DNA of 64,000 bases from an uncultured Gammaproteobacteria bacterium. Its GTDB lineage: Bacteria > Patescibacteriota > Patescibacteriia > S139-126. The position numbers and the translations under genes were made by a program. The notes under the pieces are model-generated. The model saw nothing but the letters and a program-made list of their open reading frames with translations. It searched no databases and had not been told where the DNA came from. This document shows, piece after piece, positions 1-64,000 of this stretch; the stretch's first letter is position 1; the number at the start of each line of letters is the position of its first letter. The stretch is taken from the NCBI GenBank assembly GCA_964493305.1, contig CAZBLW010000001.1, positions 384,037-448,036 on the forward strand, read 5' to 3'.

Positions 1-119
1 AACAGCAGTAGTATAGTATTTTTTTGCCATTTTTTGTATAGATAAATCATGTTCTAAATTATACCATATTTGTTAATAAACTATTTAAAAATATTAGTTT
101 TTTTGCTAAAATTAAGCTG

Positions 120-1166
120 ATGGCTAGGACTAATAAAAATAATGCTAGTAATATTATGGAGATAAATCCCTGGGATATTAAATTGTCCGAGTTTCCAAAA
201 TCAGGTAGTTTGACTGAAAAAATCCAATTTATTTTGTCATTGGCAATTTTAGCACCATCAACTCACAATAGTCAGCCCTGGTTATTTCGTCTGCAAGGCG
301 ATATTTGTCAGGTTGAGGTCGATACGAGTATTAAGTTGCCCAACTCAGACCCAACGGGAAGGGATTTGTATATCAGCCATGGCTGTTTAGCTGAGGCTAT
401 CGAGCAGGTGGCAAATTATTTTGGCTTTAGCTGTGTTTTTCAGTTTATTGATAATAATAATCTTATTTTTCAAGTCCAGTTTATCCCTAGTGAAGCTGAG
501 GTTAGTAAAAAAAGTATGATTGAAGCTTTGCTTAGCAGGGTAAATGTAAGAGGTATGTTTGACAAAAAAGAAATACCGGCTCAACTTAATGAACAACTAA
601 CAATTTATTCAGATGAACAAGTCAAATTTGTTTTATTGTCAGGTAAAGACAAAACAAAATATTTAGCCCAACTGACTGCTCAAGCAATTGCTGAAGCTCA
701 CAATAATAAAAATTTTCGTTACGAGCTATCTCAGTGGATGCGACCTAGTCTAACTAAAAAATTAGATGGCCTAGTTGGCTACAATTTACGTATTCCGTTT
801 TTACTGTCGTTTATCTTTCCACCTTTAATCAAATTATTAAACCTGGGTAAATTATTTGCTCAACTTAACCGTCAAGCCATAGCCAGTGCTCCAGCGGCTG
901 GGATTATGTTATCACCAGAGGATACACCTATTAGTTGGTGGCAAGTTGGTCGACGTTTTTTTAGACTAAATTTATATCTTAATTCAATCGGATTAAGAAC
1001 CTCAATTTATGTCGGAGCGATTGAAATAGGTAATCATCGTGCAGAGTTAAAAAAATTTATCAACACTGATTGGCTGCCGCAATTTTCTTTTGTAGTTGGT
1101 TATATGTCAGGCAATTTCCGTCATAGCCCCCGCTATAATTTAAAGTCAAGATTAATCCATGACTAA
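120..1166 (+). CDS. nitroreductase-family oxidoreductase (SagB-type dehydrogenase-like), 348 aa
   Basis: N-terminal motif APSTHNSQPW is typical of the nitroreductase/SagB family. No SD is visible. The stop overlaps the next gene start by 8 nt. Confidence 0.55.
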   Translation: MARTNKNNASNIMEINPWDIKLSEFPKSGSLTEKIQFILSLAILAPSTHNSQPWLFRLQGDICQVEVDTSIKLPNSDPTGRDLYISHGCLAEAIEQVANYFGFSCVFQFIDNNNLIFQVQFIPSEAEVSKKSMIEALLSRVNVRGMFDKKEIPAQLNEQLTIYSDEQVKFVLLSGKDKTKYLAQLTAQAIAEAHNNKNFRYELSQWMRPSLTKKLDGLVGYNLRIPFLLSFIFPPLIKLLNLGKLFAQLNRQAIASAPAAGIMLSPEDTPISWWQVGRRFFRLNLYLNSIGLRTSIYVGAIEIGNHRAELKKFINTDWLPQFSFVVGYMSGNFRHSPRYNLKSRLIHD

Positions 1167-2223
1167 ACTTAAGTTCACCAACCAAACAAAACCTTACCTA
1201 TTTAATTTGTCTAACCAAAAACAGACCGGTTTGTTTGCTAAACTCTGGCGAGATAGATCGATTAAAAAAGTTGATGAATATTCCAACCAAACGGAAGAAT
1301 ATCAAATCGTATTAGACCCAGCGGGTAGAAAAAATATAAAATCATTACCGCAGGCAATATGGGTGTATTACCCTTGGTTGAAAACTATGGTTAAAATTTT
1401 AGCTAAGCCGGCTTTTAGAAGTTTACGCTTGTCCAGAAATAATGGTTTTTTAAATACTAACCAACAGCAAAAATTTTTAAATATGAAGGTAGGGATTGCG
1501 GGTATGAATGTTGGTTATCATGCTGCTCTTTGTTTGGCTTTAGCCGGGGGTGCAGAAACCATGAAATTTGCCGATCCTGATATTTTGACCGTTTCCAGTT
1601 TAAATAGATTCCGTGCAAGTTTAAAGGATTTGGGTGGCAATAAAACAAATTTAACAGCTGAACAAGTGTATGAAATTGATCCATTTTATAAAATTGATTT
1701 ATATTCTGAAGGTATTACCACCAAAAATATTGATAAATTTTTATTAAAACCAAAAATTGATGTTTTAATTGAAGAGATGGATAATTTACCCTTAAAAGTT
1801 ATGATAAGAAAAAAAGCACGTCAACATGGTATACCAGTCATTATGGTTACTGGCAATGGAGTAAATTTGGTTTTAGATATTGAAAGATATGATATAAATA
1901 AGAGACAGAAGATACTAAATGGTTTTTTACCTGAAAAATTTTTGACAGATAATATTGTTTTATCCCAGCTAACCAAAACAGAAAAAATTAATCTGGCGAG
2001 GGATTTTATAGGTAAAAAATTTTTAGCGCCAGAACTAGTTTCGGCTTTTGCTAAGGTTGGTAAAACTTTAGCAGCTATTCCGCAGTTAGCAGAAACATCT
2101 TATTTAAGAGGGTTGGTTTTAGGGCAAGTTGTGAAAAAATTGGCCCTGGGTCAATCAGTACCAGCTGGTCGTTATCAAATAAAAATGGATAATATATTTT
2201 CCAATGAAATTAGAAAAAATTGA
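1159..2223 (+). CDS. ThiF/MoeB/HesA-family E1-like adenylyltransferase with ~110 aa N-terminal extension
   Basis: GIAGMNVGYHAALCLALAGG is a Rossmann nucleotide-binding loop. ADPDILTVSSLNRF matches the E1 motif (VDxDxVexSNLnRQ). Confidence 0.6.
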   Translation: MTKLKFTNQTKPYLFNLSNQKQTGLFAKLWRDRSIKKVDEYSNQTEEYQIVLDPAGRKNIKSLPQAIWVYYPWLKTMVKILAKPAFRSLRLSRNNGFLNTNQQQKFLNMKVGIAGMNVGYHAALCLALAGGAETMKFADPDILTVSSLNRFRASLKDLGGNKTNLTAEQVYEIDPFYKIDLYSEGITTKNIDKFLLKPKIDVLIEEMDNLPLKVMIRKKARQHGIPVIMVTGNGVNLVLDIERYDINKRQKILNGFLPEKFLTDNIVLSQLTKTEKINLARDFIGKKFLAPELVSAFAKVGKTLAAIPQLAETSYLRGLVLGQVVKKLALGQSVPAGRYQIKMDNIFSNEIRKN

Positions 2224-3271
2224 CGTAAAAAATTTTGCCGAATATAAAAATCACGAAGTGGTTTATCATTTTATTGATCCCACGGTGAAGTTGGAGGGCT
2301 ATATAGGTATTCATAATACCACCAGGGGACCAGCTACTGGTGGCACGAGGTGGTGGTATTATCAAGATAAAAACGATGCAATTAGAGATGTTTTGGATTT
2401 ATCTCAAGCCATGACTAACAAGTGCTTAATGGCTGATTTAAATTTTGGCGGTGGTAAGGCAGTTATCTTAAAACAAGGAGAAAAAACACCAGCCTTACTT
2501 ACTGCTTATGCGCAGGTAATTGATAGTTTAGCTGGTATTTTTACTACTGGTCCTGATGTAGGTATTGATGAAGAAGATACTTTGTTTATGTCAAAATTTA
2601 GTAAATATATTTTAGGTCATAAGCCAGTTCAGGGAGAACGTTATAGTACATCTGATATGGCTGCTAGAGGTGTGTATGTCGCAATTAAGTCAACTATAAA
2701 AAAAGTTACTGGTCAGACAAATTTAAATAATATATCCGTAGCCATAAAAGGTTTAGGTAAAGTAGGAGGTGAGTTGGCTAGATTGTTATTGGCTGATGGT
2801 AGTGAAGTTTATGGTTCCGAAATTGATCAACCGCGACTCGATTATATTGTGGCCAATTTACCAGGAATAAAGATCGTAGCTCCAGATAAAATTTCTACTC
2901 TACCCGTAACTATTTATTCACCTTGTGCAGTAGGTCATGAGTTCAATGAAGAAAATATAAAAAATATCACCGCTCAATATATTATTGGTGGTGCCAATAA
3001 TCAGTTGACTTCGGACAAAGTGGGTGATTATTTTCATAATCAGGGTATTTTATACGCACCAGATTATGTTGTTAACGCCGGTGGCCTCATCAATATAACC
3101 GATGAATTAGCTGAAGATGGTTATTCGGCTGATCGAGTGTTGACCAGAGTCAATAATATTGGACAAACCTTAGTAGCTATTATTGATAGATCAAAACGCG
3201 ACAATTTACCCACTTACAAAGTAGCTGATCTTTTAGCAACTGATAAATTAAATTTTTCTTATGCCCAATAA
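2204..3271 (+). CDS. Glu/Leu/Phe/Val-family amino acid dehydrogenase
   Basis: GGGK catalytic lysine motif (LNFGGGKAV). NAD-binding GLGKVGGELARLL. Confidence 0.7.
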   Translation: MKLEKIDVKNFAEYKNHEVVYHFIDPTVKLEGYIGIHNTTRGPATGGTRWWYYQDKNDAIRDVLDLSQAMTNKCLMADLNFGGGKAVILKQGEKTPALLTAYAQVIDSLAGIFTTGPDVGIDEEDTLFMSKFSKYILGHKPVQGERYSTSDMAARGVYVAIKSTIKKVTGQTNLNNISVAIKGLGKVGGELARLLLADGSEVYGSEIDQPRLDYIVANLPGIKIVAPDKISTLPVTIYSPCAVGHEFNEENIKNITAQYIIGGANNQLTSDKVGDYFHNQGILYAPDYVVNAGGLINITDELAEDGYSADRVLTRVNNIGQTLVAIIDRSKRDNLPTYKVADLLATDKLNFSYAQ

Positions 3272-4787
3272 GTTACTTAATTATTTTAAAGAAGTCCATC
3301 AAGATTTTTCTCACAACTATTTAATTGATTATCTTAATTTGGATTTTCCCACTGAGAGCAAAGATTTTTTAGCCATTTCTTTTGATCAGCTCCTGAAAGC
3401 AAGTCAGGAAAAACAGCTGAATTTATTTCAACAGATGGCAGCTAAAGTTCCAGCGTATAAAGATTTTTTACAAAAAAATAGTATTAAACCAGAAAAAATA
3501 GTAACTCACCAAGATTTATCAGCCGTTCCTTTTATTGATAAGAATAATTATCTCCGGCAGTACTCTATACCTGAGCTTTGTTGGCCAGGCAGTTTTCATC
3601 AACAAAATATGGTCAGTGTTAGTTCCGGATCATCCGGTGATCCTTTTTTTTGGTTTCGTTCTAGTTGGCAAGAGTTTGAAGCCACTTTGAATCATGAAAT
3701 GCTATTGCGAGATTTTTTTGCTTGTGATAATCAGCGTACGTTATTGATTGTTAGTTTTGCCATGGGCATGTATGTAGCTGGAGTTTTAACACAAAATTGT
3801 GGTCAACACATATCACAAAAAGGCTTACCTCTGACAGTAATTAGTCCCGGCATCAGTATCACCGAAAACGTAAGAATTATTAAAGAATTAGCTAAGTATT
3901 ATGATCAAATAATTATTGCTGGTTATCCGCCTCTGGTTAAGGATGTAATTGATTTTGGTCAGCAGCAAGGAATTGATTGGTCCAGTTTTAAAATTAAATT
4001 TATTTTTGCCGGCGAGGGTTTTAGTGAGAAATGGCGCCAAACTTTACTGCACAAAGCGGGAGTAACTGATTTAGTCAAAGATAGTTTTAGTATTTATGGC
4101 TCGGCTGATGCAAATATGTTGGCCTTTGAAACAATTTTGTCAATCAAAATTAGACAGTTAGTTGATGCTGATAGTAAGAAATATTCTGACTTTTACGATC
4201 AACAAAATAGATTACCTGGTATATTCCAATTCAATCCATTGAGTCGTTACTTTGAACAGTTGGCGGATGAACTGATTTTTTCCGCTGATAGTGGTATACC
4301 GTTGTTGAGATACAACATTCATGATGTGGGCAAGGTTATTGGTTTTACTGATATGCAAGCTAAAATAGGTAATGAACATTTTGCGGGCAATAATTATTCT
4401 TGGCCATTTGTATTGCTGTACGGCAAAGATAAAACCATAAGTTTTTACGGTTTATTAATTTACCCTGATAATATTAGAATTGCTTTAGAAAACGATGTTC
4501 TAAAAGAAAAAGTTTCGGGGCGGGTTTTATTTGCTAGAAAAGAGGATGTTGAGGGCAATCATTATCTGCAAGCAGAGATAGAATTGGCACCAAAAGTTGA
4601 ACCAAATAATGATTTAGCTAGTTTAATCCAACAAGAAATTACCAAGTCTTTAAGTCAAGCCAATATGGAATATAACAAATTAAGATCTTATTTGGGTGAG
4701 CGAGCTTTGCCAAAAATTAATTTATATCCTTATGGTTCTTCAGAAATATTTTCTCGTACTAATAAACAAAATTGGTTAACCAGCTAA
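3261..4787 (+). CDS. adenylate-forming enzyme, phenylacetate-CoA ligase (PaaK) / coenzyme F390 synthetase family
   Basis: P-loop-like SSGSSGDPFFW resembles PaaK SSGTTGKP. Overlaps the previous gene by 11 nt. Confidence 0.55.
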   Translation: MPNKLLNYFKEVHQDFSHNYLIDYLNLDFPTESKDFLAISFDQLLKASQEKQLNLFQQMAAKVPAYKDFLQKNSIKPEKIVTHQDLSAVPFIDKNNYLRQYSIPELCWPGSFHQQNMVSVSSGSSGDPFFWFRSSWQEFEATLNHEMLLRDFFACDNQRTLLIVSFAMGMYVAGVLTQNCGQHISQKGLPLTVISPGISITENVRIIKELAKYYDQIIIAGYPPLVKDVIDFGQQQGIDWSSFKIKFIFAGEGFSEKWRQTLLHKAGVTDLVKDSFSIYGSADANMLAFETILSIKIRQLVDADSKKYSDFYDQQNRLPGIFQFNPLSRYFEQLADELIFSADSGIPLLRYNIHDVGKVIGFTDMQAKIGNEHFAGNNYSWPFVLLYGKDKTISFYGLLIYPDNIRIALENDVLKEKVSGRVLFARKEDVEGNHYLQAEIELAPKVEPNNDLASLIQQEITKSLSQANMEYNKLRSYLGERALPKINLYPYGSSEIFSRTNKQNWLTS

Positions 4788-4790
4788 TGT

Positions 4791-6389
4791 ATGTCTGACT
4801 TAGTTTTTCTTAGTTTAATTTTTACCGTACTAGCCAATTTAACTTTGATTATTGTTGTATATTTCTACGGTAAAAAAAATATCAATCAAATTTTCTTTGT
4901 CCTACTGGTTTTGTCACTTACTTTTTGGGGAGTAAATAATTTTTTTTCAGTAACCGCTAAACCCGAGCAGTCATTGTTTTGGATTCGGTCGGTAATGTTT
5001 TTTGCTGCTCCTCAGACTTTTTTGTTGTATTTATTTATATCCACTTTTGCTTATAAAGCCTGGGATTTTTCGAAATGGGGCAAATATTTTCTAGTTAGTT
5101 TGTGTTTTTTGATGATGTTGTTGACGCACACTCCTTTTATTTTTTCTTCCATCGTAATTGCAGGCAATGGACAAGTTTCGCCACAGCCGGGTTTACTCAT
5201 GCCCCTGCTCGGTGGTTATATATTTATTTTTGCTTTGTTATCAGTTTATAAATTGGTTAAAAGATACAGAAAGTCTTCAGGACAAGAAAGGAAACAGTGG
5301 CAGTATTTATCTTTTGGTTTGTTTTGGACTTTTTTATTGATGCTCAGTTTAAATTATTTGGCGGTTATAGTTTTCAATAACACCAATTTTGTTCGTTATG
5401 GTCACTTATATCATCTACCGTTGATTGTTTTGTTTTCTTATAGTTTGGTAAAGCATAAATTGATGGATGTAAAATTAATAGCTTCGCAATCTTTAACCAT
5501 TTTACTTTCTTTGTTTTTATTATTTAAAGTACTGACTTCGGAAGATACGGTGAATTTAGTGATTAATATGGTGATTTTTACAGTAGTGGTGATAATTAGT
5601 ATTTGGTTGGTGCGCAATATTAATAAAGAAATAAAACAAAGAGAAAAACTTGAAATATTAACAAAAGATTTGCAAGTTGCTAATGAACGACTAAAAAAAT
5701 TAGACGAAGCCAAAACAGAATTTTTATCAATAACCTCGCACCAATTACGCACTCCTTTATCGGCTATTAAGGGTTATTTATCTATGTTGCAAGAGGGTGA
5801 TTTTGGTAAGATGTCCAAAAAACAAGCGGATATCGTGGGTATTTTACTGAGGAATTCAGAGCGTTTAATTCGATTAATCAATATCTTTTTAAATATTTCC
5901 CGTATAGAATCTGGAAGATTGAAAATAAATAAAAGTTTAAATGATATCAGTCGTTTACTTGATGATATTATCAAGTCATTGGCTATTGAGGCCGGTACTA
6001 AGCATATTAAGATTGAGTTTGAAGAAAACGACGTTCCCTTGTTTCAGTTTGATATGGACAAAATGGCTGACGTACTTATCAATTTGATTGACAATGCTAT
6101 TAAATATACTCCTATCGGTGGTTGGGTTAGGGTGTCTGTAAAAAATATGGAAAAATATGTATTAGTCAAAGTCCAGGACAACGGCAAAGGTATTTCTTAT
6201 GAAGAATTGGATCAATTGTTCCAAAAATTTAAACGAGGTAAGGATATTAATCGAGTTGACACAACTGGAGTGGGATTGGGTTTATATATTGCTAAAAAAA
6301 TTATTGAAGGACACGGGGGAAATATTTGGGCAGAAAGCGAAGGCGAAAATAAAGGCACTACTTTTAAATTTACCTTGCCTCTAGAATGA
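4791..6389 (+). CDS. membrane sensor histidine kinase (about 7 TM helices N-terminal, HisKA + HATPase_c)
   Basis: H-box ITSHQLRTPLSAIKGY, N-box LIDNAIKYT, G-boxes VQDNGKGIS and GTGLGLYIAKKI. No response regulator is adjacent. Confidence 0.85.
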   Translation: MSDLVFLSLIFTVLANLTLIIVVYFYGKKNINQIFFVLLVLSLTFWGVNNFFSVTAKPEQSLFWIRSVMFFAAPQTFLLYLFISTFAYKAWDFSKWGKYFLVSLCFLMMLLTHTPFIFSSIVIAGNGQVSPQPGLLMPLLGGYIFIFALLSVYKLVKRYRKSSGQERKQWQYLSFGLFWTFLLMLSLNYLAVIVFNNTNFVRYGHLYHLPLIVLFSYSLVKHKLMDVKLIASQSLTILLSLFLLFKVLTSEDTVNLVINMVIFTVVVIISIWLVRNINKEIKQREKLEILTKDLQVANERLKKLDEAKTEFLSITSHQLRTPLSAIKGYLSMLQEGDFGKMSKKQADIVGILLRNSERLIRLINIFLNISRIESGRLKINKSLNDISRLLDDIIKSLAIEAGTKHIKIEFEENDVPLFQFDMDKMADVLINLIDNAIKYTPIGGWVRVSVKNMEKYVLVKVQDNGKGISYEELDQLFQKFKRGKDINRVDTTGVGLGLYIAKKIIEGHGGNIWAESEGENKGTTFKFTLPLE

Positions 6390-6433
6390 CCACGACTTGT
6401 GGATATCTTTGCAGTAGGCAATTTTTTAACTTT

Positions 6434-6442
6434 TGCTATAAT
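6434..6442 (+). promoter_or_regulatory. extended -10 promoter element TGcTATAAT
   Basis: TGn plus TATAAT sits about 45 nt upstream of the acidic micro-ORF. No good -35 is present, which is acceptable for extended -10 promoters. Confidence 0.4.
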
Positions 6443-6487
6443 TTTGTTAAGTAGTAAATTAGTTAATTTAATTATTAATATTTAAAT

Positions 6488-6613
6488 ATGTCCAATGACG
6501 ACTTTATGAAGGAAGATGACAATGAAGAAGAGGGTTATGAAGATGATTTCGAAGATGAAGACGAAGATGATATGTCGGATGATATGAACGAAGATGAAGA
6601 CGAAGATATGTAG
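6488..6613 (+). CDS. 41-aa highly acidic micropeptide (MSNDDFMKEDDNEEEGYEDDFEDEDEDDMSDDMNEDEDEDM)
   Basis: Intact ATG..TAG ORF below the ORF-track cutoff. It lies between its own promoter-like element and a strong intrinsic terminator. Its 41 residues are overwhelmingly Asp/Glu. Confidence 0.4.
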   Translation: MSNDDFMKEDDNEEEGYEDDFEDEDEDDMSDDMNEDEDEDM

Positions 6614-6624
6614 ATCTAATATTG

Positions 6625-6652
6625 CCCCGGCTTAGGCCGGGGTTTATTTTTT
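6625..6652 (+). terminator. rho-independent terminator (CCCCGGC-TTAG-GCCGGGG + T-run)
   Basis: Perfect 7-bp GC stem followed by TTTATTTTTT. Confidence 0.75.
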
Positions 6653-6714
6653 GACCAATGCTGGTTTATTTGTTATATTGTCGGAAAATACTTTAACATA
6701 ATAAGGAGAGATAA

Positions 6715-7032
6715 ATGAATAATCTGTATGATGTTACTACTTTACCACAAGATTTTGTGGAAATAATCACTAATTTTTTAACCAAATTAAACCAAACCGG
6801 GGCAGTATTTTTTTATCCTGATGAACAAAAATTGATGTTAGGCGAAGCTTACGGTGATAAGCACATGTATAATTTGGCTGATTTTTTTAGCGAGCTGCTC
6901 GATCTCAATGATTTAGTATATTTAATCAGAGTGGCTATATGTCAGCAACATTTTACAGTTTATACCGTAGCTGCCGAAGCAAATATTGAGCGGCACGAAA
7001 ATTACCGCACCATTTTTATTAGGGCATATTAA
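6715..7032 (+). CDS. hypothetical protein, 105 aa
   Basis: Good SD (AAGGAG, 6 nt spacing). The stop is embedded in a terminator hairpin. Confidence 0.5.
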   Translation: MNNLYDVTTLPQDFVEIITNFLTKLNQTGAVFFYPDEQKLMLGEAYGDKHMYNLADFFSELLDLNDLVYLIRVAICQQHFTVYTVAAEANIERHENYRTIFIRAY

Positions 7033-7046
7033 TGCCCTTTTTTTAT
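7022..7046 (+). terminator. rho-independent terminator (GGGCAT-ATTA-ATGCCC + T8)
   Basis: Hairpin followed by TTTTTTTT. Confidence 0.65.
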
Positions 7047-7060
7047 TTTATAAAAACGAT

Positions 7061-7594
7061 ATGATTATAGATATGCTACCCACAATTTTTTTAATTTTAA
7101 TTATTTTGGTAACATTCGGTTTTGTTAGAGGCAGTACCTCTTTGGCCCCCTGGGTGCCAACTAAAACCAAAGATTATCAGCGTATAAATAACCTAATCAG
7201 ACAGCAACAAACGAAAAAATTTGTTGATTTAGGTTGTGGTAGTGCAGGTTTGATTGTGTATTTAGCTAAACAAAATCCTGCAATCCAATTTGTCGGTGTA
7301 GAGATTGCCTGGCCATTATTTTTGTTTGCTTGGTGTCGAGTTAAGTTATTGGGTCTAAAAAATATAAAAATTTATTATCAAGATTTATTTAGTTTAAATT
7401 TATCTGAATACGATACAATATTTGTTTATGGTTATCCGCGCAGTATTAAAAAAAGATTATCAGACAAGATTAAACTGGAGTTGAAGTCAGATGCAATTTT
7501 ACTGTCTTATGTTTTTAAGTTTCATGAACTAAATTTATTTAGGCTTGATAAACCCGGACAGGAATTTTTGCCAATTTATATTTATAAAAACTAG
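7061..7594 (+). CDS. class I SAM-dependent methyltransferase with N-terminal TM anchor
   Basis: Motif I VDLGCGSAGL. The start was refined to the ATG at 7061, downstream of the 7022-7046 terminator. The ORF track begins at 6986, overlapping the previous gene. Confidence 0.55.
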   Translation: MIIDMLPTIFLILIILVTFGFVRGSTSLAPWVPTKTKDYQRINNLIRQQQTKKFVDLGCGSAGLIVYLAKQNPAIQFVGVEIAWPLFLFAWCRVKLLGLKNIKIYYQDLFSLNLSEYDTIFVYGYPRSIKKRLSDKIKLELKSDAILLSYVFKFHELNLFRLDKPGQEFLPIYIYKN

Positions 7595-7630
7595 TGAAAA
7601 TATCAAATTTGTGTTAATATTCATAATATT

Positions 7631-8824
7631 ATGAAACTAAAAACTTTAAATAAGACGACAAAGTTATGCGGGAAAAAAGTTTTACTCAGGGTAGATTTGA
7701 ACGTCAAGTTAGGATCAGACAAAAAGGTTGATCAAAAGGAAGATTTTAAATTGCAAAGAATATTACCGACTATAAAATATTTACAAACCCAAGGGGCTAA
7801 AATAATTTTACTGTCCCATTTAGGTCGTCCCAATGGTCGGGTGGTGCCAACTTTGTCATTACAACCGGTAGTTGATAGGTTAATTACTTTATTGGCGCAA
7901 AATATCAAGTTAATAAAAAAACAGCCTTGGTTAGATATAAAAAAGCAAATCGACCAGTTAGTAAATGGTCAGATTGTTGTTTTAGAAAACTTACGCTTTT
8001 TTAAAGGAGAAGATACCAACGATAATATTTTGGCAAAACAGTTAGCGAGTTTGGGTGATATTTATGTCAATGATGCTTTTGCTGCTTGTCATCGTGAGGC
8101 AGCTTCAATGGTAGCAATTACCAAATTTTTACCGACCTATGCCGGTTGGTTAATGGCCAGCGAAGTTCAACAGTTGAGTAGCTTAATAAATAAGAAAACT
8201 AAACCCTATCTGACAATTTTGGGTGGAGCCAAAATTAGTACCAAAATTGATTTGGTGGCCAAATTTGTCAAAATATCTGACTATGTTTTAGTAGGTGGGG
8301 GATTGGCCAATAATTTTTTATTAGCTGATGGTAAATCAATAGGCAAATCAATTGTAGAAAAAAAATATTTAAGTAAACTAAAAAAAGTTTTACGGCAAAA
8401 TCGTAAAAAAATCTTATTACCAATTGACGTGACGGTTGATAAGACAACTACCAAGTTGGTGGAAGCAACACAAAAACTAGTTGGTGATATAAAAAAAGAC
8501 GAAAAAATCATTGATATTGGAACAAACACAGTTAGATCCTGGTCACAAATAATCAAGCGAGCAAAATTGATAGTTTGGAATGGTCCTTTAGGAATCGTCG
8601 AAGATAGGAAAGCTAGTCATGCTTCACGAGCCTTAGCTGAGTTGATTGCTGCTAGGTCAAAGCGAGCGTGTTTCAGTGTCGTTGGTGGGGGAGAAACTGT
8701 TTGGTTAATTCAGGACATGAATATTTTTGATAGTTTTGATTACGTATCAACTGGCGGGGGAGCAATGATAGAATTTTTAGAAGGCAAAACTTTGCCAGGG
8801 ATTAAACCTTTATTAAAAAAATGA
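7631..8824 (+). CDS. pgk: phosphoglycerate kinase
   Basis: KVLLRVDLNV and ILLSHLGRP signatures. Confidence 0.9.
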   Translation: MKLKTLNKTTKLCGKKVLLRVDLNVKLGSDKKVDQKEDFKLQRILPTIKYLQTQGAKIILLSHLGRPNGRVVPTLSLQPVVDRLITLLAQNIKLIKKQPWLDIKKQIDQLVNGQIVVLENLRFFKGEDTNDNILAKQLASLGDIYVNDAFAACHREAASMVAITKFLPTYAGWLMASEVQQLSSLINKKTKPYLTILGGAKISTKIDLVAKFVKISDYVLVGGGLANNFLLADGKSIGKSIVEKKYLSKLKKVLRQNRKKILLPIDVTVDKTTTKLVEATQKLVGDIKKDEKIIDIGTNTVRSWSQIIKRAKLIVWNGPLGIVEDRKASHASRALAELIAARSKRACFSVVGGGETVWLIQDMNIFDSFDYVSTGGGAMIEFLEGKTLPGIKPLLKK

Positions 8825-9321
8825 TCAAAAAAGGTTTTACTTTGATTGAAGTTTTAGTAGTCATAGCTATTATCGGAGTTTTGAGTACTCTGACAGTAGT
8901 GGCTGTAAGATCTGCTAGAGAAAAAGCAAAAATTGCTAAAGCCCAACACGATATTGATACTATTTATACCGCTATGTCACAGTTGATGATTGATACTGGT
9001 GAATGGCCCAACCACCAAACTCCTGAAGAAATAAATACCGGTGGTAATAACGAAATTTGGGATTTAACAGCAGCCGTAGCTGGTATTGTAGTCACTGATG
9101 GCGGTTATTTAAAATGGGCCGGACCTTATATGGGCAGTATACCGCTTGATCCTTGGGGTAATAATTATTTTTTTGACACTGACTATTCTTTAAATTCCGA
9201 TGAAAAACCTTGTGCTGGCGGAAGCGGTTGTCACAACGGGGCGGTAGTTGGTTCTTTTGGGCCTGATGGTGTTGGGCAAAATGTCTATAATCAAGATGAT
9301 ATAATTAAAATTCTAAAATAA
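8821..9321 (+). CDS. type IV pilin / pseudopilin-like protein (prepilin N-terminal methylation motif)
   Basis: KKGFTLIEVLVVIAIIGVL is a class III signal peptide. A C-terminal Cys pair lies in CAGGSGCHNG. ATGA overlap with pgk. Confidence 0.8.
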   Translation: MIKKGFTLIEVLVVIAIIGVLSTLTVVAVRSAREKAKIAKAQHDIDTIYTAMSQLMIDTGEWPNHQTPEEINTGGNNEIWDLTAAVAGIVVTDGGYLKWAGPYMGSIPLDPWGNNYFFDTDYSLNSDEKPCAGGSGCHNGAVVGSFGPDGVGQNVYNQDDIIKILK

Positions 9322-9323
9322 AT

Positions 9324-10556
9324 ATGGTTAAAATTAAAAAGATCAAAGCTTTGGAAATTCTTGACTCTAGAGGCAACCCGACGATTGCCACTTTTTTAGA
9401 ATTGAGTTCAGGGGTGAAAGCATCGGCTTTGGTGCCTTCTGGGGCATCAACCGGCCGCCACGAAGCTTATGAATTACGCGATGGTGGTAAGCGTTATCAC
9501 GGTTTAGGTGTAACTAAAGCCATAAAAAATATTACCAAGGAAATTGTTCCGGCTGTTGTTAATAAAAATATTACTGATCCCATTGATCTTGATTATACTT
9601 TATGCTCTTTGGATGGAACTATCAATAAACATCGTTTAGGTGCCAATGCTATTTTGGGAGTATCTTTGGCTTATGCTCGAGCCTGTGCTTACCATTATCG
9701 TTTACCGTTATTTGCCTATTTAAGAAAAATTTATGGTTATAAGTATCACTGGCAAATACCTTATCCGATGATGAATGTATTGAATGGCGGTCGACATGCT
9801 GATAATGGTCTATCAATTCAGGAATTTATGATTGTACCAAAACAGAAGAAATTTGCCGATCGGTTGAGAGCCGGTTCGGAAATTTATCACAGTTTGAAAA
9901 AAATTTTACAAACAAAAAAATTATCTACAGGACTTGGTGATGAAGGAGGATTTGCTCCCAGATTAGCGAGTAATGAACAAGCCTTACAGTTATTGATTCA
10001 AGCAATTAAAAAAGCCAACTATAAGCCTGGTCAGGATGTTTGGTTGGCATTGGATGTTGCCGCTTCTGAATTTTTTAACGGACAGACTTATCAATTTGAA
10101 GATAAATCAATCGTTGCGGATAAATTAATATCAATTTATAAAAAATGGATTGCCAAATATAATTTACTTGGTATTGAAGATGGCTTAGCAGAAGATGATT
10201 GGGGAGGTTGGCAAACACTCACCAAAGCTTTGGGACAAAAAACTTTGTTAGTCGGCGATGATTTATTTGTTACCAATCAATCCAGATTGAAACAAGGAAT
10301 TGAAAAATCAGTGGCCAATGCTATTTTGATTAAATTGAATCAAATTGGTACTTTGACTGAAACCATGCAAACGATTATAGCGGCCCAGAAAAACAATTAT
10401 AAAGTAATTATTTCTCACCGTAGTGGAGAAACACCTGATGACTTTATTGCTGATTTAGCCGTGGCGGTAAGCGCAGATTATATAAAAAGTGGTGCGCCAG
10501 CGAGATCAGAAAGACTGGCAAAATACAATCGTTTATTGAAGATAGAACAACACTAA
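9324..10556 (+). CDS. eno: enolase
   Basis: N-terminus IKALEILDSRGNPT. Signature SHRSGETPD. Confidence 0.95.
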   Translation: MVKIKKIKALEILDSRGNPTIATFLELSSGVKASALVPSGASTGRHEAYELRDGGKRYHGLGVTKAIKNITKEIVPAVVNKNITDPIDLDYTLCSLDGTINKHRLGANAILGVSLAYARACAYHYRLPLFAYLRKIYGYKYHWQIPYPMMNVLNGGRHADNGLSIQEFMIVPKQKKFADRLRAGSEIYHSLKKILQTKKLSTGLGDEGGFAPRLASNEQALQLLIQAIKKANYKPGQDVWLALDVAASEFFNGQTYQFEDKSIVADKLISIYKKWIAKYNLLGIEDGLAEDDWGGWQTLTKALGQKTLLVGDDLFVTNQSRLKQGIEKSVANAILIKLNQIGTLTETMQTIIAAQKNNYKVIISHRSGETPDDFIADLAVAVSADYIKSGAPARSERLAKYNRLLKIEQH

Positions 10557-10589
10557 TGATTTTTGGCAAAATATGATAAGATAAAAACG

Positions 10590-10610
10590 AGGTTTTAAAA
10601 CCTTATTTTT
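10590..10610 (+). terminator. putative terminator (AGGTT-TTAA-AACCT + TATTTTT)
   Basis: A 14-nt perfect palindrome followed by a U-run after eno. Confidence 0.45.
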
Positions 10611-10617
10611 ACTATTT

Positions 10618-12198
10618 ATGAACAACACTACTACCAACCGAAAACCTAATGTTTTAATTGTGATTGATGGTTTAGGTATAGCCAATGATCAACCTGACAA
10701 CCCTGTGGAAATGGCCAATACCCCCACCTTTAAATTGTTGTGGGAAAAATATTACCACACCTCATTAGCTGCTGCCGGTGAAGACGTTGGCCTAATGCCC
10801 AATCAAGATGGTAACAGCGAAGCTGGTCATATGAATATTGGTGCTGGTAGAGTTGTTGGTCAAGATGTTTCCCTTATTAATCACAGCATAGCTGACGGTA
10901 CTTTTTTTAAAAATTCTGCATTTATCGCAGCTATTTCTCATGTCCAAAAAAACAATAGTAATTTACATCTCATGGGTTTATTGTCAGATCGACACTCGGG
11001 CCATGTTAACCCCAAGCATTTAGAAGCATTACTAACTCTGATACGCCAGCACAATTTAAAAAACAATGTGTATTTACATTTATTTACCGACGGTAGAGAT
11101 ACGCCCAAACACGCCGGACTTGGTTTTTTACGAACTTTGGAAGAACAACTTCAGCCCCATGAACGGATCGCCACTATTATGGGTCGGGTTTTATTGGATC
11201 GCAAAAAAAACTGGCTCAAGACCAAGGTAGCCTATGAAGCTCTGACCATGGGAATCGGTAAAATTGTTTCTAAACCAGAAAAAGCCATTCGCGAAGCTTA
11301 TGCCTGCGGTGAAACTGATGAATTTATCAGTCCGACCATTATCAGTTTGGATAACGATCCCAGTTATGGTCGAATTAATGATAATGATGCGATAATTTTT
11401 TATAATTTACGTTCTGATCGTGCTAGACAATTGACTAAACCTTTTGTTCAAGTAGAATTTGAAACCAAAAATAAAGATTCTTTTACGCGAAAAAAACTCT
11501 TGAAAAATTTGGTTTTTGTGGCCATGACTGATTTTGGACCTGATCTTGATCATGTTTTAACTGCCTATCCGTCAGCTGATATTTCTGGTACCCTGCCTAA
11601 CGCTTTGCGCAATCTAAAACAACTTTATATTGCTGAGGGTGAAAAGTATGCTCATATTACTTATTTTTTCAATGGTGGACACGATCGACCGGTTGCAGGA
11701 GAAGACAGGATTTTTGTACCTTCTCCAAATGTAGATTCCTATGATCAAACCCCGGAAATGTCGGCCAATAAAATTACCGAAATTGTAATTGATAATATTA
11801 AACAAAATCAATATGACTTTTATGCCATCAATTTTGCCAATCCAGATATGATTGGTCATACCGGTAATTTAGGAGCAGCTATCAAAGCTATTGAGTGTGT
11901 TGATAAAAATATTGGTCTTATTTTACAAGAGGTAATAGCGCGTGATGGTCTTTTATTTATTACAGCTGATCACGGCAACGTTGAGGAGATAATAAATGTT
12001 CAAACTGGCGAAATTGATACCGAGCACTCTAGTAACCCCGTACCTTTTTTTATTGCCACCAATCATCAGATTTATCCGACACACAAGTTACCGAACGGGC
12101 GCTTGGCTGATGTAGCACCGACAATTTTGTCAGCTATGAATATACCTAAAACCAGAGAAATGACAGGTAAAAATTTATTAGCACCGTCGAGTATATGA
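10618..12198 (+). CDS. gpmI: 2,3-bisphosphoglycerate-independent phosphoglycerate mutase (iPGM), copy 1
   Basis: NSEAGHMNIGAGR catalytic Ser motif. DGRD and TADHGN metal-site motifs. Confidence 0.85.
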   Translation: MNNTTTNRKPNVLIVIDGLGIANDQPDNPVEMANTPTFKLLWEKYYHTSLAAAGEDVGLMPNQDGNSEAGHMNIGAGRVVGQDVSLINHSIADGTFFKNSAFIAAISHVQKNNSNLHLMGLLSDRHSGHVNPKHLEALLTLIRQHNLKNNVYLHLFTDGRDTPKHAGLGFLRTLEEQLQPHERIATIMGRVLLDRKKNWLKTKVAYEALTMGIGKIVSKPEKAIREAYACGETDEFISPTIISLDNDPSYGRINDNDAIIFYNLRSDRARQLTKPFVQVEFETKNKDSFTRKKLLKNLVFVAMTDFGPDLDHVLTAYPSADISGTLPNALRNLKQLYIAEGEKYAHITYFFNGGHDRPVAGEDRIFVPSPNVDSYDQTPEMSANKITEIVIDNIKQNQYDFYAINFANPDMIGHTGNLGAAIKAIECVDKNIGLILQEVIARDGLLFITADHGNVEEIINVQTGEIDTEHSSNPVPFFIATNHQIYPTHKLPNGRLADVAPTILSAMNIPKTREMTGKNLLAPSSI

Positions 12199-13766
12199 AA
12201 GCACACACCCCCGTAGTATTAGTAGTACTTGATGGTTGGGGAATAGCCCCACCTTCCATCGGTAATGCCATCACCTTAGCACAAACCCCGAACTACGACA
12301 GTTTTTTATTGAACTATCCTTCTTTTAATATTCAAGCCTCAGGCGAATCAGTAGGTCTACCTTGGGGAGAAATGGGTAATTCGGAAGTAGGTCATTTATC
12401 CTTAGGGTCAGGTAAAATTTTATATCAAAATTTACCTCGTATTACTAGAGCAATTTCCGATGGTAGTTTTGTAACCAATGCAGCTTTTGAGCAAGCCTTT
12501 GAACACGTTAAACAAAACAATTCCAAATTACACATTATCGGTTTGGTTTCTGATGGTGGTGTGCATAGTTATAATGAACATCTATATGCACTTATTGAAA
12601 CCGCCAAATTAAATAAAGTGAAACAACTTTATATTCATGCTTTTTTGGACGGCAGAGATACAGCTAAAAATAGCGGTTTAGGTTATATTGTTGCTTTACA
12701 AAAAGTTTTACATAATGTTGGTTTGGGTAGAATCGCCACAATTTCTGGTAGGTTTTATGCCATGGATCGAGATAATCGTTGGGATAGAATTGCCGCTACT
12801 TATAATGCCATGGTATTGGGTCAAGCCGCGGCAAGTTATCAAGATCCAATAGAAGCAGTTAATCAATCTTATCAGCAAGGTGTATTTGATGAAGAGTTTG
12901 TGCCCACGATAATTTTAGATACACAGAACCAACCAACAGTAGTTGGTGACAATGATGCCATTATTTACTTTAATTTCCGTAGCGACCGAGCTAGGGAACT
13001 AACTAAAGCGTTGGTATTAAGTGATTTTAATGGATTTGCCAGGGAGAAAGTGTGTCAAAATGTATTTTTTGTAACTATGACCGAATATGAAAAAGATTTG
13101 CCAGTAACCATAGCTTTTCCTCCTGAGGTTGTTTCTATGCCCTTGGCTAAGGTGATAGCTGAAAATGGTGGCAAACAGGTTCATATAGCCGAAACTGAAA
13201 AATATGCTCACGTTACTTTTTTCTTCAACGGAGGTATTGAGAAACCATTTACTGGTGAGGAACATATCATGGTGCCGTCTCCTAAAATTTCTAGTTATGA
13301 TAAAAAACCGGAAATGTCTGCTTATGATGCCACCAAAAAATTATTAGCAGCCATCAATCAAGGTGATTATATGTTTTTATTGATCAATTATGCCGCGCCG
13401 GATATGGTGGCTCATACCGGAAATTTAGCAGCCACAATTAAAGGCATTGAAGCGGTTGATGATTGTTTAGGAAAAATCGCTGAAGCCGTATTGGGGCGAG
13501 ATGGAGTTTTGTTAATTACCGCTGATCACGGCAATGCTGAAGAATTAATCAAACTTCGTAGCGGCGAAATCGACAAAGAGCACTCGTCATCACCCGTACC
13601 ATTTTTGATCATTGGTAATCAATGGTTAGGGCAAGGAAGGTTAGCCAATAAGAACGAACTTTATGCTAGCACTCCGGTGGGAGTTTTAGCTGATGTAGCT
13701 CCCACAATTTTAACACTGTTGAATTTACCCATCCCTCCAGAAATGACTGGTAAATCATTATTATAA
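12195..13766 (+). CDS. gpmI: 2,3-bisphosphoglycerate-independent phosphoglycerate mutase (iPGM), divergent tandem paralog
   Basis: MGNSEVGHLSLGSG, DGRD and TADHGN motifs. ATGA overlap with copy 1. Confidence 0.85.
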   Translation: MKAHTPVVLVVLDGWGIAPPSIGNAITLAQTPNYDSFLLNYPSFNIQASGESVGLPWGEMGNSEVGHLSLGSGKILYQNLPRITRAISDGSFVTNAAFEQAFEHVKQNNSKLHIIGLVSDGGVHSYNEHLYALIETAKLNKVKQLYIHAFLDGRDTAKNSGLGYIVALQKVLHNVGLGRIATISGRFYAMDRDNRWDRIAATYNAMVLGQAAASYQDPIEAVNQSYQQGVFDEEFVPTIILDTQNQPTVVGDNDAIIYFNFRSDRARELTKALVLSDFNGFAREKVCQNVFFVTMTEYEKDLPVTIAFPPEVVSMPLAKVIAENGGKQVHIAETEKYAHVTFFFNGGIEKPFTGEEHIMVPSPKISSYDKKPEMSAYDATKKLLAAINQGDYMFLLINYAAPDMVAHTGNLAATIKGIEAVDDCLGKIAEAVLGRDGVLLITADHGNAEELIKLRSGEIDKEHSSSPVPFLIIGNQWLGQGRLANKNELYASTPVGVLADVAPTILTLLNLPIPPEMTGKSLL

Positions 13767-13767
13767 A

Positions 13768-13796
13768 AAACACCCAAATTTAATGGGTGTTTTTTG
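13768..13796. terminator. bidirectional rho-independent terminator (ACACCCA-AATTTAA-TGGGTGT, A-run/T-run flanks)
   Basis: Lies between convergent gpmI (+) and the DUF212 gene (-). Confidence 0.7.
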
Positions 13797-13808
13797 GTGA
13801 GAGTTAAT

Positions 13809-14261
13809 TTATAAAAAATAGTAGAGAAGATAGGTTAGTACTATACCCAGTATTGCTCCTACTAAAACTTGGGCATAAGTATGACCCAGTCTTTCCGGAG
13901 AGTAAGGATAAGAAAATTCTTTTTCATCAGGTAATTCTTTGATTAATCGGTTTAAGATTTTTGCGTGAGCAGATAATTGCATCCTAAATCCTAAAGCATC
14001 TCTGACTACTAAGATAGCCAATATTAGACTGATTAAAAATACCGGTGAAGTAAAACCAGAGTATAATCCTACGGTGGTAGCGGCTGAAGTTACTAAAGCC
14101 GTATGGCCAGAAGGCATCCCGCCATAACTAATAAATACATTCCAATTGAAGTGCCCCTTTTTTAAGTCATAGATTGATTTAAAGATTTGAACTATAACTA
14201 CAACTGCCAAAGGAATAAATAAGATTTTATAAGTCATAGATTTATTTAGTTGGTTGTCCAA
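13809..14261 (-). CDS. divergent PAP2-family membrane protein (DUF212/YuiD-like)
   Basis: GGMPSGHTALVTS motif. Multi-TM. Confidence 0.6.
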   Translation of the reverse strand: MDNQLNKSMTYKILFIPLAVVVIVQIFKSIYDLKKGHFNWNVFISYGGMPSGHTALVTSAATTVGLYSGFTSPVFLISLILAILVVRDALGFRMQLSAHAKILNRLIKELPDEKEFSYPYSPERLGHTYAQVLVGAILGIVLTYLLYYFL

Positions 14262-14838
14262 AAATTTGTACTACCAGGTAGGTTGATTTTCCTTGATAGT
14301 AACCTTGTTTAACAGCTAAACCTGTTTCCGTATAATAAGGATTTAAGATATTTTTGCGGTGAGCCTCGGATGCTAACCAAGCATTGACAATTGCTTGGTT
14401 GTCGGTAAAAAAGATTGCTAAATTTTCTCCGACACGTAGATAGTTATAGTCATATTGTTTTATCCAAGTGGAGAAAGGTTCACCATTTTTTCCGCTGTGA
14501 GAAAATAATTGTTCAGTCAACAAATAATCTGCTTTAGCTTGAGCTGCCATTTGCAATTTTTCATTTTCTACCAGTCTGTCTAAATTATATTGTACTCTTG
14601 TCTGATTGACAATATTTAATATTTCCGTAGTCTGCAAGGTTGGGGTAGGGGCAACCAAATTGTTTTGATTAAATATTTGAGCGTTAGCAGGCGCAAAAAA
14701 AAGCACTCCCATCAAGAATGCTTGCAAAATAAATACCAAAGCTACATTGACCGCAAGGTATATTAATAAATATTTTTTTGATGATAAAGAAATCTTATTG
14801 TTCCAGTCAATGGCTGGATTAGCAAAAATTTCCGACAT
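14242..14838 (-). CDS. CAP/SCP-domain (YkwD-like) secreted protein with N-terminal anchor
   Basis: CAP-domain residues (HSGKNGE...GENLA...WLASEAHRKNIL). TM at N-terminus. Confidence 0.6.
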   Translation of the reverse strand: MSEIFANPAIDWNNKISLSSKKYLLIYLAVNVALVFILQAFLMGVLFFAPANAQIFNQNNLVAPTPTLQTTEILNIVNQTRVQYNLDRLVENEKLQMAAQAKADYLLTEQLFSHSGKNGEPFSTWIKQYDYNYLRVGENLAIFFTDNQAIVNAWLASEAHRKNILNPYYTETGLAVKQGYYQGKSTYLVVQIFGQPTK

Positions 14839-14955
14839 ATTTTTATTTTTATTTTTGGCGGGAATTTACCCCACTATCTATAGTATAGCATATTTTTATA
14901 GAAAAATCAAGAGGTTTTATTTTTATTTATAAATAAAATTTGGTAAAATAAATCC

Positions 14956-15591
14956 ATGTCATATCAATACCAGAATCTAATTGATCAGTTAGAAAAAGAA
15001 CAATATTTACAAACCCCAGAAATTATTGCCGCTTTCAGACAGATTAGGCGTGGTGATTTTGTTATGCGGGGATTAGAAAACGAATCACATTATAATTACC
15101 CATTAATCATCGGTTACGGACAAACTATTTCTCAGCCCGCTACCGTAGCTTTTATGTTGGAATTATTACAACCTAAAGTAGGGGAGAAGATTTTAGATAT
15201 CGGCGCTGGATCTGGTTGGCAGACTGGTTTATTAGCACAGTTGGTGGGGAGAAACGGTCAAGTTATTGGCGTAGAAAGAATTCCTGAATTGGTTGAATTT
15301 GCCAAAAAGAATTTAGCTAAATATGATTTTGCAAATATTGAATTGGTGAGTGTTAATGGTTATGAAGGTTATGTCAATTACGAACCCTATGATGCTATAA
15401 TTGCCGGGGCGGCTGCGCCAAAATTACCCAAAGCGATTTTGAGTCAACTAAAAATTGGCGGGCGGTTGGTTATACCGATTGGTGAGGATAAACAAAGTAT
15501 CTATTACATAAAACGAGAATCAGAAAAAAATTTTAAATATAAAGAGTACCCAGGATTTATTTTTGTCCCCTTGGTACCAGAAATTAAATAA
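14956..15591 (+). CDS. pcm: protein-L-isoaspartate O-methyltransferase
   Basis: GYGQTISQPATVAFMLELL and LDIGAGSGWQT. Confidence 0.85.
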   Translation: MSYQYQNLIDQLEKEQYLQTPEIIAAFRQIRRGDFVMRGLENESHYNYPLIIGYGQTISQPATVAFMLELLQPKVGEKILDIGAGSGWQTGLLAQLVGRNGQVIGVERIPELVEFAKKNLAKYDFANIELVSVNGYEGYVNYEPYDAIIAGAAAPKLPKAILSQLKIGGRLVIPIGEDKQSIYYIKRESEKNFKYKEYPGFIFVPLVPEIK

Positions 15592-15593
15592 CC

Positions 15594-16655
15594 ATGAAGG
15601 CGTTAATTTTAGCCGGTGGTAGTGGCACAAGATTGTGGCCGCTTTCGCGTAATAATAACCCCAAGCAGTTTTTAAAACTCTATCAAGACAAAACTTTATT
15701 GCAGCACACTTATGATAGATTGCGGGGTGTTTTTGCCAATCAGGATATTTGGTTAGCAACTGCAGCTGATCATAAATTACGTTGTCAAAAAGAAGTACCG
15801 GCTATTAAAAATTATTCTTTAGAACCATTTAGTGCCAATACCGCTCCGGCTATTGGTTTAGCTTTATTACATATTTTAAAATCCCAACCAACTAGTATAG
15901 TGGTGACAGTTAATTCTGATCATTATATTGCTAATCGTCAGGAATATTTACGCATTATTAACCAAGCTAAAAAAATAGTTGCTAAACAACCGGATAAAAT
16001 AGTTTTAGTGGGTGTTAAAACACAATATCCAGAAACTGGTTATGGTTATATAAAGTTGGGTAAATTGGCTAGCAAACTAAATGCTGATAAGATTTATCAA
16101 GTAGATAGTTTTGTTGAAAAACCAAATTTGCTGAAGGCTAAGAAATATCACCGGAGTAATAAATACTTATGGAATCCAGCCATCTTTGTTTTTTCCGCCC
16201 AGTTTATGTGGCAGTTATACAGTCAGTATTTACCTGAACATTTTCAAGTTTTACAAAAGATGGCTAAAGTTTACCCTCACCAGCAAAAAATTTTTAAACT
16301 CTATCAACAATTCACTAAAGAATCCATTGACTATGGTATTTTAGAAAAAGCTACTAAACAGCTATTGGTTATTCCCGCGTCTTTTGGTTGGAGTGATATT
16401 GGTAGTTGGCAATCAATTAGTGATTTATTTTCTCAGCAAAACAAAAATCGAGTTAGAGGAAATTTTTTAAGTATTGACAGTCAGAACAACATTGTTTATG
16501 GACCTCCAGATAAATTGGTAACTACTATTGGTATAAAAAACAGTTTGATTATTTATACTACTGATGCCATATTGGTTGCAGACAAATTTCGTTCTCAAGA
16601 CGTAAAAAAAATAGTATCGTTACTAGCAGCCAAAGGTTTAACTAAATTTTTATGA
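15594..16655 (+). CDS. manC: mannose-1-phosphate guanylyltransferase (nucleotidyltransferase domain only)
   Basis: ILAGGSGTRLWPLSR...PKQF at the N-terminus. Confidence 0.8.
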   Translation: MKALILAGGSGTRLWPLSRNNNPKQFLKLYQDKTLLQHTYDRLRGVFANQDIWLATAADHKLRCQKEVPAIKNYSLEPFSANTAPAIGLALLHILKSQPTSIVVTVNSDHYIANRQEYLRIINQAKKIVAKQPDKIVLVGVKTQYPETGYGYIKLGKLASKLNADKIYQVDSFVEKPNLLKAKKYHRSNKYLWNPAIFVFSAQFMWQLYSQYLPEHFQVLQKMAKVYPHQQKIFKLYQQFTKESIDYGILEKATKQLLVIPASFGWSDIGSWQSISDLFSQQNKNRVRGNFLSIDSQNNIVYGPPDKLVTTIGIKNSLIIYTTDAILVADKFRSQDVKKIVSLLAAKGLTKFL

Positions 16656-17659
16656 AATTTAAATATTTTATAATTAGTTTTGTCTTCGTTTTGGTTATTG
16701 GTTTATTAGCACTGGGCTTATTTGGTTTTTATTTATTGACTTCTGCTGAAAAAAATAACCAACAAGAATTTGTAATCAATACTGGTGATGGCGTCCATCA
16801 AATAAGTCAAAATTTATACCAGCAAGGTTTAATTAAGAACCAATTTGTATTTGAAACTTATGTTTGGTATAAAAATTTAGAAAAAAAATTTATTGCCGGT
16901 AGTTTTTCTCTTCCCCCTAACACCAATAATATTGATTTAGTAAAAATATTAACTTCACCACAAGCAGTCAATCAGCTAACCTTACGTTTTATTGAAGGTT
17001 GGAACAACGATGATATAGCTGATTATTTATTGAGTAAAGGGATCATCCAATCATCGGCTGAATTTAATGATCTTACCAAAGTTAATTTGTGGCAAAAAAA
17101 TTATGACTTTTTATCAGATTTAGATGCGCAGACAAGTTTGGAGGGTTATTTATTTCCTGATACTTATAATTTTTTTGTAAATGTATCACCCCCAGAAGTT
17201 ATTGAGAAAATGTTAGATAATTTTGCTACCAAGTTTTCTCTAGAGATGAGACAAGCAGCTCAACAACAGGGGAGATCTATTCATGATGTGGTGAAATTGG
17301 CATCACTTTTGGAAAAAGAAGTGAAAACTGAAGCCGATATGAAATTGGTAGCAGATATTTTTTTACGACGTTTAGCTCTAGGTATGTTATTGCAAGCCGA
17401 TAGTACTTTGAATTATGCTACTGGTGGCAAAAATCCAAGTTTAAGCACTAGTGAATTATCTATTGATAGTCCTTATAATTCCTATAAATATTCCGGTTTG
17501 CCACCCACGCCAATTTCTAATCCAGGCCTCAAAGCTTTACAAGCGGCATTGTATCCCACCCCCAATGATTATTTATTTTTTTTAACTTCCCCTGATGGCA
17601 CCGTTTATTATGCTAAAACTTTTGAAGAACATATAAATAATAGGCAGTTTTTGAAGTAA
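16652..17659 (+). CDS. mltG: endolytic murein transglycosylase MltG (YceG-like)
   Basis: N-terminal TM. LEGYLFPDTYNF signature. Confidence 0.8.
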   Translation: MKFKYFIISFVFVLVIGLLALGLFGFYLLTSAEKNNQQEFVINTGDGVHQISQNLYQQGLIKNQFVFETYVWYKNLEKKFIAGSFSLPPNTNNIDLVKILTSPQAVNQLTLRFIEGWNNDDIADYLLSKGIIQSSAEFNDLTKVNLWQKNYDFLSDLDAQTSLEGYLFPDTYNFFVNVSPPEVIEKMLDNFATKFSLEMRQAAQQQGRSIHDVVKLASLLEKEVKTEADMKLVADIFLRRLALGMLLQADSTLNYATGGKNPSLSTSELSIDSPYNSYKYSGLPPTPISNPGLKALQAALYPTPNDYLFFLTSPDGTVYYAKTFEEHINNRQFLK

Positions 17660-17686
17660 TTTAGTTATATTCTCCTAATTAATCAT

Positions 17687-17712
17687 CCCTTAGTAAAATC
17701 TAGGGGTTTTTT
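17687..17712 (+). terminator. putative rho-independent terminator
   Basis: CCCTTAG-TAAAAT-CTAGGGG hairpin followed by TTTTTT. Confidence 0.5.
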
Positions 17713-17787
17713 GTCTTGACAAATTAGATTTAATTATGTTAAGGTAAGCGGAATTGTTTTTTTAAAAATCAAATAAAGAGGTAAAAA

Positions 17788-18936
17788 ATGAAAGTAATTC
17801 AATTTTGTTGGTTGCTCCTTTTTTTGTTGTTTTTGGCTCAGCCAATAATGGCACAACAGGAGATAGAGATTGTAGATAATATTACTTTTAAAAAAGGTAA
17901 AATTGAAAAAGTAGATATTATCTATCGTGATAACAGTTGTATTGATATCTGGTTAAAATATAGTGGTGATTGTGCTGACCAGCTTGATATTTATATTGAT
18001 TCAACTTTTTATGAATCAAAATATATACCCAATGGTTCACACATTGATGAACCCTATATTTTTTCTATAACCGGACTTAAAGGTGATGAATTGATTGATG
18101 TTTTGGTACATTTTATCGATTGTACCGAACCAGCACCAGTTTTACCACCACCAGTGGTACTACAGTCACGCGATCCTTGTGAACCTTGTTTAGTAAATTG
18201 TGATACTAGTGGTATTTATGCTTTTTACGATCAGTTTCATCATGGTTGGTTTAAGGCAACAACTTTACCACTTAATGAAGTTAGGTCAGGTTTTGGTTGG
18301 CGGAATAATTGGTATAAATCCTTATTTATACTAGATACAGATTTAAGAATAGGTATCTTAGATTTTAAATGGATTGAAGATTTTGATGTCAATCAATATT
18401 ATTATGGTGCTTTTTATTCTGGTTTATTTATTAATAGCGGGTTTGATTTAGGTTTTGTAAAAGTTCTGGGTGGAGTCAATTTAGGATTTTCTTACGATTA
18501 TGAAAATTCAGAAGTTGATTATATTTACTACCAATATAAAGCATCAATATTTTTTTGGCGATTGTTTTTATCGGGTGAGCAGGAAAAATACAATTTAATA
18601 GAATTGTACCGTGTTAGACCATCAAATGGTTATTATAATAGAGCTAAATTTCGAGCCGGTTACTTAGATAAAATATCAAATCAATTTACGTTTTCCCTTG
18701 GTTATCAATCCAGTATAAGTAAATATGATGATGAATATTATACCCGTAAACATAATCCCCAGTGGGTTGGTGGATTTATAAATCTAAATTTTTGTCAATT
18801 TCCTTTTGACTTATCTTTAGATGTTTCCTATGAAGCAGGTGATGAAATTGAGTTTTATAAAATAGATCAAATTTTAGTTGATCCACCGATTGATATTTTC
18901 GATGTCAGTATCTCAGTTAAATACTTTTTGTTCTAA
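17788..18936 (+). CDS. secreted hypothetical protein (signal peptide, Cys-rich N-domain, aromatic-rich C-domain ending in Phe)
   Basis: MKVIQFCWLLLFLLFLAQPIMAQQ signal peptide. No recognisable family. Confidence 0.5.
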   Translation: MKVIQFCWLLLFLLFLAQPIMAQQEIEIVDNITFKKGKIEKVDIIYRDNSCIDIWLKYSGDCADQLDIYIDSTFYESKYIPNGSHIDEPYIFSITGLKGDELIDVLVHFIDCTEPAPVLPPPVVLQSRDPCEPCLVNCDTSGIYAFYDQFHHGWFKATTLPLNEVRSGFGWRNNWYKSLFILDTDLRIGILDFKWIEDFDVNQYYYGAFYSGLFINSGFDLGFVKVLGGVNLGFSYDYENSEVDYIYYQYKASIFFWRLFLSGEQEKYNLIELYRVRPSNGYYNRAKFRAGYLDKISNQFTFSLGYQSSISKYDDEYYTRKHNPQWVGGFINLNFCQFPFDLSLDVSYEAGDEIEFYKIDQILVDPPIDIFDVSISVKYFLF

Positions 18937-18973
18937 ATAAATCACATGTTCAACAAAATAAAGGAGTTCAGTA

Positions 18974-20104
18974 ATGAACAGATTCAAAATCTTTTTCGTT
19001 CACGCAGTAATATTTATTTTTACTGTTATTTTATTCAATTTTCCATTTCAAGGTTGTAATGACAACTATTCGGATCCGATTTCACCACTTGGTGGTGGTC
19101 AAGATATAACCTTCGATGGTAAGGATATAACCATAACTGGTGTCGGCTTAGGTTACGCTCCTGATTACAATGGTCAAAATAAATTAATGAAAGGTTCTAG
19201 TGAGGACGATATACCATTGTATAAAGATGGTGATAAAGTATATATTGTTTTAACTAATCAGCAAGGGGCTGCAATATATGTTCAAGAGGTAGGTACTTGG
19301 CCAGGAAATAATGGCTTTTATACTTGCCCACCATTTAAAGTAACTTGGGGTGATTATCGAGCCTTTATGGTTATAGGTGGTGAAACCCAAGCATATCCCA
19401 TGTATATTGAAGTAAATTCTTCTGGTTATGTACAACTGACGCAAGTTGTTCACGGTACTACACCTAAGGGTAATGAATATGATTATTTTGTTTTTAGTTT
19501 AGTATCAAAATGTAGTGGTTCTTGTACCAGTATTAAACAAACATATGATAATTTAAATACCCTAATGCCAATTGCACCTTTTGTATCAAATCAAGATGAA
19601 TTAACTAAAAATTTACACAATACTTGGAGTACTGATTTTCCCAATGTAAATCCCCCTTATCCCGAAATGGATTTTTATTGGCAGGGCGCTAATTGTTGTG
19701 ACGAAGATGTAAGATATGTATCTAATTTAAGTGAAGCTGGTGAAGAGTATGTAGGTGGGGAAGGTACGAGATATGTAAACATGACCGAATCTATTTGGAA
19801 CGGATTATGTTTTCACTATCGAGGTATAATGGTTAAAAAAACTGACAAAAATAACAGTTATACCTTAACTGCTTTTAGAACCAGAGAACCACAAAATCCA
19901 CCATTAGGTGTAAGGTTATTAGTTAATAAATTTTTACCCGGTTTACCGCAAAATAATAAATCATTGATTCATCTTTATGATCAAGCCTGGGGTGTAAATG
20001 GCACCTTTTACTATGTTTTTCAGTTTGGCTTGAATCAAACAGGTGGTTTGTTACAAGGTGATGACAATCGTGTTGAAACAATCACATTACATGGTGGCAT
20101 GTAA
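18974..20104 (+). CDS. secreted hypothetical protein, Cys-rich
   Basis: Good SD AAGGAG. Hydrophobic N-terminus. Multiple Cys pairs. Confidence 0.5.
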   Translation: MNRFKIFFVHAVIFIFTVILFNFPFQGCNDNYSDPISPLGGGQDITFDGKDITITGVGLGYAPDYNGQNKLMKGSSEDDIPLYKDGDKVYIVLTNQQGAAIYVQEVGTWPGNNGFYTCPPFKVTWGDYRAFMVIGGETQAYPMYIEVNSSGYVQLTQVVHGTTPKGNEYDYFVFSLVSKCSGSCTSIKQTYDNLNTLMPIAPFVSNQDELTKNLHNTWSTDFPNVNPPYPEMDFYWQGANCCDEDVRYVSNLSEAGEEYVGGEGTRYVNMTESIWNGLCFHYRGIMVKKTDKNNSYTLTAFRTREPQNPPLGVRLLVNKFLPGLPQNNKSLIHLYDQAWGVNGTFYYVFQFGLNQTGGLLQGDDNRVETITLHGGM

Positions 20105-20114
20105 TTTGATCTTA

Positions 20115-20141
20115 ACCAGCCTCAACGTAGGCTGGTTTTTT
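20115..20141 (+). terminator. rho-independent terminator (CCAGCCT-CAACGT-AGGCTGG + T6)
   Basis: Perfect 7-bp stem with T-run. Confidence 0.75.
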
Positions 20142-20313
20142 ATTTATCCACAATTCAAATATTGAATTTTTGAATAAGTTTGTTATTATTTTGCTATGAC
20201 TACAGTAAAGAGTAAATTGTATAGCTTAGTAAATAGCGGACAAATTGCTTTATTTGTCATTATTATTATTATTCTGGCGCGGTAGTCAGCATTTTTTTGA
20301 TAATTTATAATAG

Positions 20314-20340
20314 CTGGCTACAACTTAGCCAGATTTTTTG
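20314..20340 (+). terminator. terminator-like hairpin (CTGGCTA-CAACT-TAGCCAG + ATTTTTTG)
   Basis: Second hairpin plus U-run about 175 nt after the first, bracketing a non-coding segment. Confidence 0.5.
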
Positions 20341-20394
20341 TTTTTGTCCCTTAACAAACAATCATTTACCAATCAATCATTTAAGGAGGTTCTT

Positions 20395-20589
20395 ATGAAT
20401 AACCCAACCACTAACCAATTGTCTAAGCATGTTTTTTTAGAAACAAAACCCAAGGAGGAAGTAACAAAAGAAAAGGAAGAATACCGACAGTATTTAGAAA
20501 AGCACAATTTTACGGAAATGAATTTTCCTTTCACATCTTTTTTAAGAAAAAATGAACCAAATGTTGGTTTTGAAGGAGGAGCGATATGA
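20395..20589 (+). CDS. small charged hypothetical protein, 64 aa
   Basis: Strong SD AGGAGG 5 nt before the ATG. The ORF-track start at 20338 is likely too far upstream. Confidence 0.4.
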   Translation: MNNPTTNQLSKHVFLETKPKEEVTKEKEEYRQYLEKHNFTEMNFPFTSFLRKNEPNVGFEGGAI

Positions 20590-20762
20590 GTAAAGATAAA
20601 TTGAATGCTGATGAATCAGCGGAAACCAAAGAGAGTGACTTTATTGCTCATTATATTGAAAAACAATTTATTTTTACCCCCCAAAAACCCCTTGATAAAA
20701 AAGAAGAACATTTACAGATGTTACTCAATAAAGAACCTGAAAAAAAGCAGTATTTTGCTTAA
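20586..20762 (+). CDS. small hypothetical protein, 58 aa (MSKDKLNADESAETKESDF...)
   Basis: ATGA overlap with the upstream small ORF. SD GAAGGAGGAG. Terminator immediately after. Not in the ORF track. Confidence 0.4.
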   Translation: MSKDKLNADESAETKESDFIAHYIEKQFIFTPQKPLDKKEEHLQMLLNKEPEKKQYFA

Positions 20763-20769
20763 ACACCAA

Positions 20770-20796
20770 CCCCGTTTAAATAAACGGGGTTTTTCT
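20770..20796 (+). terminator. rho-independent terminator (CCCCGTTT-AAAT-AAACGGGG + T-run)
   Basis: 8-bp stem followed by TTTTTCTTTT. Confidence 0.75.
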
Positions 20797-20801
20797 TTTG
20801 C

Positions 20802-20829
20802 TTGACATCGTATTTTAATGTGTTACAAT
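20802..20829 (+). promoter_or_regulatory. sigma70-type promoter TTGACA-N16-TGtTACAAT (extended -10) for rplJ-rplL
   Basis: Near-consensus -35 and extended -10, about 140 nt upstream of rplJ. Confidence 0.6.
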
Positions 20830-20835
20830 ATTTTT

Positions 20836-20967
20836 ACACCGCAGACAATAGGTTCTATATTGATTAATGCAAGTTTTTGCGCCTATCGAGGTCACAATCC
20901 TTTTTTTGGATCTAGGTCGAGTACCAAGTAAAAGTCTGCGTTTTAACGCAGTTTTTTGTTTATATTT
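20836..20967 (+). promoter_or_regulatory. rplJ (L10) leader with terminator-like attenuator hairpin at 20936-20957
   Basis: About 130-nt 5-prime UTR. CTGCGTT-TTAA-AACGCAG plus TTTTTTG sits just upstream of the rplJ start. This is consistent with L10(L12)4 autoregulatory leaders. Confidence 0.4.
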
Positions 20968-21492
20968 ATGGCTAAAACTAAACAACAAAAAGAACAAGAA
21001 GTAAAAGATTTAACTGATAAATTAGCTCAGGCTAAAGCAGTTGTTTTTGCTTCTTACAATAGTTTAACAGTAAGTCAAACTGAAGATTTACGTAAAAGTC
21101 TACGCCAGACCGGATCAGAGTTGAAAATGGCCAAGAAAAACCTGTTAAAGTTGGCATTACAAAACAATAAATTTACCGACGATATAGTTGATAATTTTAC
21201 TGGTTCAGTTACTGTGGCCTTTGGTTTTGATGATGAAATTGCTCCGGCTAAAATTTTGGCTAAATTTTCTAAAACCAATGAAGCCATGCAGATATTTGGT
21301 GGTATTTTAGAAAATAAATTTATTGAGTCAAACCGGGTTCAAGCCTTAGCTACTTTGCCAAGTAAAGAAGAATTACTGGCCAAATTAGTAGGTAGTATTA
21401 ATGCGCCGGTTTCCGGAGTAGTTAATGTTTTGGCAGGTAATTTACGTAATTTAGTTTTTGTACTAAACGCAATTAAAACAACTAAAAATTAA
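20968..21492 (+). CDS. rplJ: 50S ribosomal protein L10
   Basis: L10 N-terminal conservation. Start refined to the ATG at 20968 (ORF track uses TTG at 20956). Confidence 0.9.
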
Positions 21493-21502
21493 TATTAATA
21501 AT

Positions 21503-21904
21503 ATGAGTGAAGAAAAAAAAGTAGAAGTACCAGAAAAATTTAAAAAACTGGTAGAGGAAATAGAAAAAATGTCAGTTCTTGACCTATCAGAATTGGTCAA
21601 AGTATTGGAAGATAAATTTGGCGTTTCTGCTGCTGCCCCTATAGCTGTTGCTGCTGCTGGAGCAGCCGGAGCTGGTGAAGCAGCTGAAGAAAAAACTGAT
21701 TTTACAGTTGAGTTGACTGCAGCGGGTGAAAATAAAATTGGTGTAATCAAGGTTGTTAGAGAAGTTACTCAGTTAGGTTTGAAAGAAGCCAAAGATTTAG
21801 TAGATGGCGCACCTAAAGTTTTGAAAGAAGGTGTTAAAAAAGAAGAGGCAGAAGAAATGAAAAAGAAATTAGAGGAAGCTGGTGCCAGTGTCAATTTAAA
21901 ATAA
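21503..21904 (+). CDS. rplL: 50S ribosomal protein L7/L12
   Basis: Ala-rich hinge. C-terminal domain [23 protein letters not shown]. Confidence 0.9.
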
Positions 21905-21918
21905 GTCTAAAAAAAAAT

Positions 21919-21946
21919 TACCCTGCTTGTGCAGGGTAATTTTTTA
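21919..21946. terminator. bidirectional terminator (CCCTGC-TTGT-GCAGGG, A-run/T-run)
   Basis: Between convergent rplL and the 711-aa minus-strand gene. Confidence 0.7.
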
Positions 21947-24079
21947 TTCTTCAACTAATAGTTCATAAATATTATTTTGATCTATCAGATATATCAAGCG
22001 TTTATTATTTTCTTTGGTTTGGCTAACTGCTAGACCAGTTATTTGTTTTAATTGATCAGCTTGGTACTGTTTTACCAATTTACCATCTTTATTTAGGATT
22101 ACAATTCTTTTATTATCATTATCTAATAAATATAAAGCCGGTAAATCATTTTTTGTTAATAATTGGTTAACAGTTCTAATCATTGGGTCAATTGTTTCAA
22201 CTGAAAATTCCTGTTTTTGTCCGCGGATAAATTTATTTAATTGACCCTGATCGTGCCAGGTGTAAATGGCACCATCAATTGCTAATTTAGTAATCCTACC
22301 AAAATCATTGTCACCTAACCAGACTTGTCCAGATAAATAATTGTTGTTACTGCGATTATAGCGGACAATATGATTGTTTTCTCCTGATACTAAATAAAGA
22401 TTATTATTATAACTGGCAGCAGTAACCGGGGGGTTGGTGGCGTTCCAATTAAAATTTATTTGTTCCCACTGGTTATCAGTTACGGTGTACTGATAAATAG
22501 TATTGTTGTTAAAATATACCAGTAAATTATTCTGCTCAGGAATCAAATATAAAGGGGATGATTCGGGTAGGTTGGTGGCAGCAATATCGCGATTAGTTAG
22601 ATTGAGTCGAAATAAAGATTTGTTAGTTAAAATAAATAAATTATTTTCAATAATATCTAAGCCACCGTTTACTAAGTTTTCGCTAGTAATATTGGCTACA
22701 TTGATAAGTGTGGTTAGGTTGTTTAGGTTGACCAATTTATTTGCCTCTGACATTAATTCATTATTTTTATCCAACAATTGTTGGTTTATTGTTTCTCGAT
22801 CAGTATTATTTTTAGGCAGACTATAAATTGTATTTAGTGCTTCGCCCAGTAATTTTCTAGCTTTTTGATTGTCGCCATATATTATGGAAGCTTGTGCCTC
22901 ACTGTGTAGGTTGTTGATTTTCACCACCGTTTCGTCATAATATTCTGTGCTAATTTGGGTATTCTTACTAAAGCCCATAATAGAAAGATTAACCAGTAAT
23001 GCGAGAATAAGAACCAATGCTATGGCTAACAAAAATTTACTCAAACCAGACAGCAATTTAATTTTTGTTTGAAACTGTTTCAATGAAAATATAAAATTGT
23101 TGGGGAGATTTTTTAAAATAGAGAATACGTTTTCTTTTTTGTGTTTAATTTTACGGTTAATATTTACAATATCAGAAGGTAAATCCTTAAATTTTTTCAC
23201 ATAGTTATTGAAATAACTAACCTTTTGGTTGTCATTATTGTAGACCAGCTTTTTTTTGTTGGGAGAGTAGATGTTTTTAATTTTGTTGGTCCAACCAGAA
23301 AAATCAGGTAAATATTTGGGATGAAGATATTTTTGAGTTTCTGCAGATTTAACTTCTAAACTTTTAATAGTGTCATTGGCTGAAAGATTTATTTTTTTGT
23401 TATCAATATCATTTTTAATCGTATCAATTACCGGATTGGTGAGTACCAGACCAGACAAATTTTGATTGATTAGTTGATTATTAATTAGTTGTTCAATCTG
23501 ACTAGCAATATTTTGTATAGGCAATAAATTAAATATATTTTTTATATTGTCTGTACTTAAATAATCAAAAACAGCCTGGTTGACCAGGGCAATACGACTA
23601 AATTTATCAATCGGGCCAGAGTAGATTTGATCAAAAAATTTTTTGCCAGGAATATATAAATTTGCAGAGACTTGTTTAACAACATCAACGTAATTTTTTT
23701 GTCTCAATAAAAGTAGATGATTGCTACCGTAGTTGGCAAAATGCAATTGCTGATCAAAAATTAAGCCGACGGTAAGATTTATTTTTTTTGACCAAATATT
23801 TTGTTCTTTAAAAATAACCGTAAATTCTAAATTGAATTCATTTAATACCTTTTCAAAACAACCTAAAGGATCAGCAATATCTTGTCTTAAAAAATAGTTA
23901 TCACTTAAGTTGTTGAATAATTGTTGAATTTTTTGTTGCCAATGAGCGGGTAGGGTACTATCAATACCAAATATTAAATAACCTAACTCTGTCAGTTCTG
24001 GCTGGTTTTTATAAAAAAAGCTACAGGTATTATTTGCCTTTGCAGTGGTAATTTGTATAGTATCGCTTTGAAAAATCAT
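21944..24079 (-). CDS. large hypothetical membrane protein (N-terminal cytoplasmic domain, central TM, C-terminal repeat / beta-propeller-like ectodomain)
   Basis: TM segment LLSGLSKFLLAIALVLILALLVNLSIMGF near aa 345. C-terminal Asn/Tyr-rich repeats. No family recognised. Confidence 0.5.
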   Translation of the reverse strand: MIFQSDTIQITTAKANNTCSFFYKNQPELTELGYLIFGIDSTLPAHWQQKIQQLFNNLSDNYFLRQDIADPLGCFEKVLNEFNLEFTVIFKEQNIWSKKINLTVGLIFDQQLHFANYGSNHLLLLRQKNYVDVVKQVSANLYIPGKKFFDQIYSGPIDKFSRIALVNQAVFDYLSTDNIKNIFNLLPIQNIASQIEQLINNQLINQNLSGLVLTNPVIDTIKNDIDNKKINLSANDTIKSLEVKSAETQKYLHPKYLPDFSGWTNKIKNIYSPNKKKLVYNNDNQKVSYFNNYVKKFKDLPSDIVNINRKIKHKKENVFSILKNLPNNFIFSLKQFQTKIKLLSGLSKFLLAIALVLILALLVNLSIMGFSKNTQISTEYYDETVVKINNLHSEAQASIIYGDNQKARKLLGEALNTIYSLPKNNTDRETINQQLLDKNNELMSEANKLVNLNNLTTLINVANITSENLVNGGLDIIENNLFILTNKSLFRLNLTNRDIAATNLPESSPLYLIPEQNNLLVYFNNNTIYQYTVTDNQWEQINFNWNATNPPVTAASYNNNLYLVSGENNHIVRYNRSNNNYLSGQVWLGDNDFGRITKLAIDGAIYTWHDQGQLNKFIRGQKQEFSVETIDPMIRTVNQLLTKNDLPALYLLDNDNKRIVILNKDGKLVKQYQADQLKQITGLAVSQTKENNKRLIYLIDQNNIYELLVEE

Positions 24080-24159
24080 AAAATTAAAGTCGTTTTATAT
24101 TTTAGCTAATATTGACAGTTGTGGCAATGTAAGTTAGGATAAAAATATCTAAAATTATA

Positions 24160-24756
24160 TTGATTATCTTTATACTATTCAATATGCTTGAACAACTATT
24201 TAGTTCAAGAACTAGAGTTAAACTTCTAAAAAAATTCTTATTAAACCCCGAGAGTAAATTTTTTGTTCGCGAATTAACTAGAGAAATAGACGAAAGAATC
24301 AATTCAGTCAGGCGAGAATTAGAAAATCTGGTTAGTATTGGTTTTTTAATTACCTTTAATCAGGAACAAAAAAAGTATTATCAGGTAAATAAAGATTTTT
24401 TATTGTACTCTGAAATTGAAGCATTGATTTTAAAATCCCAAGGTTTAATTGAAGATAAAATTATTGATAAAATCAAAAATTTAAAACCAGTCAAATACTG
24501 TGTTCTAACGGGAAAATTTGTCAATCGTATTGATACCTTAACTGATATTTTGGTAGTCGGGGAAAGAGTGCCATTGGAAAAGTTAAAAAATATTATCAAA
24601 ATTTTAGAAAAAAACTTTGATCAAGAAATAAATTATACTATCCTTTCGCCACTTGAATTTCAAGCTCGCAGTCAGATGACTGATAGATTTATCTACAATA
24701 TTTTAAATGGACCAAAGATTATAGTAGTTGATAAAATATTTCGGGTAAAAAAATGA
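24160..24756 (+). CDS. hypothetical protein with N-terminal winged-helix-like motif
   Basis: LFSSRTRVKLLKKFL resembles the ArsR-type wHTH recognition region. Divergent from the 711-aa gene. Confidence 0.35.
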   Translation: MIIFILFNMLEQLFSSRTRVKLLKKFLLNPESKFFVRELTREIDERINSVRRELENLVSIGFLITFNQEQKKYYQVNKDFLLYSEIEALILKSQGLIEDKIIDKIKNLKPVKYCVLTGKFVNRIDTLTDILVVGERVPLEKLKNIIKILEKNFDQEINYTILSPLEFQARSQMTDRFIYNILNGPKIIVVDKIFRVKK

Positions 24757-25445
24757 TTAGATTGAATCGTTTTATCGCCTCAGCCACCGCCTTATCGCGT
24801 CGTCAGGCTGATAGTTTTATTAAACGAGGTGATATCAGCGTCAATGGTCAAATAATTAAAGATTTAGGTACTCGGATTGGTCCCACTGACCAGGTAAGGT
24901 TGAATGGTGAATTATTAAATCCGTTGAAGAAAGTTTACTATGTTTTAAATAAACCGGTTGGGACAGTGTGTAGTAATCTCAGGCAGTCAAAGCAGAAAAT
25001 TGTTACTGATTTAGTTCCACCGTTTCCGCCCGTTTTTACGGTAGGCAGACTTGATAAAGATACTAGTGGTTTATTGATACTTACCAACGATGGTAATTTA
25101 GCTCAACAACTTACCCATCCTAGTTACCAACAAGAGAAAGAATATCAAGTTACCATCGATAAAAAACTAAAAACCAAAGACAGTGTCAGACTTTTACAAG
25201 GTGTAAAAATCGCCGAACACATAATGAAGTTTGACTCTCTGAGTAATTTCAATTTAACTACTTATCAAGTTATTTTGCACCAAGGTTATAATCGTCAAAT
25301 CCGTAAAATGTTCAATTATCTTGGTTATCAGGTTTTGGCACTTAATCGTATTAGGATAGGTAAATTTATTCTCAAGGATTTACCCGTTGGTCATTACCTT
25401 AATCTTAGTACCAAAGATGTTAATAAGTATTTTTCTAAAGTATGA
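24753..25445 (+). CDS. rRNA pseudouridine synthase, RsuA/RluB family
   Basis: N-terminal S4 domain. Catalytic GRLDKDTSGLLILTNDG. Confidence 0.8.
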   Translation: MIRLNRFIASATALSRRQADSFIKRGDISVNGQIIKDLGTRIGPTDQVRLNGELLNPLKKVYYVLNKPVGTVCSNLRQSKQKIVTDLVPPFPPVFTVGRLDKDTSGLLILTNDGNLAQQLTHPSYQQEKEYQVTIDKKLKTKDSVRLLQGVKIAEHIMKFDSLSNFNLTTYQVILHQGYNRQIRKMFNYLGYQVLALNRIRIGKFILKDLPVGHYLNLSTKDVNKYFSKV

Positions 25446-25849
25446 TCCTACTAATCAATACCAGTAAATTTGACCAAATAGAGTTAGCTTTAGTACAAGC
25501 TGATCAGGTTATAAATGAGTTAACCGTTGAGGCTAGATTTGCTCATCAAGAAAAACTTATTAAATCAATAGCGGAATTATTTAAACAAAGTAAAGTACAA
25601 CCCACCAAGCTAATAGGGATAATTGTGGTTAGGGGAGAGGGTAGTTTTTCCGCCTTGCGTATTGGCCTAGCTGTAGCTAATACCATGGCTTGGCAGTTAG
25701 CCATTCCAATTGTTGGGGTAACCAATGACAAATTTAAAAATTGTTCAGAGTTATATCAACTAGGCAAAAAGTTATTAGCAAAACAAACCAGTTTTAATTT
25801 GGTTTTACCAGTTTACGGTCAGGCGCCCAATATTAATATAAAGAAATGA
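25442..25849 (+). CDS. tsaB: tRNA t6A biosynthesis protein TsaB-like (short, N-terminal domain only)
   Basis: GEGSFSALRIGLAVANTMAW motif. At 135 aa it is shorter than canonical TsaB. Confidence 0.55.
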   Translation: MILLINTSKFDQIELALVQADQVINELTVEARFAHQEKLIKSIAELFKQSKVQPTKLIGIIVVRGEGSFSALRIGLAVANTMAWQLAIPIVGVTNDKFKNCSELYQLGKKLLAKQTSFNLVLPVYGQAPNINIKK

Positions 25850-26346
25850 AATTTAAAAATAGTTTAACCGGTCAAAAAATTAAATTACAATTTCCCAAAC
25901 CCGGAGATGCAAAATTAGTAGTTAAAAAAATTAATTTTAAAACCATTGCCCGTTGGACAAGTAATATTCCATATCCCTATAAATTGGCTGATGCTAAAAA
26001 GTTTATTATTAAACAAAAGATAAATCGAAAAAAAGGCAGTGATCTGGTGTATTTTATTTTTGATAAAAACAATTCTGATTTAATTGGTGGTATTGGCTTG
26101 CATCATTTGGACAAAAAAAATCATAAAGCTGAACTTGGTTATTGGTTAACGCCACAGCGCTGGGGCGAGGGACTAACCAGTGAGGCGGTTAGTTTGTTGG
26201 TAGATTATGGTTTTAAAAGTCTGGCTTTAGTTCGTATTTATGCTGTTTGTTTTTCAGTCAATTTAGCCTCCAAGAAAGTACTGGAGAAAAATGGTTTTAT
26301 ATTTGAAGGTGTTGAACTAAAATCTTTATATAAAGATGGTAAATGA
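25846..26346 (+). CDS. GNAT-family N-acetyltransferase (RimI/RimJ-like)
   Basis: GNAT acetyl-CoA motif RWGEGLTSEAV. The position after tsaB matches the conserved tsaB-rimI arrangement. Confidence 0.6.
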   Translation: MKFKNSLTGQKIKLQFPKPGDAKLVVKKINFKTIARWTSNIPYPYKLADAKKFIIKQKINRKKGSDLVYFIFDKNNSDLIGGIGLHHLDKKNHKAELGYWLTPQRWGEGLTSEAVSLLVDYGFKSLALVRIYAVCFSVNLASKKVLEKNGFIFEGVELKSLYKDGK

Positions 26347-26415
26347 CATGATTTGTTACGCTTTGCTATTATAAAAAATAAACAAAGATAATTAGGATTG
26401 CTAAGTTGATTGATA

Positions 26416-26443
26416 AAAAGAAATGTTTTGACATTTCTTTTTT
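26416..26443 (+). terminator. rho-independent terminator (AAAAGAAATG-TTTTGA-CATTTCTTTT)
   Basis: Hairpin plus T-run. Confidence 0.6.
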
Positions 26444-26496
26444 GTTGTGATTAAGTGAGTAAATTCGAAATTTTACAAATTAATACGGAGGAAATA

Positions 26497-27243
26497 ATGG
26501 AAAAATTAGTATTGCCTAAAATTGATCTGTTGGCAGATTTTTTTGCTGACATAGAAGTTGGTATGAAAAGATCAATTAGGTGGAAAAAATTTTATCAACA
26601 AGGTTTGTTTCGTAAACAAACTTCATGGGATCACGCTGGTTGTGATATAAATTTATTGACCCTAATAGTTGGTCAGCATCTGCAACAATATTATCCAGGT
26701 TTAAATCTGTTTGCTTTACTGGCTTGCGCTACTTTGCACGATTTGGGTGAAGCAATGTTACAGCCTGGAGATATTGGCGATATTGCTTGGCCGGAAAAAC
26801 AAAAAAATAATGGCCATCAAAAAAAAGAATGGCAAATATTCAAAAGACATTTTAATCATTTTTCTGATTATCAGGATATATTATTGGCTTTTTTAGCACC
26901 CTATTATTTATTGCAATACAGTAATAAAGAATTAGTAGATTTATTAACTACTGATCAAAAAATTAGCGGTTTAGTTTTCAGAGGTGATGAAATGTATTTA
27001 GAAAAGAAAATTTTTGTGGCGATTGAAAGGTTGCTTTATATAATTGATGCTGCCAGGGAATATCATCAACATCCGATTAAATCTTTACCTGTTTATTTAA
27101 CTATCTTAAAACAACAGGATCAATATTTATTGAATTTTGCCAAAGAAATTAAGGGATTTGATTTTTTTTATTCAAAATCTGACCATGATAAATTCCAAAA
27201 TTTTTTAACAAAATATCATAAGACCAGAAAAATAAAAGTCTAA
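26497..27243 (+). CDS. HD-domain phosphohydrolase-like protein
   Basis: H...HD motif (ATLHDLGE). Start refined to the ATG at 26497, preceded by GGAGG. The ORF track starts at 26455. Confidence 0.45.
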   Translation: MEKLVLPKIDLLADFFADIEVGMKRSIRWKKFYQQGLFRKQTSWDHAGCDINLLTLIVGQHLQQYYPGLNLFALLACATLHDLGEAMLQPGDIGDIAWPEKQKNNGHQKKEWQIFKRHFNHFSDYQDILLAFLAPYYLLQYSNKELVDLLTTDQKISGLVFRGDEMYLEKKIFVAIERLLYIIDAAREYHQHPIKSLPVYLTILKQQDQYLLNFAKEIKGFDFFYSKSDHDKFQNFLTKYHKTRKIKV

Positions 27244-27269
27244 ATTACAATTTATTTTTTCCACATATT

Positions 27270-27295
27270 ATGCACCGTAAAACGGTGCATTTTTA
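27270..27295 (+). terminator. rho-independent terminator (ATGCACCG-TAAAA-CGGTGCAT + T-run)
   Basis: 8-bp stem followed by TTTTATTTTT. Confidence 0.7.
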
Positions 27296-27348
27296 TTTTT
27301 CTTAATATTTATTTATTTTTTTTGCTTAATATTAGGGTAGAGCAGTGG

Positions 27349-27377
27349 TTGATTTTTTCGTCTAGGTGGGGTATAAT
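27349..27377 (+). promoter_or_regulatory. putative mraZ promoter TTGATT-N17-TATAAT
   Basis: -35-like TTGATT at 27349 and a perfect TATAAT at 27372. Confidence 0.45.
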
Positions 27378-27435
27378 GTTTATAGAGGGTGAAAAGTGGA
27401 TAAAAGTGGGGATAAGTCACCAGAATAGTGGATAA
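27366..27435 (+). promoter_or_regulatory. MraZ-box-like direct repeats (GTGGGG / AGTGGATAA / AGTGGGGATAA / AGTGGATAA)
   Basis: Four GTGG(G/A) repeats at 27366, 27396, 27406 and 27428, with 10- and 22-bp phasing. They overlap or lie downstream of the putative mraZ promoter. Confidence 0.5.
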
Positions 27436-27471
27436 CCCACCTTTAAATTTTATATATTATTATATTTTTTA

Positions 27472-27903
27472 ATGTTTATCGGCGAATTTCATCATAGTAT
27501 CGATGATAAAGGCAGGTTAGCAATACCGGTTAAATTTCGCAGTGCTTTTAAAAGCGGAGCAGTTGTTACTCGAGGATTAGATAAGTCTTTGTTTTTATAC
27601 ACCAATCAAGAATGGAAAAAGTATGCAGTAAAATTAGCTAATTTACCGATTTCACAAAGCAAATCCAGAGCCTTTGCTAGATTGATGTTAGCTGGAGCTA
27701 TGGATGTTGCTTTAGATAAGCAGGGTAGAATCGTTTTACCTGACTATTTACGAGCTTACAGTACTTTAAATAAAAAAGCAGTGGTGGCTGGTTTGGGTGA
27801 TCGAGTAGAAATTTGGTCTGAGGAAGAATGGGAAAGGTATAAATTGCAAACCGAGAGTTCAAGTAATGATATTGCTGAAGCCTTGGGTGAACTTGGGGTT
27901 TGA
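27472..27903 (+). CDS. mraZ: transcriptional regulator MraZ
   Basis: MFIGEFHHSIDDKGRLAIP and a second DxxGR repeat. Confidence 0.9.
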   Translation: MFIGEFHHSIDDKGRLAIPVKFRSAFKSGAVVTRGLDKSLFLYTNQEWKKYAVKLANLPISQSKSRAFARLMLAGAMDVALDKQGRIVLPDYLRAYSTLNKKAVVAGLGDRVEIWSEEEWERYKLQTESSSNDIAEALGELGV

Positions 27904-28853
27904 GTTTTATGACACCAGGTAAACATATACCCGTTCTTTTAGAGGAAGTAATTAATTTTATTCAACCGCAGTCCAATGCCAATTATATTGATGCTACTTT
28001 AGGTGGCGGGGGATATACCGAGCGATTATTGCAAGAAAATAAACCCCAAGGACAAGTAATGTGTTTTGATCTGGATCAGTCTGCCATTTTGTTAGGCCAA
28101 AAAAAGTTTATAAAAGATCAAAACAGAATAATATTTATCAATGATAATTTTTCCAAAATTAAAACAAAAATAAATGAATATAAATTTTTTAAAATTGGCG
28201 GTATTGTATGTGACCTGGGCTATTCCACTTTACAGATCGAAGATGATCGAAGGGGGTTTAGCTTTAAAAGCGAAGGAGAACTTGATCTTAGGTTTAGTAC
28301 ACAAACAGCACTAACTGCTACAGAAATTTTGCAGGAGTGGTCAGGAGAAAAGATTGCCGATATTTTAAAAAGATATGGCGAAGAACCTCTAGCTAAGAAA
28401 ATTGCTCAATTAATTGTTACTACTAGACAAAAAACAAAAATTACCGGGCGAGTGCTAAGAGAGATAGTTGAGAGGGTGTATGTCAAAAAATGGTCTACAC
28501 CCTCAAGAATCCATCCGGCTACTCGAACTTGGCAAGCATTACGTATAGAAGTTAATCAAGAATTAATACATCTGCAGAATTTCTTAGTAGACGCAGTTGC
28601 GGTTATGCCTCCAGGTAGTAGGTTAGCAATAGTCAGTTTCCATTCTTTAGAGGATAAAATTGTTAAGCATTATTTTCAGCAAGAAGCCAAAGATTGTATC
28701 TGTCCAAAAGAATTGGCTAAATGTATTTGTCAGCACCGAGCTCAGTTGAAAATATTGACTAAAAAGCCAGTAGTCGCTAGTGAGCAAGAAGTGAGTAACA
28801 ATCCCAGATCGCGCTCAGCTAAATTGAGAGTTATAGAAAAATTAAATAATTAA
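27900..28853 (+). CDS. rsmH: 16S rRNA (cytosine1402-N4)-methyltransferase RsmH
   Basis: HIPVLLEEV...DATLGGGGY. Confidence 0.9.
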   Translation: MSFMTPGKHIPVLLEEVINFIQPQSNANYIDATLGGGGYTERLLQENKPQGQVMCFDLDQSAILLGQKKFIKDQNRIIFINDNFSKIKTKINEYKFFKIGGIVCDLGYSTLQIEDDRRGFSFKSEGELDLRFSTQTALTATEILQEWSGEKIADILKRYGEEPLAKKIAQLIVTTRQKTKITGRVLREIVERVYVKKWSTPSRIHPATRTWQALRIEVNQELIHLQNFLVDAVAVMPPGSRLAIVSFHSLEDKIVKHYFQQEAKDCICPKELAKCICQHRAQLKILTKKPVVASEQEVSNNPRSRSAKLRVIEKLNN

Positions 28854-28875
28854 TAAATTTTTAAACTAAAAACCC

Positions 28876-29199
28876 ATGCTTTGTCGCCCCCATAACAAAA
28901 ATAAAAACAATAAGATTAATTTAATTTCTTTCCGTTTAGGATTATTTGTTTTGTTGATAATAATTGGTTTAGCTTACGTTTGGCAAATTAGCCAAGTATC
29001 TACCCAGGGTTATTATCTTAAAGATTTGGAAAGAACCATAAGTATCTTAGAACAACAAAACGAAAGATTTAATTTAGAGGCGTCACAGTTGAGTGCTTTA
29101 TCTAGAATCGATAGTGAAATAAGTAGGTTAGGATTGGTAAAAAATGACGCAGTGGTTTATTTGACAGAAACTACTGAAGTAGTAGCGCGTAATAAATAA
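28876..29199 (+). CDS. ftsL: cell division protein FtsL-like (single TM + coiled coil)
   Basis: Position between rsmH and ftsI. TM followed by a heptad-rich region. Confidence 0.5.
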   Translation: MLCRPHNKNKNNKINLISFRLGLFVLLIIIGLAYVWQISQVSTQGYYLKDLERTISILEQQNERFNLEASQLSALSRIDSEISRLGLVKNDAVVYLTETTEVVARNK

Positions 29200-29210
29200 T
29201 TTTTTCGCCT

Positions 29211-30965
29211 ATGATGGTCAAGGCGAACAGAAGAAAAGTAAAAAAGTTTGCTGATTTAAGGCTAACTTTTTTTATTGTATTTATATCCTTAGTGATTTTA
29301 TTTATTTTTAGTCGTTTATTTTGGTTGCAAGTAAAAGAAAGAGATTTTTATAAAAAATTAGCTTCTGGTCAACATCAGATATTAAGCGAACTCATCCCCG
29401 AAAGAGGTGAAATATACATGCAAGATAAAGATGGTAATTTACAGCCATTAGCACAAAATCGGGTTTTATATATGTTATATGCGGTACCAAAAGATTTTGA
29501 CAAAAATGTTTTGGATATTATCAACCCTTTAAAAGATTTTTTTCAATGGGATGATGAAACAACACAATTTTTTTTAAATCGTTTGTCGGTCCAGGATGAT
29601 CCTTTCGAACAAATTAAAAAGGGATTAGATGAAGGTCAAAAAAAACAAATAGAAAGTTGGCAAATAAAAGGTTTAAATTTTATCGAGGAAAAATCAAGAT
29701 ATTATCCCAATCAAGCAATTGGTGCCAATCTGTCGGGTTTTTATAGTTTCAAATCCGATCAACCCACCGGTCAGTATGGGTTAGAAGGTTATTTTGAAAA
29801 GGAATTAGCTGGAAGGGGTGGAATTATTGATTCAGAAAGAGATGCTGCCGGTCGTTTAATTACAGTCGGAGCTAGAAACTTTACTTCAGCAGTCAATGGC
29901 TCAGATTTGGTCTTAACTATTGATCCCAGCATCGAATACATCGCCTGCCAAAAATTAGATGAATATGTTTCCCAGCTAGGAGCTAAGGGGGGAGAAGTAA
30001 TTATTTTAGATCCCAAGACCGGTGGATTATTGGCAATGTGTTCGTATCCTAGTTTTGATCCTAACAATTATTTTAATACAACTAATATCGAAGATTTTAA
30101 AAATCCAGCCGTTAGTGACCAATACGAACCCGGGTCAATTTTTAAACCGATTACTATGGCGGCTGCATTGGATTTAAAAAAAGTAACGCCGAATTTTACT
30201 TATCGTGATGAAGGTTGCCGCTTAATTTCCGGTTGGCCTAAACCAATTTGTAATTCCGATGTCAGTATTTTACCCCAAGGACACGGGATAGTTTCAATGA
30301 CCGATGTCTTAATCAATTCTTTGAATACGGGAGCGATGTATTTGATTGATCAAATCGGTGAACAGACTTTTAAAAAATATCTCCAAGCATTTGGTTTTGG
30401 TGATCTTACCAATATTACCTTACCCGGTGAGGCCAGCGGTAATATTGCCAACATTGGTGATCGTCCTATTTATGCTTATACGGCATCATTTGGACAAGGA
30501 ATTACTGTAACTCCATTGCAAATGGTCGCTGCCTATGCGGCTATTGCCAATGGTGGCGAATTATTAAAACCATATGTTGTGGCAGAAATTAGAAAATCAG
30601 ACGGAACAATTGAAAAAAATGAAAAAAAAGTGATAAGGCAAGTCGTGTCTCCAGAAGTATCGGTTTTACTTTCCGGAATGTTAGTTTCAGTGATTGAAGA
30701 TGGTCATGGTTGGCGGGCTGGCGTGCCTGGTTATTATTTAGCTGGAAAAACAGGAACCGCCCAAGTGCCCTCACCACAAGGAGGTTACTCTGACGAAACA
30801 ATCCATTCCTTTATTGGCTTTGGTCCCATAGACGATCCTCAATTTGTTATGATAACTAAACTAGATAATCCGGGAACTCGTTTTGCCGAATCATCAGCCG
30901 CACCTCTGTTTGGTGATATCGCAAAATTTATTTTGCAGTATTATCAAATACCGCCCAGTCGCTAA
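29211..30965 (+). CDS. ftsI: penicillin-binding protein 2 / FtsI transpeptidase
   Basis: SxxK (GSIFKP), SxN (SLNTG) and KTG (KTGTAQ) motifs. Confidence 0.85.
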   Translation: MMVKANRRKVKKFADLRLTFFIVFISLVILFIFSRLFWLQVKERDFYKKLASGQHQILSELIPERGEIYMQDKDGNLQPLAQNRVLYMLYAVPKDFDKNVLDIINPLKDFFQWDDETTQFFLNRLSVQDDPFEQIKKGLDEGQKKQIESWQIKGLNFIEEKSRYYPNQAIGANLSGFYSFKSDQPTGQYGLEGYFEKELAGRGGIIDSERDAAGRLITVGARNFTSAVNGSDLVLTIDPSIEYIACQKLDEYVSQLGAKGGEVIILDPKTGGLLAMCSYPSFDPNNYFNTTNIEDFKNPAVSDQYEPGSIFKPITMAAALDLKKVTPNFTYRDEGCRLISGWPKPICNSDVSILPQGHGIVSMTDVLINSLNTGAMYLIDQIGEQTFKKYLQAFGFGDLTNITLPGEASGNIANIGDRPIYAYTASFGQGITVTPLQMVAAYAAIANGGELLKPYVVAEIRKSDGTIEKNEKKVIRQVVSPEVSVLLSGMLVSVIEDGHGWRAGVPGYYLAGKTGTAQVPSPQGGYSDETIHSFIGFGPIDDPQFVMITKLDNPGTRFAESSAAPLFGDIAKFILQYYQIPPSR

Positions 30966-31003
30966 TTGTATTTATTTTTATTAGGTTTAAAATTAAGATA
31001 GCT

Positions 31004-32293
31004 ATGAAAAAAACAATAATTTGGTTATTGAAAGTAATTGCTAAGTTGATATTAAAAAAATATCAACCCTTGGTAGTGGGGATTACTGGTTCGGTTGGTA
31101 AAACTTCAACTAAAGAAGCAATTTATTCCGTTTTACAAAAAAAGTATACTGTCCGCAGAAGTCAAGGAAATTTCAATAATGAAATTGGTGTTCCTTTGAC
31201 TATTATCGGTTTTACCAGTCCAGGCAAAAACATTATTGCCTGGTTAAAAGTGTTTTGGAAATCATTTAGTTTGTTGTTATTTAAACACAGTTATCCAGAA
31301 GTTTTAGTTTTGGAAATGGGAGCTGATCATCCGGGAGATATTTATTATTTAACTTCATTTGTACCAATTGATGTAGGTGTTTTGACGGCTATTGCCCCTG
31401 TTCATTTAGAATTTTTTAAAAAAATTGAAAATATTTTAAAAGAGAAACAAATTCTTATTGAACGCGTGAAGAAAAATGGTGCGGCTATTTTAAATGGAGA
31501 TGATTGGCTGGTAAAACAAGTTAGTCAAAAAACCAAAGCCAAAGTTTTTACTTTTGGATTACAGACTGACAACTCAGTGCAAGCAGTGGAAATAAAATTA
31601 TCTACTGGTACAGAAAATTCTGAACAAGAAATGAAAGGCTTATCATTTAAATTGGTCTATGGTGGCAATAGTATCCCGATTTTTTTACCTGGTGTATTAG
31701 GAAGACACCAAGTTTATGCTGCTCTGTCAGCTGCTGCTGTTGGACTTGCTTTAGATTGTAACTTAGTTGATATTGCCGATGCTTTGCAACGCTTTCAATC
31801 ACCAAAGGGTAGGATGAATCTAATTATTGGAGTAAAAAATTCAATAATTATTGACGATACTTACAATTCATCACCAGCGGCAGCCAAAGCAGCTTTGGCG
31901 GTGCTTGATGAGATTCCCACTAAACCAACTAGCAGAAAACTGGCAGTTTTTGGTGACATGTTAGAATTGGGAAATTACACCGAACAAGGTCACCGCGAAG
32001 TTGGTCATAAAGCTGCAGAAATAAATATTGATTTTTTATTGTGCGTCGGTGAAAGATCAAGAGATATTGGTTATGGAGCAAAAGAAGCTGGTATGGGAGA
32101 AGAAAGGATATATTATTTTTCTGATAACGCCAAGGCGATTGACTTTTTACAAAGATTGATGAAAACCGATGATTTAATATTGGTTAAAGGATCGCAAGGC
32201 GCTAGAATGGAGCAAGTGGTAAAGGCGGTAATGGCCTATCCAGAAAATGCTAAACAATTGTTGGTCAGACAAGATAAACCCTGGGTAAATTAA
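31004..32293 (+). CDS. murF: UDP-N-acetylmuramoyl-tripeptide--D-alanyl-D-alanine ligase
   Basis: GITGSVGKTSTKE P-loop. IIIDDTYNSSP matches the MurF DDSYNANP. Confidence 0.75.
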   Translation: MKKTIIWLLKVIAKLILKKYQPLVVGITGSVGKTSTKEAIYSVLQKKYTVRRSQGNFNNEIGVPLTIIGFTSPGKNIIAWLKVFWKSFSLLLFKHSYPEVLVLEMGADHPGDIYYLTSFVPIDVGVLTAIAPVHLEFFKKIENILKEKQILIERVKKNGAAILNGDDWLVKQVSQKTKAKVFTFGLQTDNSVQAVEIKLSTGTENSEQEMKGLSFKLVYGGNSIPIFLPGVLGRHQVYAALSAAAVGLALDCNLVDIADALQRFQSPKGRMNLIIGVKNSIIIDDTYNSSPAAAKAALAVLDEIPTKPTSRKLAVFGDMLELGNYTEQGHREVGHKAAEINIDFLLCVGERSRDIGYGAKEAGMGEERIYYFSDNAKAIDFLQRLMKTDDLILVKGSQGARMEQVVKAVMAYPENAKQLLVRQDKPWVN

Positions 32294-32323
32294 AAAAACG
32301 TTCGCACTAGACCAACGTTTAAA

Positions 32324-32398
32324 TGGTACCGGTACGGGGAATCGAACCCCGATTACCAGGATGAGAACCTGGCGTCCTAACCGTTAGACGATACCGGC
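32324..32398 (-). tRNA. tRNA-Glu (anticodon CTC) with encoded CCA
   Basis: Minus-strand cloverleaf: GCCGGTA acceptor, D-loop AACGGTTA, anticodon stem CCAGG/CCTGG with loop TTCTCAT, T-arm CGGGG-TTCGATT-CCCCG, then ACCA. Confidence 0.8.
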
Positions 32399-32441
32399 AA
32401 AATCTATTATATTAATAATATAAAAAAGTAGATAAAAATCA

Positions 32442-32984
32442 ATGTCGCAGCGAGAAAATATCGATAAATTTTTAAAACCTAAACCCGTTGGCCTGGGTTC
32501 TTATGAAGTAAATAAACAGGGTAAAATAAATAAGCGTAAAATCAGTGTCGATGAAGAGATAAAAAATGAGTTGTCATATTTTAAAAGTTCTAGTCGCGAA
32601 AAGTCACTCAATGATTTGGATAAAAAAATTTATGAAGATTCTGGTATTGCCGATTTGTTAACAGATGAGTTGGTCAATTCGGTATTGACTTCTTCTGGTT
32701 ACGCACAAAGATATGTCGAATATTTAGAAAATTCTTTATCAACTGAAGAATTAATAGTTTATTTAGATGATTTAGATTTAAAATTGATTACTATTTTATC
32801 TGGGTTAGAGAACTTAAAAAGTCAGGCAATAGAAAAACGTTTAGATTACCAAAATTTTGGTGATTATGCTGTTGATAAAGATATTAAATCCGAATATGAA
32901 AAATTAATTGATTATTTTGAGGTAATTATTGAACAAGGAAAGTCAGTCAGAGATTATCTGCAAACTAAAAAAATTAATCTATAA
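32442..32984 (+). CDS. hypothetical protein, 180 aa, charged, no TM
   Basis: Intact ORF followed by a strong terminator. Confidence 0.45.
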   Translation: MSQRENIDKFLKPKPVGLGSYEVNKQGKINKRKISVDEEIKNELSYFKSSSREKSLNDLDKKIYEDSGIADLLTDELVNSVLTSSGYAQRYVEYLENSLSTEELIVYLDDLDLKLITILSGLENLKSQAIEKRLDYQNFGDYAVDKDIKSEYEKLIDYFEVIIEQGKSVRDYLQTKKINL

Positions 32985-32986
32985 AA

Positions 32987-33015
32987 AAGCGACTCATAAT
33001 GAGTCGCTGTTTGTT
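32987..33015 (+). terminator. rho-independent terminator (AGCGACTCAT-A-ATGAGTCGCT + TGTTTGTTT)
   Basis: Long near-perfect palindrome with U-rich tail. Confidence 0.65.
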
Positions 33016-33051
33016 TGGTACAATTTCAATTCGTTAAATCATTAGCTTTTG

Positions 33052-33207
33052 CTAGCCAGGTTCTATGGTAAGGTCATAGCGATTAAGGGATTCAACGCAT
33101 TGCTTAGTTTGTGTACAAATTTTTGTACACTCATTGGTTGTACCAAAACAGAAGGGGATTAAAAAAGAACAAATACGGTTAAATATAACTTTTAGTTGAT
33201 CTATCAT
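33052..33207 (-). CDS. candidate 51-aa Cys-rich small protein (MIDQLKVIFNRICSFLIPFCFGTTNECTKICTQTKQCVESLNRYDLTIEPG)
   Basis: Minus-strand ORF with strong SD (CAGGAGGG, 4-nt spacer). Below the ORF-track cutoff. Contains a 20-nt palindrome. Confidence 0.3.
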   Translation of the reverse strand: MIDQLKVIFNRICSFLIPFCFGTTNECTKICTQTKQCVESLNRYDLTIEPG

Positions 33208-33255
33208 CAGACCCTCCTGTTTGATAGGATTTAACTATATTATCAGAAATTTGTT

Positions 33256-34347
33256 TTGTCAATTTGTCCTTGGGGAAAAAATGTGTATAATAATGACATG
33301 CCGTTACCAAAATTTATTAGTGAATTAATTTCTTGGTCAGCATTTAGAATCCCAGCTGATAGACAAACTAAAGTCTATGAACAAATTAAGGAAAACGCCA
33401 AAGGTGATTTTGATTTTTATACTTTAAGTTTTTTTTCGGCAGTTATTATAACCCTGGGATTAATTATTGATTCAGCCGCCGTAGTTATTGGCGGCATGTT
33501 GATCGCGCCATTAGTTTGGCCGATTTTTTTAATGTCTTTGTCCATATTAATGGGAAGAGGTAAAATTTTTGAAAACTCTCTTTTTACTTTTATAAAAGCC
33601 GTATTGATAATATTTTTAGTGGCTTTAGCAATTGGTTTTTTCTTACCACATATCAATAATGGAAAGGAAATTATTTCTCGAACACACCCCACTTTATACG
33701 AATTATTTATTGCCCTAGCTTCAGGTTTTGTGGGGGCTTTTGTTATTTCTTATCCCAAATTAGGCAACGCTATGGCTGGGGTTGTAGTAGCTGCGGCATT
33801 AGTTCCGCCCCTTGCTGTTACTGGTTTAGCGGTTTCACAAAATAATGTCGCTGCTGCTGGCGGCAGTTTATTGTTGTTTTTATCCAACTTGGTGGCGATT
33901 ATTTTTGCAGCTGGAGTATTATTTTTATTGGCTAAATTTAGGGGTCCGTCAACAAGTGAAGGTAAAGAGGTAAGACGTTCTAATATTCGTTGGTTTGCTT
34001 TACTTTTTTTAGTTGTATTGATTCCGTTGTATTTTATTACTACGCGGACAATTGTGCAGGAAAAAAGGTTAAAAATTGTGAGACAAGTTTTAGAAACTGA
34101 ATTGCCAGCCAGCAAAATTTCTGAACTGGACATTAAAGAAATTGATAAAATATTACAGGTAACAGTTACAGTACGCAGTGAACAAACCATCAATAAATTA
34201 CAAGTTACCGAACTTACCAATTTCTTGTCCGATAATTTCAATCGTTCTGTGATTTTGAAAATAGTAATAGTGCCTGTGGTGGAAGCGGGTAAACTGATAC
34301 CATCAACACTTATTGCTACTTCGACATCTACAGTTGTGCCGGAGTAA
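33256..34347 (+). CDS. DUF389-family integral membrane protein
   Basis: GVVVAAALVPPLAVTGLAVSQNNVAAAGGSLLLFLSNLVAII is characteristic of DUF389. Confidence 0.6.
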   Translation: MSICPWGKNVYNNDMPLPKFISELISWSAFRIPADRQTKVYEQIKENAKGDFDFYTLSFFSAVIITLGLIIDSAAVVIGGMLIAPLVWPIFLMSLSILMGRGKIFENSLFTFIKAVLIIFLVALAIGFFLPHINNGKEIISRTHPTLYELFIALASGFVGAFVISYPKLGNAMAGVVVAAALVPPLAVTGLAVSQNNVAAAGGSLLLFLSNLVAIIFAAGVLFLLAKFRGPSTSEGKEVRRSNIRWFALLFLVVLIPLYFITTRTIVQEKRLKIVRQVLETELPASKISELDIKEIDKILQVTVTVRSEQTINKLQVTELTNFLSDNFNRSVILKIVIVPVVEAGKLIPSTLIATSTSTVVPE

Positions 34348-34398
34348 ATTTTTTGCTATTCTTATTTTAGTTTTTATAATTAATAAAATAAAAAATAT

Positions 34399-35160
34399 AT
34401 GGATAAAAAACCGGGTTTGTTTGAGTATTTGGGTCCAGGAAAGTCTTTTGTTTTTGGTATTATTGCTACCTTACTAATAATTTTTAGTATTGGTTTTTGG
34501 TGGTTGTTATTAACTGGTGGAACTACGGAAACCGCCAAGAGTAATGATAAAGCTTTAGCTGATTTTAATCAGCCCAGCAACAATGCTCCCAGCGCTGCTG
34601 ATGCTACCGGCACGGTAGGACAAATAAATATGGCTCCAGTGACCAGTGATGATCATATTAGAGGGGATATTGAAACAGCCAAAGTGGTGATAGTAGAATT
34701 TTCTGATATTGATTGTCCGTTCTGTCAAAGATTTCATCCGACTATGCAACAAGTTCTGGCAGATTATCAAGGACAAGTGGCTTGGGTATACCGACACTTT
34801 CCGCTGGATTCTTTACATCCTGATGCCAGAAAAAAAGCTGAGGCTTCTGAATGCGTAGCAGCTTTGGGTGGCGAAGACGCCTTTTGGACATTCTTAGATA
34901 GATTATATGAAGAGAGTGTTGATGATTTACCTGGTTTTGCTAAAGCCGTGGGAGTAAATGAAGCTAATTTCAATGATTGTTTAACTAAAGGAACATATAA
35001 AGATAAAGTACAAAGTCAGTATCAGGATGCAATTAGTAGTGGAGGACAGGGGACGCCATATTCAGTAGCTTTAACTCGTGATGGACAAAAGGTACCAATT
35101 AGCGGAGCTCTGCCGATAGCCAACATAAAGTCTGTTATTGATCCCTTATTGCAAAATTAA
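34399..35160 (+). CDS. DsbA-like thiol:disulfide oxidoreductase, membrane-anchored
   Basis: CPFC active site in EFSDIDCPFCQRFH. N-terminal TM. Confidence 0.65.
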   Translation: MDKKPGLFEYLGPGKSFVFGIIATLLIIFSIGFWWLLLTGGTTETAKSNDKALADFNQPSNNAPSAADATGTVGQINMAPVTSDDHIRGDIETAKVVIVEFSDIDCPFCQRFHPTMQQVLADYQGQVAWVYRHFPLDSLHPDARKKAEASECVAALGGEDAFWTFLDRLYEESVDDLPGFAKAVGVNEANFNDCLTKGTYKDKVQSQYQDAISSGGQGTPYSVALTRDGQKVPISGALPIANIKSVIDPLLQN

Positions 35161-35171
35161 ATTTACTAAAA

Positions 35172-35196
35172 CCCCAGACTTGAGCTGGGGTTTTTT
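35172..35196 (+). terminator. rho-independent terminator (CCCCAG-ACTTGAG-CTGGGG + T6)
   Basis: GC stem with T-run. Confidence 0.7.
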
Positions 35197-35246
35197 GTTG
35201 TAACATATTTTTAGTAATATTTAGAGTTTTTTGCTATAATAGCACT

Positions 35247-35972
35247 ATGGTAAGTGACAATCAGATTGATAAAAATAATTTAACACCTGTTAAACCAAAC
35301 AGTAAAAGAAAGTTTTATCAGTATTGGCGGTTTTGGATTACTTTGTTTGTGGTAATAGTAGTTTTGATTTGGGTGGCAGTGTCAATTTTATTGGCTTATT
35401 TAAATTCTCGTAGTGATAATTCTGCAAATGATACTACTATTTCAATGTATAGCACAAAAATTTATAGTACCACTGATCCCAGTTTAGGTAATAAATCAGC
35501 TGCTTTACAAGTGGTAGAATTTTCTGATTTTCAGTGTCCGTATTGTGCCCAAGCACACAGTATCGTGCGTGAGTTAGTAAAAAATTTTCCTGACGATATT
35601 TATTTTATTTATCGTGATTTTCCCATTGATGATATACATCCCCAGGCGAGATTGGCGGCTGAAGCTGCTCAGTGTGCCTATGATCAAGGTAAGTTTTGGG
35701 AATATCATGATTTATTGTTTCAAAATCAAGCTAAACTCGATTTGGGTTACTTATTGGTTTACGGACAAAGGTTAAATCTTGATTTAACCAAATTTACTAC
35801 TTGTTTAGAGGAAAATAAATATAGCAACGAAGTTAGTCAAGATTTAAGTGACGGCTATGATGTTGGCGTTAGAGCTACACCAACCTTTTTTATTAACGGA
35901 GAAAAAATCGAAGGAGTAATTCCTTATGAATCCTGGGTGAATTTAATTAATCTATCAAAAAACAATTTATGA
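35247..35972 (+). CDS. DsbA-like thiol:disulfide oxidoreductase, membrane-anchored (tandem paralog)
   Basis: CPYC active site in EFSDFQCPYCAQAH. Colinear conservation with the upstream paralog. Confidence 0.65.
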   Translation: MVSDNQIDKNNLTPVKPNSKRKFYQYWRFWITLFVVIVVLIWVAVSILLAYLNSRSDNSANDTTISMYSTKIYSTTDPSLGNKSAALQVVEFSDFQCPYCAQAHSIVRELVKNFPDDIYFIYRDFPIDDIHPQARLAAEAAQCAYDQGKFWEYHDLLFQNQAKLDLGYLLVYGQRLNLDLTKFTTCLEENKYSNEVSQDLSDGYDVGVRATPTFFINGEKIEGVIPYESWVNLINLSKNNL

Positions 35973-36946
35973 TGGAAGAAGCAATAAAAAATTTTCCTCA
36001 GCAATTTTCTTTTCAGCCAAAATATTCATCCCCAGCAAACTTTTCAAGTTTAAAAAAATTTATAGTTTGTGGTATGGGTGGTTCACATTTGGCTGCTGAT
36101 TTATTAAAAACTATAGATCCGACCACTGATCTATTGATTCATAGTGATTATGGTTTACCAAATTTATCACCAACCGACATAAAAAGTAGTTTATTTATTT
36201 TTAGCTCTTATAGCGGTAATACCGAAGAAACAATCGATGCTTATCATCAAGCCAAAAAACTTAATTTACCAAGTGTAGTCATAGCAGTTGGTGGAGTATT
36301 ATTGGAATTAGCTAAAAAAGATCAAGTGCCTTATATTCAGTTACCAGCAACCGGTATTCAACCCAGAAGCGCTTTAGGTTATAGTTTTTTAGCTCTTTTA
36401 ACCATCGTGGGTAACCATCATTTAATTGAACAAGCCAAACAGACAGCGCAAATATTGGAGAAAAAAATGACCGATCTAAAAATACAAGGGTTTGATTTAG
36501 CTGATGAAATTGTCGGTTTTGTACCGGTGATAATCAGTAGTCAAACAAATTTTAGTTTGGGTTATAATTGGAAAATTAAATTCAATGAAACCGGTAAAAT
36601 ACCCGCTTTCAACAATGTAGTACCAGAGTTAAATCACAATGAAATGACCGGCTTTGATTTGAATAATCGTAGCATTTATTTGGCCGATCGTTTTTATTTT
36701 TTGTTTTTGGTGGATGACAATGACCATCCCAGAATTCGTCGTCGGATGGAAGTGTTATTTCAAATCTATCATGAAAAAGGCTTGCCGGTTAAAAACATAT
36801 CTATCTCAGGATCAAATATAACTGACAAAGTTTTTTCTTGTTTGTTGTTGGCCGATTGGGCAGCTCTTAAAATTGCTCAACACTTTGATCATGAAGCCGA
36901 ACAGGTACCGATGGTCGAAGATTTTAAAAAAAGAATCAATCATTAA
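35969..36946 (+). CDS. bifunctional phosphoglucose/phosphomannose isomerase (SIS domain)
   Basis: FIVCGMGGSHLAADLL SIS motif. About 325 aa, the archaeal/bacterial PGI/PMI size. Confidence 0.65.
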   Translation: MMEEAIKNFPQQFSFQPKYSSPANFSSLKKFIVCGMGGSHLAADLLKTIDPTTDLLIHSDYGLPNLSPTDIKSSLFIFSSYSGNTEETIDAYHQAKKLNLPSVVIAVGGVLLELAKKDQVPYIQLPATGIQPRSALGYSFLALLTIVGNHHLIEQAKQTAQILEKKMTDLKIQGFDLADEIVGFVPVIISSQTNFSLGYNWKIKFNETGKIPAFNNVVPELNHNEMTGFDLNNRSIYLADRFYFLFLVDDNDHPRIRRRMEVLFQIYHEKGLPVKNISISGSNITDKVFSCLLLADWAALKIAQHFDHEAEQVPMVEDFKKRINH

Positions 36947-36948
36947 AT

Positions 36949-37371
36949 ATGTGGATACTATTTGCCTTACTGGCAGCAATAAGCGCTGCTCTAGTAGCTA
37001 TCTTTGGTAAAATCGGTTTAAAAAATATTGACTCAACTTTAGCTACAACTATCCGTTCATTTGTTATGGCAACATTTTTATTGGTGGTCAGTTGGTTATT
37101 GGGTAAATGGCGTAATTTCGATTGGCAGAATATACAAAACCGAGATTGGTGGTTAATTGTGTTAGCTGGTATTGCCGGTGCTTTATCTTGGTTGTTTTAT
37201 TTTTATGCTCTTAAAACTGGGGCTGCCACTAAAGTGGCTGCTATTGATCGACTAAGTATAGTATTTGTTGTTTTATTGGCCGGGATTTTTCTAAGCGAAG
37301 GTTTTAGTTGGAAAAGTATTTTTGGCAGTCTGTTGATGGCTGTGGGGGCAATTTTAATAAGTTGGAAATAA
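36949..37371 (+). CDS. small DMT-superfamily (EamA/SMR-like) 4-TM transporter
   Basis: Four predicted TM helices in 140 aa. Confidence 0.45.
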   Translation: MWILFALLAAISAALVAIFGKIGLKNIDSTLATTIRSFVMATFLLVVSWLLGKWRNFDWQNIQNRDWWLIVLAGIAGALSWLFYFYALKTGAATKVAAIDRLSIVFVVLLAGIFLSEGFSWKSIFGSLLMAVGAILISWK

Positions 37372-37839
37372 ATGAATTTAACAATCGGAAAATTAGCACC
37401 AAATTTTACTTTAACTGACTATCAAGGCAGAAAATATTTACTAAGTGACTACCATGGTCAGTGGGTGGTATTGTATTTTTATCCCAAAGACAATACACCT
37501 GGCTGTACTATTGAAGCTTGTGCATTTCGAGACAACTTTTCTTTATATAAAAAAAATAAAATAAATTTATTTGGAATTAGCGCTGATAATAGTAATTCCC
37601 ATGAAAAGTTTATCAATAAATTTTCCTTACCTTTTATTTTATTGTCAGATGTCAGTAGGGAAGTAATAAAAAAATATCAGGTTCATAAAGTTAAAAATTT
37701 ATTTGGTAAAAAAGTACCATCTATTGTTAGGCGAACCTACGTGATTGACCCCCAAGGTAAAATTTTTAAAATTTATGAAAATTTTGATTTAACTAAACAC
37801 CCCTTAGCTATTATTTCGGATATTAAGTCTAATCAGTAA
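37372..37839 (+). CDS. bcp: thiol peroxidase Bcp (peroxiredoxin)
   Basis: YPKDNTPGCTIEACAFRD peroxidatic Cys motif. Confidence 0.8.
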   Translation: MNLTIGKLAPNFTLTDYQGRKYLLSDYHGQWVVLYFYPKDNTPGCTIEACAFRDNFSLYKKNKINLFGISADNSNSHEKFINKFSLPFILLSDVSREVIKKYQVHKVKNLFGKKVPSIVRRTYVIDPQGKIFKIYENFDLTKHPLAIISDIKSNQ

Positions 37840-37906
37840 TCAATAAAACTCGTTTTTTGGTCATAATTATAATTAGCTTATAAAAAGTTTATATAGTTAC
37901 ACATAT

Positions 37907-37935
37907 TTGACAGAATAGCAAAAATTTGGTATACT
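37907..37935 (+). promoter_or_regulatory. consensus sigma70 promoter TTGACA-N17-TGgTATACT (extended -10)
   Basis: Perfect -35, 17-nt spacer and TGn extended -10, about 25 nt upstream of the 37963 start. Confidence 0.6.
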
Positions 37936-37962
37936 TATAATAAGTAGATAAAAGTTTAAAGT

Positions 37963-39084
37963 ATGCCAGATAATGAATCAATTTTAGAAAAAGTCATTGC
38001 CACTCAAATTAAGGAGGAAAAAGAGGTGTTTAACCCCAAGTTAATTGTGGAAAAATTAGCTGCTGGTTTACCTGATCGAGAAAAAAATGTTATTTATTTA
38101 CGTCATGGTCTCCAGGAGAATTCTGATAAATATACCTTGGAAGACATAGGTAAAATTTATAATATCACCAGAGAAAGGGTCAGACAGATTGAAGTTTCTA
38201 CAATTAAACTGATGAAAAAAAATTTAAAGGCTAACAATGACCTAAATCAATCTTTGTCAGTAGTAGAACAAATTATTAAAGATAGTGGCGGAGTTATTGA
38301 AAATAGTGAGTTAATTGACTTAGTTAAAGGTTCAATTTTAGAAAAAATCGAAACTAATTTTGTAGTTTTTTTCCTGGAGTTAATAAAAGACCAGTTTTTA
38401 CAAGTTAAAGATACTAAAAATATTAAAGCTGGCTGGCAGTTGCCTGGTTTTAATTTAGAAATATTGGAAAATATAATCAGTCAAACCGAAGAAATTGTCA
38501 AAAAAGCTGATAAATTATTTTCTGCTCACGAACTTTGGTTGGCTTTTAAAAATGGTGTTGATATTAAACAGTGGCCTCTAGATTTAAGTGAAGAAATATT
38601 TTTATCTTTTATCAGATTGTCTAAAAAGTTAAAAGTGAATCCTTTCAATGATTGGGGACTTAAACATTGGAATTTGATCACCCCCCGGAGAATGAATGAT
38701 AAAATATATTTAGTTTTGAAACACAATGAGCATCCTTTACACTTTAGAGAGATTGCCAAAAAAATAAATGAAGCCAACTTTGATGGTAAAAAAGCTCACG
38801 CAGCAACAATTCACAATGAACTAATTTTAGACCATAACCGTTACGTACTAATCGGCAGGGGAATTTATGCTCTTAAGGAATGGGGTTATAAACCTGGTGT
38901 AGTAGCAGATGTGATCGAAGATATAATTAAACAATCTGACCAACCCCTTAATAAAAATGAAATAATTGCAGAAGTTTTAAAGAAAAGATTGGTCAAAGAT
39001 AGTACTATTGTTTTGGCTTTAATGAATAAAAAAAGATTTACCAAAAATCATGATGGCACTTATAAATTAGCACAGGATCAATAA
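37963..39084 (+). CDS. protein with N-terminal sigma-70 region 4 (4.1+4.2) HTH fused to about 280-aa uncharacterised domain
   Basis: REKNVIYLRHGL is region 4.1. TLEDIGKIYNITRERVRQIEVSTIKLMKK is region 4.2. No region 2 is present. Confidence 0.5.
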   Translation: MPDNESILEKVIATQIKEEKEVFNPKLIVEKLAAGLPDREKNVIYLRHGLQENSDKYTLEDIGKIYNITRERVRQIEVSTIKLMKKNLKANNDLNQSLSVVEQIIKDSGGVIENSELIDLVKGSILEKIETNFVVFFLELIKDQFLQVKDTKNIKAGWQLPGFNLEILENIISQTEEIVKKADKLFSAHELWLAFKNGVDIKQWPLDLSEEIFLSFIRLSKKLKVNPFNDWGLKHWNLITPRRMNDKIYLVLKHNEHPLHFREIAKKINEANFDGKKAHAATIHNELILDHNRYVLIGRGIYALKEWGYKPGVVADVIEDIIKQSDQPLNKNEIIAEVLKKRLVKDSTIVLALMNKKRFTKNHDGTYKLAQDQ

Positions 39085-39086
39085 CT

Positions 39087-40607
39087 ATGGTGATTGACCT
39101 ATCATTTTTAAATTTAAATCCCAAAATGATTTACTGGATGGTATTAGTGGTGCTGAGTATCTTGGCTCTATTTTTTTTGTATTTTATTTTTAAATTCTTT
39201 ATTCAATTTTTTTGGTTACCAGCCAGAAAAGCCAAATATTTACAAGCAACTAAGTTTATCTTGTTGGCAATTGACATTCCCAAAAACAACGAACAGTCAC
39301 CCAAGGCGGTTGAGCAAGTTTTTGCCACTCTAGCTGGTACATTAAGCGGACCAAATTTATACGAAAGGTATTGGTTAGGCAATCACCAGTTATCATTTAG
39401 TTTGGAATTGGTCAGTCTGGAAGGCTATATCCAGTATATAATTCATTCTCCGGAAAAATATCGTGATGTAGTGGAAGCAGCTTTTTTTGCACAATATCCT
39501 GATGCAGAGATTATGGAAATTCCTGATTATGTGAAAAATTTTCCAGATGATTTTCCCAACGATACTTATGATTTATGGGGGACAGATCTAAAATTGGGCA
39601 ATAAAAATCCTTATCCGATTAGAACCTATCCCAGATTTGAACATACATTATCACAAGAAATAAAAGATCCTTTAGCTTCGTTGTTGGAAGTAATGTCACA
39701 CTTGAGACGGGGTGAATACGCCTGTTTACAATGGGTTATTACCCCCACTGGAGATAGTTGGAAATTACAATGTGAAAAAGAGGTAAAAAAAATAATCGGC
39801 GAAAAAGCCCCAGAAAAAAAAGATATTGGCTATTATATGACTTATCCGTTTTTATCTTTTATGAAATTTTTAGGTGATACCTTGGTTGTAAATGCTGAAG
39901 GTACCGCTGATAATCAGGCAAAGCGTGAGGATGCACCCAATAAAATGTTGTATTTAACCAGTGGACAAAGAGATGTTCTGCAAGGCATTGAAGAAAAGAT
40001 GTCAAAAATAGGTTTTTTAGCCAAGGGACGGTTTGTTTATTTGTCACGACGTGAATTATTTGATAAAAACCGAGGCGTAGCACCAATTATGGGTGGTTTA
40101 AATCAGTTCAATACTCTAAATATGAATTATTTTACCAAAGTGAAAACTACCACTACTACCGCAGATTATTGGCGTGTTGAAAAAAGAATCGCCAAAAAAC
40201 AAACTAAGATAATCAAAGCTTATAAACAGAGAATTGGTGATAGTAAATTTGGCAACAATCCTTTTGTATTGAATATTGAGGAATTAGCTACGGTTTATCA
40301 TTTTCCCGCTATGACCGTAAAAGCACCCTTAGTGAAAAAGGTAGAAAGTAAACGTTCCGAGCCCCCCGCTGCTTTGCCAGTTGATTTTTCTGCAGTAGAA
40401 GCAGATGAAGTCACAGTAGTTTTACCAGCTGAGAAGACTGAGAAAAAAAATGCAGAACCGATTAAAAATGATTCTGCTATGAATGATATTGTAGAAGTAC
40501 AAGTCGTAACTGGAGCTGATCATAAAATTTCTTCTCAGGAAGAAGTTTCTTTGCCCGTTGATGAGCAAGTCAGCAAAGGTCAACCACCAACTAACTTGCC
40601 ATTTTAA
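39087..40607 (+). CDS. hypothetical single-pass membrane protein with large soluble domain, 506 aa
   Basis: N-terminal TM MIYWMVLVVLSILALFFLYFIFKFF. The C-terminal third is low-complexity and acidic/Lys-rich. Confidence 0.5.
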   Translation: MVIDLSFLNLNPKMIYWMVLVVLSILALFFLYFIFKFFIQFFWLPARKAKYLQATKFILLAIDIPKNNEQSPKAVEQVFATLAGTLSGPNLYERYWLGNHQLSFSLELVSLEGYIQYIIHSPEKYRDVVEAAFFAQYPDAEIMEIPDYVKNFPDDFPNDTYDLWGTDLKLGNKNPYPIRTYPRFEHTLSQEIKDPLASLLEVMSHLRRGEYACLQWVITPTGDSWKLQCEKEVKKIIGEKAPEKKDIGYYMTYPFLSFMKFLGDTLVVNAEGTADNQAKREDAPNKMLYLTSGQRDVLQGIEEKMSKIGFLAKGRFVYLSRRELFDKNRGVAPIMGGLNQFNTLNMNYFTKVKTTTTTADYWRVEKRIAKKQTKIIKAYKQRIGDSKFGNNPFVLNIEELATVYHFPAMTVKAPLVKKVESKRSEPPAALPVDFSAVEADEVTVVLPAEKTEKKNAEPIKNDSAMNDIVEVQVVTGADHKISSQEEVSLPVDEQVSKGQPPTNLPF

Positions 40608-40610
40608 TTT

Positions 40611-42419
40611 ATGAAATTTAATCCCGAAGTAACCTATTTTGGAAAAACAAATTTTCGTAACCAAACACGAGAGTTTGGTATTAAGCGTGACGATCGCAGG
40701 CGTCATATGTATGTGATTGGGAAAACTGGTATGGGCAAATCAGAGATGTTAAAAAACATGGCCATTCAAGACATTAACAACGGTAACGGTCTGGCAGTAG
40801 TTGATCCACATGGAGAATTGGTTGAAGATTTATTAAACGCTATACCAGCCCAGCGGATAAATGATGTAGTTTATTTTAATCCAGCTGATGTTGATTATCC
40901 CTTGGCTTTCAATATTTTAGAATCAATTGATGAGCCACATCAGAAAAATTTAGTGGCCTCAGGTTTGATTGGTATTTTCAAAAAATTATGGGCTGATTCT
41001 TGGGGGCCACGTTTGGAATACCTATTACGCAATGCCATTTTGGCATTACTTGATTATCCGGGAGCTACTTTGTTGGGAGTGACAAGAATTTTGGTAGATA
41101 AAGATTATCGTAAAAAAGTTGTAATGAAAATTAAAGATCCGGTGGTGAAAAGTTTTTGGACTCAAGAGTATCCCAAATACAACCAACAGTTCCAGGTTGA
41201 GGCTATTTCGCCAATCCAAAATAAAGTTGGACAATTTTTATCTCTATCTTTAATAAGAAATATTGTTGGACAAGTAAAATCAACTATTGATTTACGTGAA
41301 ATTATGGATAATAAAAAGATTTTATTGTTAAATTTATCTAAAGGTAGAATTGGTGAAGATGCCTCGGCATTATTGGGCGCGATGATGATAACAAAAATTC
41401 AAATGGCAGCCATGGCCAGAGTTGATATTCCTGAGAATCAACGTAAAGATTTTTATCTTTATGTAGATGAATTTCAAAATTTTGTTACTAATTCATTTGC
41501 TGATATTTTATCAGAAGCGAGAAAATATAGATTAAATTTAATAATCGCCCACCAATATATTGCTCAGCTGGTGACCAGTGATTCAACTCGAGTAAGGGAT
41601 GCTGTATTTGGTAATGTCGGTACTTTAGTGACTTTTCGCGTCGGCGCAGATGATGCTGAATTTTTGGCCAAAGAATTTACTCCTACTTTTGATGAAACTG
41701 ATTTAGTAAATTTAGCTAAATACGATGTTTATTTGAAACTGATGATTGATGGTATTGCTTCCACTCCATTTTCGGCAACTACTTTACCCCCGTTGCCTAA
41801 AGACCAAATGAATGAAGATAAAATTATTAAAGTTACCAGAGAAAGATACGCCACCAAACGAGAAATTATTGAAGATAAAATTGCTCGTTGGGCAGGATTT
41901 GGTGATGAAGAAGAACCTGTTGAAAAAAAAGTACCTATAGAGAAAGAACGTGAACCTAAAAAGAAATTAGTTAAAACTGTGGACACTACATCTATTCAAA
42001 CTTATCCGGCCATTTGTAGTAATTGTCAAAAACCAATTAATCTAAAATTCAAACCAGATGGTATTAGACCGGTTTTTTGTCCTGACTGTTTAAAGTTGTA
42101 TAAACAACAAAAAATTTCCTTACCGAAAAACAATCAACCTTATAAAGAAGGTGATATAAAAAACTCTCAGTTAGTTAAAGCTGCTTTTACGCCAGTAAAA
42201 AATAAACCCAACAAAGAAATAATCATTGAGGAAGTTATTAAAGACACTCCAGCAGAAATTTCCTTGGCTGAAGCATTGGGTAAACTACAAATAAGTGAAA
42301 AAGTAGTAAATCCAAAAAAAACAAAAGATAACTCTACTGATTTTAAAGTAGCAGCTGATAAGATTAAACCCCAAACTAATAAACAGACTTTACAACCAGG
42401 TCAAAAAATAAAATTTTAA
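40611..42419 (+). CDS. soluble VirD4/TraD/TraG-like (HerA-FtsK superfamily) P-loop ATPase with C-terminal C4 zinc ribbon and Lys-rich tail
   Basis: Walker A VIGKTGMGKSE. Walker B LYVDEFQNF. ARKYRLNLIIAHQ and GTLVTFRVGADD resemble the TraG-D_C/DUF87 core. CSNCQ...CPDC ribbon. Confidence 0.65.
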   Translation: MKFNPEVTYFGKTNFRNQTREFGIKRDDRRRHMYVIGKTGMGKSEMLKNMAIQDINNGNGLAVVDPHGELVEDLLNAIPAQRINDVVYFNPADVDYPLAFNILESIDEPHQKNLVASGLIGIFKKLWADSWGPRLEYLLRNAILALLDYPGATLLGVTRILVDKDYRKKVVMKIKDPVVKSFWTQEYPKYNQQFQVEAISPIQNKVGQFLSLSLIRNIVGQVKSTIDLREIMDNKKILLLNLSKGRIGEDASALLGAMMITKIQMAAMARVDIPENQRKDFYLYVDEFQNFVTNSFADILSEARKYRLNLIIAHQYIAQLVTSDSTRVRDAVFGNVGTLVTFRVGADDAEFLAKEFTPTFDETDLVNLAKYDVYLKLMIDGIASTPFSATTLPPLPKDQMNEDKIIKVTRERYATKREIIEDKIARWAGFGDEEEPVEKKVPIEKEREPKKKLVKTVDTTSIQTYPAICSNCQKPINLKFKPDGIRPVFCPDCLKLYKQQKISLPKNNQPYKEGDIKNSQLVKAAFTPVKNKPNKEIIIEEVIKDTPAEISLAEALGKLQISEKVVNPKKTKDNSTDFKVAADKIKPQTNKQTLQPGQKIKF

Positions 42420-42422
42420 ATT

Positions 42423-43352
42423 ATGCACCAACTTACTAAACAGACCATAGCCGATATAAAAAATTTAAAAATCCAAGGAGCTACCAATGTAGTCTTAGCT
42501 ATAATCACCACTTTGGATAAATTGATAAAAGAAGTATCTTTTGAAAATTTTTTAGTACTAAAAAAATTTATTTTAGCTGAAACTTGGTTATTGGTTACTG
42601 CTCGACCAACCGAACCGTATGCTCAGAATTTGTACTATTTTTTGAATAAGAATATAAAAAATTTTAATCAACCAAAGGATAATAAAAAATTTAAAAGTAG
42701 TTTAAAAAAGTGGTTACAAGATTACCAAAATTATATTTTAAAAAACGATCTTAAAATTATAAGGTATGGCGTAAAAACATTGCGTCCCTATAAAAATATA
42801 TTAACTCATTGCCATTCTTCTACAGTGGTAAAAATAATCAAGTCGCTCCACCACACCAACAAAAAAATCCATGTGTTTGCAGATGAGACCAGGCCACTTT
42901 TTCAAGGTAGAGTGACTGCGAAAGAGTTACATCAGGCCGGTATCAAGGTAACTCAAATAGCTGATAGTGCAAGTGGTTTTTTGATTTCATCATTCTCAGG
43001 TCGGGATTTAATGATGGAGGCAATAGTGGTCGGAGCTGATGCAATCAAAACTAATGGCAGTATTATCAATAAAATTGGTACTTATGATATTGCTGCCAGT
43101 GCTTTTTTGAATAAAATACCTTTTTACGTAGCGACTAGTCTCTTGAAATTTGATTTTAAAAATCAAGTAAAAATCGAACAAAGATCTGATCGTGAACTAT
43201 GGCCAAATAAACCTGCCAATTTAAATATTCTTAATTTTGCTTTTGATTATGTACCGGCCCAGTTTATTACTGGTTTAATTACTGAGGTAGGTACTGTCAA
43301 ACCTAAGCAAGTCAAATCTTTGGTAAACAAACATTACCCATGGCTAAAATAA
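42423..43352 (+). CDS. ribose-1,5-bisphosphate isomerase (eIF-2B alpha/beta/delta-like family)
   Basis: GADAIKTNGSIINKIGTYDIA family motif. The assignment over MtnA rests on operon context with RuBisCO and AMP phosphorylase. Confidence 0.7.
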   Translation: MHQLTKQTIADIKNLKIQGATNVVLAIITTLDKLIKEVSFENFLVLKKFILAETWLLVTARPTEPYAQNLYYFLNKNIKNFNQPKDNKKFKSSLKKWLQDYQNYILKNDLKIIRYGVKTLRPYKNILTHCHSSTVVKIIKSLHHTNKKIHVFADETRPLFQGRVTAKELHQAGIKVTQIADSASGFLISSFSGRDLMMEAIVVGADAIKTNGSIINKIGTYDIAASAFLNKIPFYVATSLLKFDFKNQVKIEQRSDRELWPNKPANLNILNFAFDYVPAQFITGLITEVGTVKPKQVKSLVNKHYPWLK

Positions 43353-43957
43353 AAGATGATATCCAGTATGTAGTCTTTGATATTTATGGGGTAATCATAA
43401 CTGCTGGCCACAATATTAGGGATATATTATTTCCGATATTTCCTAAACACAAAAGTCATCGTTTTAGTCGTCGTATCTATCACTATTATGCAGAAAATAA
43501 ACTAAAACGAGCCAACTTTTGGTCACTACTGGGAAATTTTGATAGTTCTTTGGAAAATAAATTTTATGAACGACATCGTTTGGATAAAGATTTTTATCAA
43601 GTTATTGAGCAGTTAAAAAAGCAAAGTAAAAAATTGTATATTTTATCCAATATTCCTCAGGAATGGTCAGAATATTTAAATAAAAAGTTTAAGTTTGATA
43701 AGTATTTTTCTGGTACTGTTTTTTCTTGGCAAGTTGGTAAACGTAAGCCCGATCCAAAAATTTTTAACTATTTAGTTAAAAAATATACTTTACCAGTAGG
43801 TAAAACTTTGTTTATTGATGATAATATTGATAATATTAGAATGGCTAAACGTTTGGGTTTTAGGACTTGTTGGTTCAATCGAGATAAGATCGACCTTAAA
43901 CCCACTAGTGCCGATTTTATAATCAATGAATTAAAAAAATTAATAGAAATTATATGA
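43340..43957 (+). CDS. HAD-IA family hydrolase with variant motif I (DIYG)
   Basis: Motif I VVFDIYGVI, motif II YILSN, motif III KRKPDP, motif IV FIDDNIDN. Confidence 0.6.
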   Translation: MAKIKDDIQYVVFDIYGVIITAGHNIRDILFPIFPKHKSHRFSRRIYHYYAENKLKRANFWSLLGNFDSSLENKFYERHRLDKDFYQVIEQLKKQSKKLYILSNIPQEWSEYLNKKFKFDKYFSGTVFSWQVGKRKPDPKIFNYLVKKYTLPVGKTLFIDDNIDNIRMAKRLGFRTCWFNRDKIDLKPTSADFIINELKKLIEII

Positions 43958-45246
43958 AAAAATTTACCACTTCATATCAGGGTTTTATAGATCAAAAATA
44001 CAAACCCAATTTAGACAAAGAATTTTTAGTTACTTATCATGTTAAACCTACTCCGGGGCAAACATTTGAAACGGTTGCCGAGGCCATAGCTGGTGAATCA
44101 TCAATAGGTACTTGGACTCATTTGGAAACTCTCTCGGTTGCTACTAAAACAAAATTAACACCTCATGTCTATGTAGTTGATAAAAATCGTGGTTTTATAA
44201 AAATTGCTTATCCTTTAGCATTGTCTGAAATTGGTAATCTACCCCAGTTATTGTCCTTTTTAGGTGGTAATATATTTAGCATGAAAATAGTCGACCGTTT
44301 ACGTTTGGAAGATATTGAGTTTCCCAAAAAATATATTAATGCTTGCTTAGGTCCTTATCATGGCATAGCCGGTATCAGAAAAATAATGAATGTTAAACAA
44401 AGAGCCTTAGTTGGCAGTATAATCAAGCCCAAAGTTGGTTTGGATGTAACTGAAACCGCTGCGGTTGCTTATGAAACCTGGCGGGGTGGGGTAGATGTAA
44501 TTAAAGATGATGAAAATTTAACTTCACTGGTTTTCAATAATTTTAATGATCGCGTTGATCAATTAATAGCTACTAGAAAAAAGGTTGAAAAAGAAACTGG
44601 CGAAAAAAAAGTTTTTGTTTTCAATATAACCGCTCCTTATGATGTTGCGCTACAAAGAGCTCGTTATGTAAAAAAAAGAGGAGGACGAGTGGTTATGGTT
44701 GATATTGTCGCTATGGGTTGGTCAGCTATTCAAACCATCAGAAAACAAAATTTAGGCCTAATCTTACATGGTCACCGGGCGGGACATAGTATGTTTACCA
44801 AAGATCCTAGTCACGGGATGAGTATGTTGGTGCTGGCAAAGTTATCCAGACTTGCCGGTATTGATCAATTACATACCGGTACAGTGGTTGGTAAAATGGA
44901 AGGCACGGCTCATGAGGTTGATTCTTTGAATGATTTTTTGCGAGAGGATGGCGGAGAAATTGATTATTTAAGAGAGAATTGGTCAAAATTAAAACCAGTA
45001 ATGCCAATTGCCTCAGGCGGGCTACATCCCGGCTTGGCCGCGGAACTGATAAAAATTTTGGGTCGTAATTTAATTATTAATTTCGGTGGTGGTATTCATG
45101 GTCATCCCAACGGTTCTTTTGCTGGTGCTGTTGCTGCTCGTGACGCGGTTGAAGCAGCTTCTCTGGGAGCAAATTTACATACCTATGCCAAAAATAGACC
45201 AGAGTTAAAAACAGCTCTTGAGTATTGGTCTAATGTAAAAAATTAA
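43954..45246 (+). CDS. rbcL: ribulose-1,5-bisphosphate carboxylase large subunit, form II/III type
   Basis: GGVDVIKDDE, IKPKVGLD, ILHGHRAGH and the GG loop. Confidence 0.85.
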   Translation: MKKFTTSYQGFIDQKYKPNLDKEFLVTYHVKPTPGQTFETVAEAIAGESSIGTWTHLETLSVATKTKLTPHVYVVDKNRGFIKIAYPLALSEIGNLPQLLSFLGGNIFSMKIVDRLRLEDIEFPKKYINACLGPYHGIAGIRKIMNVKQRALVGSIIKPKVGLDVTETAAVAYETWRGGVDVIKDDENLTSLVFNNFNDRVDQLIATRKKVEKETGEKKVFVFNITAPYDVALQRARYVKKRGGRVVMVDIVAMGWSAIQTIRKQNLGLILHGHRAGHSMFTKDPSHGMSMLVLAKLSRLAGIDQLHTGTVVGKMEGTAHEVDSLNDFLREDGGEIDYLRENWSKLKPVMPIASGGLHPGLAAELIKILGRNLIINFGGGIHGHPNGSFAGAVAARDAVEAASLGANLHTYAKNRPELKTALEYWSNVKN

Positions 45247-45258
45247 TAATTAATAAAA

Positions 45259-46758
45259 ATGTCCTTTTTCTTAAAATCAAAAAAATTGGATTTTTCCACG
45301 GGAAATGAACCGGTGGTAGTCATAAACGATCAAGAAGCCGAATTTTATGGGGTAATAGCCGGTGATAGAATTCAGTTGACTTGGGATAAGCGTACCAAAA
45401 GAATTGCTGAAGTCAGAACAACTACCAGTAAAGTTAAACCAGGGGAGTTGGGTTTGTTTAAAGAGTTATGGAATAAAAAAGATGTACCAGCCAATGGTGA
45501 TATAGTTGAGGTGGAAATTGTTTCCCGACCACCGTCAATTCAAGCCATTAGAAAAAAGTTATTTGGCAAAAAATTGAACTATGAAGAAATTTACTCAATT
45601 ATCAAGGACATAGTTGATGATCGTTTATCTGAAATCGAGACGACTTACTATGTAGCTTCTAGCTATTTGCGTGATTATACTTTAAACGAACTTTATTACA
45701 CTTCCAAAGCAGTAGCTGAGACTGGCGAAATGCTCAATTTAAATGTACCGGCAGTTGATAAACACTCAGTTGGAGGGTTACCGGGAAATCGAACTACTAT
45801 GGTAGTTGTGCCAATAGTTTCTTCATTGGGATTATATATACCCAAAACATCTAGTCGGGCAATTACTTCACCTTCTGGTACAGCGGATACCATGGAAGTT
45901 TTAGCACCAGTAACCTTTACCATGTCGGAGATTAAGAAAATTGTAAAAAAAGTTAATGCTTGTATGGTATGGGGTGGAGGGGTCAATTTAGCGCCTGCTG
46001 ATGATAAAATTGTCCGTCTTACCAGGCCATTAGGAATCGAACCATATGATAAAATGATTGTTTCTATTATGGCTAAAAAGGTAGCCATGGGTGTTGATTA
46101 TTTGGTACTTGATTTACCGATTGGTCCCACTACAAAAATTCCGCAAAAAAAATTTGCAGATGAGATTGAAAAAAAATTTATGTTTTTAGGAAAAAAATTT
46201 GGTATGAAGGTTAAGGTTATTAGGACGCCATCTTTTGAACCAGTGGGTAGAGGTATAGGTCCAGCTCTTGAGGCTAGGGATGTATTGCGAGTTTTGCAAC
46301 AAAAAGAATTGCGACCGATTGATTTGGAAAAAAAGGCTATTAGATTGTCAGGTTATTTATTGGAATTAGCTGGTTACTGTAAGGTTGGTCAAGGTGCTGC
46401 CATAGCTCAACGTCAATTAATTAGTGGCGAGGCAGATAAACAGATGAAAAAGATAATATCGGCTCAAGGAGGTAAGGCAGATATTGATTCCGATGAGGTA
46501 GCTTTGGGCGCTTTAAATTATGAAATTCATGCTAAGAAGAGCGGTCAGATTAATTTTATAAACAACCGTGCCATCAATGAAATTTGTGTAAATCTAGGAG
46601 CACCAGGTGATAAGATTGCCGGTATTCATATGCATGTTCATTATCTTGACAAAGTAAGAGTGAAAGATAAACTTTTTACTCTTTATGCTCAGAGTCAAGA
46701 TCGTATCAAGCTAGCGCTCAAAGCTTTAGAAAAAAACGTAATTGTTGAAATTAAATAA
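45259..46758 (+). CDS. AMP phosphorylase (thymidine phosphorylase family, DeoA homolog with N-terminal extension)
   Basis: TP-family core DKHSVGGLPGNRTT. At 499 aa it matches the archaeal AMPpase size. Confidence 0.75.
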   Translation: MSFFLKSKKLDFSTGNEPVVVINDQEAEFYGVIAGDRIQLTWDKRTKRIAEVRTTTSKVKPGELGLFKELWNKKDVPANGDIVEVEIVSRPPSIQAIRKKLFGKKLNYEEIYSIIKDIVDDRLSEIETTYYVASSYLRDYTLNELYYTSKAVAETGEMLNLNVPAVDKHSVGGLPGNRTTMVVVPIVSSLGLYIPKTSSRAITSPSGTADTMEVLAPVTFTMSEIKKIVKKVNACMVWGGGVNLAPADDKIVRLTRPLGIEPYDKMIVSIMAKKVAMGVDYLVLDLPIGPTTKIPQKKFADEIEKKFMFLGKKFGMKVKVIRTPSFEPVGRGIGPALEARDVLRVLQQKELRPIDLEKKAIRLSGYLLELAGYCKVGQGAAIAQRQLISGEADKQMKKIISAQGGKADIDSDEVALGALNYEIHAKKSGQINFINNRAINEICVNLGAPGDKIAGIHMHVHYLDKVRVKDKLFTLYAQSQDRIKLALKALEKNVIVEIK

Positions 46759-46844
46759 AATTTGACTATTTAAATTTATCTATCAATCGTATGGTGAGTT
46801 TATTTTTTAAAAATTAAAAATTACAAAATTAAAAATTTTAATAT

Positions 46845-47648
46845 ATGTGGTGGCAAACAGCAATTTTAGGTATTGTTCAGGGTTTAACAGAATTTTTACC
46901 TATCTCTTCATCTGGACATTTATTGTTGTTGGAAAAATTTACTAAACTACCTGATTTCGGTTTGACTTTTGATGCTTTTTTACACCTGGGTACTTTGTTG
47001 GCAGTAATAATTTATTTTCGTCAAGATATTTATTTATTGATAAAAGCTTTATTTGATCGGCAAGATCAGATTAATAAGCGGTTTATTGGCATTATATTAA
47101 TTAGCATAGTTCCGGCTGGTTTGGTTGGTTATTTGTTAAAAGATATAATTAGTGAAGATTTAAGATTACCAGGTTTGGTTTTATTTAATTTAATATTTTG
47201 GGCACTGGTAATGTGGTGGGCAGATAATTATATTGAGAAACAAAAAGTTAGCTTAAATGATTTAAAAAAAATATCTTGGAAACAAGGTTTAATTATTGGC
47301 TTAGCTCAAGTCTTAAGTTTATTACCCGGTACTTCACGTAGCGGTATCACCATAACCGCAGGTTTATTTCAATCTTTATCTCGACAAGTCGCAGCTCGTT
47401 TTAGTTTTATTATGAGTATTCCTTTGATTGCTGCCGCTGGTTTTTTAAATTTAATTACTTTAATTAATCAGCCAGAAGATATAGTAATAACCAATTTAAT
47501 TGTCGGTTTTTTAGCCAGTTTTATCACTGGTTTTTTGGCGATAGCTTGGTTACTAAAAATATTAGCTACTAAAAATTTAAAAATATTTGTCTGGTACAGA
47601 TTGTTTTTAGGATTAGTTTTGTTTATTTTTGTATATTTACTTAAGTAG
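46845..47648 (+). CDS. uppP: undecaprenyl-diphosphate phosphatase
   Basis: GLTEFLPISSSGHLLL signature. Multi-TM. Confidence 0.9.
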   Translation: MWWQTAILGIVQGLTEFLPISSSGHLLLLEKFTKLPDFGLTFDAFLHLGTLLAVIIYFRQDIYLLIKALFDRQDQINKRFIGIILISIVPAGLVGYLLKDIISEDLRLPGLVLFNLIFWALVMWWADNYIEKQKVSLNDLKKISWKQGLIIGLAQVLSLLPGTSRSGITITAGLFQSLSRQVAARFSFIMSIPLIAAAGFLNLITLINQPEDIVITNLIVGFLASFITGFLAIAWLLKILATKNLKIFVWYRLFLGLVLFIFVYLLK

Positions 47649-47656
47649 TTTTAATC

Positions 47657-48766
47657 ATGATAAAAAGGACAGAAAAAGTTGTAGTAGGTATGTCAGGGGG
47701 GGTTGATTCATCGGTAGCTGCGGCACTACTAAAAAAACAGGGTTACCAAGTAATTGGCGTGTTTATGAAAAATTGGTCTGATAATTTTGCAGTTATTGAT
47801 GATTGTCCTTGGCAGCAAGATTTAGCTGATGCCCAAGCGGTAGCAAAAAAATTATCTATACCACTGGAAGTTTTTAATTTTGAACAGCAGTATAAACGCA
47901 GAGTAATTGATTATTTTTTTTCTGAATACCAAGCCGGTCGCACACCCAATCCTGATATTTTGTGCAACTCAGAAATAAAGTTTAAACTTTTTTTTGACCA
48001 AGCACTTGAGTTGGGAGCAGATTATATCGCCACCGGACACTATGCTCGCACACGAGCAATTCCAAATTCAAAAATCCCAGAAACAACAAATACACATTAT
48101 CAACAATTACTAAAAGGTAAAGATCAAAATAAGGATCAATCTTATTTTTTGTATGGCATTAATCCTAAAGTTTTAAAAAAAGTTTTATTTCCCATAGGTG
48201 AATATTTAAAATCAGAAGTTAGAGCCATGGCCAAAAAAATGAAACTGCCCACCAAAGATAAAAAGGATTCCCAAGGAATTTGTTTTATTGGTGAAGTTGA
48301 TTTACGTAAATTTTTATCTCAATATATCAAGCCAACGGCCGGAGATATAATTGATGCTGATAATCAAAAAGTAATTGGTCGTCATGAAGGATTAGCCTGG
48401 TACACTGTTGGCCAACGCCGGGGAATTAAAATTGGTGGTACTGGGCTACCTTTGTATGTGGTAGATAAAGATATGAAAAAAAATATTCTTTATGTGGTTA
48501 AAGGCGCTCATCATCCCAAACTTTATAAACAATCATTAATTGCTGAAAAAATAAATTGGTTAATACCCCAACCAAAATTACCATTAAATATTAAAGCTAA
48601 AATCAGATATCGTCAGGTTGATCAAGAGGCAGAAATTGATCATGCAAATAATAAAAAGGATAAATTGATAGTTGATTTTAAACAACCACAACGTGCTGTA
48701 ACTAGTGGACAAAGCGTAGTATTTTACCAAGGCGAGGTTTGTTTGGGCGGAGGGATTATTCAGTAG
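47657..48766 (+). CDS. mnmA: tRNA-specific 2-thiouridylase MnmA
   Basis: PP-loop VVVGMSGGVDSSVAA. CNSEIKF and GHYAR motifs. Confidence 0.9.
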   Translation: MIKRTEKVVVGMSGGVDSSVAAALLKKQGYQVIGVFMKNWSDNFAVIDDCPWQQDLADAQAVAKKLSIPLEVFNFEQQYKRRVIDYFFSEYQAGRTPNPDILCNSEIKFKLFFDQALELGADYIATGHYARTRAIPNSKIPETTNTHYQQLLKGKDQNKDQSYFLYGINPKVLKKVLFPIGEYLKSEVRAMAKKMKLPTKDKKDSQGICFIGEVDLRKFLSQYIKPTAGDIIDADNQKVIGRHEGLAWYTVGQRRGIKIGGTGLPLYVVDKDMKKNILYVVKGAHHPKLYKQSLIAEKINWLIPQPKLPLNIKAKIRYRQVDQEAEIDHANNKKDKLIVDFKQPQRAVTSGQSVVFYQGEVCLGGGIIQ

Positions 48767-48810
48767 AATTTGCCAAGCAATAAATTTATCTTTATAATCA
48801 CAAGTACTAT

Positions 48811-50571
48811 ATGATAACTACTAAAGAATTAAGGCAAAAATATTTAGATTTTTTTGTGAGTAAAAATCACGCTGTTATTGATGGCGCGTCTTTGTTGCCA
48901 GAAAATGACCCAACTGTGCTTTTTACTACTGCTGGGATGCATCCGTTGGTGCCTTATTTAATGGGTGAAAAACACCCAGCCGGCAATAGGCTGGTAAATT
49001 ACCAAAAATGTATCAGAACTGGTGATATTGATGAAGTCGGTGATAATACTCATCTAACTTTTTTTGAAATGTTAGGTAATTGGTCATTGGGCGGCTATTT
49101 TAAAAAGGAAGCTATTGAATATTCTTGGGAGTTTTTAACTTCTCCTAAGTGGCTAGGTCTGGATAAAGACAAGTTAGCCGTATCAGTTTTTGCAGGTGAT
49201 GAGGATGCCCCACGTGATGATGAATCTGCCGCCATGTGGTTGTCACTGGGTGTTTCAGAACATAAAATTGCTTATCTACCAAAGAAAAATAATTGGTGGG
49301 GGCCAGCTGGTAAAACCGGACCGTGTGGACCTGATACAGAGATGTTTTATTGGGTTGGTGAAGGTTTGCCGCCAGAAGATTCCAATCCCGGTAATGATGA
49401 AGCCAAATGGATAGAAATTTGGAATGACGTTTTTATGCAATATTACAAAGACGAAACAGGAAAATATATACCCGCTAAGCAGAAAAATGTTGATACTGGT
49501 ATGGGATTAGAACGGACGGTAGCTATACTAAATGGATATAAAAGTGTTTATGAGGTTGATACTTTAAAACCGATTTATGATTACATTTTAAAATTAGCTG
49601 TTGATAAAAGTAATAACAAGGCTGTCAGAATTATTTCTGATCACGTGAGAGCTGCAGTAATGATAATGGGTGATGACCAAGGCGTAGTGCCAGCAAATGT
49701 TGATCAGGGTTATGTAGTAAGAAGATTGTTACGAACCTCGATTCGTCAGGGTAGGGAATTGGGAATTGAAAATAATTTTTTACAAGATATTGCCCTTGTG
49801 GTTATTGCAACCCTAAGTGGTATTTATCAAGAACTTTCAAGAAATCAACAAAAGATTATTTCGGAAATTTCTATTGAAGAAGAAAAATTTAATAAAGTAT
49901 TAAATGAAGGTGAAAAAAAGGTCCAGCAATTTATTAGTGACGGAAAAATAACAGGTGAAGAGGCTTTTCAACTTTTTACAACCTATGGTTATCCGATTGA
50001 TGAAATAAAACGTTTGGGAGTTGAGGTTGATATGGAGTCATTCTCAGAAAAATTAAAAGCTCACCAAGAACTTTCCCGAGCTGGAGGGGAACAAAAATTT
50101 GCTGGAGGACTGGCTGATCATAGTGAAGAAGTAAAAAGATTACATACGGCTACCCATTTATTACACGCAGCTCTAAGGAAAGTATTAGGCGAGCACGTTG
50201 CCCAAAAAGGTTCAAATATAACTAAAGATCGGCTACGGTTTGATTTTTCCCATCCTGAAAAAATGACAACAGAACAAATTAAACAAGTGGAAGATATTGT
50301 TAATGAACAAATCAATAAAAAATTAAAAGTTTGGTGGATGGAAATGACCGTTGCCGAAGCCAAACAAAAAGGTGCGTTGGGACTTTTTACTCAAAAGTAC
50401 GGTGATAAAGTAAAAGTTTATACAGTTGGTGAAGATGACAGTTGGTTTAGTCGTGAACTTTGTGGCGGTCCCCATGTGGAAAATACGTCCGAGCTTGGAC
50501 ATTTTAAAATTATCAAAGAAGAAGCTTCATCGTCCGGAGTAAGACGGATTAAAGCAGTAATAGGTAGTTAA
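48811..50571 (+). CDS. alaS: alanine--tRNA ligase, compact form lacking C-terminal C-Ala domain
   Basis: N-terminus FTTAGMHP. Editing-domain HTATHLLHAAL and CGGPHVENTSELG. Only 586 aa. Confidence 0.8.
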   Translation: MITTKELRQKYLDFFVSKNHAVIDGASLLPENDPTVLFTTAGMHPLVPYLMGEKHPAGNRLVNYQKCIRTGDIDEVGDNTHLTFFEMLGNWSLGGYFKKEAIEYSWEFLTSPKWLGLDKDKLAVSVFAGDEDAPRDDESAAMWLSLGVSEHKIAYLPKKNNWWGPAGKTGPCGPDTEMFYWVGEGLPPEDSNPGNDEAKWIEIWNDVFMQYYKDETGKYIPAKQKNVDTGMGLERTVAILNGYKSVYEVDTLKPIYDYILKLAVDKSNNKAVRIISDHVRAAVMIMGDDQGVVPANVDQGYVVRRLLRTSIRQGRELGIENNFLQDIALVVIATLSGIYQELSRNQQKIISEISIEEEKFNKVLNEGEKKVQQFISDGKITGEEAFQLFTTYGYPIDEIKRLGVEVDMESFSEKLKAHQELSRAGGEQKFAGGLADHSEEVKRLHTATHLLHAALRKVLGEHVAQKGSNITKDRLRFDFSHPEKMTTEQIKQVEDIVNEQINKKLKVWWMEMTVAEAKQKGALGLFTQKYGDKVKVYTVGEDDSWFSRELCGGPHVENTSELGHFKIIKEEASSSGVRRIKAVIGS

Positions 50572-51128
50572 ATAAACCCCCAAAGTTTGGGGGTTTTTGT
50601 TAAATATATTTTAAAATTTACTTGATTGTAAAAATCTTTAAGAGCAAGTAGATAGTAAACGTAGGTTGAGAAAGTAAAATATTTATTTTTTTGTAAAGAT
50701 CTTTGTTTATTATTGTAGTGTACACTTATTGTGTCGCCCCGTTCGTCAATATAACGGTAAAGAGAGTTTATATTTTGACTTGAAAAGTCATTATCTAAAA
50801 TAAAAAAGTAAAAATTTTTTCCGTAAACTGTCATTTTAAAATAACCACTGTCTATTTGATTGGTAGGACTACTTTTAATAAAACCACTGAATTCGAAAAA
50901 AATTGTGTCTAAATCTGCTTCGTAGTAAAACAATAAACCTGATTTATCACTGACAAATCCTCCGGAACTTGATTTTCTGTTTTTATCACTCAAAACATCT
51001 ACGATGGTGTGACGTACCAATTTGGCCATTTCGGTATCAGTTAGGGGTGTTTGAAAAGATAGATAACGAACAGTACAACCGTTAGATAGTAAATAAATAA
51101 ACGAAATATAAACAAATAGAGCTTTCAT
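50568..51128 (-). CDS. hypothetical secreted/lipoprotein-like protein
   Basis: Signal-like N-terminus MKALFVYISFIYLLSNGC. The C-terminal 9 codons are encoded by the terminator hairpin. Confidence 0.4.
   Translation of the reverse strand: MKALFVYISFIYLLSNGCTVRYLSFQTPLTDTEMAKLVRHTIVDVLSDKNRKSSSGGFVSDKSGLLFYYEADLDTIFFEFSGFIKSSPTNQIDSGYFKMTVYGKNFYFFILDNDFSSQNINSLYRYIDERGDTISVHYNNKQRSLQKNKYFTFSTYVYYLLALKDFYNQVNFKIYLTKTPKLWGFI
50574..50598. terminator. bidirectional rho-independent terminator (AAACCCCC-AAAG-TTTGGGGGTTTTT)
   Basis: GC5 stem with A/T flanks, between convergent alaS and the minus-strand gene. Confidence 0.75.
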
Positions 51129-51198
51129 CTTCCCTCCTTAAATAAATTGTTAATGTTTGCTATTATTTAAATAGAATAATTATTATTTGTAAAGGTCT

Positions 51199-51417
51199 AT
51201 GGTAAAAAAAACCACCAAAAAGCCAGTTGCCAATAAAGACCAAGATCTAACCAAACAGGTAGATAAGGTTTTAGCTGAAATTAAAGAATTTACGACTACA
51301 GCCAACCGTCGCTATCAATCGTTGGATGATACTACAAAAAAGAAGTTAGCTGTGGGAGTAGGTTTACTTGCAACTATGGCAGCTGGAGCTTTACTGATTA
51401 AAAAAAAGAAAAAGTAA
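51199..51417 (+). CDS. small hypothetical protein with C-terminal TM and poly-Lys tail
   Basis: LAVGVGLLATMAAGALLIKKKKK. Confidence 0.35.
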   Translation: MVKKTTKKPVANKDQDLTKQVDKVLAEIKEFTTTANRRYQSLDDTTKKKLAVGVGLLATMAAGALLIKKKKK

Positions 51418-51429
51418 AATTAATCAGTT

Positions 51430-52221
51430 ATGGGAACAAAAATAAATAAACTGATTTTATTTGTCGGTTTGTTTGCTGTTTTTGGATTTTTGTTTATATT
51501 TAAATTTAATTTAATCAAGATAAACAAAAAAATATATCTACCCCCGCCACTTAATTATCAGGAAATCACATCTGATTCAAATTATGCCACCAGTAGTCAT
51601 CAATTGGTAGATAAAAATATCCCACCAGAAATAACTGACAATCCTGATCCACAAACAGTACTTAAAGATAAAATAAATTTACTTGTTCCTTTTGCTGTGC
51701 AAGCACCTCAAGCAAATTGGGAGATGCCTTATAAAGAAGCTTGCGAAGAGGCATCTATTCTGATGGTGTACGGTTTTTTAAAAAATAAAAATAGTTTTAC
51801 TCCTGATTATATAAAAAATCAAATAGATGAATTGGTTGATTATCAACTGCAAGTATTAGGAGAACATAAAGATTTGAATTTAGCTGAAACCGCTCAATTG
51901 GCTGCTGATTATTATAAGTTAAACTATCGTCTAATAAGTCAACTTGATGCCGATAAAATAAAAATTGAATTATCTAAAGGAAATCCAGTTATAATCCCCA
52001 CTGCTGGCAGGTTATTGGCAAATCCCAATTTTCGTAGTCCTGGACCGCTATACCATATGTTAGTAGTCAAAGGTTATCAAGATGATTATTTTATTACTAA
52101 TGATCCGGGTACAAAAAATGGCGAAAATTATCTTTATAAAACTAACCAACTTATAAACGCTATTGCTGATTGGACTGGCAGTGAGCCGGATGGGGAAAAA
52201 GTAGGTTTGATTTTATTTTAA
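51430..52221 (+). CDS. membrane-anchored C39-like (YvpB-type, Peptidase_C39_2) cysteine peptidase domain protein
   Basis: Putative Cys in EACEEASILM and His in YHMLVVKGYQDDYFITNDP, arranged as in papain-like C39_2. Confidence 0.45.
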   Translation: MGTKINKLILFVGLFAVFGFLFIFKFNLIKINKKIYLPPPLNYQEITSDSNYATSSHQLVDKNIPPEITDNPDPQTVLKDKINLLVPFAVQAPQANWEMPYKEACEEASILMVYGFLKNKNSFTPDYIKNQIDELVDYQLQVLGEHKDLNLAETAQLAADYYKLNYRLISQLDADKIKIELSKGNPVIIPTAGRLLANPNFRSPGPLYHMLVVKGYQDDYFITNDPGTKNGENYLYKTNQLINAIADWTGSEPDGEKVGLILF

Positions 52222-52277
52222 TAATTTTGGCTAATATTAAATAAAATTTTAAAATAATTTAATAATACATAAATTTC

Positions 52278-52305
52278 TTGACACTTTTTTCTTTTCTGTT
52301 ATAAT
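52278..52305 (+). promoter_or_regulatory. sigma70 promoter TTGACA-N16-TGtTATAAT (extended -10) for the infA operon
   Basis: Perfect -35 and extended -10 about 100 nt upstream of infA. Confidence 0.6.
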
Positions 52306-52409
52306 ATTTACTACGGACTAAATAGTGTGTATAAAAGAAAACACCTTAAGTCAATGTAAAAATTCTAGTAAATATTTTTTACTAAGAATTTTATTTTGCT
52401 TAATTTTAA

Positions 52410-52694
52410 ATGGAAGAAAATAACACAGTAGAACAAAATAGCCAGCAATCAAATAAACAAGTAGAAGCAAACGTAAGTCAAAATAGTAAAGGTTTTATTG
52501 AGATTGAGGGCGAAGTAATTGAAATGCTACCCGCAGGTAGTTTTAAAGTTTTATTGGACAACGATCATGAGGTCTTAGCCCATCTTTCTGGAAAAATGAG
52601 AATGTTTAAAATCAGATTGGTTATGGGTGATAGAGTTAAATTGGAAATGAGTCCTTATGATTTGACCAAAGGACGTATTACTAGAAGATTATAA
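52410..52694 (+). CDS. infA: translation initiation factor IF-1 with about 25-aa Asn/Gln-rich N-terminal extension
   Basis: The core aligns to the IF-1 S1 domain ([33 protein letters not shown]). Confidence 0.85.
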
Positions 52695-52697
52695 TTT

Positions 52698-52811
52698 ATG
52701 AAAGTTAGAGCATCAGTAAAAAAAATGTGTAAAGATTGTCGCGTTATTCGTCGGGAAGGACGCGTTTGGGTAATATGTAAAAATCCTCGTCACAAACAAA
52801 GACAAGGTTAA
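52698..52811 (+). CDS. rpmJ: 50S ribosomal protein L36
   Basis: [37 protein letters not shown]. Not in the ORF track (37 aa). Confidence 0.85.
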
Positions 52812-52826
52812 TTAATATATTAATTT

Positions 52827-53216
52827 ATGGCACGTATTGCTGGTATCAATATACCTGATAAAAAAAGAATAGAAATCGCCTTAACTTATATTTATGGAGT
52901 TGGCAAGGCGAGATCAAACCTAATTTTACGAGAATTAGGTATTGATAAAAATATTAAAGTAAAGGACATTACCGAAAAACAATTAAATGATATCAAAATT
53001 TTTTTGGATAAAAATTTTAAAATTGAAGGTGATTTAAAAAGAGAAGTTTTATCCAATATTAAGCGTTTAAAAGAAATAACTAGTTATCGAGGCAGTCGTC
53101 ATAGTCGTAGTTTACCGGCAAGAGGCCAACGTACCAAAACCAATAGTCGCACCGTTAGAGGAAATGTACGTAAAACTATGGGTTCTGGTAGAGCTAAAGC
53201 TGCCCAAAAAACCTAA
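52827..53216 (+). CDS. rpsM: 30S ribosomal protein S13
   Basis: MARIAGINIPDKKRIEIALTYIYGVG. Confidence 0.9.
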   Translation: MARIAGINIPDKKRIEIALTYIYGVGKARSNLILRELGIDKNIKVKDITEKQLNDIKIFLDKNFKIEGDLKREVLSNIKRLKEITSYRGSRHSRSLPARGQRTKTNSRTVRGNVRKTMGSGRAKAAQKT

Positions 53217-53226
53217 TTGAAATAAT

Positions 53227-53661
53227 ATGACTGATCAAGCAAAAACAACCGCACCAACAAATCAAACTGTTGAATCAAGTGAAAAAAAGTTTCAGAAAAG
53301 CCGCAAAAAGAGACAGGTGAGAAGAGGGAATGCTTATATCCAAGCTACTTATAATAACACCATCGTGTCTTTTGCTGATATGAATGGAAATGTTTTGATT
53401 ACCGTAAGTGCTGGGCAATGTGGTTTTAAAGGTCCTAAAAAAGCTACTCCTTATGCTGCTGGTATTATTGTTAGAACTGCTGCTGAAAAAATCAAAGATT
53501 ATGGTTTGAAAGAAGTAAGTGTTATGGTTAAAGGCATTGGTGGAGGACGTGAGGGAGCAATTAGAGCTTTACAAGCCAATAATATTGAAGTGGTGAGTAT
53601 TCGTGACATTACGCCTTTACCCCACAATGGTTGTCGTAAGAAAAAACCAAGACGGGTTTAA
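53227..53661 (+). CDS. rpsK: 30S ribosomal protein S11
   Basis: YIQATYNNTIVSFADMNGNVL. About 15-aa N-terminal extension. Confidence 0.9.
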   Translation: MTDQAKTTAPTNQTVESSEKKFQKSRKKRQVRRGNAYIQATYNNTIVSFADMNGNVLITVSAGQCGFKGPKKATPYAAGIIVRTAAEKIKDYGLKEVSVMVKGIGGGREGAIRALQANNIEVVSIRDITPLPHNGCRKKKPRRV

Positions 53662-53677
53662 TATTAATTAATTTTAC

Positions 53678-54292
53678 ATGGGAAGATATTTAGGACCAAA
53701 AGATAAGTTATCTAGACGAGAAGGTGTTAATCTTTTTGGCAAAGCCAAAAGCCCTTTGCAAAAAAGAAATTATCCACCGGGAGTGCACGGGCCGAGTCAA
53801 CGCGTGAGATTATCTACTTATGGTCAACAATTGAGAGAAAAACAAAAAGCTAAGAGAATTTATGGTTTGCTGGAAAAGCAGTTTGTTAATTATTATGAAA
53901 AAGCTTTAACTAGAAAAGGTGATACTGGTGAAATTTTAGTGCAGTTATTGGAATCAAGATTGGATAATTTGGTTTATCGTTCGGGCTTGGCTGAAACTAG
54001 AGCTCAAGCCAGACAGTTAGTAACCCATGGTTTTTTTGAAGTAAACGGTAAAAAAGTTGACATACCTTCCTTTAATTGTAAAGTAGGCGATGTTATAAAA
54101 GTTAAAGACAATAAAGCCAATAAAAACTTCATTAAAGAGGCAGTCAAGAAATGGCCCAATAAGCAAGAAATTGCCAATTGGTTAGCTGTCGATTTTAAGG
54201 CTTTATCTTTTAAGGTAGTGACCGTTCCGGTAATTGATCAACAGGCTTTGTTGTTTGATACCAGAGCAATAATTGAGTTTTATTCTAAATAA
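53678..54292 (+). CDS. rpsD: 30S ribosomal protein S4
   Basis: MGRYLGPKDKLSRREGVNLF. Confidence 0.9.
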   Translation: MGRYLGPKDKLSRREGVNLFGKAKSPLQKRNYPPGVHGPSQRVRLSTYGQQLREKQKAKRIYGLLEKQFVNYYEKALTRKGDTGEILVQLLESRLDNLVYRSGLAETRAQARQLVTHGFFEVNGKKVDIPSFNCKVGDVIKVKDNKANKNFIKEAVKKWPNKQEIANWLAVDFKALSFKVVTVPVIDQQALLFDTRAIIEFYSK

Positions 54293-54308
54293 TATTGATA
54301 AAATTTTT

Positions 54309-55064
54309 ATGTCTATTATACCATTGCCAAACAAAATAACCTGGGAAGAAACAGGTGCCAATGAAGCTAAACTAATCGTTGAACCATGCAGTGCTGGTTA
54401 TGGTACTACTTTAGGTAATGCTTTACGTCGAGTTTTATTATCGTCATTGCCAGGAGCAGCTGTAACCAAAATGAAGGTAAAAAAAGTGGATCACGAGTTT
54501 TCAACTATTCCTGGGGTTAAGGAAGATTTAGTTGAAATAATGTTGAATTTAAAAAATTTAAGACTAAAAAGTCAATCAGCTGAACCAGTAAAAATTCATT
54601 TAAAAGTCAAAGGTAAGGTAGGAGAAGTAAAGGCAAGTGAAATCGAAAAAAATGCTGATGTTGAAGTGATTGATAAAGATTTCGTGATTGCCACGGTAAC
54701 TGATAAAAAAGCTGAATTGGATATTGAAATGACAGTGGAAAAAGGTTTTGGTTATTTACCAGTAGAAGATAGAAAAAATGAAGAAAAAGAGGTAGGAATT
54801 ATTTATTTAGATGCCTTTTTTTCTCCAGTAAAAACCGTAGGTTTTGAAGTTACCCCGGCTCGTGTTGGTCAAGACATTAATTTTGATCGTTTGACAATGA
54901 ATATCGTAACCGACGGTTCAATTGCTCCAAAAAATGCTGTTGATTTTGCTTTGTCTATTTTATTGGAACATTTTCAATTATTGAAAGAAAATTCAGGTGT
55001 TAATGACACCACTCAAGTTAAAAGCAAAGAAAAGTCTAAAAAGAAATCAGTTGAAAAAGAATAA
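54309..55064 (+). CDS. rpoA: DNA-directed RNA polymerase alpha subunit, N-terminal domain only (no alpha-CTD)
   Basis: The alpha-NTD is conserved to about aa 225. Then a 25-aa Lys/Ser tail follows. Start refined to 54309 (ORF track 54273 overlaps rpsD). Confidence 0.8.
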   Translation: MSIIPLPNKITWEETGANEAKLIVEPCSAGYGTTLGNALRRVLLSSLPGAAVTKMKVKKVDHEFSTIPGVKEDLVEIMLNLKNLRLKSQSAEPVKIHLKVKGKVGEVKASEIEKNADVEVIDKDFVIATVTDKKAELDIEMTVEKGFGYLPVEDRKNEEKEVGIIYLDAFFSPVKTVGFEVTPARVGQDINFDRLTMNIVTDGSIAPKNAVDFALSILLEHFQLLKENSGVNDTTQVKSKEKSKKKSVEKE

Positions 55065-55072
55065 GCGATTTT

Positions 55073-55426
55073 ATGAAACATTTACATAAAGGTAAAATTT
55101 TCAAAAGAAAAGTTGGTCCGCGAAATTTGATGTTACGCAATTTGGCGGAAAGTTTGATATTGTATGAACGTGTCAAAACTACAGCTGTAAAAGCCAAAGC
55201 TATTCGATCTAAAGTTGAGCCAATGATTTCTCGAGCTAAAAAAGACAATTTACATAATCGTCGTTTGATCATGAAGAGCTTATTTACAGACAACGCAGTG
55301 AAAAAAATATTTGAAGTATTGGGACCACGGTATCTTGATAGAAAAGGTGGTTATACGCGTATCTATAAATTAAACCCCCGACGAGGTGATGGTGCTGAAC
55401 AAGTTATTATTGAGTTAGTTAAATAA
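55073..55426 (+). CDS. rplQ: 50S ribosomal protein L17
   Basis: RNLMLRNLAESLILYERVKTT. Confidence 0.9.
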   Translation: MKHLHKGKIFKRKVGPRNLMLRNLAESLILYERVKTTAVKAKAIRSKVEPMISRAKKDNLHNRRLIMKSLFTDNAVKKIFEVLGPRYLDRKGGYTRIYKLNPRRGDGAEQVIIELVK

Positions 55427-55427
55427 T

Positions 55428-55784
55428 ATGAATAAAATAAATAGAACAATTCATGAAATAGACGCCAGTGGTGAGATTTTAGGTAGATTAGCCACCAAGG
55501 TTGCCGTGCTTTTACGAGGCAAACATAAAGTATCTTTTTCGCCACACATTGATGCTGGAGATAAAGTGATTATTGTCAATGCCGATAAAATAAAAGTTAC
55601 CGGAAACAAATTAACCCAAAAAACATATGCTCATTATAGTGGCTATCCCGGCGGTTTAAAACAAAAAGATTTAGCCGAATTGTTAGCAACTGATCCTACT
55701 CGAGTTATCAAACAAGCAGTTTATAATATGTTACCAAAAAATAAATTAAGACAAGATATGATTAAACGTTTAACTTTTAAATAA
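55428..55784 (+). CDS. rplM: 50S ribosomal protein L13
   Basis: L13 N-terminus and core conserved. Confidence 0.9.
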   Translation: MNKINRTIHEIDASGEILGRLATKVAVLLRGKHKVSFSPHIDAGDKVIIVNADKIKVTGNKLTQKTYAHYSGYPGGLKQKDLAELLATDPTRVIKQAVYNMLPKNKLRQDMIKRLTFK

Positions 55785-55785
55785 T

Positions 55786-56208
55786 ATGACTGGTAAAGAA
55801 GAAATTTTGGAATTTAAAGGTAAATATTACGCCGCCATTGGCAAGAGAAAAAATGCTGTGGCTAAGGTACGCTTATATCCCAAAGGAAAAGGGAGATTTT
55901 TAGTAAACGATAGAGCTGAGATTAATTATTTCCCCAGACAAGAATTGTTATTAAATATTAAAAAACCTTTAAGTTTAGTAGATAAAAGTGATCAGTTTGA
56001 TATTTCGGTAAAAGTTAGTGGGGGAGGTTTTAAAGGACAAGCTGATGCCATCCGCTTGGGTATTGCTCGAGCATTGGTAGATATGGATAAAGACATTAGA
56101 CCGGTATTAAAAAAATCAAACTTATTAACTAGAGATTCTAGAAAAAAAGAAAGAAAGAAACCAGGTTTGAAAAAAGCCCGTCGTGCACCACAGTGGCAGA
56201 AAAGATAA
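55786..56208 (+). CDS. rpsI: 30S ribosomal protein S9
   Basis: GKRKNAVAKVRL. C-terminus KARRAPQWQKR. Confidence 0.9.
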   Translation: MTGKEEILEFKGKYYAAIGKRKNAVAKVRLYPKGKGRFLVNDRAEINYFPRQELLLNIKKPLSLVDKSDQFDISVKVSGGGFKGQADAIRLGIARALVDMDKDIRPVLKKSNLLTRDSRKKERKKPGLKKARRAPQWQKR

Positions 56209-56225
56209 CTCAATTGATTTCCTAA

Positions 56226-56251
56226 AGCGATGCCTGCTGGCATCGCTTTTT
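56226..56251 (+). terminator. rho-independent terminator (AGCGATGCC-TGCT-GGCATCGCT + T5)
   Basis: 9-bp stem with T-run after rpsI. Confidence 0.75.
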
Positions 56252-56282
56252 AATTATAAAATTTTTAAGGTATAATTATTTT

Positions 56283-57731
56283 ATGCCAGCTGAACAAACA
56301 AAAATTGCCTCCAATACTACCTGGTTTACTTTGGCACTTATTTTGCAAAAAGTTATATCTTTTGTTTATTTTACCTACTTAGCCAGAGTTTTAGGAGCAG
56401 AGAACTTAGGTCAGTATGTCTTTGCTTTATCTTTTATAACTATTTTTTCCATAGTTGTAGATTTTGGCACCAATCATTTTATTACCCGTGAAGTAGCGAA
56501 AGATCTTTCCATCTCCCAAAAAATATTTAGCAATATTTTAGGTTTTAAGCTATTTAGCTCAATATTCTCTTTAACCTTAGTTTTTATTTTTACCAATATA
56601 TTAGGCTACTCTGCATTTACTGCCCAGTTAATTTATTTGGCTGGTATTTTGATGGTTATTGAATCATTTGTTTTATCTGCATATGCAATTATTCGTGGTT
56701 GGCACAACTTGAAATTTGAATCAATAGGTACGATTGGGGTGCAGTTAATTATTGTTATAGCCGGTATCGCGGTTTTACAATTTACAACCAATCTAATAGT
56801 CTTGTTTATTGTACTCATTGGTGCCAATTTTATAAATCTGATTTATGTTTTCTGCTTATTACATTTCAAATTAAAACTTAATTTTGATTTTTATTTTAAT
56901 TTTGATTACTGGCGTAAAATATTTTTAAGTATTTTACCTTTTGCTTTGGCAGCTGGTTTTACCAAGATTTATGCTGCTTTTGACCAGATTTTACTCTCTA
57001 AATTAGCTTCCAATGCTGCTTTAGGTTTTTACGCTGTTGCTTATAAACTAACTTTTGCTTTACAATTTTTTCCTTTGGCATTAGTTGCTTCTCTATATCC
57101 AGCTATGAGTACTTATTATACGCACGATCGAGTTATGCTCAATAAAGCTTTTACCAGAGCAGTTTATTACTTGATTGTCCTGACTATTCCACTTTCTTGT
57201 GGGATTATTTTTATGTCGGAAAAATTTATTTTATCCTTATATACCAGTGCTTATGCTGACTCAGTATGGCCTTTACAAATATTGATAGCTAGTTTGTTAT
57301 TTTTATTTTTAAATTTTCCTTTAGGATCATTATTGAACGCTGCTAATAAGCAAGCCAAGAATACTCTAAACATTGCTTTAGCTATGATTTTAAATATCGT
57401 TTTAAATTTGGCATTAATACCAAATTATCAAGCCGCCGGAGCTGCTTGGGCGTCTTTTATTAGTACTTTATTTTTATTTATTTTAAACAGTTTAGCCGTG
57501 AGAGGTTTGTTGAAAATCGATTTTGTTTATCTTATTAAAACTTTATTAAAAACATTTGTCAGCAGTGTGTTGATGTTGTTATTTATGCAGTTGCTAATTA
57601 CTCGCATTCACTGGTTGCTAGTGGCTCTGCTGGGTAGCTTGTTGTATTTAGTATTTCAAATAATCCTAGGCACAGTAACTAGACGCGATATAAACCAAAT
57701 AATTCAGGCTTTTTATAAGAAAAAGTTATGA
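56283..57731 (+). CDS. polysaccharide biosynthesis flippase (Wzx/MOP family)
   Basis: About 14 TM helices. N-terminal family conservation LALILQKVISFVYFTYLARVLG. Confidence 0.65.
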   Translation: MPAEQTKIASNTTWFTLALILQKVISFVYFTYLARVLGAENLGQYVFALSFITIFSIVVDFGTNHFITREVAKDLSISQKIFSNILGFKLFSSIFSLTLVFIFTNILGYSAFTAQLIYLAGILMVIESFVLSAYAIIRGWHNLKFESIGTIGVQLIIVIAGIAVLQFTTNLIVLFIVLIGANFINLIYVFCLLHFKLKLNFDFYFNFDYWRKIFLSILPFALAAGFTKIYAAFDQILLSKLASNAALGFYAVAYKLTFALQFFPLALVASLYPAMSTYYTHDRVMLNKAFTRAVYYLIVLTIPLSCGIIFMSEKFILSLYTSAYADSVWPLQILIASLLFLFLNFPLGSLLNAANKQAKNTLNIALAMILNIVLNLALIPNYQAAGAAWASFISTLFLFILNSLAVRGLLKIDFVYLIKTLLKTFVSSVLMLLFMQLLITRIHWLLVALLGSLLYLVFQIILGTVTRRDINQIIQAFYKKKL

Positions 57732-58834
57732 GAAAGACATTATTGATAACTCTTGATTATTGGCCCCACACTGGGGGAGTGGCTAATTATTGGTCTAGTC
57801 TAAATAAATATTTACCACCTCAGTTTTTTTCAATTTTAACGATCCCGTTTCCCGACAAAAATTTTGTTAACGAAAAAAATGTGATTAGAAAAAAAATACT
57901 TTTTGATTATTTTTGGCCACGATGGAGTAAATTAATTTTTATAATATTATCTTTAAAAAAAGTTAGTAATTTTTCAATTTTTATTGCCGGACAAATACTG
58001 CCTATTGGAACGGTATTATGGTTTTTGAAAAAAATTGGTTTAATAAAAATTTATTACGTATCGTGTCACGGTTATGATGTCATGCATTTACAGAGGAGGA
58101 AAAAACATTTAGCTAAACTTATTTTAAAATCAGCAGATAAGATAATCGTCAATTCAAATTTTACCCGACAACTTATAAATGACTTTTCGATTAATAATGA
58201 AAAAATTATCCTTATTTATCCTGGTCCCCAAGAGGCACTGATAAATTTAGCGAAACCAATAATCAGAAATAAAAAAACTGATAGTTTTAATATAATTACC
58301 GTAGCCCGGCTTGTAGCCAGGAAAGGAATTGATAAAGTAATTAGGTCTTTACCCCAAGTCGATAAAAAGTTGTCAGTTCAATACAATATAGTGGGAACGG
58401 GACCTGAAGAAAATAATTTAAAAAAACTGTCCCAACAAGTAACTCGACAGCTAAAGCAATCATCAATCAATTTTATCGGTAAAGTTGATAATGAAAAATT
58501 AGCTGATTTGTACAGACAACAAGACTTATTTATTATGCTCCCACAAAATTTAAATGGTGATATTGAAGGTTTTGGTATGGTTTATCTGGAGGCAGGTTTA
58601 TTTTGTTTACCAGTTATAGCTACAGCCAGTGGTGGCGTAAGTGAGGCCGTTAAAGATAAAATTACCGGCGTATTATTGTCGGAGTATGCTAAGATAGATG
58701 AAGTAGCTGAACAAATAATCACCTTACTTAGTAATCAGCAATTATTAGATTTATACGGTAAAAATAATTATCAATGGGCTAAAACTTTTAATTGGTCAGG
58801 GCAAGCTCAATTATTAATTAATTTAATGGTATAG
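57728..58834 (+). CDS. glycosyltransferase family 4
   Basis: EGFGMVYLEAGLFCLPVIATASGGVSEAV is the E-x7-E GT4 signature. Confidence 0.75.
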   Translation: MRKTLLITLDYWPHTGGVANYWSSLNKYLPPQFFSILTIPFPDKNFVNEKNVIRKKILFDYFWPRWSKLIFIILSLKKVSNFSIFIAGQILPIGTVLWFLKKIGLIKIYYVSCHGYDVMHLQRRKKHLAKLILKSADKIIVNSNFTRQLINDFSINNEKIILIYPGPQEALINLAKPIIRNKKTDSFNIITVARLVARKGIDKVIRSLPQVDKKLSVQYNIVGTGPEENNLKKLSQQVTRQLKQSSINFIGKVDNEKLADLYRQQDLFIMLPQNLNGDIEGFGMVYLEAGLFCLPVIATASGGVSEAVKDKITGVLLSEYAKIDEVAEQIITLLSNQQLLDLYGKNNYQWAKTFNWSGQAQLLINLMV

Positions 58835-58835
58835 C

Positions 58836-59537
58836 ATGATCTCCATAATTATTCCAACCTATAATCATCCTAAATTGTTATCTCGTTGCTTATTAGCAAT
58901 TAGGAGGCAGGTTTACAAAGATTATGAAATAATCGTGGTTAATGATGGTTCTGATGTAGATCTAAATAAAGTAATAAAAAAATTTCCGGAAGTAAAATAT
59001 TTTTCACAAGATCATCTGGGGGCACCGATTGCTAGAAATAAAGGTTTTGCTATGTCACAAGGTGAGTATGTTATTTTTTTGGATGATGATGTGATCATGT
59101 TTTCGGAAATGTTGTTGAAAATGAAAGAGGTATTAGATACACATTTAAATATTAGTTATGTATATTGCAGTTACCGTTTGGGATGGAAAAAAATAACTAG
59201 CCAAAATTTTTCTGAAAAAAAATTGCAGCAAATAAATTATATACATACTTCTTCACTAATACGACGTGATGATTTTTTTGGATTTGATGAAACTCTAAAA
59301 AAATTTCAAGATTGGGATTTATGGTTAAGCATGTTAAAACAAGGCAAAAAGGGTTATGCATTGAAAAATGAATATTACAAAATTATTAAACCTCGGCAAG
59401 GTCATATATCAACTTGGTTGCCAAGTTTTATGTATAAGCTACCTTGGCCAATTTTAGGTTGGACACCAAAGGTAATTGTTGATTACAATAAAAATCTAAA
59501 AATAATAAAAAATAAACATCAGTTATTTAATGATTAG
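58836..59537 (+). CDS. glycosyltransferase family 2
   Basis: SIIIPTYNHPKLL, VVNDGSD, FLDDD. Confidence 0.75.
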   Translation: MISIIIPTYNHPKLLSRCLLAIRRQVYKDYEIIVVNDGSDVDLNKVIKKFPEVKYFSQDHLGAPIARNKGFAMSQGEYVIFLDDDVIMFSEMLLKMKEVLDTHLNISYVYCSYRLGWKKITSQNFSEKKLQQINYIHTSSLIRRDDFFGFDETLKKFQDWDLWLSMLKQGKKGYALKNEYYKIIKPRQGHISTWLPSFMYKLPWPILGWTPKVIVDYNKNLKIIKNKHQLFND

Positions 59538-59652
59538 TCGATTAAAAACCAATTTAAACCTATATTTAGTGCGACTAAGTAAATAAAACTCCAATTTGGA
59601 GATTTTTTTAATAATTCTTTTTTTATTTAATAAAAAAGTGTAAAATTAGTAT

Positions 59653-60519
59653 ATGTCAAATATAGATTTATCAGTCATTATAGTCTCGTGGCGAGTAAAG
59701 GAATTGTTATTGATTACACTGAAATCATTATTTAAATCTGAAACAAATATTAATTTTGAGGTAATTGTTATTGACAACGCTTCCAATGATGGTAGCGTCG
59801 AAGCAGTCCGACTCAATTTCCCGAATGTTAAACTCTTAGCCAATGAAAAAAATTTAGGTTTTGCCGCTGCTTGTTGTCAAGGTGTGGATATATCTCAAGG
59901 TAAATATTTTTTGTTTTTGAATGATGACACCGAAGTTTTTCCAGATACTTTAGAAAAAATTTATAATTTTTTAACTAGCAAACCAAACCTAGGGGTTGTT
60001 GGGGGAAAGATATTAAATCCCGACTTAAGCACCCAGTCTTCAGTGCGCCGTTTTCCCCAAACAAAAGATTTGTTATTTATTCTTTTAAAACTACCACATA
60101 TTTTTCCTGCCTTGACTAACAATTATTTATACATCAATTTTAACTATGATGTACCAGCCAAAGTTGATCAGGTGATGGGAGCTTTTTTTGCTACCACTCG
60201 TGAGGTTTGGAACAAGTTAAATGGCTTTGATAAAAAATATTTTATTTGGTTTGAAGAAGTAGATTTTTGTTGGCGAGCAAAACAAAGCGGTTATGTAATT
60301 TATTATGAACCTTCAGCTCGAATTATTCATCACCGTGGCGCCAGTTTTAAGCAGTTACTCGCTTTACCCGAACAACGCTTATTTAATCGAAGTTTATTTT
60401 ATTATGTAAAAAAGAATATCAGCAAGTTTGATTATTATATATTAAAAATTTTTGAACCAGTTAGTATCTTGTTGGCCCTGATAGTACAATTACTGGAAAA
60501 AAATAAAAAAAATGTTTAA
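59653..60519 (+). CDS. glycosyltransferase family 2, WbbL/rhamnosyltransferase-like
   Basis: LSVIIVSWRV, VIDNASNDGS, FLNDDTE. Confidence 0.7.
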   Translation: MSNIDLSVIIVSWRVKELLLITLKSLFKSETNINFEVIVIDNASNDGSVEAVRLNFPNVKLLANEKNLGFAAACCQGVDISQGKYFLFLNDDTEVFPDTLEKIYNFLTSKPNLGVVGGKILNPDLSTQSSVRRFPQTKDLLFILLKLPHIFPALTNNYLYINFNYDVPAKVDQVMGAFFATTREVWNKLNGFDKKYFIWFEEVDFCWRAKQSGYVIYYEPSARIIHHRGASFKQLLALPEQRLFNRSLFYYVKKNISKFDYYILKIFEPVSILLALIVQLLEKNKKNV

Positions 60520-61996
60520 TCTATTTTTTGATAAAGATAAAATTTTATTTTATTTTGCTCTTATACTATTACTAGAAGTATTGTCTTTTTTTAGTTGGCA
60601 ATTTACAATTCTTCGGACAATTTTTTTTATTGTTATTGTTAGCTTAACAATTTATTTAACTTGGAAAAATTTAAACTACGGTTTACTTTTATCCGCCGGA
60701 GAATTGATTATTGGATCATTTGGTTATTTATTTAATATTGACTTATTTGGTTTAACAATTTCTTGGCGAATGTTAATATGGTTGATAATTATGTTTTTTT
60801 GGACTGGTAGGAAGATTTTGCAACCTCAGCTTTTTATAATTTTTTATAAAAACAATAAACCTATTATTTTGGCTTTTTTTGTTTTTTTCTTTTTTCTGTT
60901 TTTGAGCATTGTCCAAGGTTTATGGTCCAATATTAAACCGGATGTTTTATGGGATGCCAATGCTTGGTTTTATCTTGCTTTGTTACTCCCGTGGTTAGAT
61001 TTCAATAAAAAATATTTTAATGAATTATGGCAAATACTGATCGCAGCGGTGATTTGGCTTTTTATAAAAACCGCTGGTTTACTGTATTTATTTTCCCACA
61101 ATTTTTCCAATTTAAATGTCAATTTATACGATTGGATGAGAGACTATAGAATAGGTGAAATTACCTTTGCTGGAGGAAATTTTTGGCGCGTCTTTATCCA
61201 AAGTCAAAGCTTTGCACTATTTTTATCCCTGACAATTATTTATCTATTATGGCTTTTTTATAAGAAAAATTATTTTAAACAACATATTTATTCTTATGTA
61301 GTTTTAAGTTTAGCTTTGTCCGTAGTTTTAATGAGTTACTCTCGTTCTTTTTGGTTGGGTTTGGCCGGTGCTGGTTTTATTTTTATAGTTTATACTATAG
61401 TAAATAAACCAATGCTCAAGTTGTGGGTTAAATTTAGTTCAAAGCTATTTATATCTTTTATTATTTCGGTAGTGACAATTATATTAATAGTAAAATTTCC
61501 TTGGCCTCCTATTGAAGCCAACCAACAAATTTTATTTATCAATCGTTTAAAGAATCCTACTCAAGAGGCAGCGGGTAGTGCTAGAATCAATCAATTAAAA
61601 CCTTTATTTACTTCAATATTGTCTTCACCATTGGTTGGTCATGGTTTCGGCACCAAACTGACTTATCAAAGTACTGATCCTAGGATAGTGGCTAAGGGTG
61701 AAGATTTTGCAGCCAATTATAGTACTTATTCTTTTGAATGGGGTTATTTAGATATGCTGGTTAAGTTTGGCGTATTTGGTTTATTTGCCTATTTCTATTT
61801 ATTGTGGCTTATTTATCGACGAGCCTGGTTAAATGATAAAGAGCTGGCAGTTGCGTTTTTATTCGGTTTTATGGCAATATTAATTACTAATATTACTACG
61901 CCTTATTTAAATCATCCCTTAGGTATGGGTCTGATTTTTTGGCTAGTAGCTACGGGGAATAAATTATCTACAAACAATAATCATGTTACAACCTAA
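60512..61996 (+). CDS. O-antigen ligase/polymerase-like (Wzy_C domain) multi-TM protein
   Basis: About 12 TM helices. YSRSFWLGLAGAG and GHGFG loop region. Confidence 0.55.
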   Translation: MFNLFFDKDKILFYFALILLLEVLSFFSWQFTILRTIFFIVIVSLTIYLTWKNLNYGLLLSAGELIIGSFGYLFNIDLFGLTISWRMLIWLIIMFFWTGRKILQPQLFIIFYKNNKPIILAFFVFFFFLFLSIVQGLWSNIKPDVLWDANAWFYLALLLPWLDFNKKYFNELWQILIAAVIWLFIKTAGLLYLFSHNFSNLNVNLYDWMRDYRIGEITFAGGNFWRVFIQSQSFALFLSLTIIYLLWLFYKKNYFKQHIYSYVVLSLALSVVLMSYSRSFWLGLAGAGFIFIVYTIVNKPMLKLWVKFSSKLFISFIISVVTIILIVKFPWPPIEANQQILFINRLKNPTQEAAGSARINQLKPLFTSILSSPLVGHGFGTKLTYQSTDPRIVAKGEDFAANYSTYSFEWGYLDMLVKFGVFGLFAYFYLLWLIYRRAWLNDKELAVAFLFGFMAILITNITTPYLNHPLGMGLIFWLVATGNKLSTNNNHVTT

Positions 61997-63011
61997 AATT
62001 TCTATTATTATTACTACCTGGAATGGGGAAGCTTATATCGAAAGATGTTTGCAATCTATTTATCAACAAGATTTAGCTAAAACCACCAATCTTAAGCCCG
62101 AAGATTTCTTTGATTTGTTAATTATAGATAATAATTCCGGTGATCGTACTCTCAATATTATTGCCGATAAAATAACCCCGAATTTAAAAGTAGTTAAAAA
62201 TAAACAAAATATCGGTTTTGCCAAAGCCTATAATCAGGGCATTCACTGGACAAGTGGACGTTATGTTTTTGTTTTAAATCAAGATGTTTATTTAGATAAA
62301 AAATTCATAGCTGAAACAGTAAATTTTTTAGATTCATATCCAAAAGTTGCAGCTATCAATCCAGTTATCTTGCGTTGGCAAGATAGAAATAATGAAAATA
62401 CTGTTGATAGTTTAGGTATAAATTTTGATAAGAGTTTTAGATTTTTTAATCTTAGTGAAGGTAAAAATTATGAAAATCAGTCAGATATCAAACCAGTGTT
62501 TGGATTTACCGGCACGGCAGTAGTATTTCGCCGTAGCGCTTTATATGACGTTGCTTGGCAAAAACAATTTTTTGATGAATCATTTTTTTCTTATAAAGAG
62601 GATATTGATTTATCGTGGCGTTTGCGCTGGCGCAATTGGGATATTGTAAATCTACCTACCGCCGTAGCTTATCACAAAAGAACTGCCAAACAAACTCATG
62701 ATCATAAAAATTATTCTGGTTTAATCAAAAATTACAATAAGAAACCAAAATTTATAAATTTTTTATCTTATCGTAATCATTTGTACTGTTTAATTAAAAA
62801 TCTGAGTGGTATTATTTTTTTACACAATTTTTTTTATATTTTTTGGTATGAGTTTAAAAAAATATTTTTTTTGCTGTTTACGCATCCATCAATCTTATAT
62901 CGTTCCTGGTTTGATATTTTAAGAAATTATTCTGAATTAAGACAGAAAAGACATTTTATTTTTCAAAACAAAAAAATAAAGTCTAATGCACTACTTATAT
63001 GGCAAAAATAG
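61983..63011 (+). CDS. glycosyltransferase family 2, WbbL-like paralog
   Basis: ISIIITTWNGEAYIERCL, IIDNNSGDRT, DxD in LNQDVYLD. Confidence 0.7.
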   Translation: MLQPKISIIITTWNGEAYIERCLQSIYQQDLAKTTNLKPEDFFDLLIIDNNSGDRTLNIIADKITPNLKVVKNKQNIGFAKAYNQGIHWTSGRYVFVLNQDVYLDKKFIAETVNFLDSYPKVAAINPVILRWQDRNNENTVDSLGINFDKSFRFFNLSEGKNYENQSDIKPVFGFTGTAVVFRRSALYDVAWQKQFFDESFFSYKEDIDLSWRLRWRNWDIVNLPTAVAYHKRTAKQTHDHKNYSGLIKNYNKKPKFINFLSYRNHLYCLIKNLSGIIFLHNFFYIFWYEFKKIFFLLFTHPSILYRSWFDILRNYSELRQKRHFIFQNKKIKSNALLIWQK

Positions 63012-63781
63012 ATCTATCTATAATAATACTCAATTTTCGTTCGGCAGGTTTAGTTAAACAGTGTTTAAAAGGTTTAACCAATCATATAACGAACCTAAAT
63101 TATGAAGTAATCGTAGTTGATAATAATTCTGGTGATAATTTAAAAAATTTAGTGAATTTATACCCCGCAGTTAAATTTATTTTTTTACCGCACAATAAAG
63201 GTTTCGCTGCGGGTAACAACGTTGGTATCAAGAATTCTCAGGGTGATTTAATTTTAATTTTAAATCCCGACATCGCCGTGTTAACTGGTTCTATTGAAAA
63301 AATGGTCGACTATCTATCGACTCATAATAGTGTCGGGATGGTAGTGCCTCAATTGTTAAATCCAGATAAAACAATCCAATCTTCTGTTATGCGTTTTCCT
63401 AAATGGTGGTTACCAATTTTAAGAAGAACTTTTTTTGGTAAATTAAATTGGTCACAAAAATGGTTAGATTGGTATTTGTACAAAGATTGGAATCATCTGA
63501 ATCAACAAACAATCGATTGGGCCTTGGGTGCTTGTTTGTTGGTCAAACGTACAGCCGTTGATCAAGTCGGTTTATTTGATGAACGGTATTTTTTATATGT
63601 TGAAGACACCGATTGGTGTCGTCGTTTTTGGGAACACAATTGGGAAATTGTTTATTTGCCAGAAGCAAAAATGGTACACTATCATATGCGTGAGTCTGCT
63701 GAGAATTTTTTTGCTAAACTCAATTTTATCCACTTTGCATCTTGGCTTAAATATTTTTGGAAGTTTAGAAATAACAATTAA
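62999..63781 (+). CDS. glycosyltransferase family 2, WbbL-like paralog
   Basis: LSIIILNFRSAGLVKQCL, VVDNNSGDN, YVEDTDWC. Confidence 0.7.
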   Translation: MAKIDLSIIILNFRSAGLVKQCLKGLTNHITNLNYEVIVVDNNSGDNLKNLVNLYPAVKFIFLPHNKGFAAGNNVGIKNSQGDLILILNPDIAVLTGSIEKMVDYLSTHNSVGMVVPQLLNPDKTIQSSVMRFPKWWLPILRRTFFGKLNWSQKWLDWYLYKDWNHLNQQTIDWALGACLLVKRTAVDQVGLFDERYFLYVEDTDWCRRFWEHNWEIVYLPEAKMVHYHMRESAENFFAKLNFIHFASWLKYFWKFRNNN

Positions 63782-63805
63782 AAATATGGCTAATTTTAGC
63801 GTAAA

Positions 63806-63834
63806 ATTGACAATTTAGTCATATCAGAGTAAAA
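63806..63834 (+). promoter_or_regulatory. sigma70-type promoter TTGACA-N17-TAAAAT upstream of mreB
   Basis: Perfect -35, 17-nt spacer, 5/6 -10. Confidence 0.5.
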
Positions 63835-63886
63835 TAGTTATGTTTATATTTAGATTGATAATTATTGCAAAATTGTATTAAATATT

Positions 63887-64000
63887 ATGTTTGTAAAAAA
63901 AATAGGTATTGATTTAGGCACCACTTATTCGTTGGTTCATTTACCTAAAAGAGGGATTGTTATAAATGAACCTTCCGTAGTAGCCGTCTCTAAAATTGAT
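63887..64000 (+). CDS. mreB: rod shape-determining protein MreB (actin homolog), 5-prime partial at window end
   Basis: [31 protein letters not shown]. Confidence 0.8.

Follow-up and report, generated by a model that had tools for sequence, protein, structure and literature searches.

A probable AMP/pentose-bisphosphate salvage operon with a form III-c RuBisCO and an extra HAD hydrolase gene in a Patescibacteria bacterium

Results

The window, the whole 64-kb stretch of DNA analysed here, comes from a small, uncultured Patescibacteria (CPR) bacterium and contains a four-gene cluster. The four ORFs run in one direction and encode an e2b2/IF-2B isomerase, a HAD-IA hydrolase, a RuBisCO large subunit (RbcL) and an AMP phosphorylase (AMPpase) homologue, and are preceded by a further packed run.

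37963..42419, + strand: three packed upstream ORFs, encoding a sigma70_r4/HARE-HTH protein, an unannotated 506-aa protein and a VirD4/TrwB-like ATPase (Pfam)
42423..43352, + strand: e2b2-type ribose-1,5-bisphosphate isomerase homologue, 309 aa (PF01008 IF-2B, E 1.6e-61)
43340..43957, + strand: HAD-IA (variant 3) hydrolase, 205 aa (PF00702/PF13419)
43954..45246, + strand: RuBisCO large subunit, form III-c, 430 aa (RuBisCO_large_N and RuBisCO_large, E 7e-88)
45259..46758, + strand: AMP phosphorylase (DeoA-type, archaeal) homologue, 499 aa (Glycos_trans_3N/Glycos_transf_3/PYNP_C)

The original prediction of a four-gene operon at 42423-46758 was exact, both in its outer coordinates and in its four ORFs. 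It also described the genes as chained by overlapping codons, which holds for two of the three junctions: the e2b2 and HAD genes overlap by 13 nt and the HAD and RbcL genes by 4 nt (ATGA), but a 12-nt spacer separates RbcL from the phosphorylase. Translational coupling ties the HAD gene in between those for the isomerase and the RuBisCO. The tightly packed run begins before 42423, with gaps of 2, 3 and 3 nt along the upstream ORFs, the VirD4-like ORF stopping 3 nt 5' of the e2b2 start codon. Of the promoter-like sites in the region, the best lies at 37907-37935, and the upstream block is syntenic in five of the loci compared (L001, L002, L007, L009 and L024). These three ORFs and the operon possibly form the same transcription unit.

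RbcL scored 512.5 bits against the form III model TIGR03326 (rubisco_III, cutoff 497.45), 269 bits against the form II-type model NF010002 (cutoff 489) and 164-214 bits against the form IV MtnW models (cutoffs 409-514). Its closest structures are archaeal form III enzymes, with 2cwx from P. horikoshii the best match (400 bits, 48% identity) and 42% identity to 6hun and 8dht; the II/III-type structures 9dyp (249 bits), 8vgs (243 bits) and 5mac (<241 bits) scored below many form I enzymes. Identity was 57-60% to labelled III-c sequences versus 32% to R. rubrum form II. In a neighbour-joining tree built without III-a, III-like, II/III or form I references, RbcL sits in the CPR clade holding all the sequences labelled "Form III-c" (bootstrap 98%), on a distinct sub-branch of 18 tips (98% support). 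We classify it from its sequence as a non-photosynthetic form III RuBisCO, subtype III-c. The exact protein is already in NCBI.

The active site, which the original prediction had proposed to check at the carbamylation lysine and loop 6, is complete. Both lysines are kept, and E48, T53, W54, N106, K158, K160, K184, D186, E187 and H274 are present, together with R275, H278, H307, K314, S354, G355, G356, G378 and G379; the catalytic and substrate-binding residues are invariant among 50 clade members. As every catalytic residue is kept, the protein is not form IV, and its standing as a bona fide RuBisCO, also foreseen, agrees with its low MtnW scores. The segment from the loop-6 Lys to the Ser is 41 aa and therefore lacks the II/III or III-like insertion; none follows loop 6. 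The 29-aa insertion is indecisive on its own, because PER-type II/III enzymes also lack it (PMC5113843).

The e2b2 protein passed TIGR00524 (196.8 bits), a model named for MTR-1-P isomerase, and scored 169.6 bits against TIGR00511, the ribose-1,5-bisphosphate (R15P) isomerase equivalog, far below the cutoff of 314. Its best PDB match was T. maritima MtnA (110.6 bits), with which it has the segment IPFYVA in common, and overall it resembles MtnA (35% identity to 1t9k over 231 residues of its sequence) no less than the archaeal R15P isomerases (R15Pi; about 30%). It keeps the catalytic Cys (THCHS) and Asp (GADAI) along with the equivalents of Arg65, Gln166, Asn214, Lys215, Ser137 and Lys240 of the P. 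horikoshii R15Pi, eight of whose nine side-chain ligand contacts are conserved. Ser137 and Lys240, ligands of the 5-phosphate, are Ala and Thr in MtnA, and the 8-aa MtnA insertion is absent from the protein. Arg22, a 1-phosphate ligand, is replaced by Gln. These ligand residues support the reading as a putative R15P isomerase. The Thermococcales AMP-activator residues R124, R190, K194, R229, W231 and D290 are not conserved, so activation by AMP in the same way as in Thermococcus is unlikely.

The phosphorylase scored above the cutoffs of two NCBIfam archaeal-type models at 527-537 bits (NF003338, 536.7; TIGR02645, 526.9) and just under that of the AMP_phos equivalog TIGR03327 (517.9 bits, cutoff 535). 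Its match to the T. kodakarensis AMPpase structure 4ga5 (353.9 bits) spans residues 8-488, including the N-terminal domain; pyrimidine-nucleoside phosphorylases reached at most 125 bits, little more than a third of that score. These matches support a predicted enzyme of the AMPpase type with its N-terminal domain.

The hydrolase has FDIYGV as motif I, without the Asp at +2 (D-x-Y for D-x-D), S103 as motif II, K136 as motif III and D160-D161 as motif IV, and carries a family-specific cap insert (GHNI..LFP.F..HK.H). Its AF2 model (pLDDT 90.9) has a generic C1-cap HAD fold. Orthologues form only nine clusters at 47% identity or above, beyond which come generic HADs at E about 1e-9. It matched the enolase-phosphatase model TIGR01691 weakly (22 bits), 2b0c/8pno weakly (direct match E 2e-6) and NF006991 at 43.8 bits against an equivalog cutoff of 295, and neither CbbY nor PGP proved specifically similar to it in sequence, PDB or structure searches. 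YihX, the E. coli alpha-D-glucose-1-phosphatase, belongs to the same HAD-IA variant 3 subfamily, but the window family has Tyr at +2, its own cap insert and a score far below the equivalog cutoff. Remote homologues of the hydrolase have D-x-G in motif I, as YihX presumably does; with D-x-G in the one and D-x-Y in the other, both would lack the Asp+2 general acid.

The order e2b2-(HAD)-RbcL-AMPpase is conserved in L001, L004, L007, L009 and L024, and e2b2-RbcL-AMPpase in DPANN loci. All four genes are under purifying selection, with dN/dS of 0.03-0.07 for RbcL and AMPpase and 0.10-0.32 for e2b2 and HAD.

Discussion

We read the operon, with a probability of roughly 85%, as the chromosomal "archaeal" AMP/pentose-bisphosphate salvage module of a Paceibacteria-like CPR bacterium. 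The AMPpase (45259-46758) would split AMP, and probably other NMPs, by phosphorolysis into free base and R15P, which the isomerase (42423-43352) would convert to ribulose-1,5-bisphosphate (RuBP); the form III-c RuBisCO (43954-45246) would then carboxylate RuBP to two 3-phosphoglycerates. The predicted module from AMP through R15P and RuBP to two 3-PGA, known from Thermococcus and inferred for CPR and DPANN, is supported. The 3-phosphoglycerate could feed lower glycolysis, for which genes occur at another place in the window.

7631..13766, + strand: lower-glycolysis genes, comprising PGK, enolase and two iPGM paralogues (Pfam)

These genes (PGK, E 4e-121; enolase, E 4.5e-103; iPGM_N plus Metalloenzyme, twice) lie about 30 kb upstream of the operon and are linked to it by pathway logic only. 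In CPR, transcription of the AMP-pathway genes has been detected in situ, and a II/III RuBisCO of the group is active (PMC5113843). We found no biochemically characterised form III-c enzyme, CPR e2b2 or CPR DeoA in the literature.

The HAD gene is a lineage-restricted extra gene, and we found no description of it in such an operon in the literature. Our guess is that it most likely encodes a Mg2+-dependent phosphatase of sugar phosphates, which would act on a pathway intermediate or side-product. That it is instead an unrelated passenger, inserted in the operon with no pathway role, we put at somewhat less than an even chance. Two related operons, L002 and L003, lack the gene, as does every DPANN locus, L005 and L006 hold a cytidylyltransferase-like gene in its slot, and its non-synonymous rate is about four times that of RbcL and AMPpase; the lack of specific CbbY or PGP similarity also fits a passenger. 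However, it occupies the same slot with the same overlaps in seven loci (L001, L007, L009, L022, L023, L024 and L025), start/stop overlaps are kept on both sides in every orthologue context seen, down to 47% identity, the catalytic motifs are invariant, dN/dS is 0.10-0.32, and a 31%-identical HAD fills the slot in the more distant L004. HAD phosphatases are also a known theme of cbb operons, CbbY being a XuBP phosphatase (PMC10212915). That HAD-superfamily enzyme is likewise genetically linked to RuBisCO and sets a precedent for "damage-control" phosphatases that serve RuBisCO, but the window HAD has D-x-Y in motif I instead of the phosphatase D-x-D, and CbbY structures were not among its PDB matches. 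The analogy is functional speculation only.

It is improbable that the RuBisCO serves mainly a PRK-dependent CBB-like or reductive hexulose-phosphate CO2 route and not nucleotide salvage. A PRK/RuBisCO pathway reportedly exists in methanogens (PMC5241800), which counts in favour of such a route. PRK homologues in some CPR genomes with III-c or III-like RuBisCO, those of Gottesmanbacteria, do so too (PMC6389311). Against this, no ORF of at least 120 aa in the 64-kb window has a PRK domain, although a PRK or another source of RuBP might lie elsewhere in the genome, and the RuBisCO shares an operon with the two AMP-pathway enzymes that would supply RuBP, an arrangement conserved in CPR and DPANN.

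A methionine-salvage module, with e2b2 as MtnA, the HAD as an MtnC/MtnX-like enolase-phosphatase and "RbcL" as a form IV RuBisCO-like protein, is very unlikely. The isomerase does match MtnA best and passes TIGR00524, HAD enzymes act in methionine salvage, and there is the weak TIGR01691 match; but RbcL has all the carboxylase residues and falls far short of the MtnW cutoffs, the isomerase differs from MtnA at Ser137, Lys240 and the insertion, and the fourth gene is of the AMPpase type and encodes neither MTA phosphorylase nor MTR kinase. Least likely of all is the same AMP pathway with the form II/III RuBisCO of the original prediction, which was wrong in this part: although that form was the first RuBisCO type reported in CPR (PMC5113843) and absence of the insertion alone does not exclude it, it is already contradicted by the form III and form II model scores, the structure matches (at most 249 versus 400 bits), the identities and the grouping with III-c-labelled sequences, so that of form III and form II/III, the alternatives the phylogeny was to separate, the former is upheld.

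The suggestion that the salvage operon is strong evidence for phylogenetic placement was overstated, because lateral transfer readily affects such genes (PMC6389311). A better basis for assignment to CPR is the window as a whole, which carries bacterial genes for cell wall and ribosome, together with the syntenic Patescibacteria/Paceibacter MAGs. From the literature, a nucleotide-scavenging way of life may reasonably be inferred.

The AMP metabolic or pentose bisphosphate pathway is said to have been described in T. kodakarensis by Sato in 2007 and Aono in 2012 and 2015. Its enzymes, which we take to be AMPpase TK0353, R15Pi TK0185 and form III-b RuBisCO TK2290, are presumably encoded by dispersed genes and not in one operon. 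The window has the same three enzyme families, predicted chemistry, conserved catalytic residues and AMPpase N-terminal domain, but in a bacterial host, with a III-c in place of a III-b RuBisCO and an isomerase that is about 30% identical, lacks the AMP-activator residues and has Gln for Arg22. The DPANN clusters (for example Aenigmarchaeota L015-L017) have e2b2, RbcL and AMPpase in the same order on one strand, and their e2b2 has the IQGA (Gln-for-Arg22) signature in common with the window. They differ in lacking the HAD, in a small Cys-rich membrane protein between RbcL and AMPpase, and in an RbcL that groups with archaeal form III references (91% clade) and not with III-c.

The closest parallel is in the Parcubacteria/Patescibacteria clusters of Jaffe et al. 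2018 (PMC6389311), the searched text of which describes CPR form III-c RuBisCO genes consecutive with e2b2 and deoA, gives III-c active-site residues as identical to those of form III-b, and makes no mention of a HAD gene. Host group, RuBisCO clade and the three pathway genes agree with the window; the labelled III-c RuBisCOs are only 57-60% identical to its RbcL, and the window has the HAD between e2b2 and RbcL. The arrangement is already known for CPR, and its only unusual feature here is the extra HAD gene.

Operon organisation

The four plus-strand ORFs of the operon have the outer limits, 42423-46758, that were originally predicted, and lie in this order:

42423-43352, plus strand: e2b2/IF-2B isomerase, 309 aa (Pfam IF-2B, E 1.6e-61)
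43340-43957, plus strand: HAD protein, 205 aa (PF00702/PF13419)
43954-45246, plus strand: RuBisCO large subunit (RbcL), 430 aa (RuBisCO_large_N, E 7.9e-36; RuBisCO_large, E 7e-88)
45259-46758, plus strand: phosphorylase, 499 aa (the three Pfam domains of class-II nucleoside phosphorylases)

The genes had been described as chained by overlapping codons. This is true of two of the three junctions (isomerase/HAD, 13 nt; HAD/RbcL, a 4-nt ATGA), but not of the third, where a 12-nt A/T-rich spacer separates RbcL from the phosphorylase.

Other genes adjoin the cluster on its 5' side, where a VirD4/TrwB-like ORF ends 3 nt before the e2b2 start codon. Three ORFs, 2-3 nt apart, occupy 37963-42419, immediately 5' of the operon:

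within 37963-42419: protein with sigma70_r4 and HARE-HTH domains, 373 aa
within 37963-42419: unannotatable protein, 506 aa
within 37963-42419: VirD4/TrwB-like ATPase with a C-terminal treble-clef zinc finger, 602 aa

All three are syntenic with the operon in five of the loci compared from other genomes (L001, L002, L007, L009 and L024), while in L003 and L004 the VirD4-like gene is close by but divergent. A promoter scan found 36 promoter-like sites in the region against a shuffled mean of 45, which is not above expectation; only the best sigma-70-like site, an 11/12 match at 37907-37935 (TTGACA-17-TATACT with an upstream TG), stands out, and it is suggestive at most. As this site precedes the three upstream ORFs, they may be co-transcribed with the AMP operon. 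A terminator scan found no terminator-like hairpin 3' of the phosphorylase gene, where an 86-nt gap is followed by uppP.

The RuBisCO is form III-c

The original prediction labelled the RuBisCO form II/III, but HMM scores, PDB ranking, percent identity and a tree all place it in form III. RbcL scored 512.5 bits against the NCBIfam rubisco_III model TIGR03326 (equivalog cutoff 497.45), with a full-length match over residues 11-425, and 269 bits against the form II type model NF010002 (cutoff 489). Its best PDB matches were archaeal form III enzymes, 2cwx first at 400.6 bits, then 6hun, 8dht and the 1geh/3a12 group. It is 48% identical to 2cwx, 42% to 6hun and 8dht, and 32% to the R. rubrum form II enzyme. 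The R. rubrum sequence used as a PDB query matched 9rub over residues 1-466 at 1075 bits. In that search 5mac, 8vgs and 9dyp ranked right after the form II enzymes, with alignments that break at about residue 359, and because of this ranking we took them as form II/III-type chains. The window RbcL matched 9dyp at 249 bits and 8vgs at 243, below many form I enzymes, and 5mac at less than 241 bits, the lowest score among the matches listed. A form II/III enzyme is thus ruled out by the NF010002 score, by the at most 249 bits to II/III-type chains against 400 to form III, by the R. rubrum identity and by the tree.

Form II/III enzymes most resemble form II and M. burtonii-type enzymes and often have an insertion of 29 aa or longer between helix alpha-6 and strand beta-7, and form III-like enzymes, which make up a deep separate clade, have insertions of 8, 11 or 24 aa there (Wrighton et al. 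2016, PMC5113843). The segment from the loop-6 lysine to the Ser379 equivalent is 41 aa in the window RbcL, as in the III-c reference, 40 aa in R. rubrum and 31-46 aa in form III structures, so neither the 29-aa II/III insertion nor an 8-24-aa III-like one is present.

A 100% identical protein is already in the public databases (NCBI). The nearest labelled relatives, at 57-60% identity, are a 'type III ribulose-bisphosphate carboxylase [Patescibacteria group bacterium]' and a 'RuBisCO long chain, Form III-c [uncultured bacterium]'. The window RbcL is form III, subtype III-c. We compared 64 sequences over 419 columns in a tree that was neighbour-joining, not maximum-likelihood, rooted on R. rubrum and built from Kimura-corrected distances with 100 bootstraps; forms III-a, III-like, II/III and I had no references in it. 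The tree places the window protein in a 50-member CPR clade that holds all five sequences labelled 'Form III-c' in nr (bootstrap 98). A phylogeny had been proposed as the way to tell form III from II/III, and this is the grouping it gave. Within III-c the window protein belongs to a distinct 18-tip sub-branch (bootstrap 98). Outside the clade lie three form III structures and the ten sequences from archaeal loci; seven of these ten form a separate clade with the three structures (bootstrap 91). According to Jaffe et al. (2018), III-c is a clade specific to CPR, with about 50% similarity to III-b and with III-b-like active-site residues (PMC6389311), and the identities of the window RbcL to 2cwx, 6hun/8dht and form II fit that description.

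All 19 conserved catalytic and substrate-binding residues are present in RbcL. They are listed here with, in brackets, the spinach residues that define a bona fide RuBisCO: E48 (E60), T53 (T65), W54, N106 (N123), K158 (K175), K160 (K177), K184 (Lys201), D186 (D203), E187 (E204), H274 (H294), R275 (R295), H278, H307 (H327), K314 (K334), S354 (S379), G355, G356 (G381), and G378 and G379 (G403/G404). They are invariant or nearly so among the 50 clade members. Both positions singled out in advance for checking are intact, K184 being the carbamylated lysine and K314 the lysine of loop 6. D186 and E187 correspond to the Mg ligands. Grouping with form IV proteins that lack active-site residues, which would have undone the original prediction, does not apply. 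Scores against the form IV MtnW models were 164-214 bits (cutoffs 409-514), and that against the OiaX model was far under its cutoff.

The isomerase and the phosphorylase

The isomerase passed only a broad subfamily model, TIGR00524 eIF-2B_rel (196.8 bits, cutoff 185.85), and fell below the ribose-1,5-bisphosphate isomerase (R15Pi, EC 5.3.1.29) equivalog TIGR00511 (169.6 bits, cutoff 314.1), a model presumably built largely on archaeal sequences about 30% identical to it. A residue-level test was therefore needed. Similarity to structures was near equal for methylthioribose-1-phosphate isomerase (MtnA; 1t9k, 110.6 bits) and R15Pi (3a11, 108.1 bits). As overall similarity did not separate the two, we mapped the ligand contacts of the P. 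horikoshii enzyme onto the window protein and 13 other e2b2 proteins whose genes adjoin RuBisCO in CPR and DPANN loci.

In P. horikoshii PH0208 the catalytic residues are Cys135 and Asp204, the 1-phosphate is bound by Arg22, Arg65, Gln166 and Lys215, the 5-phosphate by Ser137 and Lys240, and the sugar by Asn214 (PMC5789824). The window isomerase keeps 10 of 11 R15Pi catalytic and ligand residues, the exception being a change of Arg22 to Gln. This Gln, in an 'IQGA' signature, is found in all 14 mapped proteins, and Cys135, Asp204, Arg65, Gln166, Lys215, Asn214, Ser137 and Lys240 are kept in every one. MtnA, in contrast, has Ala and Thr at the positions of the 5-phosphate ligands Ser137 and Lys240, which fits its uncharged methylthio substrate, and an 8-aa insertion after the catalytic Cys; the window isomerase has both ligands and lacks the insertion. 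From these residues we conclude that it belongs to a divergent subgroup of R15P-type isomerases, distinct from that of Thermococcales. Methionine salvage by a form IV RuBisCO-like protein with MtnA is ruled out by the RbcL active-site residues and the 5-phosphate ligands of the isomerase.

The Thermococcales enzyme also has an AMP-activator site, composed of Arg124, Arg190, Lys194, Asn209, Arg229, Trp231 and Asp290. The corresponding residues of the window isomerase are T, G, S, N, K, P and T, so that only Asn209 is kept, and the site is missing in all the RuBisCO-linked CPR and DPANN isomerases examined. Since the activator residues are not kept, activation by AMP in the Thermococcales manner is not expected, and the window isomerase probably does without it.

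The phosphorylase passed NF003338 (536.7 bits, cutoff 434) and TIGR02645 (526.9 bits, cutoff 434.6) and narrowly missed the AMP_phos equivalog TIGR03327 (517.9 bits, cutoff 535). Its residues 8-488 align with residues 6-482 of T. kodakarensis AMP phosphorylase (AMPpase; 4ga5, 353.9 bits), whereas the best pyrimidine-nucleoside phosphorylase, 7m7k, scored 125 bits and aligned only from residue 94. The window protein shares with the T. kodakarensis enzyme an extra N-terminal domain, about 85-90 aa long, that precedes the nucleoside-phosphorylase-II core and that ordinary thymidine and pyrimidine-nucleoside phosphorylases lack. It is of the AMPpase type and is predicted to phosphorolyse AMP, CMP or UMP to R15P. 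The catalytic residues of RbcL, the R15Pi-type ligands and the AMPpase-type phosphorylase thus bear out the predicted pathway from AMP through R15P and RuBP to 3-PGA.

Conservation and selection

A scan of one genome per species gave 21 loci, and the window's proteins were compared with loci from other genomes by tblastn. In L001, L007 and L009 (L007 is titled Candidatus Paceibacter) RbcL is 87-90% identical to the window protein and the whole neighbourhood is syntenic, including the HAD gene. Across the operon, identity to these three loci is 87-91% for RbcL and AMPpase, which are better conserved than AlaRS, UppP and MnmA of the same neighbourhood, and 57-66% for e2b2 and HAD. The dN values among the four loci are 0.06-0.09 for RbcL and AMPpase, below those of uppP and the VirD4-like gene, and 0.16-0.34 for e2b2 and HAD. 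All dN/dS ratios are at most 0.33, with dS saturated (0.8-2.6; one pair incalculable), so that only the order of dN and the conclusion of purifying selection are usable. These ratios indicate that all four operon genes are under purifying selection, RbcL and AMPpase very strongly.

In the DPANN loci the order is e2b2-RbcL-(small ORF)-AMPpase. The small ORF of two Aenigmarchaeota loci (L015:7281-7703 and L016:7289-7678) encodes a Cys-rich protein with no Pfam match, which is probably membrane-anchored. L003 has a DNA N6/N4-methylase gene and a 185-aa ORF between RbcL and AMPpase (7315-8613). The first residues of the ORF, MPFYLKSKKL, duplicate the N-terminus of AMPpase and suggest the scar of an insertion. 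Two loci of other CPR lineages (L005:2242-2715 and L006:408-584) have a cytidylyltransferase-like gene (PF01467, an HxGH-type nucleotidyltransferase) between e2b2 and RbcL instead of HAD, and in L004, where RbcL is 67% identical, the slot holds a 31%-identical HAD. It seems that this slot is an accessory-gene hotspot.

The host and the rest of the window

The window contains a cluster of genes for lower glycolysis:

7631-13766: PGK, a pseudopilin-like gene, enolase and two tandem iPGM paralogues

The two iPGMs (526 and 523 aa) overlap by 4 nt, and the pseudopilin-like gene (8821-9321; T2SS protein G/N-methyl motif) is wedged between PGK and enolase. With these enzymes and a PGI-like protein also encoded in the window, 3-PGA has an encoded outlet. 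No PRK, which would be another source of RuBP, was found within the 64-kb window.

The presence of PBP, Mur ligase, MraZ/MraW, UppP, RpoA and ribosomal proteins shows that the host is a bacterium. The AMP pathway had been put forward as strong evidence for phylogenetic placement. This was overstated, because lateral transfer is known for genes of the pathway; placement is better supported by the bacterial housekeeping genes and by synteny with Patescibacteria MAGs. The MAG records of the closest relatives, L001, L005 and L009, bear the title 'uncultured Gammaproteobacteria bacterium'. Both the gene content and the homologues of these MAGs resemble Patescibacteria, and the title is probably a placeholder or a mislabel in the deposited taxonomy.

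Three other features of the window were noted. The alanyl-tRNA synthetase ORF (48811-50571) encodes 586 aa with tRNA-synt_2c and tRNA_SAD domains, a length conserved in L001, L007 and L009; alanyl-tRNA synthetases are usually about 870 aa. A ribosomal protein L10 leader (RF00557, 49.7 bits) lies at 20821-20967, upstream of rplJ/rplL. The only tRNA in the 64 kb is a minus-strand tRNA-Glu(CTC) at 32324-32398.

The HAD gene

The HAD family is narrow, with nine clusters at 47% identity or more followed by generic HADs at E ~1e-9. In every ortholog context examined (L001, L007, L009 and L022-L025) the gene lies between e2b2 and RbcL, and the called gene coordinates of L022-L025 give overlaps of 13-16 nt and 4 nt, as in the window. 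HAD-IA variant 3 phosphatases have the motifs DxDx(T/V) (I), S/T (II), K (III) and DD or ED (IV). The nucleophile Asp14, motif II Ser103, motif III Lys136 and motif IV Asp160-Asp161 are invariant. Against TIGR01509 the window protein scored 61.3 bits (cutoff 29.4). At the general acid/base position of motif I, Asp+2, all nine orthologs have Tyr16 (FDIYGV); L004 has Met there, and remote relatives have Gly or Tyr.

An AlphaFold2 model (pLDDT 90.9) has a C1-capped HAD fold, for which Foldseek gave L-2-haloacid dehalogenases, drimenol-synthase HAD domains and assorted phosphatases as the closest structures (about 15-27% identity), with 1zrm and 1jud at the top (TM 0.68-0.73, 19% identity). The predicted fold is confident but generic, and these matches give no clue to the substrate. 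L-2-haloacid dehalogenases have a D-x-Y-G-T motif I, and S-x-N-x-x-D in place of the Mg-binding DD. The window HAD shares their D-x-Y but has the DD of motif IV, which speaks against a dehalogenase, as does a TIGR01428 score of 57 bits (cutoff 125.4), and favours a phosphoryl-transfer enzyme instead. Homology does not make it a phosphoglycolate phosphatase (20-48 bits against models with cutoffs of 180-466). Nor does it make it a CbbY: there is no specific similarity, CbbY structures are absent among the matches listed, and the analogy is functional only. E. coli YihX, a glucose-1-phosphatase that also lacks Asp+2, is a weak match. Such a loss of Asp+2 would fit a substrate with a good leaving group, for example an anomeric phosphate.

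We tentatively regard the protein as a sugar-phosphate phosphatase whose substrate would be a by-product or intermediate of the pathway, which may be xylulose-1,5-bisphosphate (XuBP), 2-phosphoglycolate, R15P or ribose-1-phosphate. It could be a 'damage-control' phosphatase, clearing the misfire product or inhibitor XuBP or 2-phosphoglycolate from form III RuBisCO. A precedent for a RuBisCO-linked HAD phosphatase is CbbY, the XuBP phosphatase of cbb operons (PMC10212915). Alternatively, a C1-phosphatase might divert R15P or ribose-1-phosphate to ribose-5-phosphate for PRPP and nucleotide resynthesis. We think it unlikely, with perhaps one chance in four, that the HAD is fixed in the Paceibacteria-like clade as a dedicated fourth enzyme of the AMP pathway. 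There is a substantial probability that the gene is a passenger in the operon; in favour of this, tblastn found no HAD in the L002 and L003 operons, and against it, the slot and overlaps are constant among the orthologs.

Comparison with known AMP pathways

The organism in which the AMP pathway was established is T. kodakarensis. Wrighton et al. (2016) inferred it for CPR, found its CPR genes to be transcribed in situ and showed a CPR II/III enzyme to be active (PMC5113843). Jaffe et al. (2018) defined form III-c and found that no other form is co-located with e2b2 and deoA as often or as closely, the genes being consecutive in some cases and fused in others; they noted that the biochemistry of III-c remained to be characterised (PMC6389311). 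We found no later biochemical characterisation in the literature. The window operon is a clean further example of the arrangement described by Jaffe et al. At residue level it confirms a reduced CPR genome with a complete, strongly constrained AMP-to-3-PGA module on a form III-c RuBisCO, and its exact coordinates would allow the intact operon to be synthesised for biochemical work.

Two points go beyond the literature that we found. The operon-embedded D-x-Y HAD, whose motif I is atypical, may have an accessory or repair role for a RuBisCO outside the CBB cycle, and all the RuBisCO-linked CPR and DPANN isomerases examined lack the AMP-activator site of Thermococcales. Neither changes the known picture of CPR metabolism. 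If the HAD is a fourth enzyme, then together with the missing activator site it would mean that the CPR pathway is controlled otherwise than that of Thermococcus.

Follow-up and report, generated by a model that had tools for sequence, protein, structure and literature searches.

The route that combines AMP phosphorylase, ribose-1,5-bisphosphate (R15P) isomerase and form III RuBisCO is among the few energy-yielding routes predicted in many CPR and DPANN organisms, and it is held to be self-contained, consisting of three enzymes. In the window studied here (the whole stretch of 64,000 nucleotides that was analysed, from contig CAZBLW010000001.1), a gene for a HAD hydrolase is inserted between the isomerase and the RuBisCO genes, and its product has Tyr at the place of the second Asp of motif I (Asp+2), the general acid/base of HAD phosphotransferases. 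Two main surveys of the AMP phosphorylase/R15P isomerase/RuBisCO pathway in CPR make no mention of a hydrolase in the operon. Is this protein an active enzyme, and which reaction might it catalyze beside a RuBisCO?

A fourth gene in the RuBisCO operon

The first-pass annotation of this DNA had described a HAD-IA enzyme between an e2b2-type isomerase and form III RuBisCO, translationally coupled on both sides. Both parts of this description hold: the protein passes TIGR01509, the NCBIfam model of HAD-IA variant 3 (61.3 bits, cut-off 29.4), and matches PF00702 (E 2.9e-18) and PF13419 (E 1.7e-14), and its gene overlaps with both of its neighbors (Table 1).

Table 1. Genes, overlaps and putative catalytic residues of the HAD locus (positions are those of the window)
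Feature	Position	Strand	Evidence and remarks
IF-2B/e2b2-family isomerase, presumed R15P isomerase	42423..43352	+	PF01008, E 1.6e-61; first of the four-gene pathway block
HAD-IA (variant 3) hydrolase gene	43340..43957	+	205 aa; Pfam/NCBIfam matches, conserved in 9 clusters
Isomerase/HAD overlap, 13 nt	43340..43352	+	HAD ATG inside the end of the IF-2B/e2b2 ORF; translational coupling
Motif I, D14-I-Y16-G-V18 (FDIYGV)	43379..43393	+	D14, presumed nucleophile and Mg2+ ligand; Tyr at the Asp+2 place
His24 (D+10), core/cap hinge	43409..43411	+	Tentative candidate for a relocated acid/base; family column counts
Motif II, S103-N104, phosphate binding	43646..43651	+	YihX alignment; AsDMS residue mapping
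Motif III, Lys136	43745..43747	+	YihX alignment; AsDMS residue mapping
Motif IV, D160-D161, Mg2+ ligands	43817..43822	+	YihX alignment; AsDMS residue mapping
HAD stop/RuBisCO start overlap, ATGA	43954..43957	+	Read from the sequence
Form III RuBisCO large-subunit gene	43954..45246	+	TIGR03326, 512.5 bits (cut-off 497.45); PF00016, PF02788
AMP (NMP) phosphorylase-like gene, DeoA family	45259..46758	+	NF003338, 536.7 bits (cut-off 434)

The protein starts with MAKIKDDIQYVVFDIYGVII. Its homologues form nine protein clusters of 47-100% identity, in all of which the length is kept and D14, Y16, G17 and V18 are invariant; as the overlaps are recurrent too, the ORF is no chance reading frame. In the AF2 model (pLDDT 91.3, pTM 0.90), a Rossmannoid core is combined with a four-helix C1 cap, whose helices (residues 26-94) lie between strands 1 and 2, and Foldseek assigns this model to C1-capped HAD-IA structures with a probability of 1.00. 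A recent foreign origin of the gene is not indicated by its GC content, which is unexceptional (29-30%, compared to 28-40% in the adjacent genes).

The neighboring genes are assigned at different levels. RuBisCO passes the equivalog model for the type III enzyme (TIGR03326). The isomerase is recognized at the subfamily level (TIGR00524, 196.8 bits, cut-off 185.85) and stays below the R15P isomerase equivalog TIGR00511 (169.6 bits vs. a cut-off of 314.1); its function as R15P isomerase is deduced from family and operon. Similarly, the phosphorylase matches at the subfamily level only (NF003338) and is slightly below the AMP phosphorylase equivalog TIGR03327 (517.9 bits vs. a cut-off of 535). 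Directly upstream of this string of pathway genes a peroxiredoxin gene is present in the window as well as at loci L001 and L004.

The order isomerase-HAD-RuBisCO-phosphorylase with overlapping stop and start codons was found at every locus examined of clade A, the lineage of the window protein. The 4-nt ATGA overlap between the HAD and RuBisCO genes is present in all of them, and at L001, L004, L006, L008, L009, L015, L017 and L031 it is combined with an isomerase/HAD overlap of 10-16 nt. In a second lineage, clade B, a protein with only 30% identity and the motif I DLMG occupies the same slot of the operon, with an isomerase/HAD overlap of 19 nt. The first-pass annotation had considered that the gene might be a lineage-specific insertion of little consequence. 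Its presence in two diverged operon lineages argues against such a one-off event. The gene is nevertheless an accessory, dispensable part of the operon: it is absent at L010 and L011, which represent two sister lineages keeping the rest of the pathway, and at every archaeal locus examined, including the archaeal/DPANN loci L021 and L023-L026, where the isomerase and RuBisCO genes are adjacent. Since L011 is nested among clade B loci in the RuBisCO tree, the HAD gene was probably lost there. How the two clades acquired the gene can be read in two ways. Clade B proteins rank only 111th and 129th in a search with the clade A profile, which suggests that both clades may have been recruited into the operon separately; in contrast, the RuBisCO tree is compatible with vertical inheritance in both clades.

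A HAD subfamily without the second aspartate

A word-indexed protein search missed most of the relatives of this protein, and the family was revealed by an exhaustive HMM search. Full-length HMM matches, of which 37 representatives have E ≤ 1e-30, together with column counts were used here to define a subfamily with the motif I D-x-(Met/Tyr/Phe/Ile)-G-(V/T), most members of which come from CPR bacteria and DPANN archaea. The window protein shows all features of its pattern, i.e., this motif I, the cap motif (K/R)xxYxxY...FW, a Trp after motif II, and the Asp pair of motif IV. The subfamily is uncharacterised; a comparison with NCBIfam revealed neither a curated model nor a characterised member. 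In a metagenome scan with the family alignment, a single true member was found (L031). The other 79 loci carry HAD genes of a generic kind, most of which belong to the DxGG...W[DN]P type, so that Gly is evidently common at D+2; RuBisCO, e2b2 or AMP phosphorylase genes are beside the HAD gene at none of these loci. The DxMG proteins P0040 and P0041 are likewise encoded in neighborhoods unrelated to the pathway.

The nucleophile, which follows the hydrophobic strand VVF in the window protein, is Asp without exception in the 154 aligned relatives and invariant in clades A and B. In the same 154 sequences, the D+2 position is occupied by Met (79), Tyr (15), Phe (14), Gly (13), Ile (12) and only once by Asp, and a bulky hydrophobic residue is found there in ~80% of the family. 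The DxD motif is thus absent from the window protein (Tyr16) as well as from clade B (Met). All other catalytic positions are well conserved: motif II has Ser/Thr in 196 of ~200 relatives and Asn in 170, motif III has Lys in 197 of 200, and the motif IV residues corresponding to D160 and D161 are Asp in 187 and 184 of ~200, respectively. The replacement of the Asp+2 acid/base by Tyr and the intactness of motifs II-IV had already been noticed in the first-pass annotation and are evident from these residues. Its designation of motif I as non-canonical applies with respect to the textbook DxD; within its own subfamily this motif is the rule. A DxDG homologue in the same gene context, looked for as a counterexample, was not found, all close homologues carrying DxYG and clade B DLMG. 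Judging from the alignment, the loss of Asp+2 is ancient and common to the whole subfamily.

His24 at the core/cap hinge was considered as a residue that could replace Asp+2 in proton transfer. Its position is His in 63 and Asp in 40 of ~156 relatives, roughly a third of the family having Ser, Asn or other residues there. As L017 has Gln and some other members have Ser or Asn, this residue can hardly be an invariant substitute, and we regard an acid/base role of His24 as hypothetical. The cap contributes two further sets of conserved residues, namely four basic residues invariant in the cap loop of clade A (H37, K38, H40, R44) and the aromatic residues Y47, Y50, F60, W61 and W109, conserved family-wide.

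Comparison with characterised HAD enzymes

The best relative in sequence among solved structures is the HAD (phosphatase) domain of the drimenol synthase AsDMS from Aquimarina spongiae (PDB 9m7d/9mhs; E 5e-17), with the alignment covering residues 86-186, i.e., the C-terminal half only. In structure, the two are similar as well (Foldseek E ~5e-11, TM 0.7), both being HAD-IA variant 3 proteins with a four-helix C1 cap. The AsDMS domain also lacks Asp+2 (motif I D-L-G), with Gly instead of Tyr at D+2. It is nevertheless an active, Mg2+-dependent enzyme (kcat 0.56 s-1) that turns over drimenyl phosphate; its Mg2+ ligands are the Asp of motif I, the carbonyl group of the Gly and one Asp of motif IV. 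Mutagenesis identified K171, D195 and D196 as essential and S138 and N139 as functionally important; how the proton is transferred without the textbook Asp was explicitly left as an open question in the structural work. The window protein has all of the residues that are essential there (the Asp nucleophile, Ser-Asn, Lys and Asp-Asp). The two proteins differ in that the AsDMS domain is fused to a terpene cyclase and has a hydrophobic isoprenoid pocket, while the cap loop of the window protein is basic.

The same variant 3 lineage includes YihX (HAD4) of E. coli, an α-D-glucose-1-phosphate phosphatase experimentally shown to be specific for the C1 (anomeric) phosphate of α-glucose-1-phosphate. 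YihX also lacks Asp+2 (FDLGNV), and its motifs III and IV (RKPE and FFDDNADNI) are close to those of the window protein (RKPD and FIDDNIDNI). However, the D+2 residue and the cap motifs are different, the identity is only 18%, and YihX has no RuBisCO context; as a YihX-type glucose-1-phosphatase the window protein is excluded by its score (NF006991, 43.8 bits vs. a cut-off of 295). As YihX and AsDMS are active phosphatases of the same lineage without Asp+2, the loss of this residue is no argument for a pseudo-enzyme, and with the catalytic core kept family-wide the regulatory pseudo-enzyme proposed in the first-pass annotation appears unlikely.

Two other HAD phosphatases are precedents by gene context. 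CbbY, present in cbb operons and chloroplasts, is a HAD-IA phosphatase co-encoded with RuBisCO and may be regarded as the best functional analogy; it takes the C1 phosphate off xylulose-1,5-bisphosphate (XuBP), a misfire product, so that this inhibitor cannot rebind. It belongs, however, to a different HAD-IA branch (β-PGM-like, with DxD, which the window protein lacks), and its partner is form I/II RuBisCO of the Calvin cycle rather than a form III enzyme of nucleotide salvage. No CbbY chain was found among the 48 PDB sequence hits (E ≤ 0.01) or the top 50 Foldseek hits of the window protein, and its score with the β-PGM model TIGR01990 is 22.5 bits (cut-off 189.4); orthology to CbbY was rejected on these grounds. 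The other precedent is the haloarchaeal ribulose-1,5-bisphosphate (RuBP) 5-phosphatase (Halxa_2271/VNG_1202C; NF053830), a HAD protein encoded in an R15P isomerase operon that acts on the isomerase product. It differs from the window protein in its canonical motif (FDLDNTL vs. FDIYGV) and in standing in for RuBisCO in a non-carboxylating pathway, while the window operon keeps RuBisCO. With a Halxa_2271 sequence taken from the OCR'd supplement of PMC9700705, the reading frames of which were joined by eye, BLAST/tblastn yielded insignificant matches only to the window protein (E 3.6-6.6), and the 25 best NCBIfam matches of the latter do not include NF053830; orthology was rejected here, too. A search of a plasmid collection for an annotated haloarchaeal isomerase-HAD-FucA operon with an isomerase protein query returned MtnA genes only.

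The Halxa_2271 family is nevertheless connected to the family of the window protein through fusion proteins of Micrarchaeia. Their C-terminal domains are the best matches to the clade A profile outside clade A. The N-terminal domains have Halxa_2271 as their nearest characterised relative (30-33% identity) and score 139-180 bits with NF053830, below its cut-off of 330, the score for a YjjG-type nucleotidase being nearly equal. Neither RuBisCO nor e2b2 genes were found near the fusion genes in the contexts examined. One of these genes has a (d)CMP-kinase-like gene as its neighbor, a context that speaks for nucleotides rather than for a pentose bisphosphate, and a nucleoside deoxyribosyltransferase-like gene is close by.

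Possible substrates and role in the pathway

From the fold, the intact core, the family-wide motif and the conserved place in the operon, we infer an active, Mg2+-dependent phosphatase that helps the pentose-bisphosphate pathway, most likely by taking one phosphate off XuBP, RuBP or R15P. This is the interpretation we prefer, tentatively and at somewhat less than even chances; the identity of the substrate and the choice of the phosphate removed are speculative, being read solely from gene association. The protein would be a C1-capped HAD-IA phosphohydrolase forming an aspartyl phosphate, in which D14 would attack the phosphoryl group, D14, D160/D161 and the main-chain carbonyl of Y16 would coordinate Mg2+, and S103 and K136 would stabilize the transition state. 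In place of Asp+2, the proton might be transferred by His24 at the hinge of the cap or by a water molecule bound to the metal. Activity is suggested by the fact that the residues conserved in the family are those found essential by mutagenesis in the AsDMS HAD domain, whereas hints of a pentose bisphosphate come from the Micrarchaeia fusion with an NF053830-like domain and from the basic cap loop (H37, K38, H40, R44). Co-produced with R15P isomerase, form III RuBisCO and AMP phosphorylase, the enzyme may act as a dispensable helper of the NMP shunt, either by dephosphorylating the RuBisCO inhibitor XuBP in a CbbY-like proofreading or by dephosphorylating surplus RuBP or R15P as an overflow valve to the pentose-phosphate pool. 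Against a pentose-bisphosphate substrate speak the lack of subfamily-level homology to CbbY, CbbZ/Gph and the haloarchaeal RuBP phosphatase, the location of the fusion genes away from RuBisCO and e2b2 genes, and the sub-threshold NF053830 scores of the fusion partner. Furthermore, a RuBP or R15P phosphatase expressed beside RuBisCO would waste substrate unless selective or regulated.

Several other functions were considered. Both a sugar-phosphate phosphatase and a nucleotidase had been among the options of the first-pass annotation, and both keep some probability. A nucleotide-directed phosphatase, either a nucleotidase or a feeder cutting NDP, NTP, 3',5'-bisphosphonucleotides and similar compounds to 5'-NMPs for AMP phosphorylase, is unlikely, yet it has some points in its favor: the best full-length equivalog-type matches are nucleotidases (YjjG 60.9, PRK09449 40.6, TIGR01993 35.7 bits), a nucleotide is the entry substrate of the operon, the kinase-like and deoxyribosyltransferase-like neighbors of the fusion gene fit, and a base could stack on the conserved cap aromatics. 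However, every nucleotidase score is far under its cut-off, a 5'-nucleotidase would deprive AMP phosphorylase of its substrate, and the aromatics are common to the whole family and may merely pack the cap. HAD-IA phosphoglycolate phosphatases (cbbZ) are classic genes of RuBisCO operons, and an analogue of CbbZ/Gph could clear 2-phosphoglycolate, which RuBisCO forms as a toxic product in its oxygenase side reaction, when these microaerotolerant cells meet O2. The peroxiredoxin gene upstream suggests oxygen exposure, the carboxylate could bind the conserved basic cap residues, and a phosphoglycolate phosphatase model is among the weak NCBIfam matches. Nevertheless, this function is rather less probable still, as its scores are far below all cut-offs (NF009695, 47.9 vs. 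225 bits; TIGR01449, 25.3 vs. 180), known enzymes of this type use DxD, no fusion or context of the extended family has a link to glycolate, and a peroxiredoxin neighbor is weak evidence. Improbable to a higher degree is the hydrolysis of the terminal phosphate of PRPP (5-phosphoribosyl 1-diphosphate) to R15P, which the co-translated isomerase would convert to RuBP. AsDMS, the closest solved relative, does hydrolyze a diphosphate to a monophosphate without Asp+2, a phosphate leaving group should need little acid catalysis on chemical grounds, the strongly basic cap loop fits a polyanion, and the HAD gene is immediately 3' of the isomerase gene. But AsDMS goes on to the alcohol, and the equivalent step here would destroy R15P; moreover, the route is expensive in ATP, and sister lineages keep the rest of the pathway without the HAD gene.

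The residue at D+2 itself inspired two further proposals. In other HAD members, e.g., P-type ATPases, the phospho-enzyme is hydrolyzed more slowly when Asp+2 is replaced. A long-lived aspartyl phosphate behind the bulky D+2 residue that prevails in the family could allow a phosphomutase or phosphotransferase to move the phosphate of ribose phosphates from C1 to C5 or back, R15P being a natural bisphosphate intermediate. The first-pass annotation had also named a mutase. A β-PGM-type mutase is, however, not supported by the TIGR01990 score, the protein lacks Asp+2, which known HAD mutases need for activation of the sugar hydroxyl, and both characterised relatives without Asp+2 (YihX, AsDMS) are hydrolases, so we regard this proposal as very improbable. 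The lowest probability of all is given to a non-catalytic regulatory protein or a dehalogenase-like hydrolase acting on a non-phosphate substrate, to which the missing Asp+2 and the DxYG motif could point. L-2-haloacid dehalogenases (L-DEX YL, DhlB, DehIVa) share Tyr at D+2 and are the top Foldseek matches of the model (1zrm, 2no4, 1jud; E ~1e-11, TM ~0.7). Dehalogenases of the L-DEX YL type have Thr after the Gly (D-x-Y-G-T), a Ser/Asn-type motif IV and no metal-binding Asp pair, as exemplified by P0032 (FDCYGTL ... AQSLFHD), in place of which Val18 and D160-D161 are found in the window protein; TIGR01428 gives 57 bits (cut-off 125.4). Thus only the Tyr fits, and in the wider family this position is variable with Met dominating. 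The fold does not discriminate between the two activities, as phosphatases (AsDMS, YihX, BT2542) score nearly as well, all matches having E values from 1e-11 to 1e-9. Against a non-catalytic role speaks that the nucleophile, Ser/Thr, Lys and the Asp pair are near-invariant in a deeply diverged family.

Returning to the proposed pentose-bisphosphate phosphatase, the gene of which has been found in a few groups of ultra-small bacteria, it is probably a working helper enzyme of the pathway, and its unusual motif I is normal for its little-studied subfamily. A more far-reaching proposal, which we consider possible but doubtful, is that this protein, anchored by its gene context, founds a CPR/DPANN HAD subfamily that has so far gone unrecognised and transfers phosphoryl groups without Asp+2, and that it is the first auxiliary enzyme known to serve nucleotide salvage through form III RuBisCO. 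In this case it would be either a non-orthologous proofreader of the CbbY type that clears XuBP from a form III RuBisCO lacking an activase, or a branch enzyme (PRPP to R15P, or R15P/RuBP to pentose 5-phosphate) linking the pathway to the pentose-phosphate pool. Should the enzyme be a generic phosphatase, the finding shrinks to a refinement of annotation. The conserved, translationally coupled fourth gene suggests, however, that maintenance or branch chemistry has been overlooked in this pathway. To our knowledge, proofreading of RuBisCO inhibitors is known for Calvin-cycle RuBisCOs only, and a functional analogue for form III would, if true, mean that the need for it arose independently. Furthermore, the family provides a natural series of D+2 residues (Met, Tyr, Phe, Gly) for HAD proton transfer without the textbook Asp.

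The HAD gene and its genomic context

In the two main papers on the RuBisCO of CPR and DPANN organisms, the isomerase, RuBisCO and phosphorylase genes are consecutive or fused, and a hydrolase in this operon is not mentioned there. The first-pass annotation had placed such a gene, translationally coupled on both sides, between the isomerase and RuBisCO genes of the window, and both the reading frame and the coupling were confirmed: its ATG lies 13 nt within the upstream IF-2B/e2b2-family (isomerase) gene, and its stop codon shares an ATGA with the RuBisCO start. RuBisCO scores 512.5 bits against the NCBIfam type III equivalog, above its cut-off of 497.45. For the isomerase and phosphorylase, only subfamily-level NCBIfam models are passed; their exact activities therefore rest on family and operon.

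Three tightly spaced co-directional genes precede the isomerase gene, an order that is also present, together with the operon, in loci L001, L004 and L006; it is conceivable that they tie DNA uptake or handling to nucleotide catabolism. Just upstream of this string, here as well as in L001 and L004, lies a peroxiredoxin gene, a neighbour that hints at oxygen exposure, relevant to the oxygenase side reaction of RuBisCO. The window also encodes phosphoglycerate kinase (PGK), enolase and two tandem phosphoglycerate mutases (iPGM), which fits onward use of 3-phosphoglycerate; an Rfam search of the window found no rRNA.

Features of the window and of the related Patescibacteria loci (L010, L011, L013, L017)
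Feature	Locus	Coordinates	Strand	Remark
PGK gene	window	7631-8824		
Enolase gene	window	9324-10556		
2,3-BPG-independent phosphoglycerate mutase gene, first paralogue	window	10618-12198		adjoins PGK and enolase genes
2,3-BPG-independent phosphoglycerate mutase gene, second paralogue	window	12195-13766		overlaps first, tandem
Ribosomal protein L10 leader	window	20821-20967	+	Rfam
tRNA (one)	window	32327-32398	-	Rfam
Peroxiredoxin (AhpC/TSA) gene	window	37372-37839		
Best promoter-like site	window	37907-37935		5' of sigma-70 region 4/HARE-HTH gene
Sigma-70 region 4/HARE-HTH protein gene	window	within 37963-42419		first of the three upstream genes
Gene for 506-aa protein, function unknown	window	within 37963-42419		among the three upstream genes
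TrwB-like (type IV coupling protein) ATPase gene	window	within 37963-42419		C-terminal treble-clef zinc finger; among the three upstream genes
IF-2B/e2b2-family (isomerase) gene	window	42423..43352		precedes HAD gene
HAD gene	window	43340..43957	+	205 aa
RuBisCO large-subunit gene	window	43954..45246		type III
DeoA-family phosphorylase gene	window	45259..46758		3' of RuBisCO gene
Isomerase-RuBisCO spacer	L010	5816-5992		175 nt, AT-rich
Isomerase-RuBisCO spacer	L011	5909-5998		88 nt, AT-rich
Cytidylyltransferase-like gene	L013	2242-2715		157 aa; PF01467, HxGH motif
HAD gene	L017	5393-6004		Gln at His24 position

Occupation of the isomerase-RuBisCO slot in relatives

When 5.8 billion proteins were searched by word index, only nine close clusters (47-100% identity) came up; they share a DxYG motif I and are here called clade A. 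In all members with a readable contig (proteins P0002, P0006, P0007 and P0009, GTDB genomes L009, L015 and L017, and metagenome contig L031), the order isomerase-HAD-RuBisCO-phosphorylase is kept, as are gene overlaps of 10-16 nt and 4 nt. One clade A genome is named Candidatus Paceibacter, which puts the lineage within Patescibacteria.

For the operon survey suggested by the first-pass annotation, the RuBisCO protein was scanned against 185,579 species genomes. A second, diverged group (clade B) occupies the same slot: L012 (RuBisCO 68% identical) carries a 208-aa HAD gene overlapping the isomerase gene by 19 nt, whose product shares only 30% identity with the window protein and reads FDLMGV at motif I, and P0037 shares this motif and an identical operon context. 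The gene is absent from two related Patescibacteria operons, L010 (RuBisCO 77% identical) and L011 (70%), with no recognisable remnant in their isomerase-RuBisCO spacers. In a neighbour-joining tree of RuBisCO, the clade A loci form one group, to which L010 is sister, and L011 nests among clade B loci; because of this nesting, at least one loss must be assumed, and the gene is dispensable. The L011 RuBisCO shares 84% identity with its counterpart in one clade B locus, which suggests a clean and fairly recent deletion. In L013, another Patescibacteria MAG, a cytidylyltransferase-like gene overlapping the isomerase stop fills the slot, which seems to collect accessory genes. In the archaeal loci with both genes (L021, L023-L026), the isomerase gene is immediately next to the RuBisCO gene.

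Motif I and the active site

The protein matches PF00702 (E 2.9e-18) and PF13419 and, at 61.3 bits, clears the cut-off of 29.4 for HAD-IA variant 3 in NCBIfam. It misses every NCBIfam equivalog, glucose-1-phosphatase included (43.8 bits; cut-off 295). Motif I indeed reads V-V-F-D14-I-Y16-G-V18, and motifs II (S103-N104), III (K136) and IV (D160-D161) are intact, as the first reading had it. D14, Y16, G17 and V18 are invariant across the nine clusters. Outside clade A, the sole other relative with Tyr two positions after the nucleophile (D+2) in this search was P0010 (153 aa, 520-kb NCBI contig), a short HAD almost without cap and with motif I FDIYDV (Asp at D+3). Nearly all of the more distant matches, and nearly all of the 79 unrelated loci from a metagenome scan, have Gly at D+2 (FD(L/I/F)G(G/N)V...W(D/N)P); the motif I region of E. 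coli MG1655 YihX reads MLYIFDLGNVIVDIDF.

Exhaustive searching of 1.84 billion representatives with an HMM revealed a family overlooked by the word index, in which 37 representatives match across the full length at E <= 1e-30. Among these and weaker relatives, the nucleophile is Asp in 154 of 154 sequences, and D+2 is Met (79), Tyr (15), Phe (14), Gly (13), Ile (12), Trp (6) or Asp (1). Lys136 is kept in 197 of 200, Ser/Thr103 in 196, D160 in 187 and D161 in 184. These counts imply that Asp+2 was lost early in the lineage and that the residues for Mg2+-dependent phosphoryl chemistry were kept under selection, the opposite of what the pseudo-enzyme, one of the options in the first-pass annotation, would lead one to expect. 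Judged from the sequences, the absent Asp+2 is a trait of the family, not a lesion. As a hypothesis, His24 may be the relocated acid/base; its column holds His (63) or Asp (40), and we go no further because other relatives have Ser or Asn and L017 has Gln (SEGQNIRN instead of SEGHNIRN; all other clade A members have His).

The AlphaFold2 model (pLDDT 91.3, pTM 0.90) has a Rossmannoid core and a four-helix C1 cap. Foldseek against the PDB ranked L-2-haloacid dehalogenases at the top (E about 1e-11), followed by the HAD domain of drimenol synthase and then by BT2542 and YihX (E about 1e-9), all with TM-scores of 0.63 to 0.76; E-values and TM-scores are so close that the fold does not discriminate between families. 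A dehalogenase assignment was rejected on sequence (Val replaces the post-Gly Thr, and motif IV is DD versus the metal-free Ser/Asn type) and on score (haloacid dehalogenase II, 57 bits; cut-off 125.4).

[quoted passage not shown] According to the structure papers, its DXD motif has diverged to D-L-G, and the Mg2+ ligands are the Asp, the backbone carbonyl of the Gly and one motif IV Asp; the domain is active and Mg2+-dependent (Km 5.8 uM, kcat 0.56 s-1 on drimenyl phosphate), and its essential residues are the Asp, the Asn, the Lys and the two Asp of motif IV. No general acid was named. The window protein probably works like this domain or like YihX, a characterised, specific alpha-glucose-1-phosphate phosphatase.

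Putative role in the RuBisCO pathway

We consider it probable that the protein is an active enzyme tied to the pathway. It would be a Mg2+-dependent phosphohydrolase, co-produced with the isomerase and RuBisCO at a fixed ratio and acting as an accessory enzyme of the pathway. A role as pentose-bisphosphate phosphatase, either proofreading xylulose-1,5-bisphosphate (XuBP) or acting as an overflow valve for ribulose-1,5-bisphosphate (RuBP) or ribose-1,5-bisphosphate (R15P), is our tentative proposal and ranks first among the candidate functions. There is precedent for HAD phosphatases as RuBisCO partners: CbbY, encoded in cbb operons, strips the C1 phosphate from the inhibitor XuBP. Haloarchaeal Halxa_2271, co-encoded with R15P isomerase, hydrolyses RuBP as its sole substrate. 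The role may be analogous to that of CbbY, CbbZ or the haloarchaeal RuBP phosphatase; all sequence tests for membership in these families, or in those of YihX and AsDMS, were negative. Four basic residues of a single cap loop (H37, K38, H40, R44) are invariant in clade A, which fits a polyanionic substrate. The best matches of the clade A profile outside the clade are C-terminal domains (FDLMG...EGHI) of ~435-aa two-domain Micrarchaeia HADs (P0063, P0190-P0197; L116-L120), whose N-terminal domains are canonical DxD HADs, 30-33% identical to Halxa_2271. Among NCBIfam models, these N-terminal domains match best the ribulose-1,5-bisphosphate 5-phosphatase equivalog, at 139-180 bits (below its cut-off of 330), and TIGR02253, where P0063 reaches 185.7 bits (cut-off 169.75). 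All these substrate hints, from operon slot, fusions, cap loop and RuBisCO-partner precedent, are indirect.

Several observations point away from a pentose bisphosphate: the Micrarchaeia N-terminal domains score almost equally for YjjG nucleotidases, one fusion gene adjoins a (d)CMP-kinase-like gene, the examined neighbourhoods of the fusion genes contain no RuBisCO genes, and P0136 (Candidatus Dojkabacteria) carries a 2-phosphoglycerate-kinase-like P-loop domain along with a HAD domain of the family in one fusion protein. A nucleotide-directed phosphatase, second in our ranking, is unlikely (YjjG model, 60.9 bits; cut-off 159.9), and a 2-phosphoglycolate phosphatase is more doubtful (47.9 bits; cut-off 225). 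That the enzyme feeds the pathway by converting PRPP to R15P appears improbable, and a mutase or phosphotransferase very improbable (beta-PGM, 22.5 bits; cut-off 189.4). Least probable of all, given the conserved catalytic residues, is a non-catalytic protein or a dehalogenase-like hydrolase. As read from its sequence, another fusion, the 920-aa P0083, has GTPase (P-loop) motifs close to the N-terminus, and within it lie two sets of HAD-like motifs I and IV.

HAD enzymes lacking Asp+2 were already known. New are a fourth gene of this operon, present in the same slot in two diverged clades, conserved yet dispensable, and a HAD subfamily, so far uncharacterised, in which D+2 is hydrophobic.
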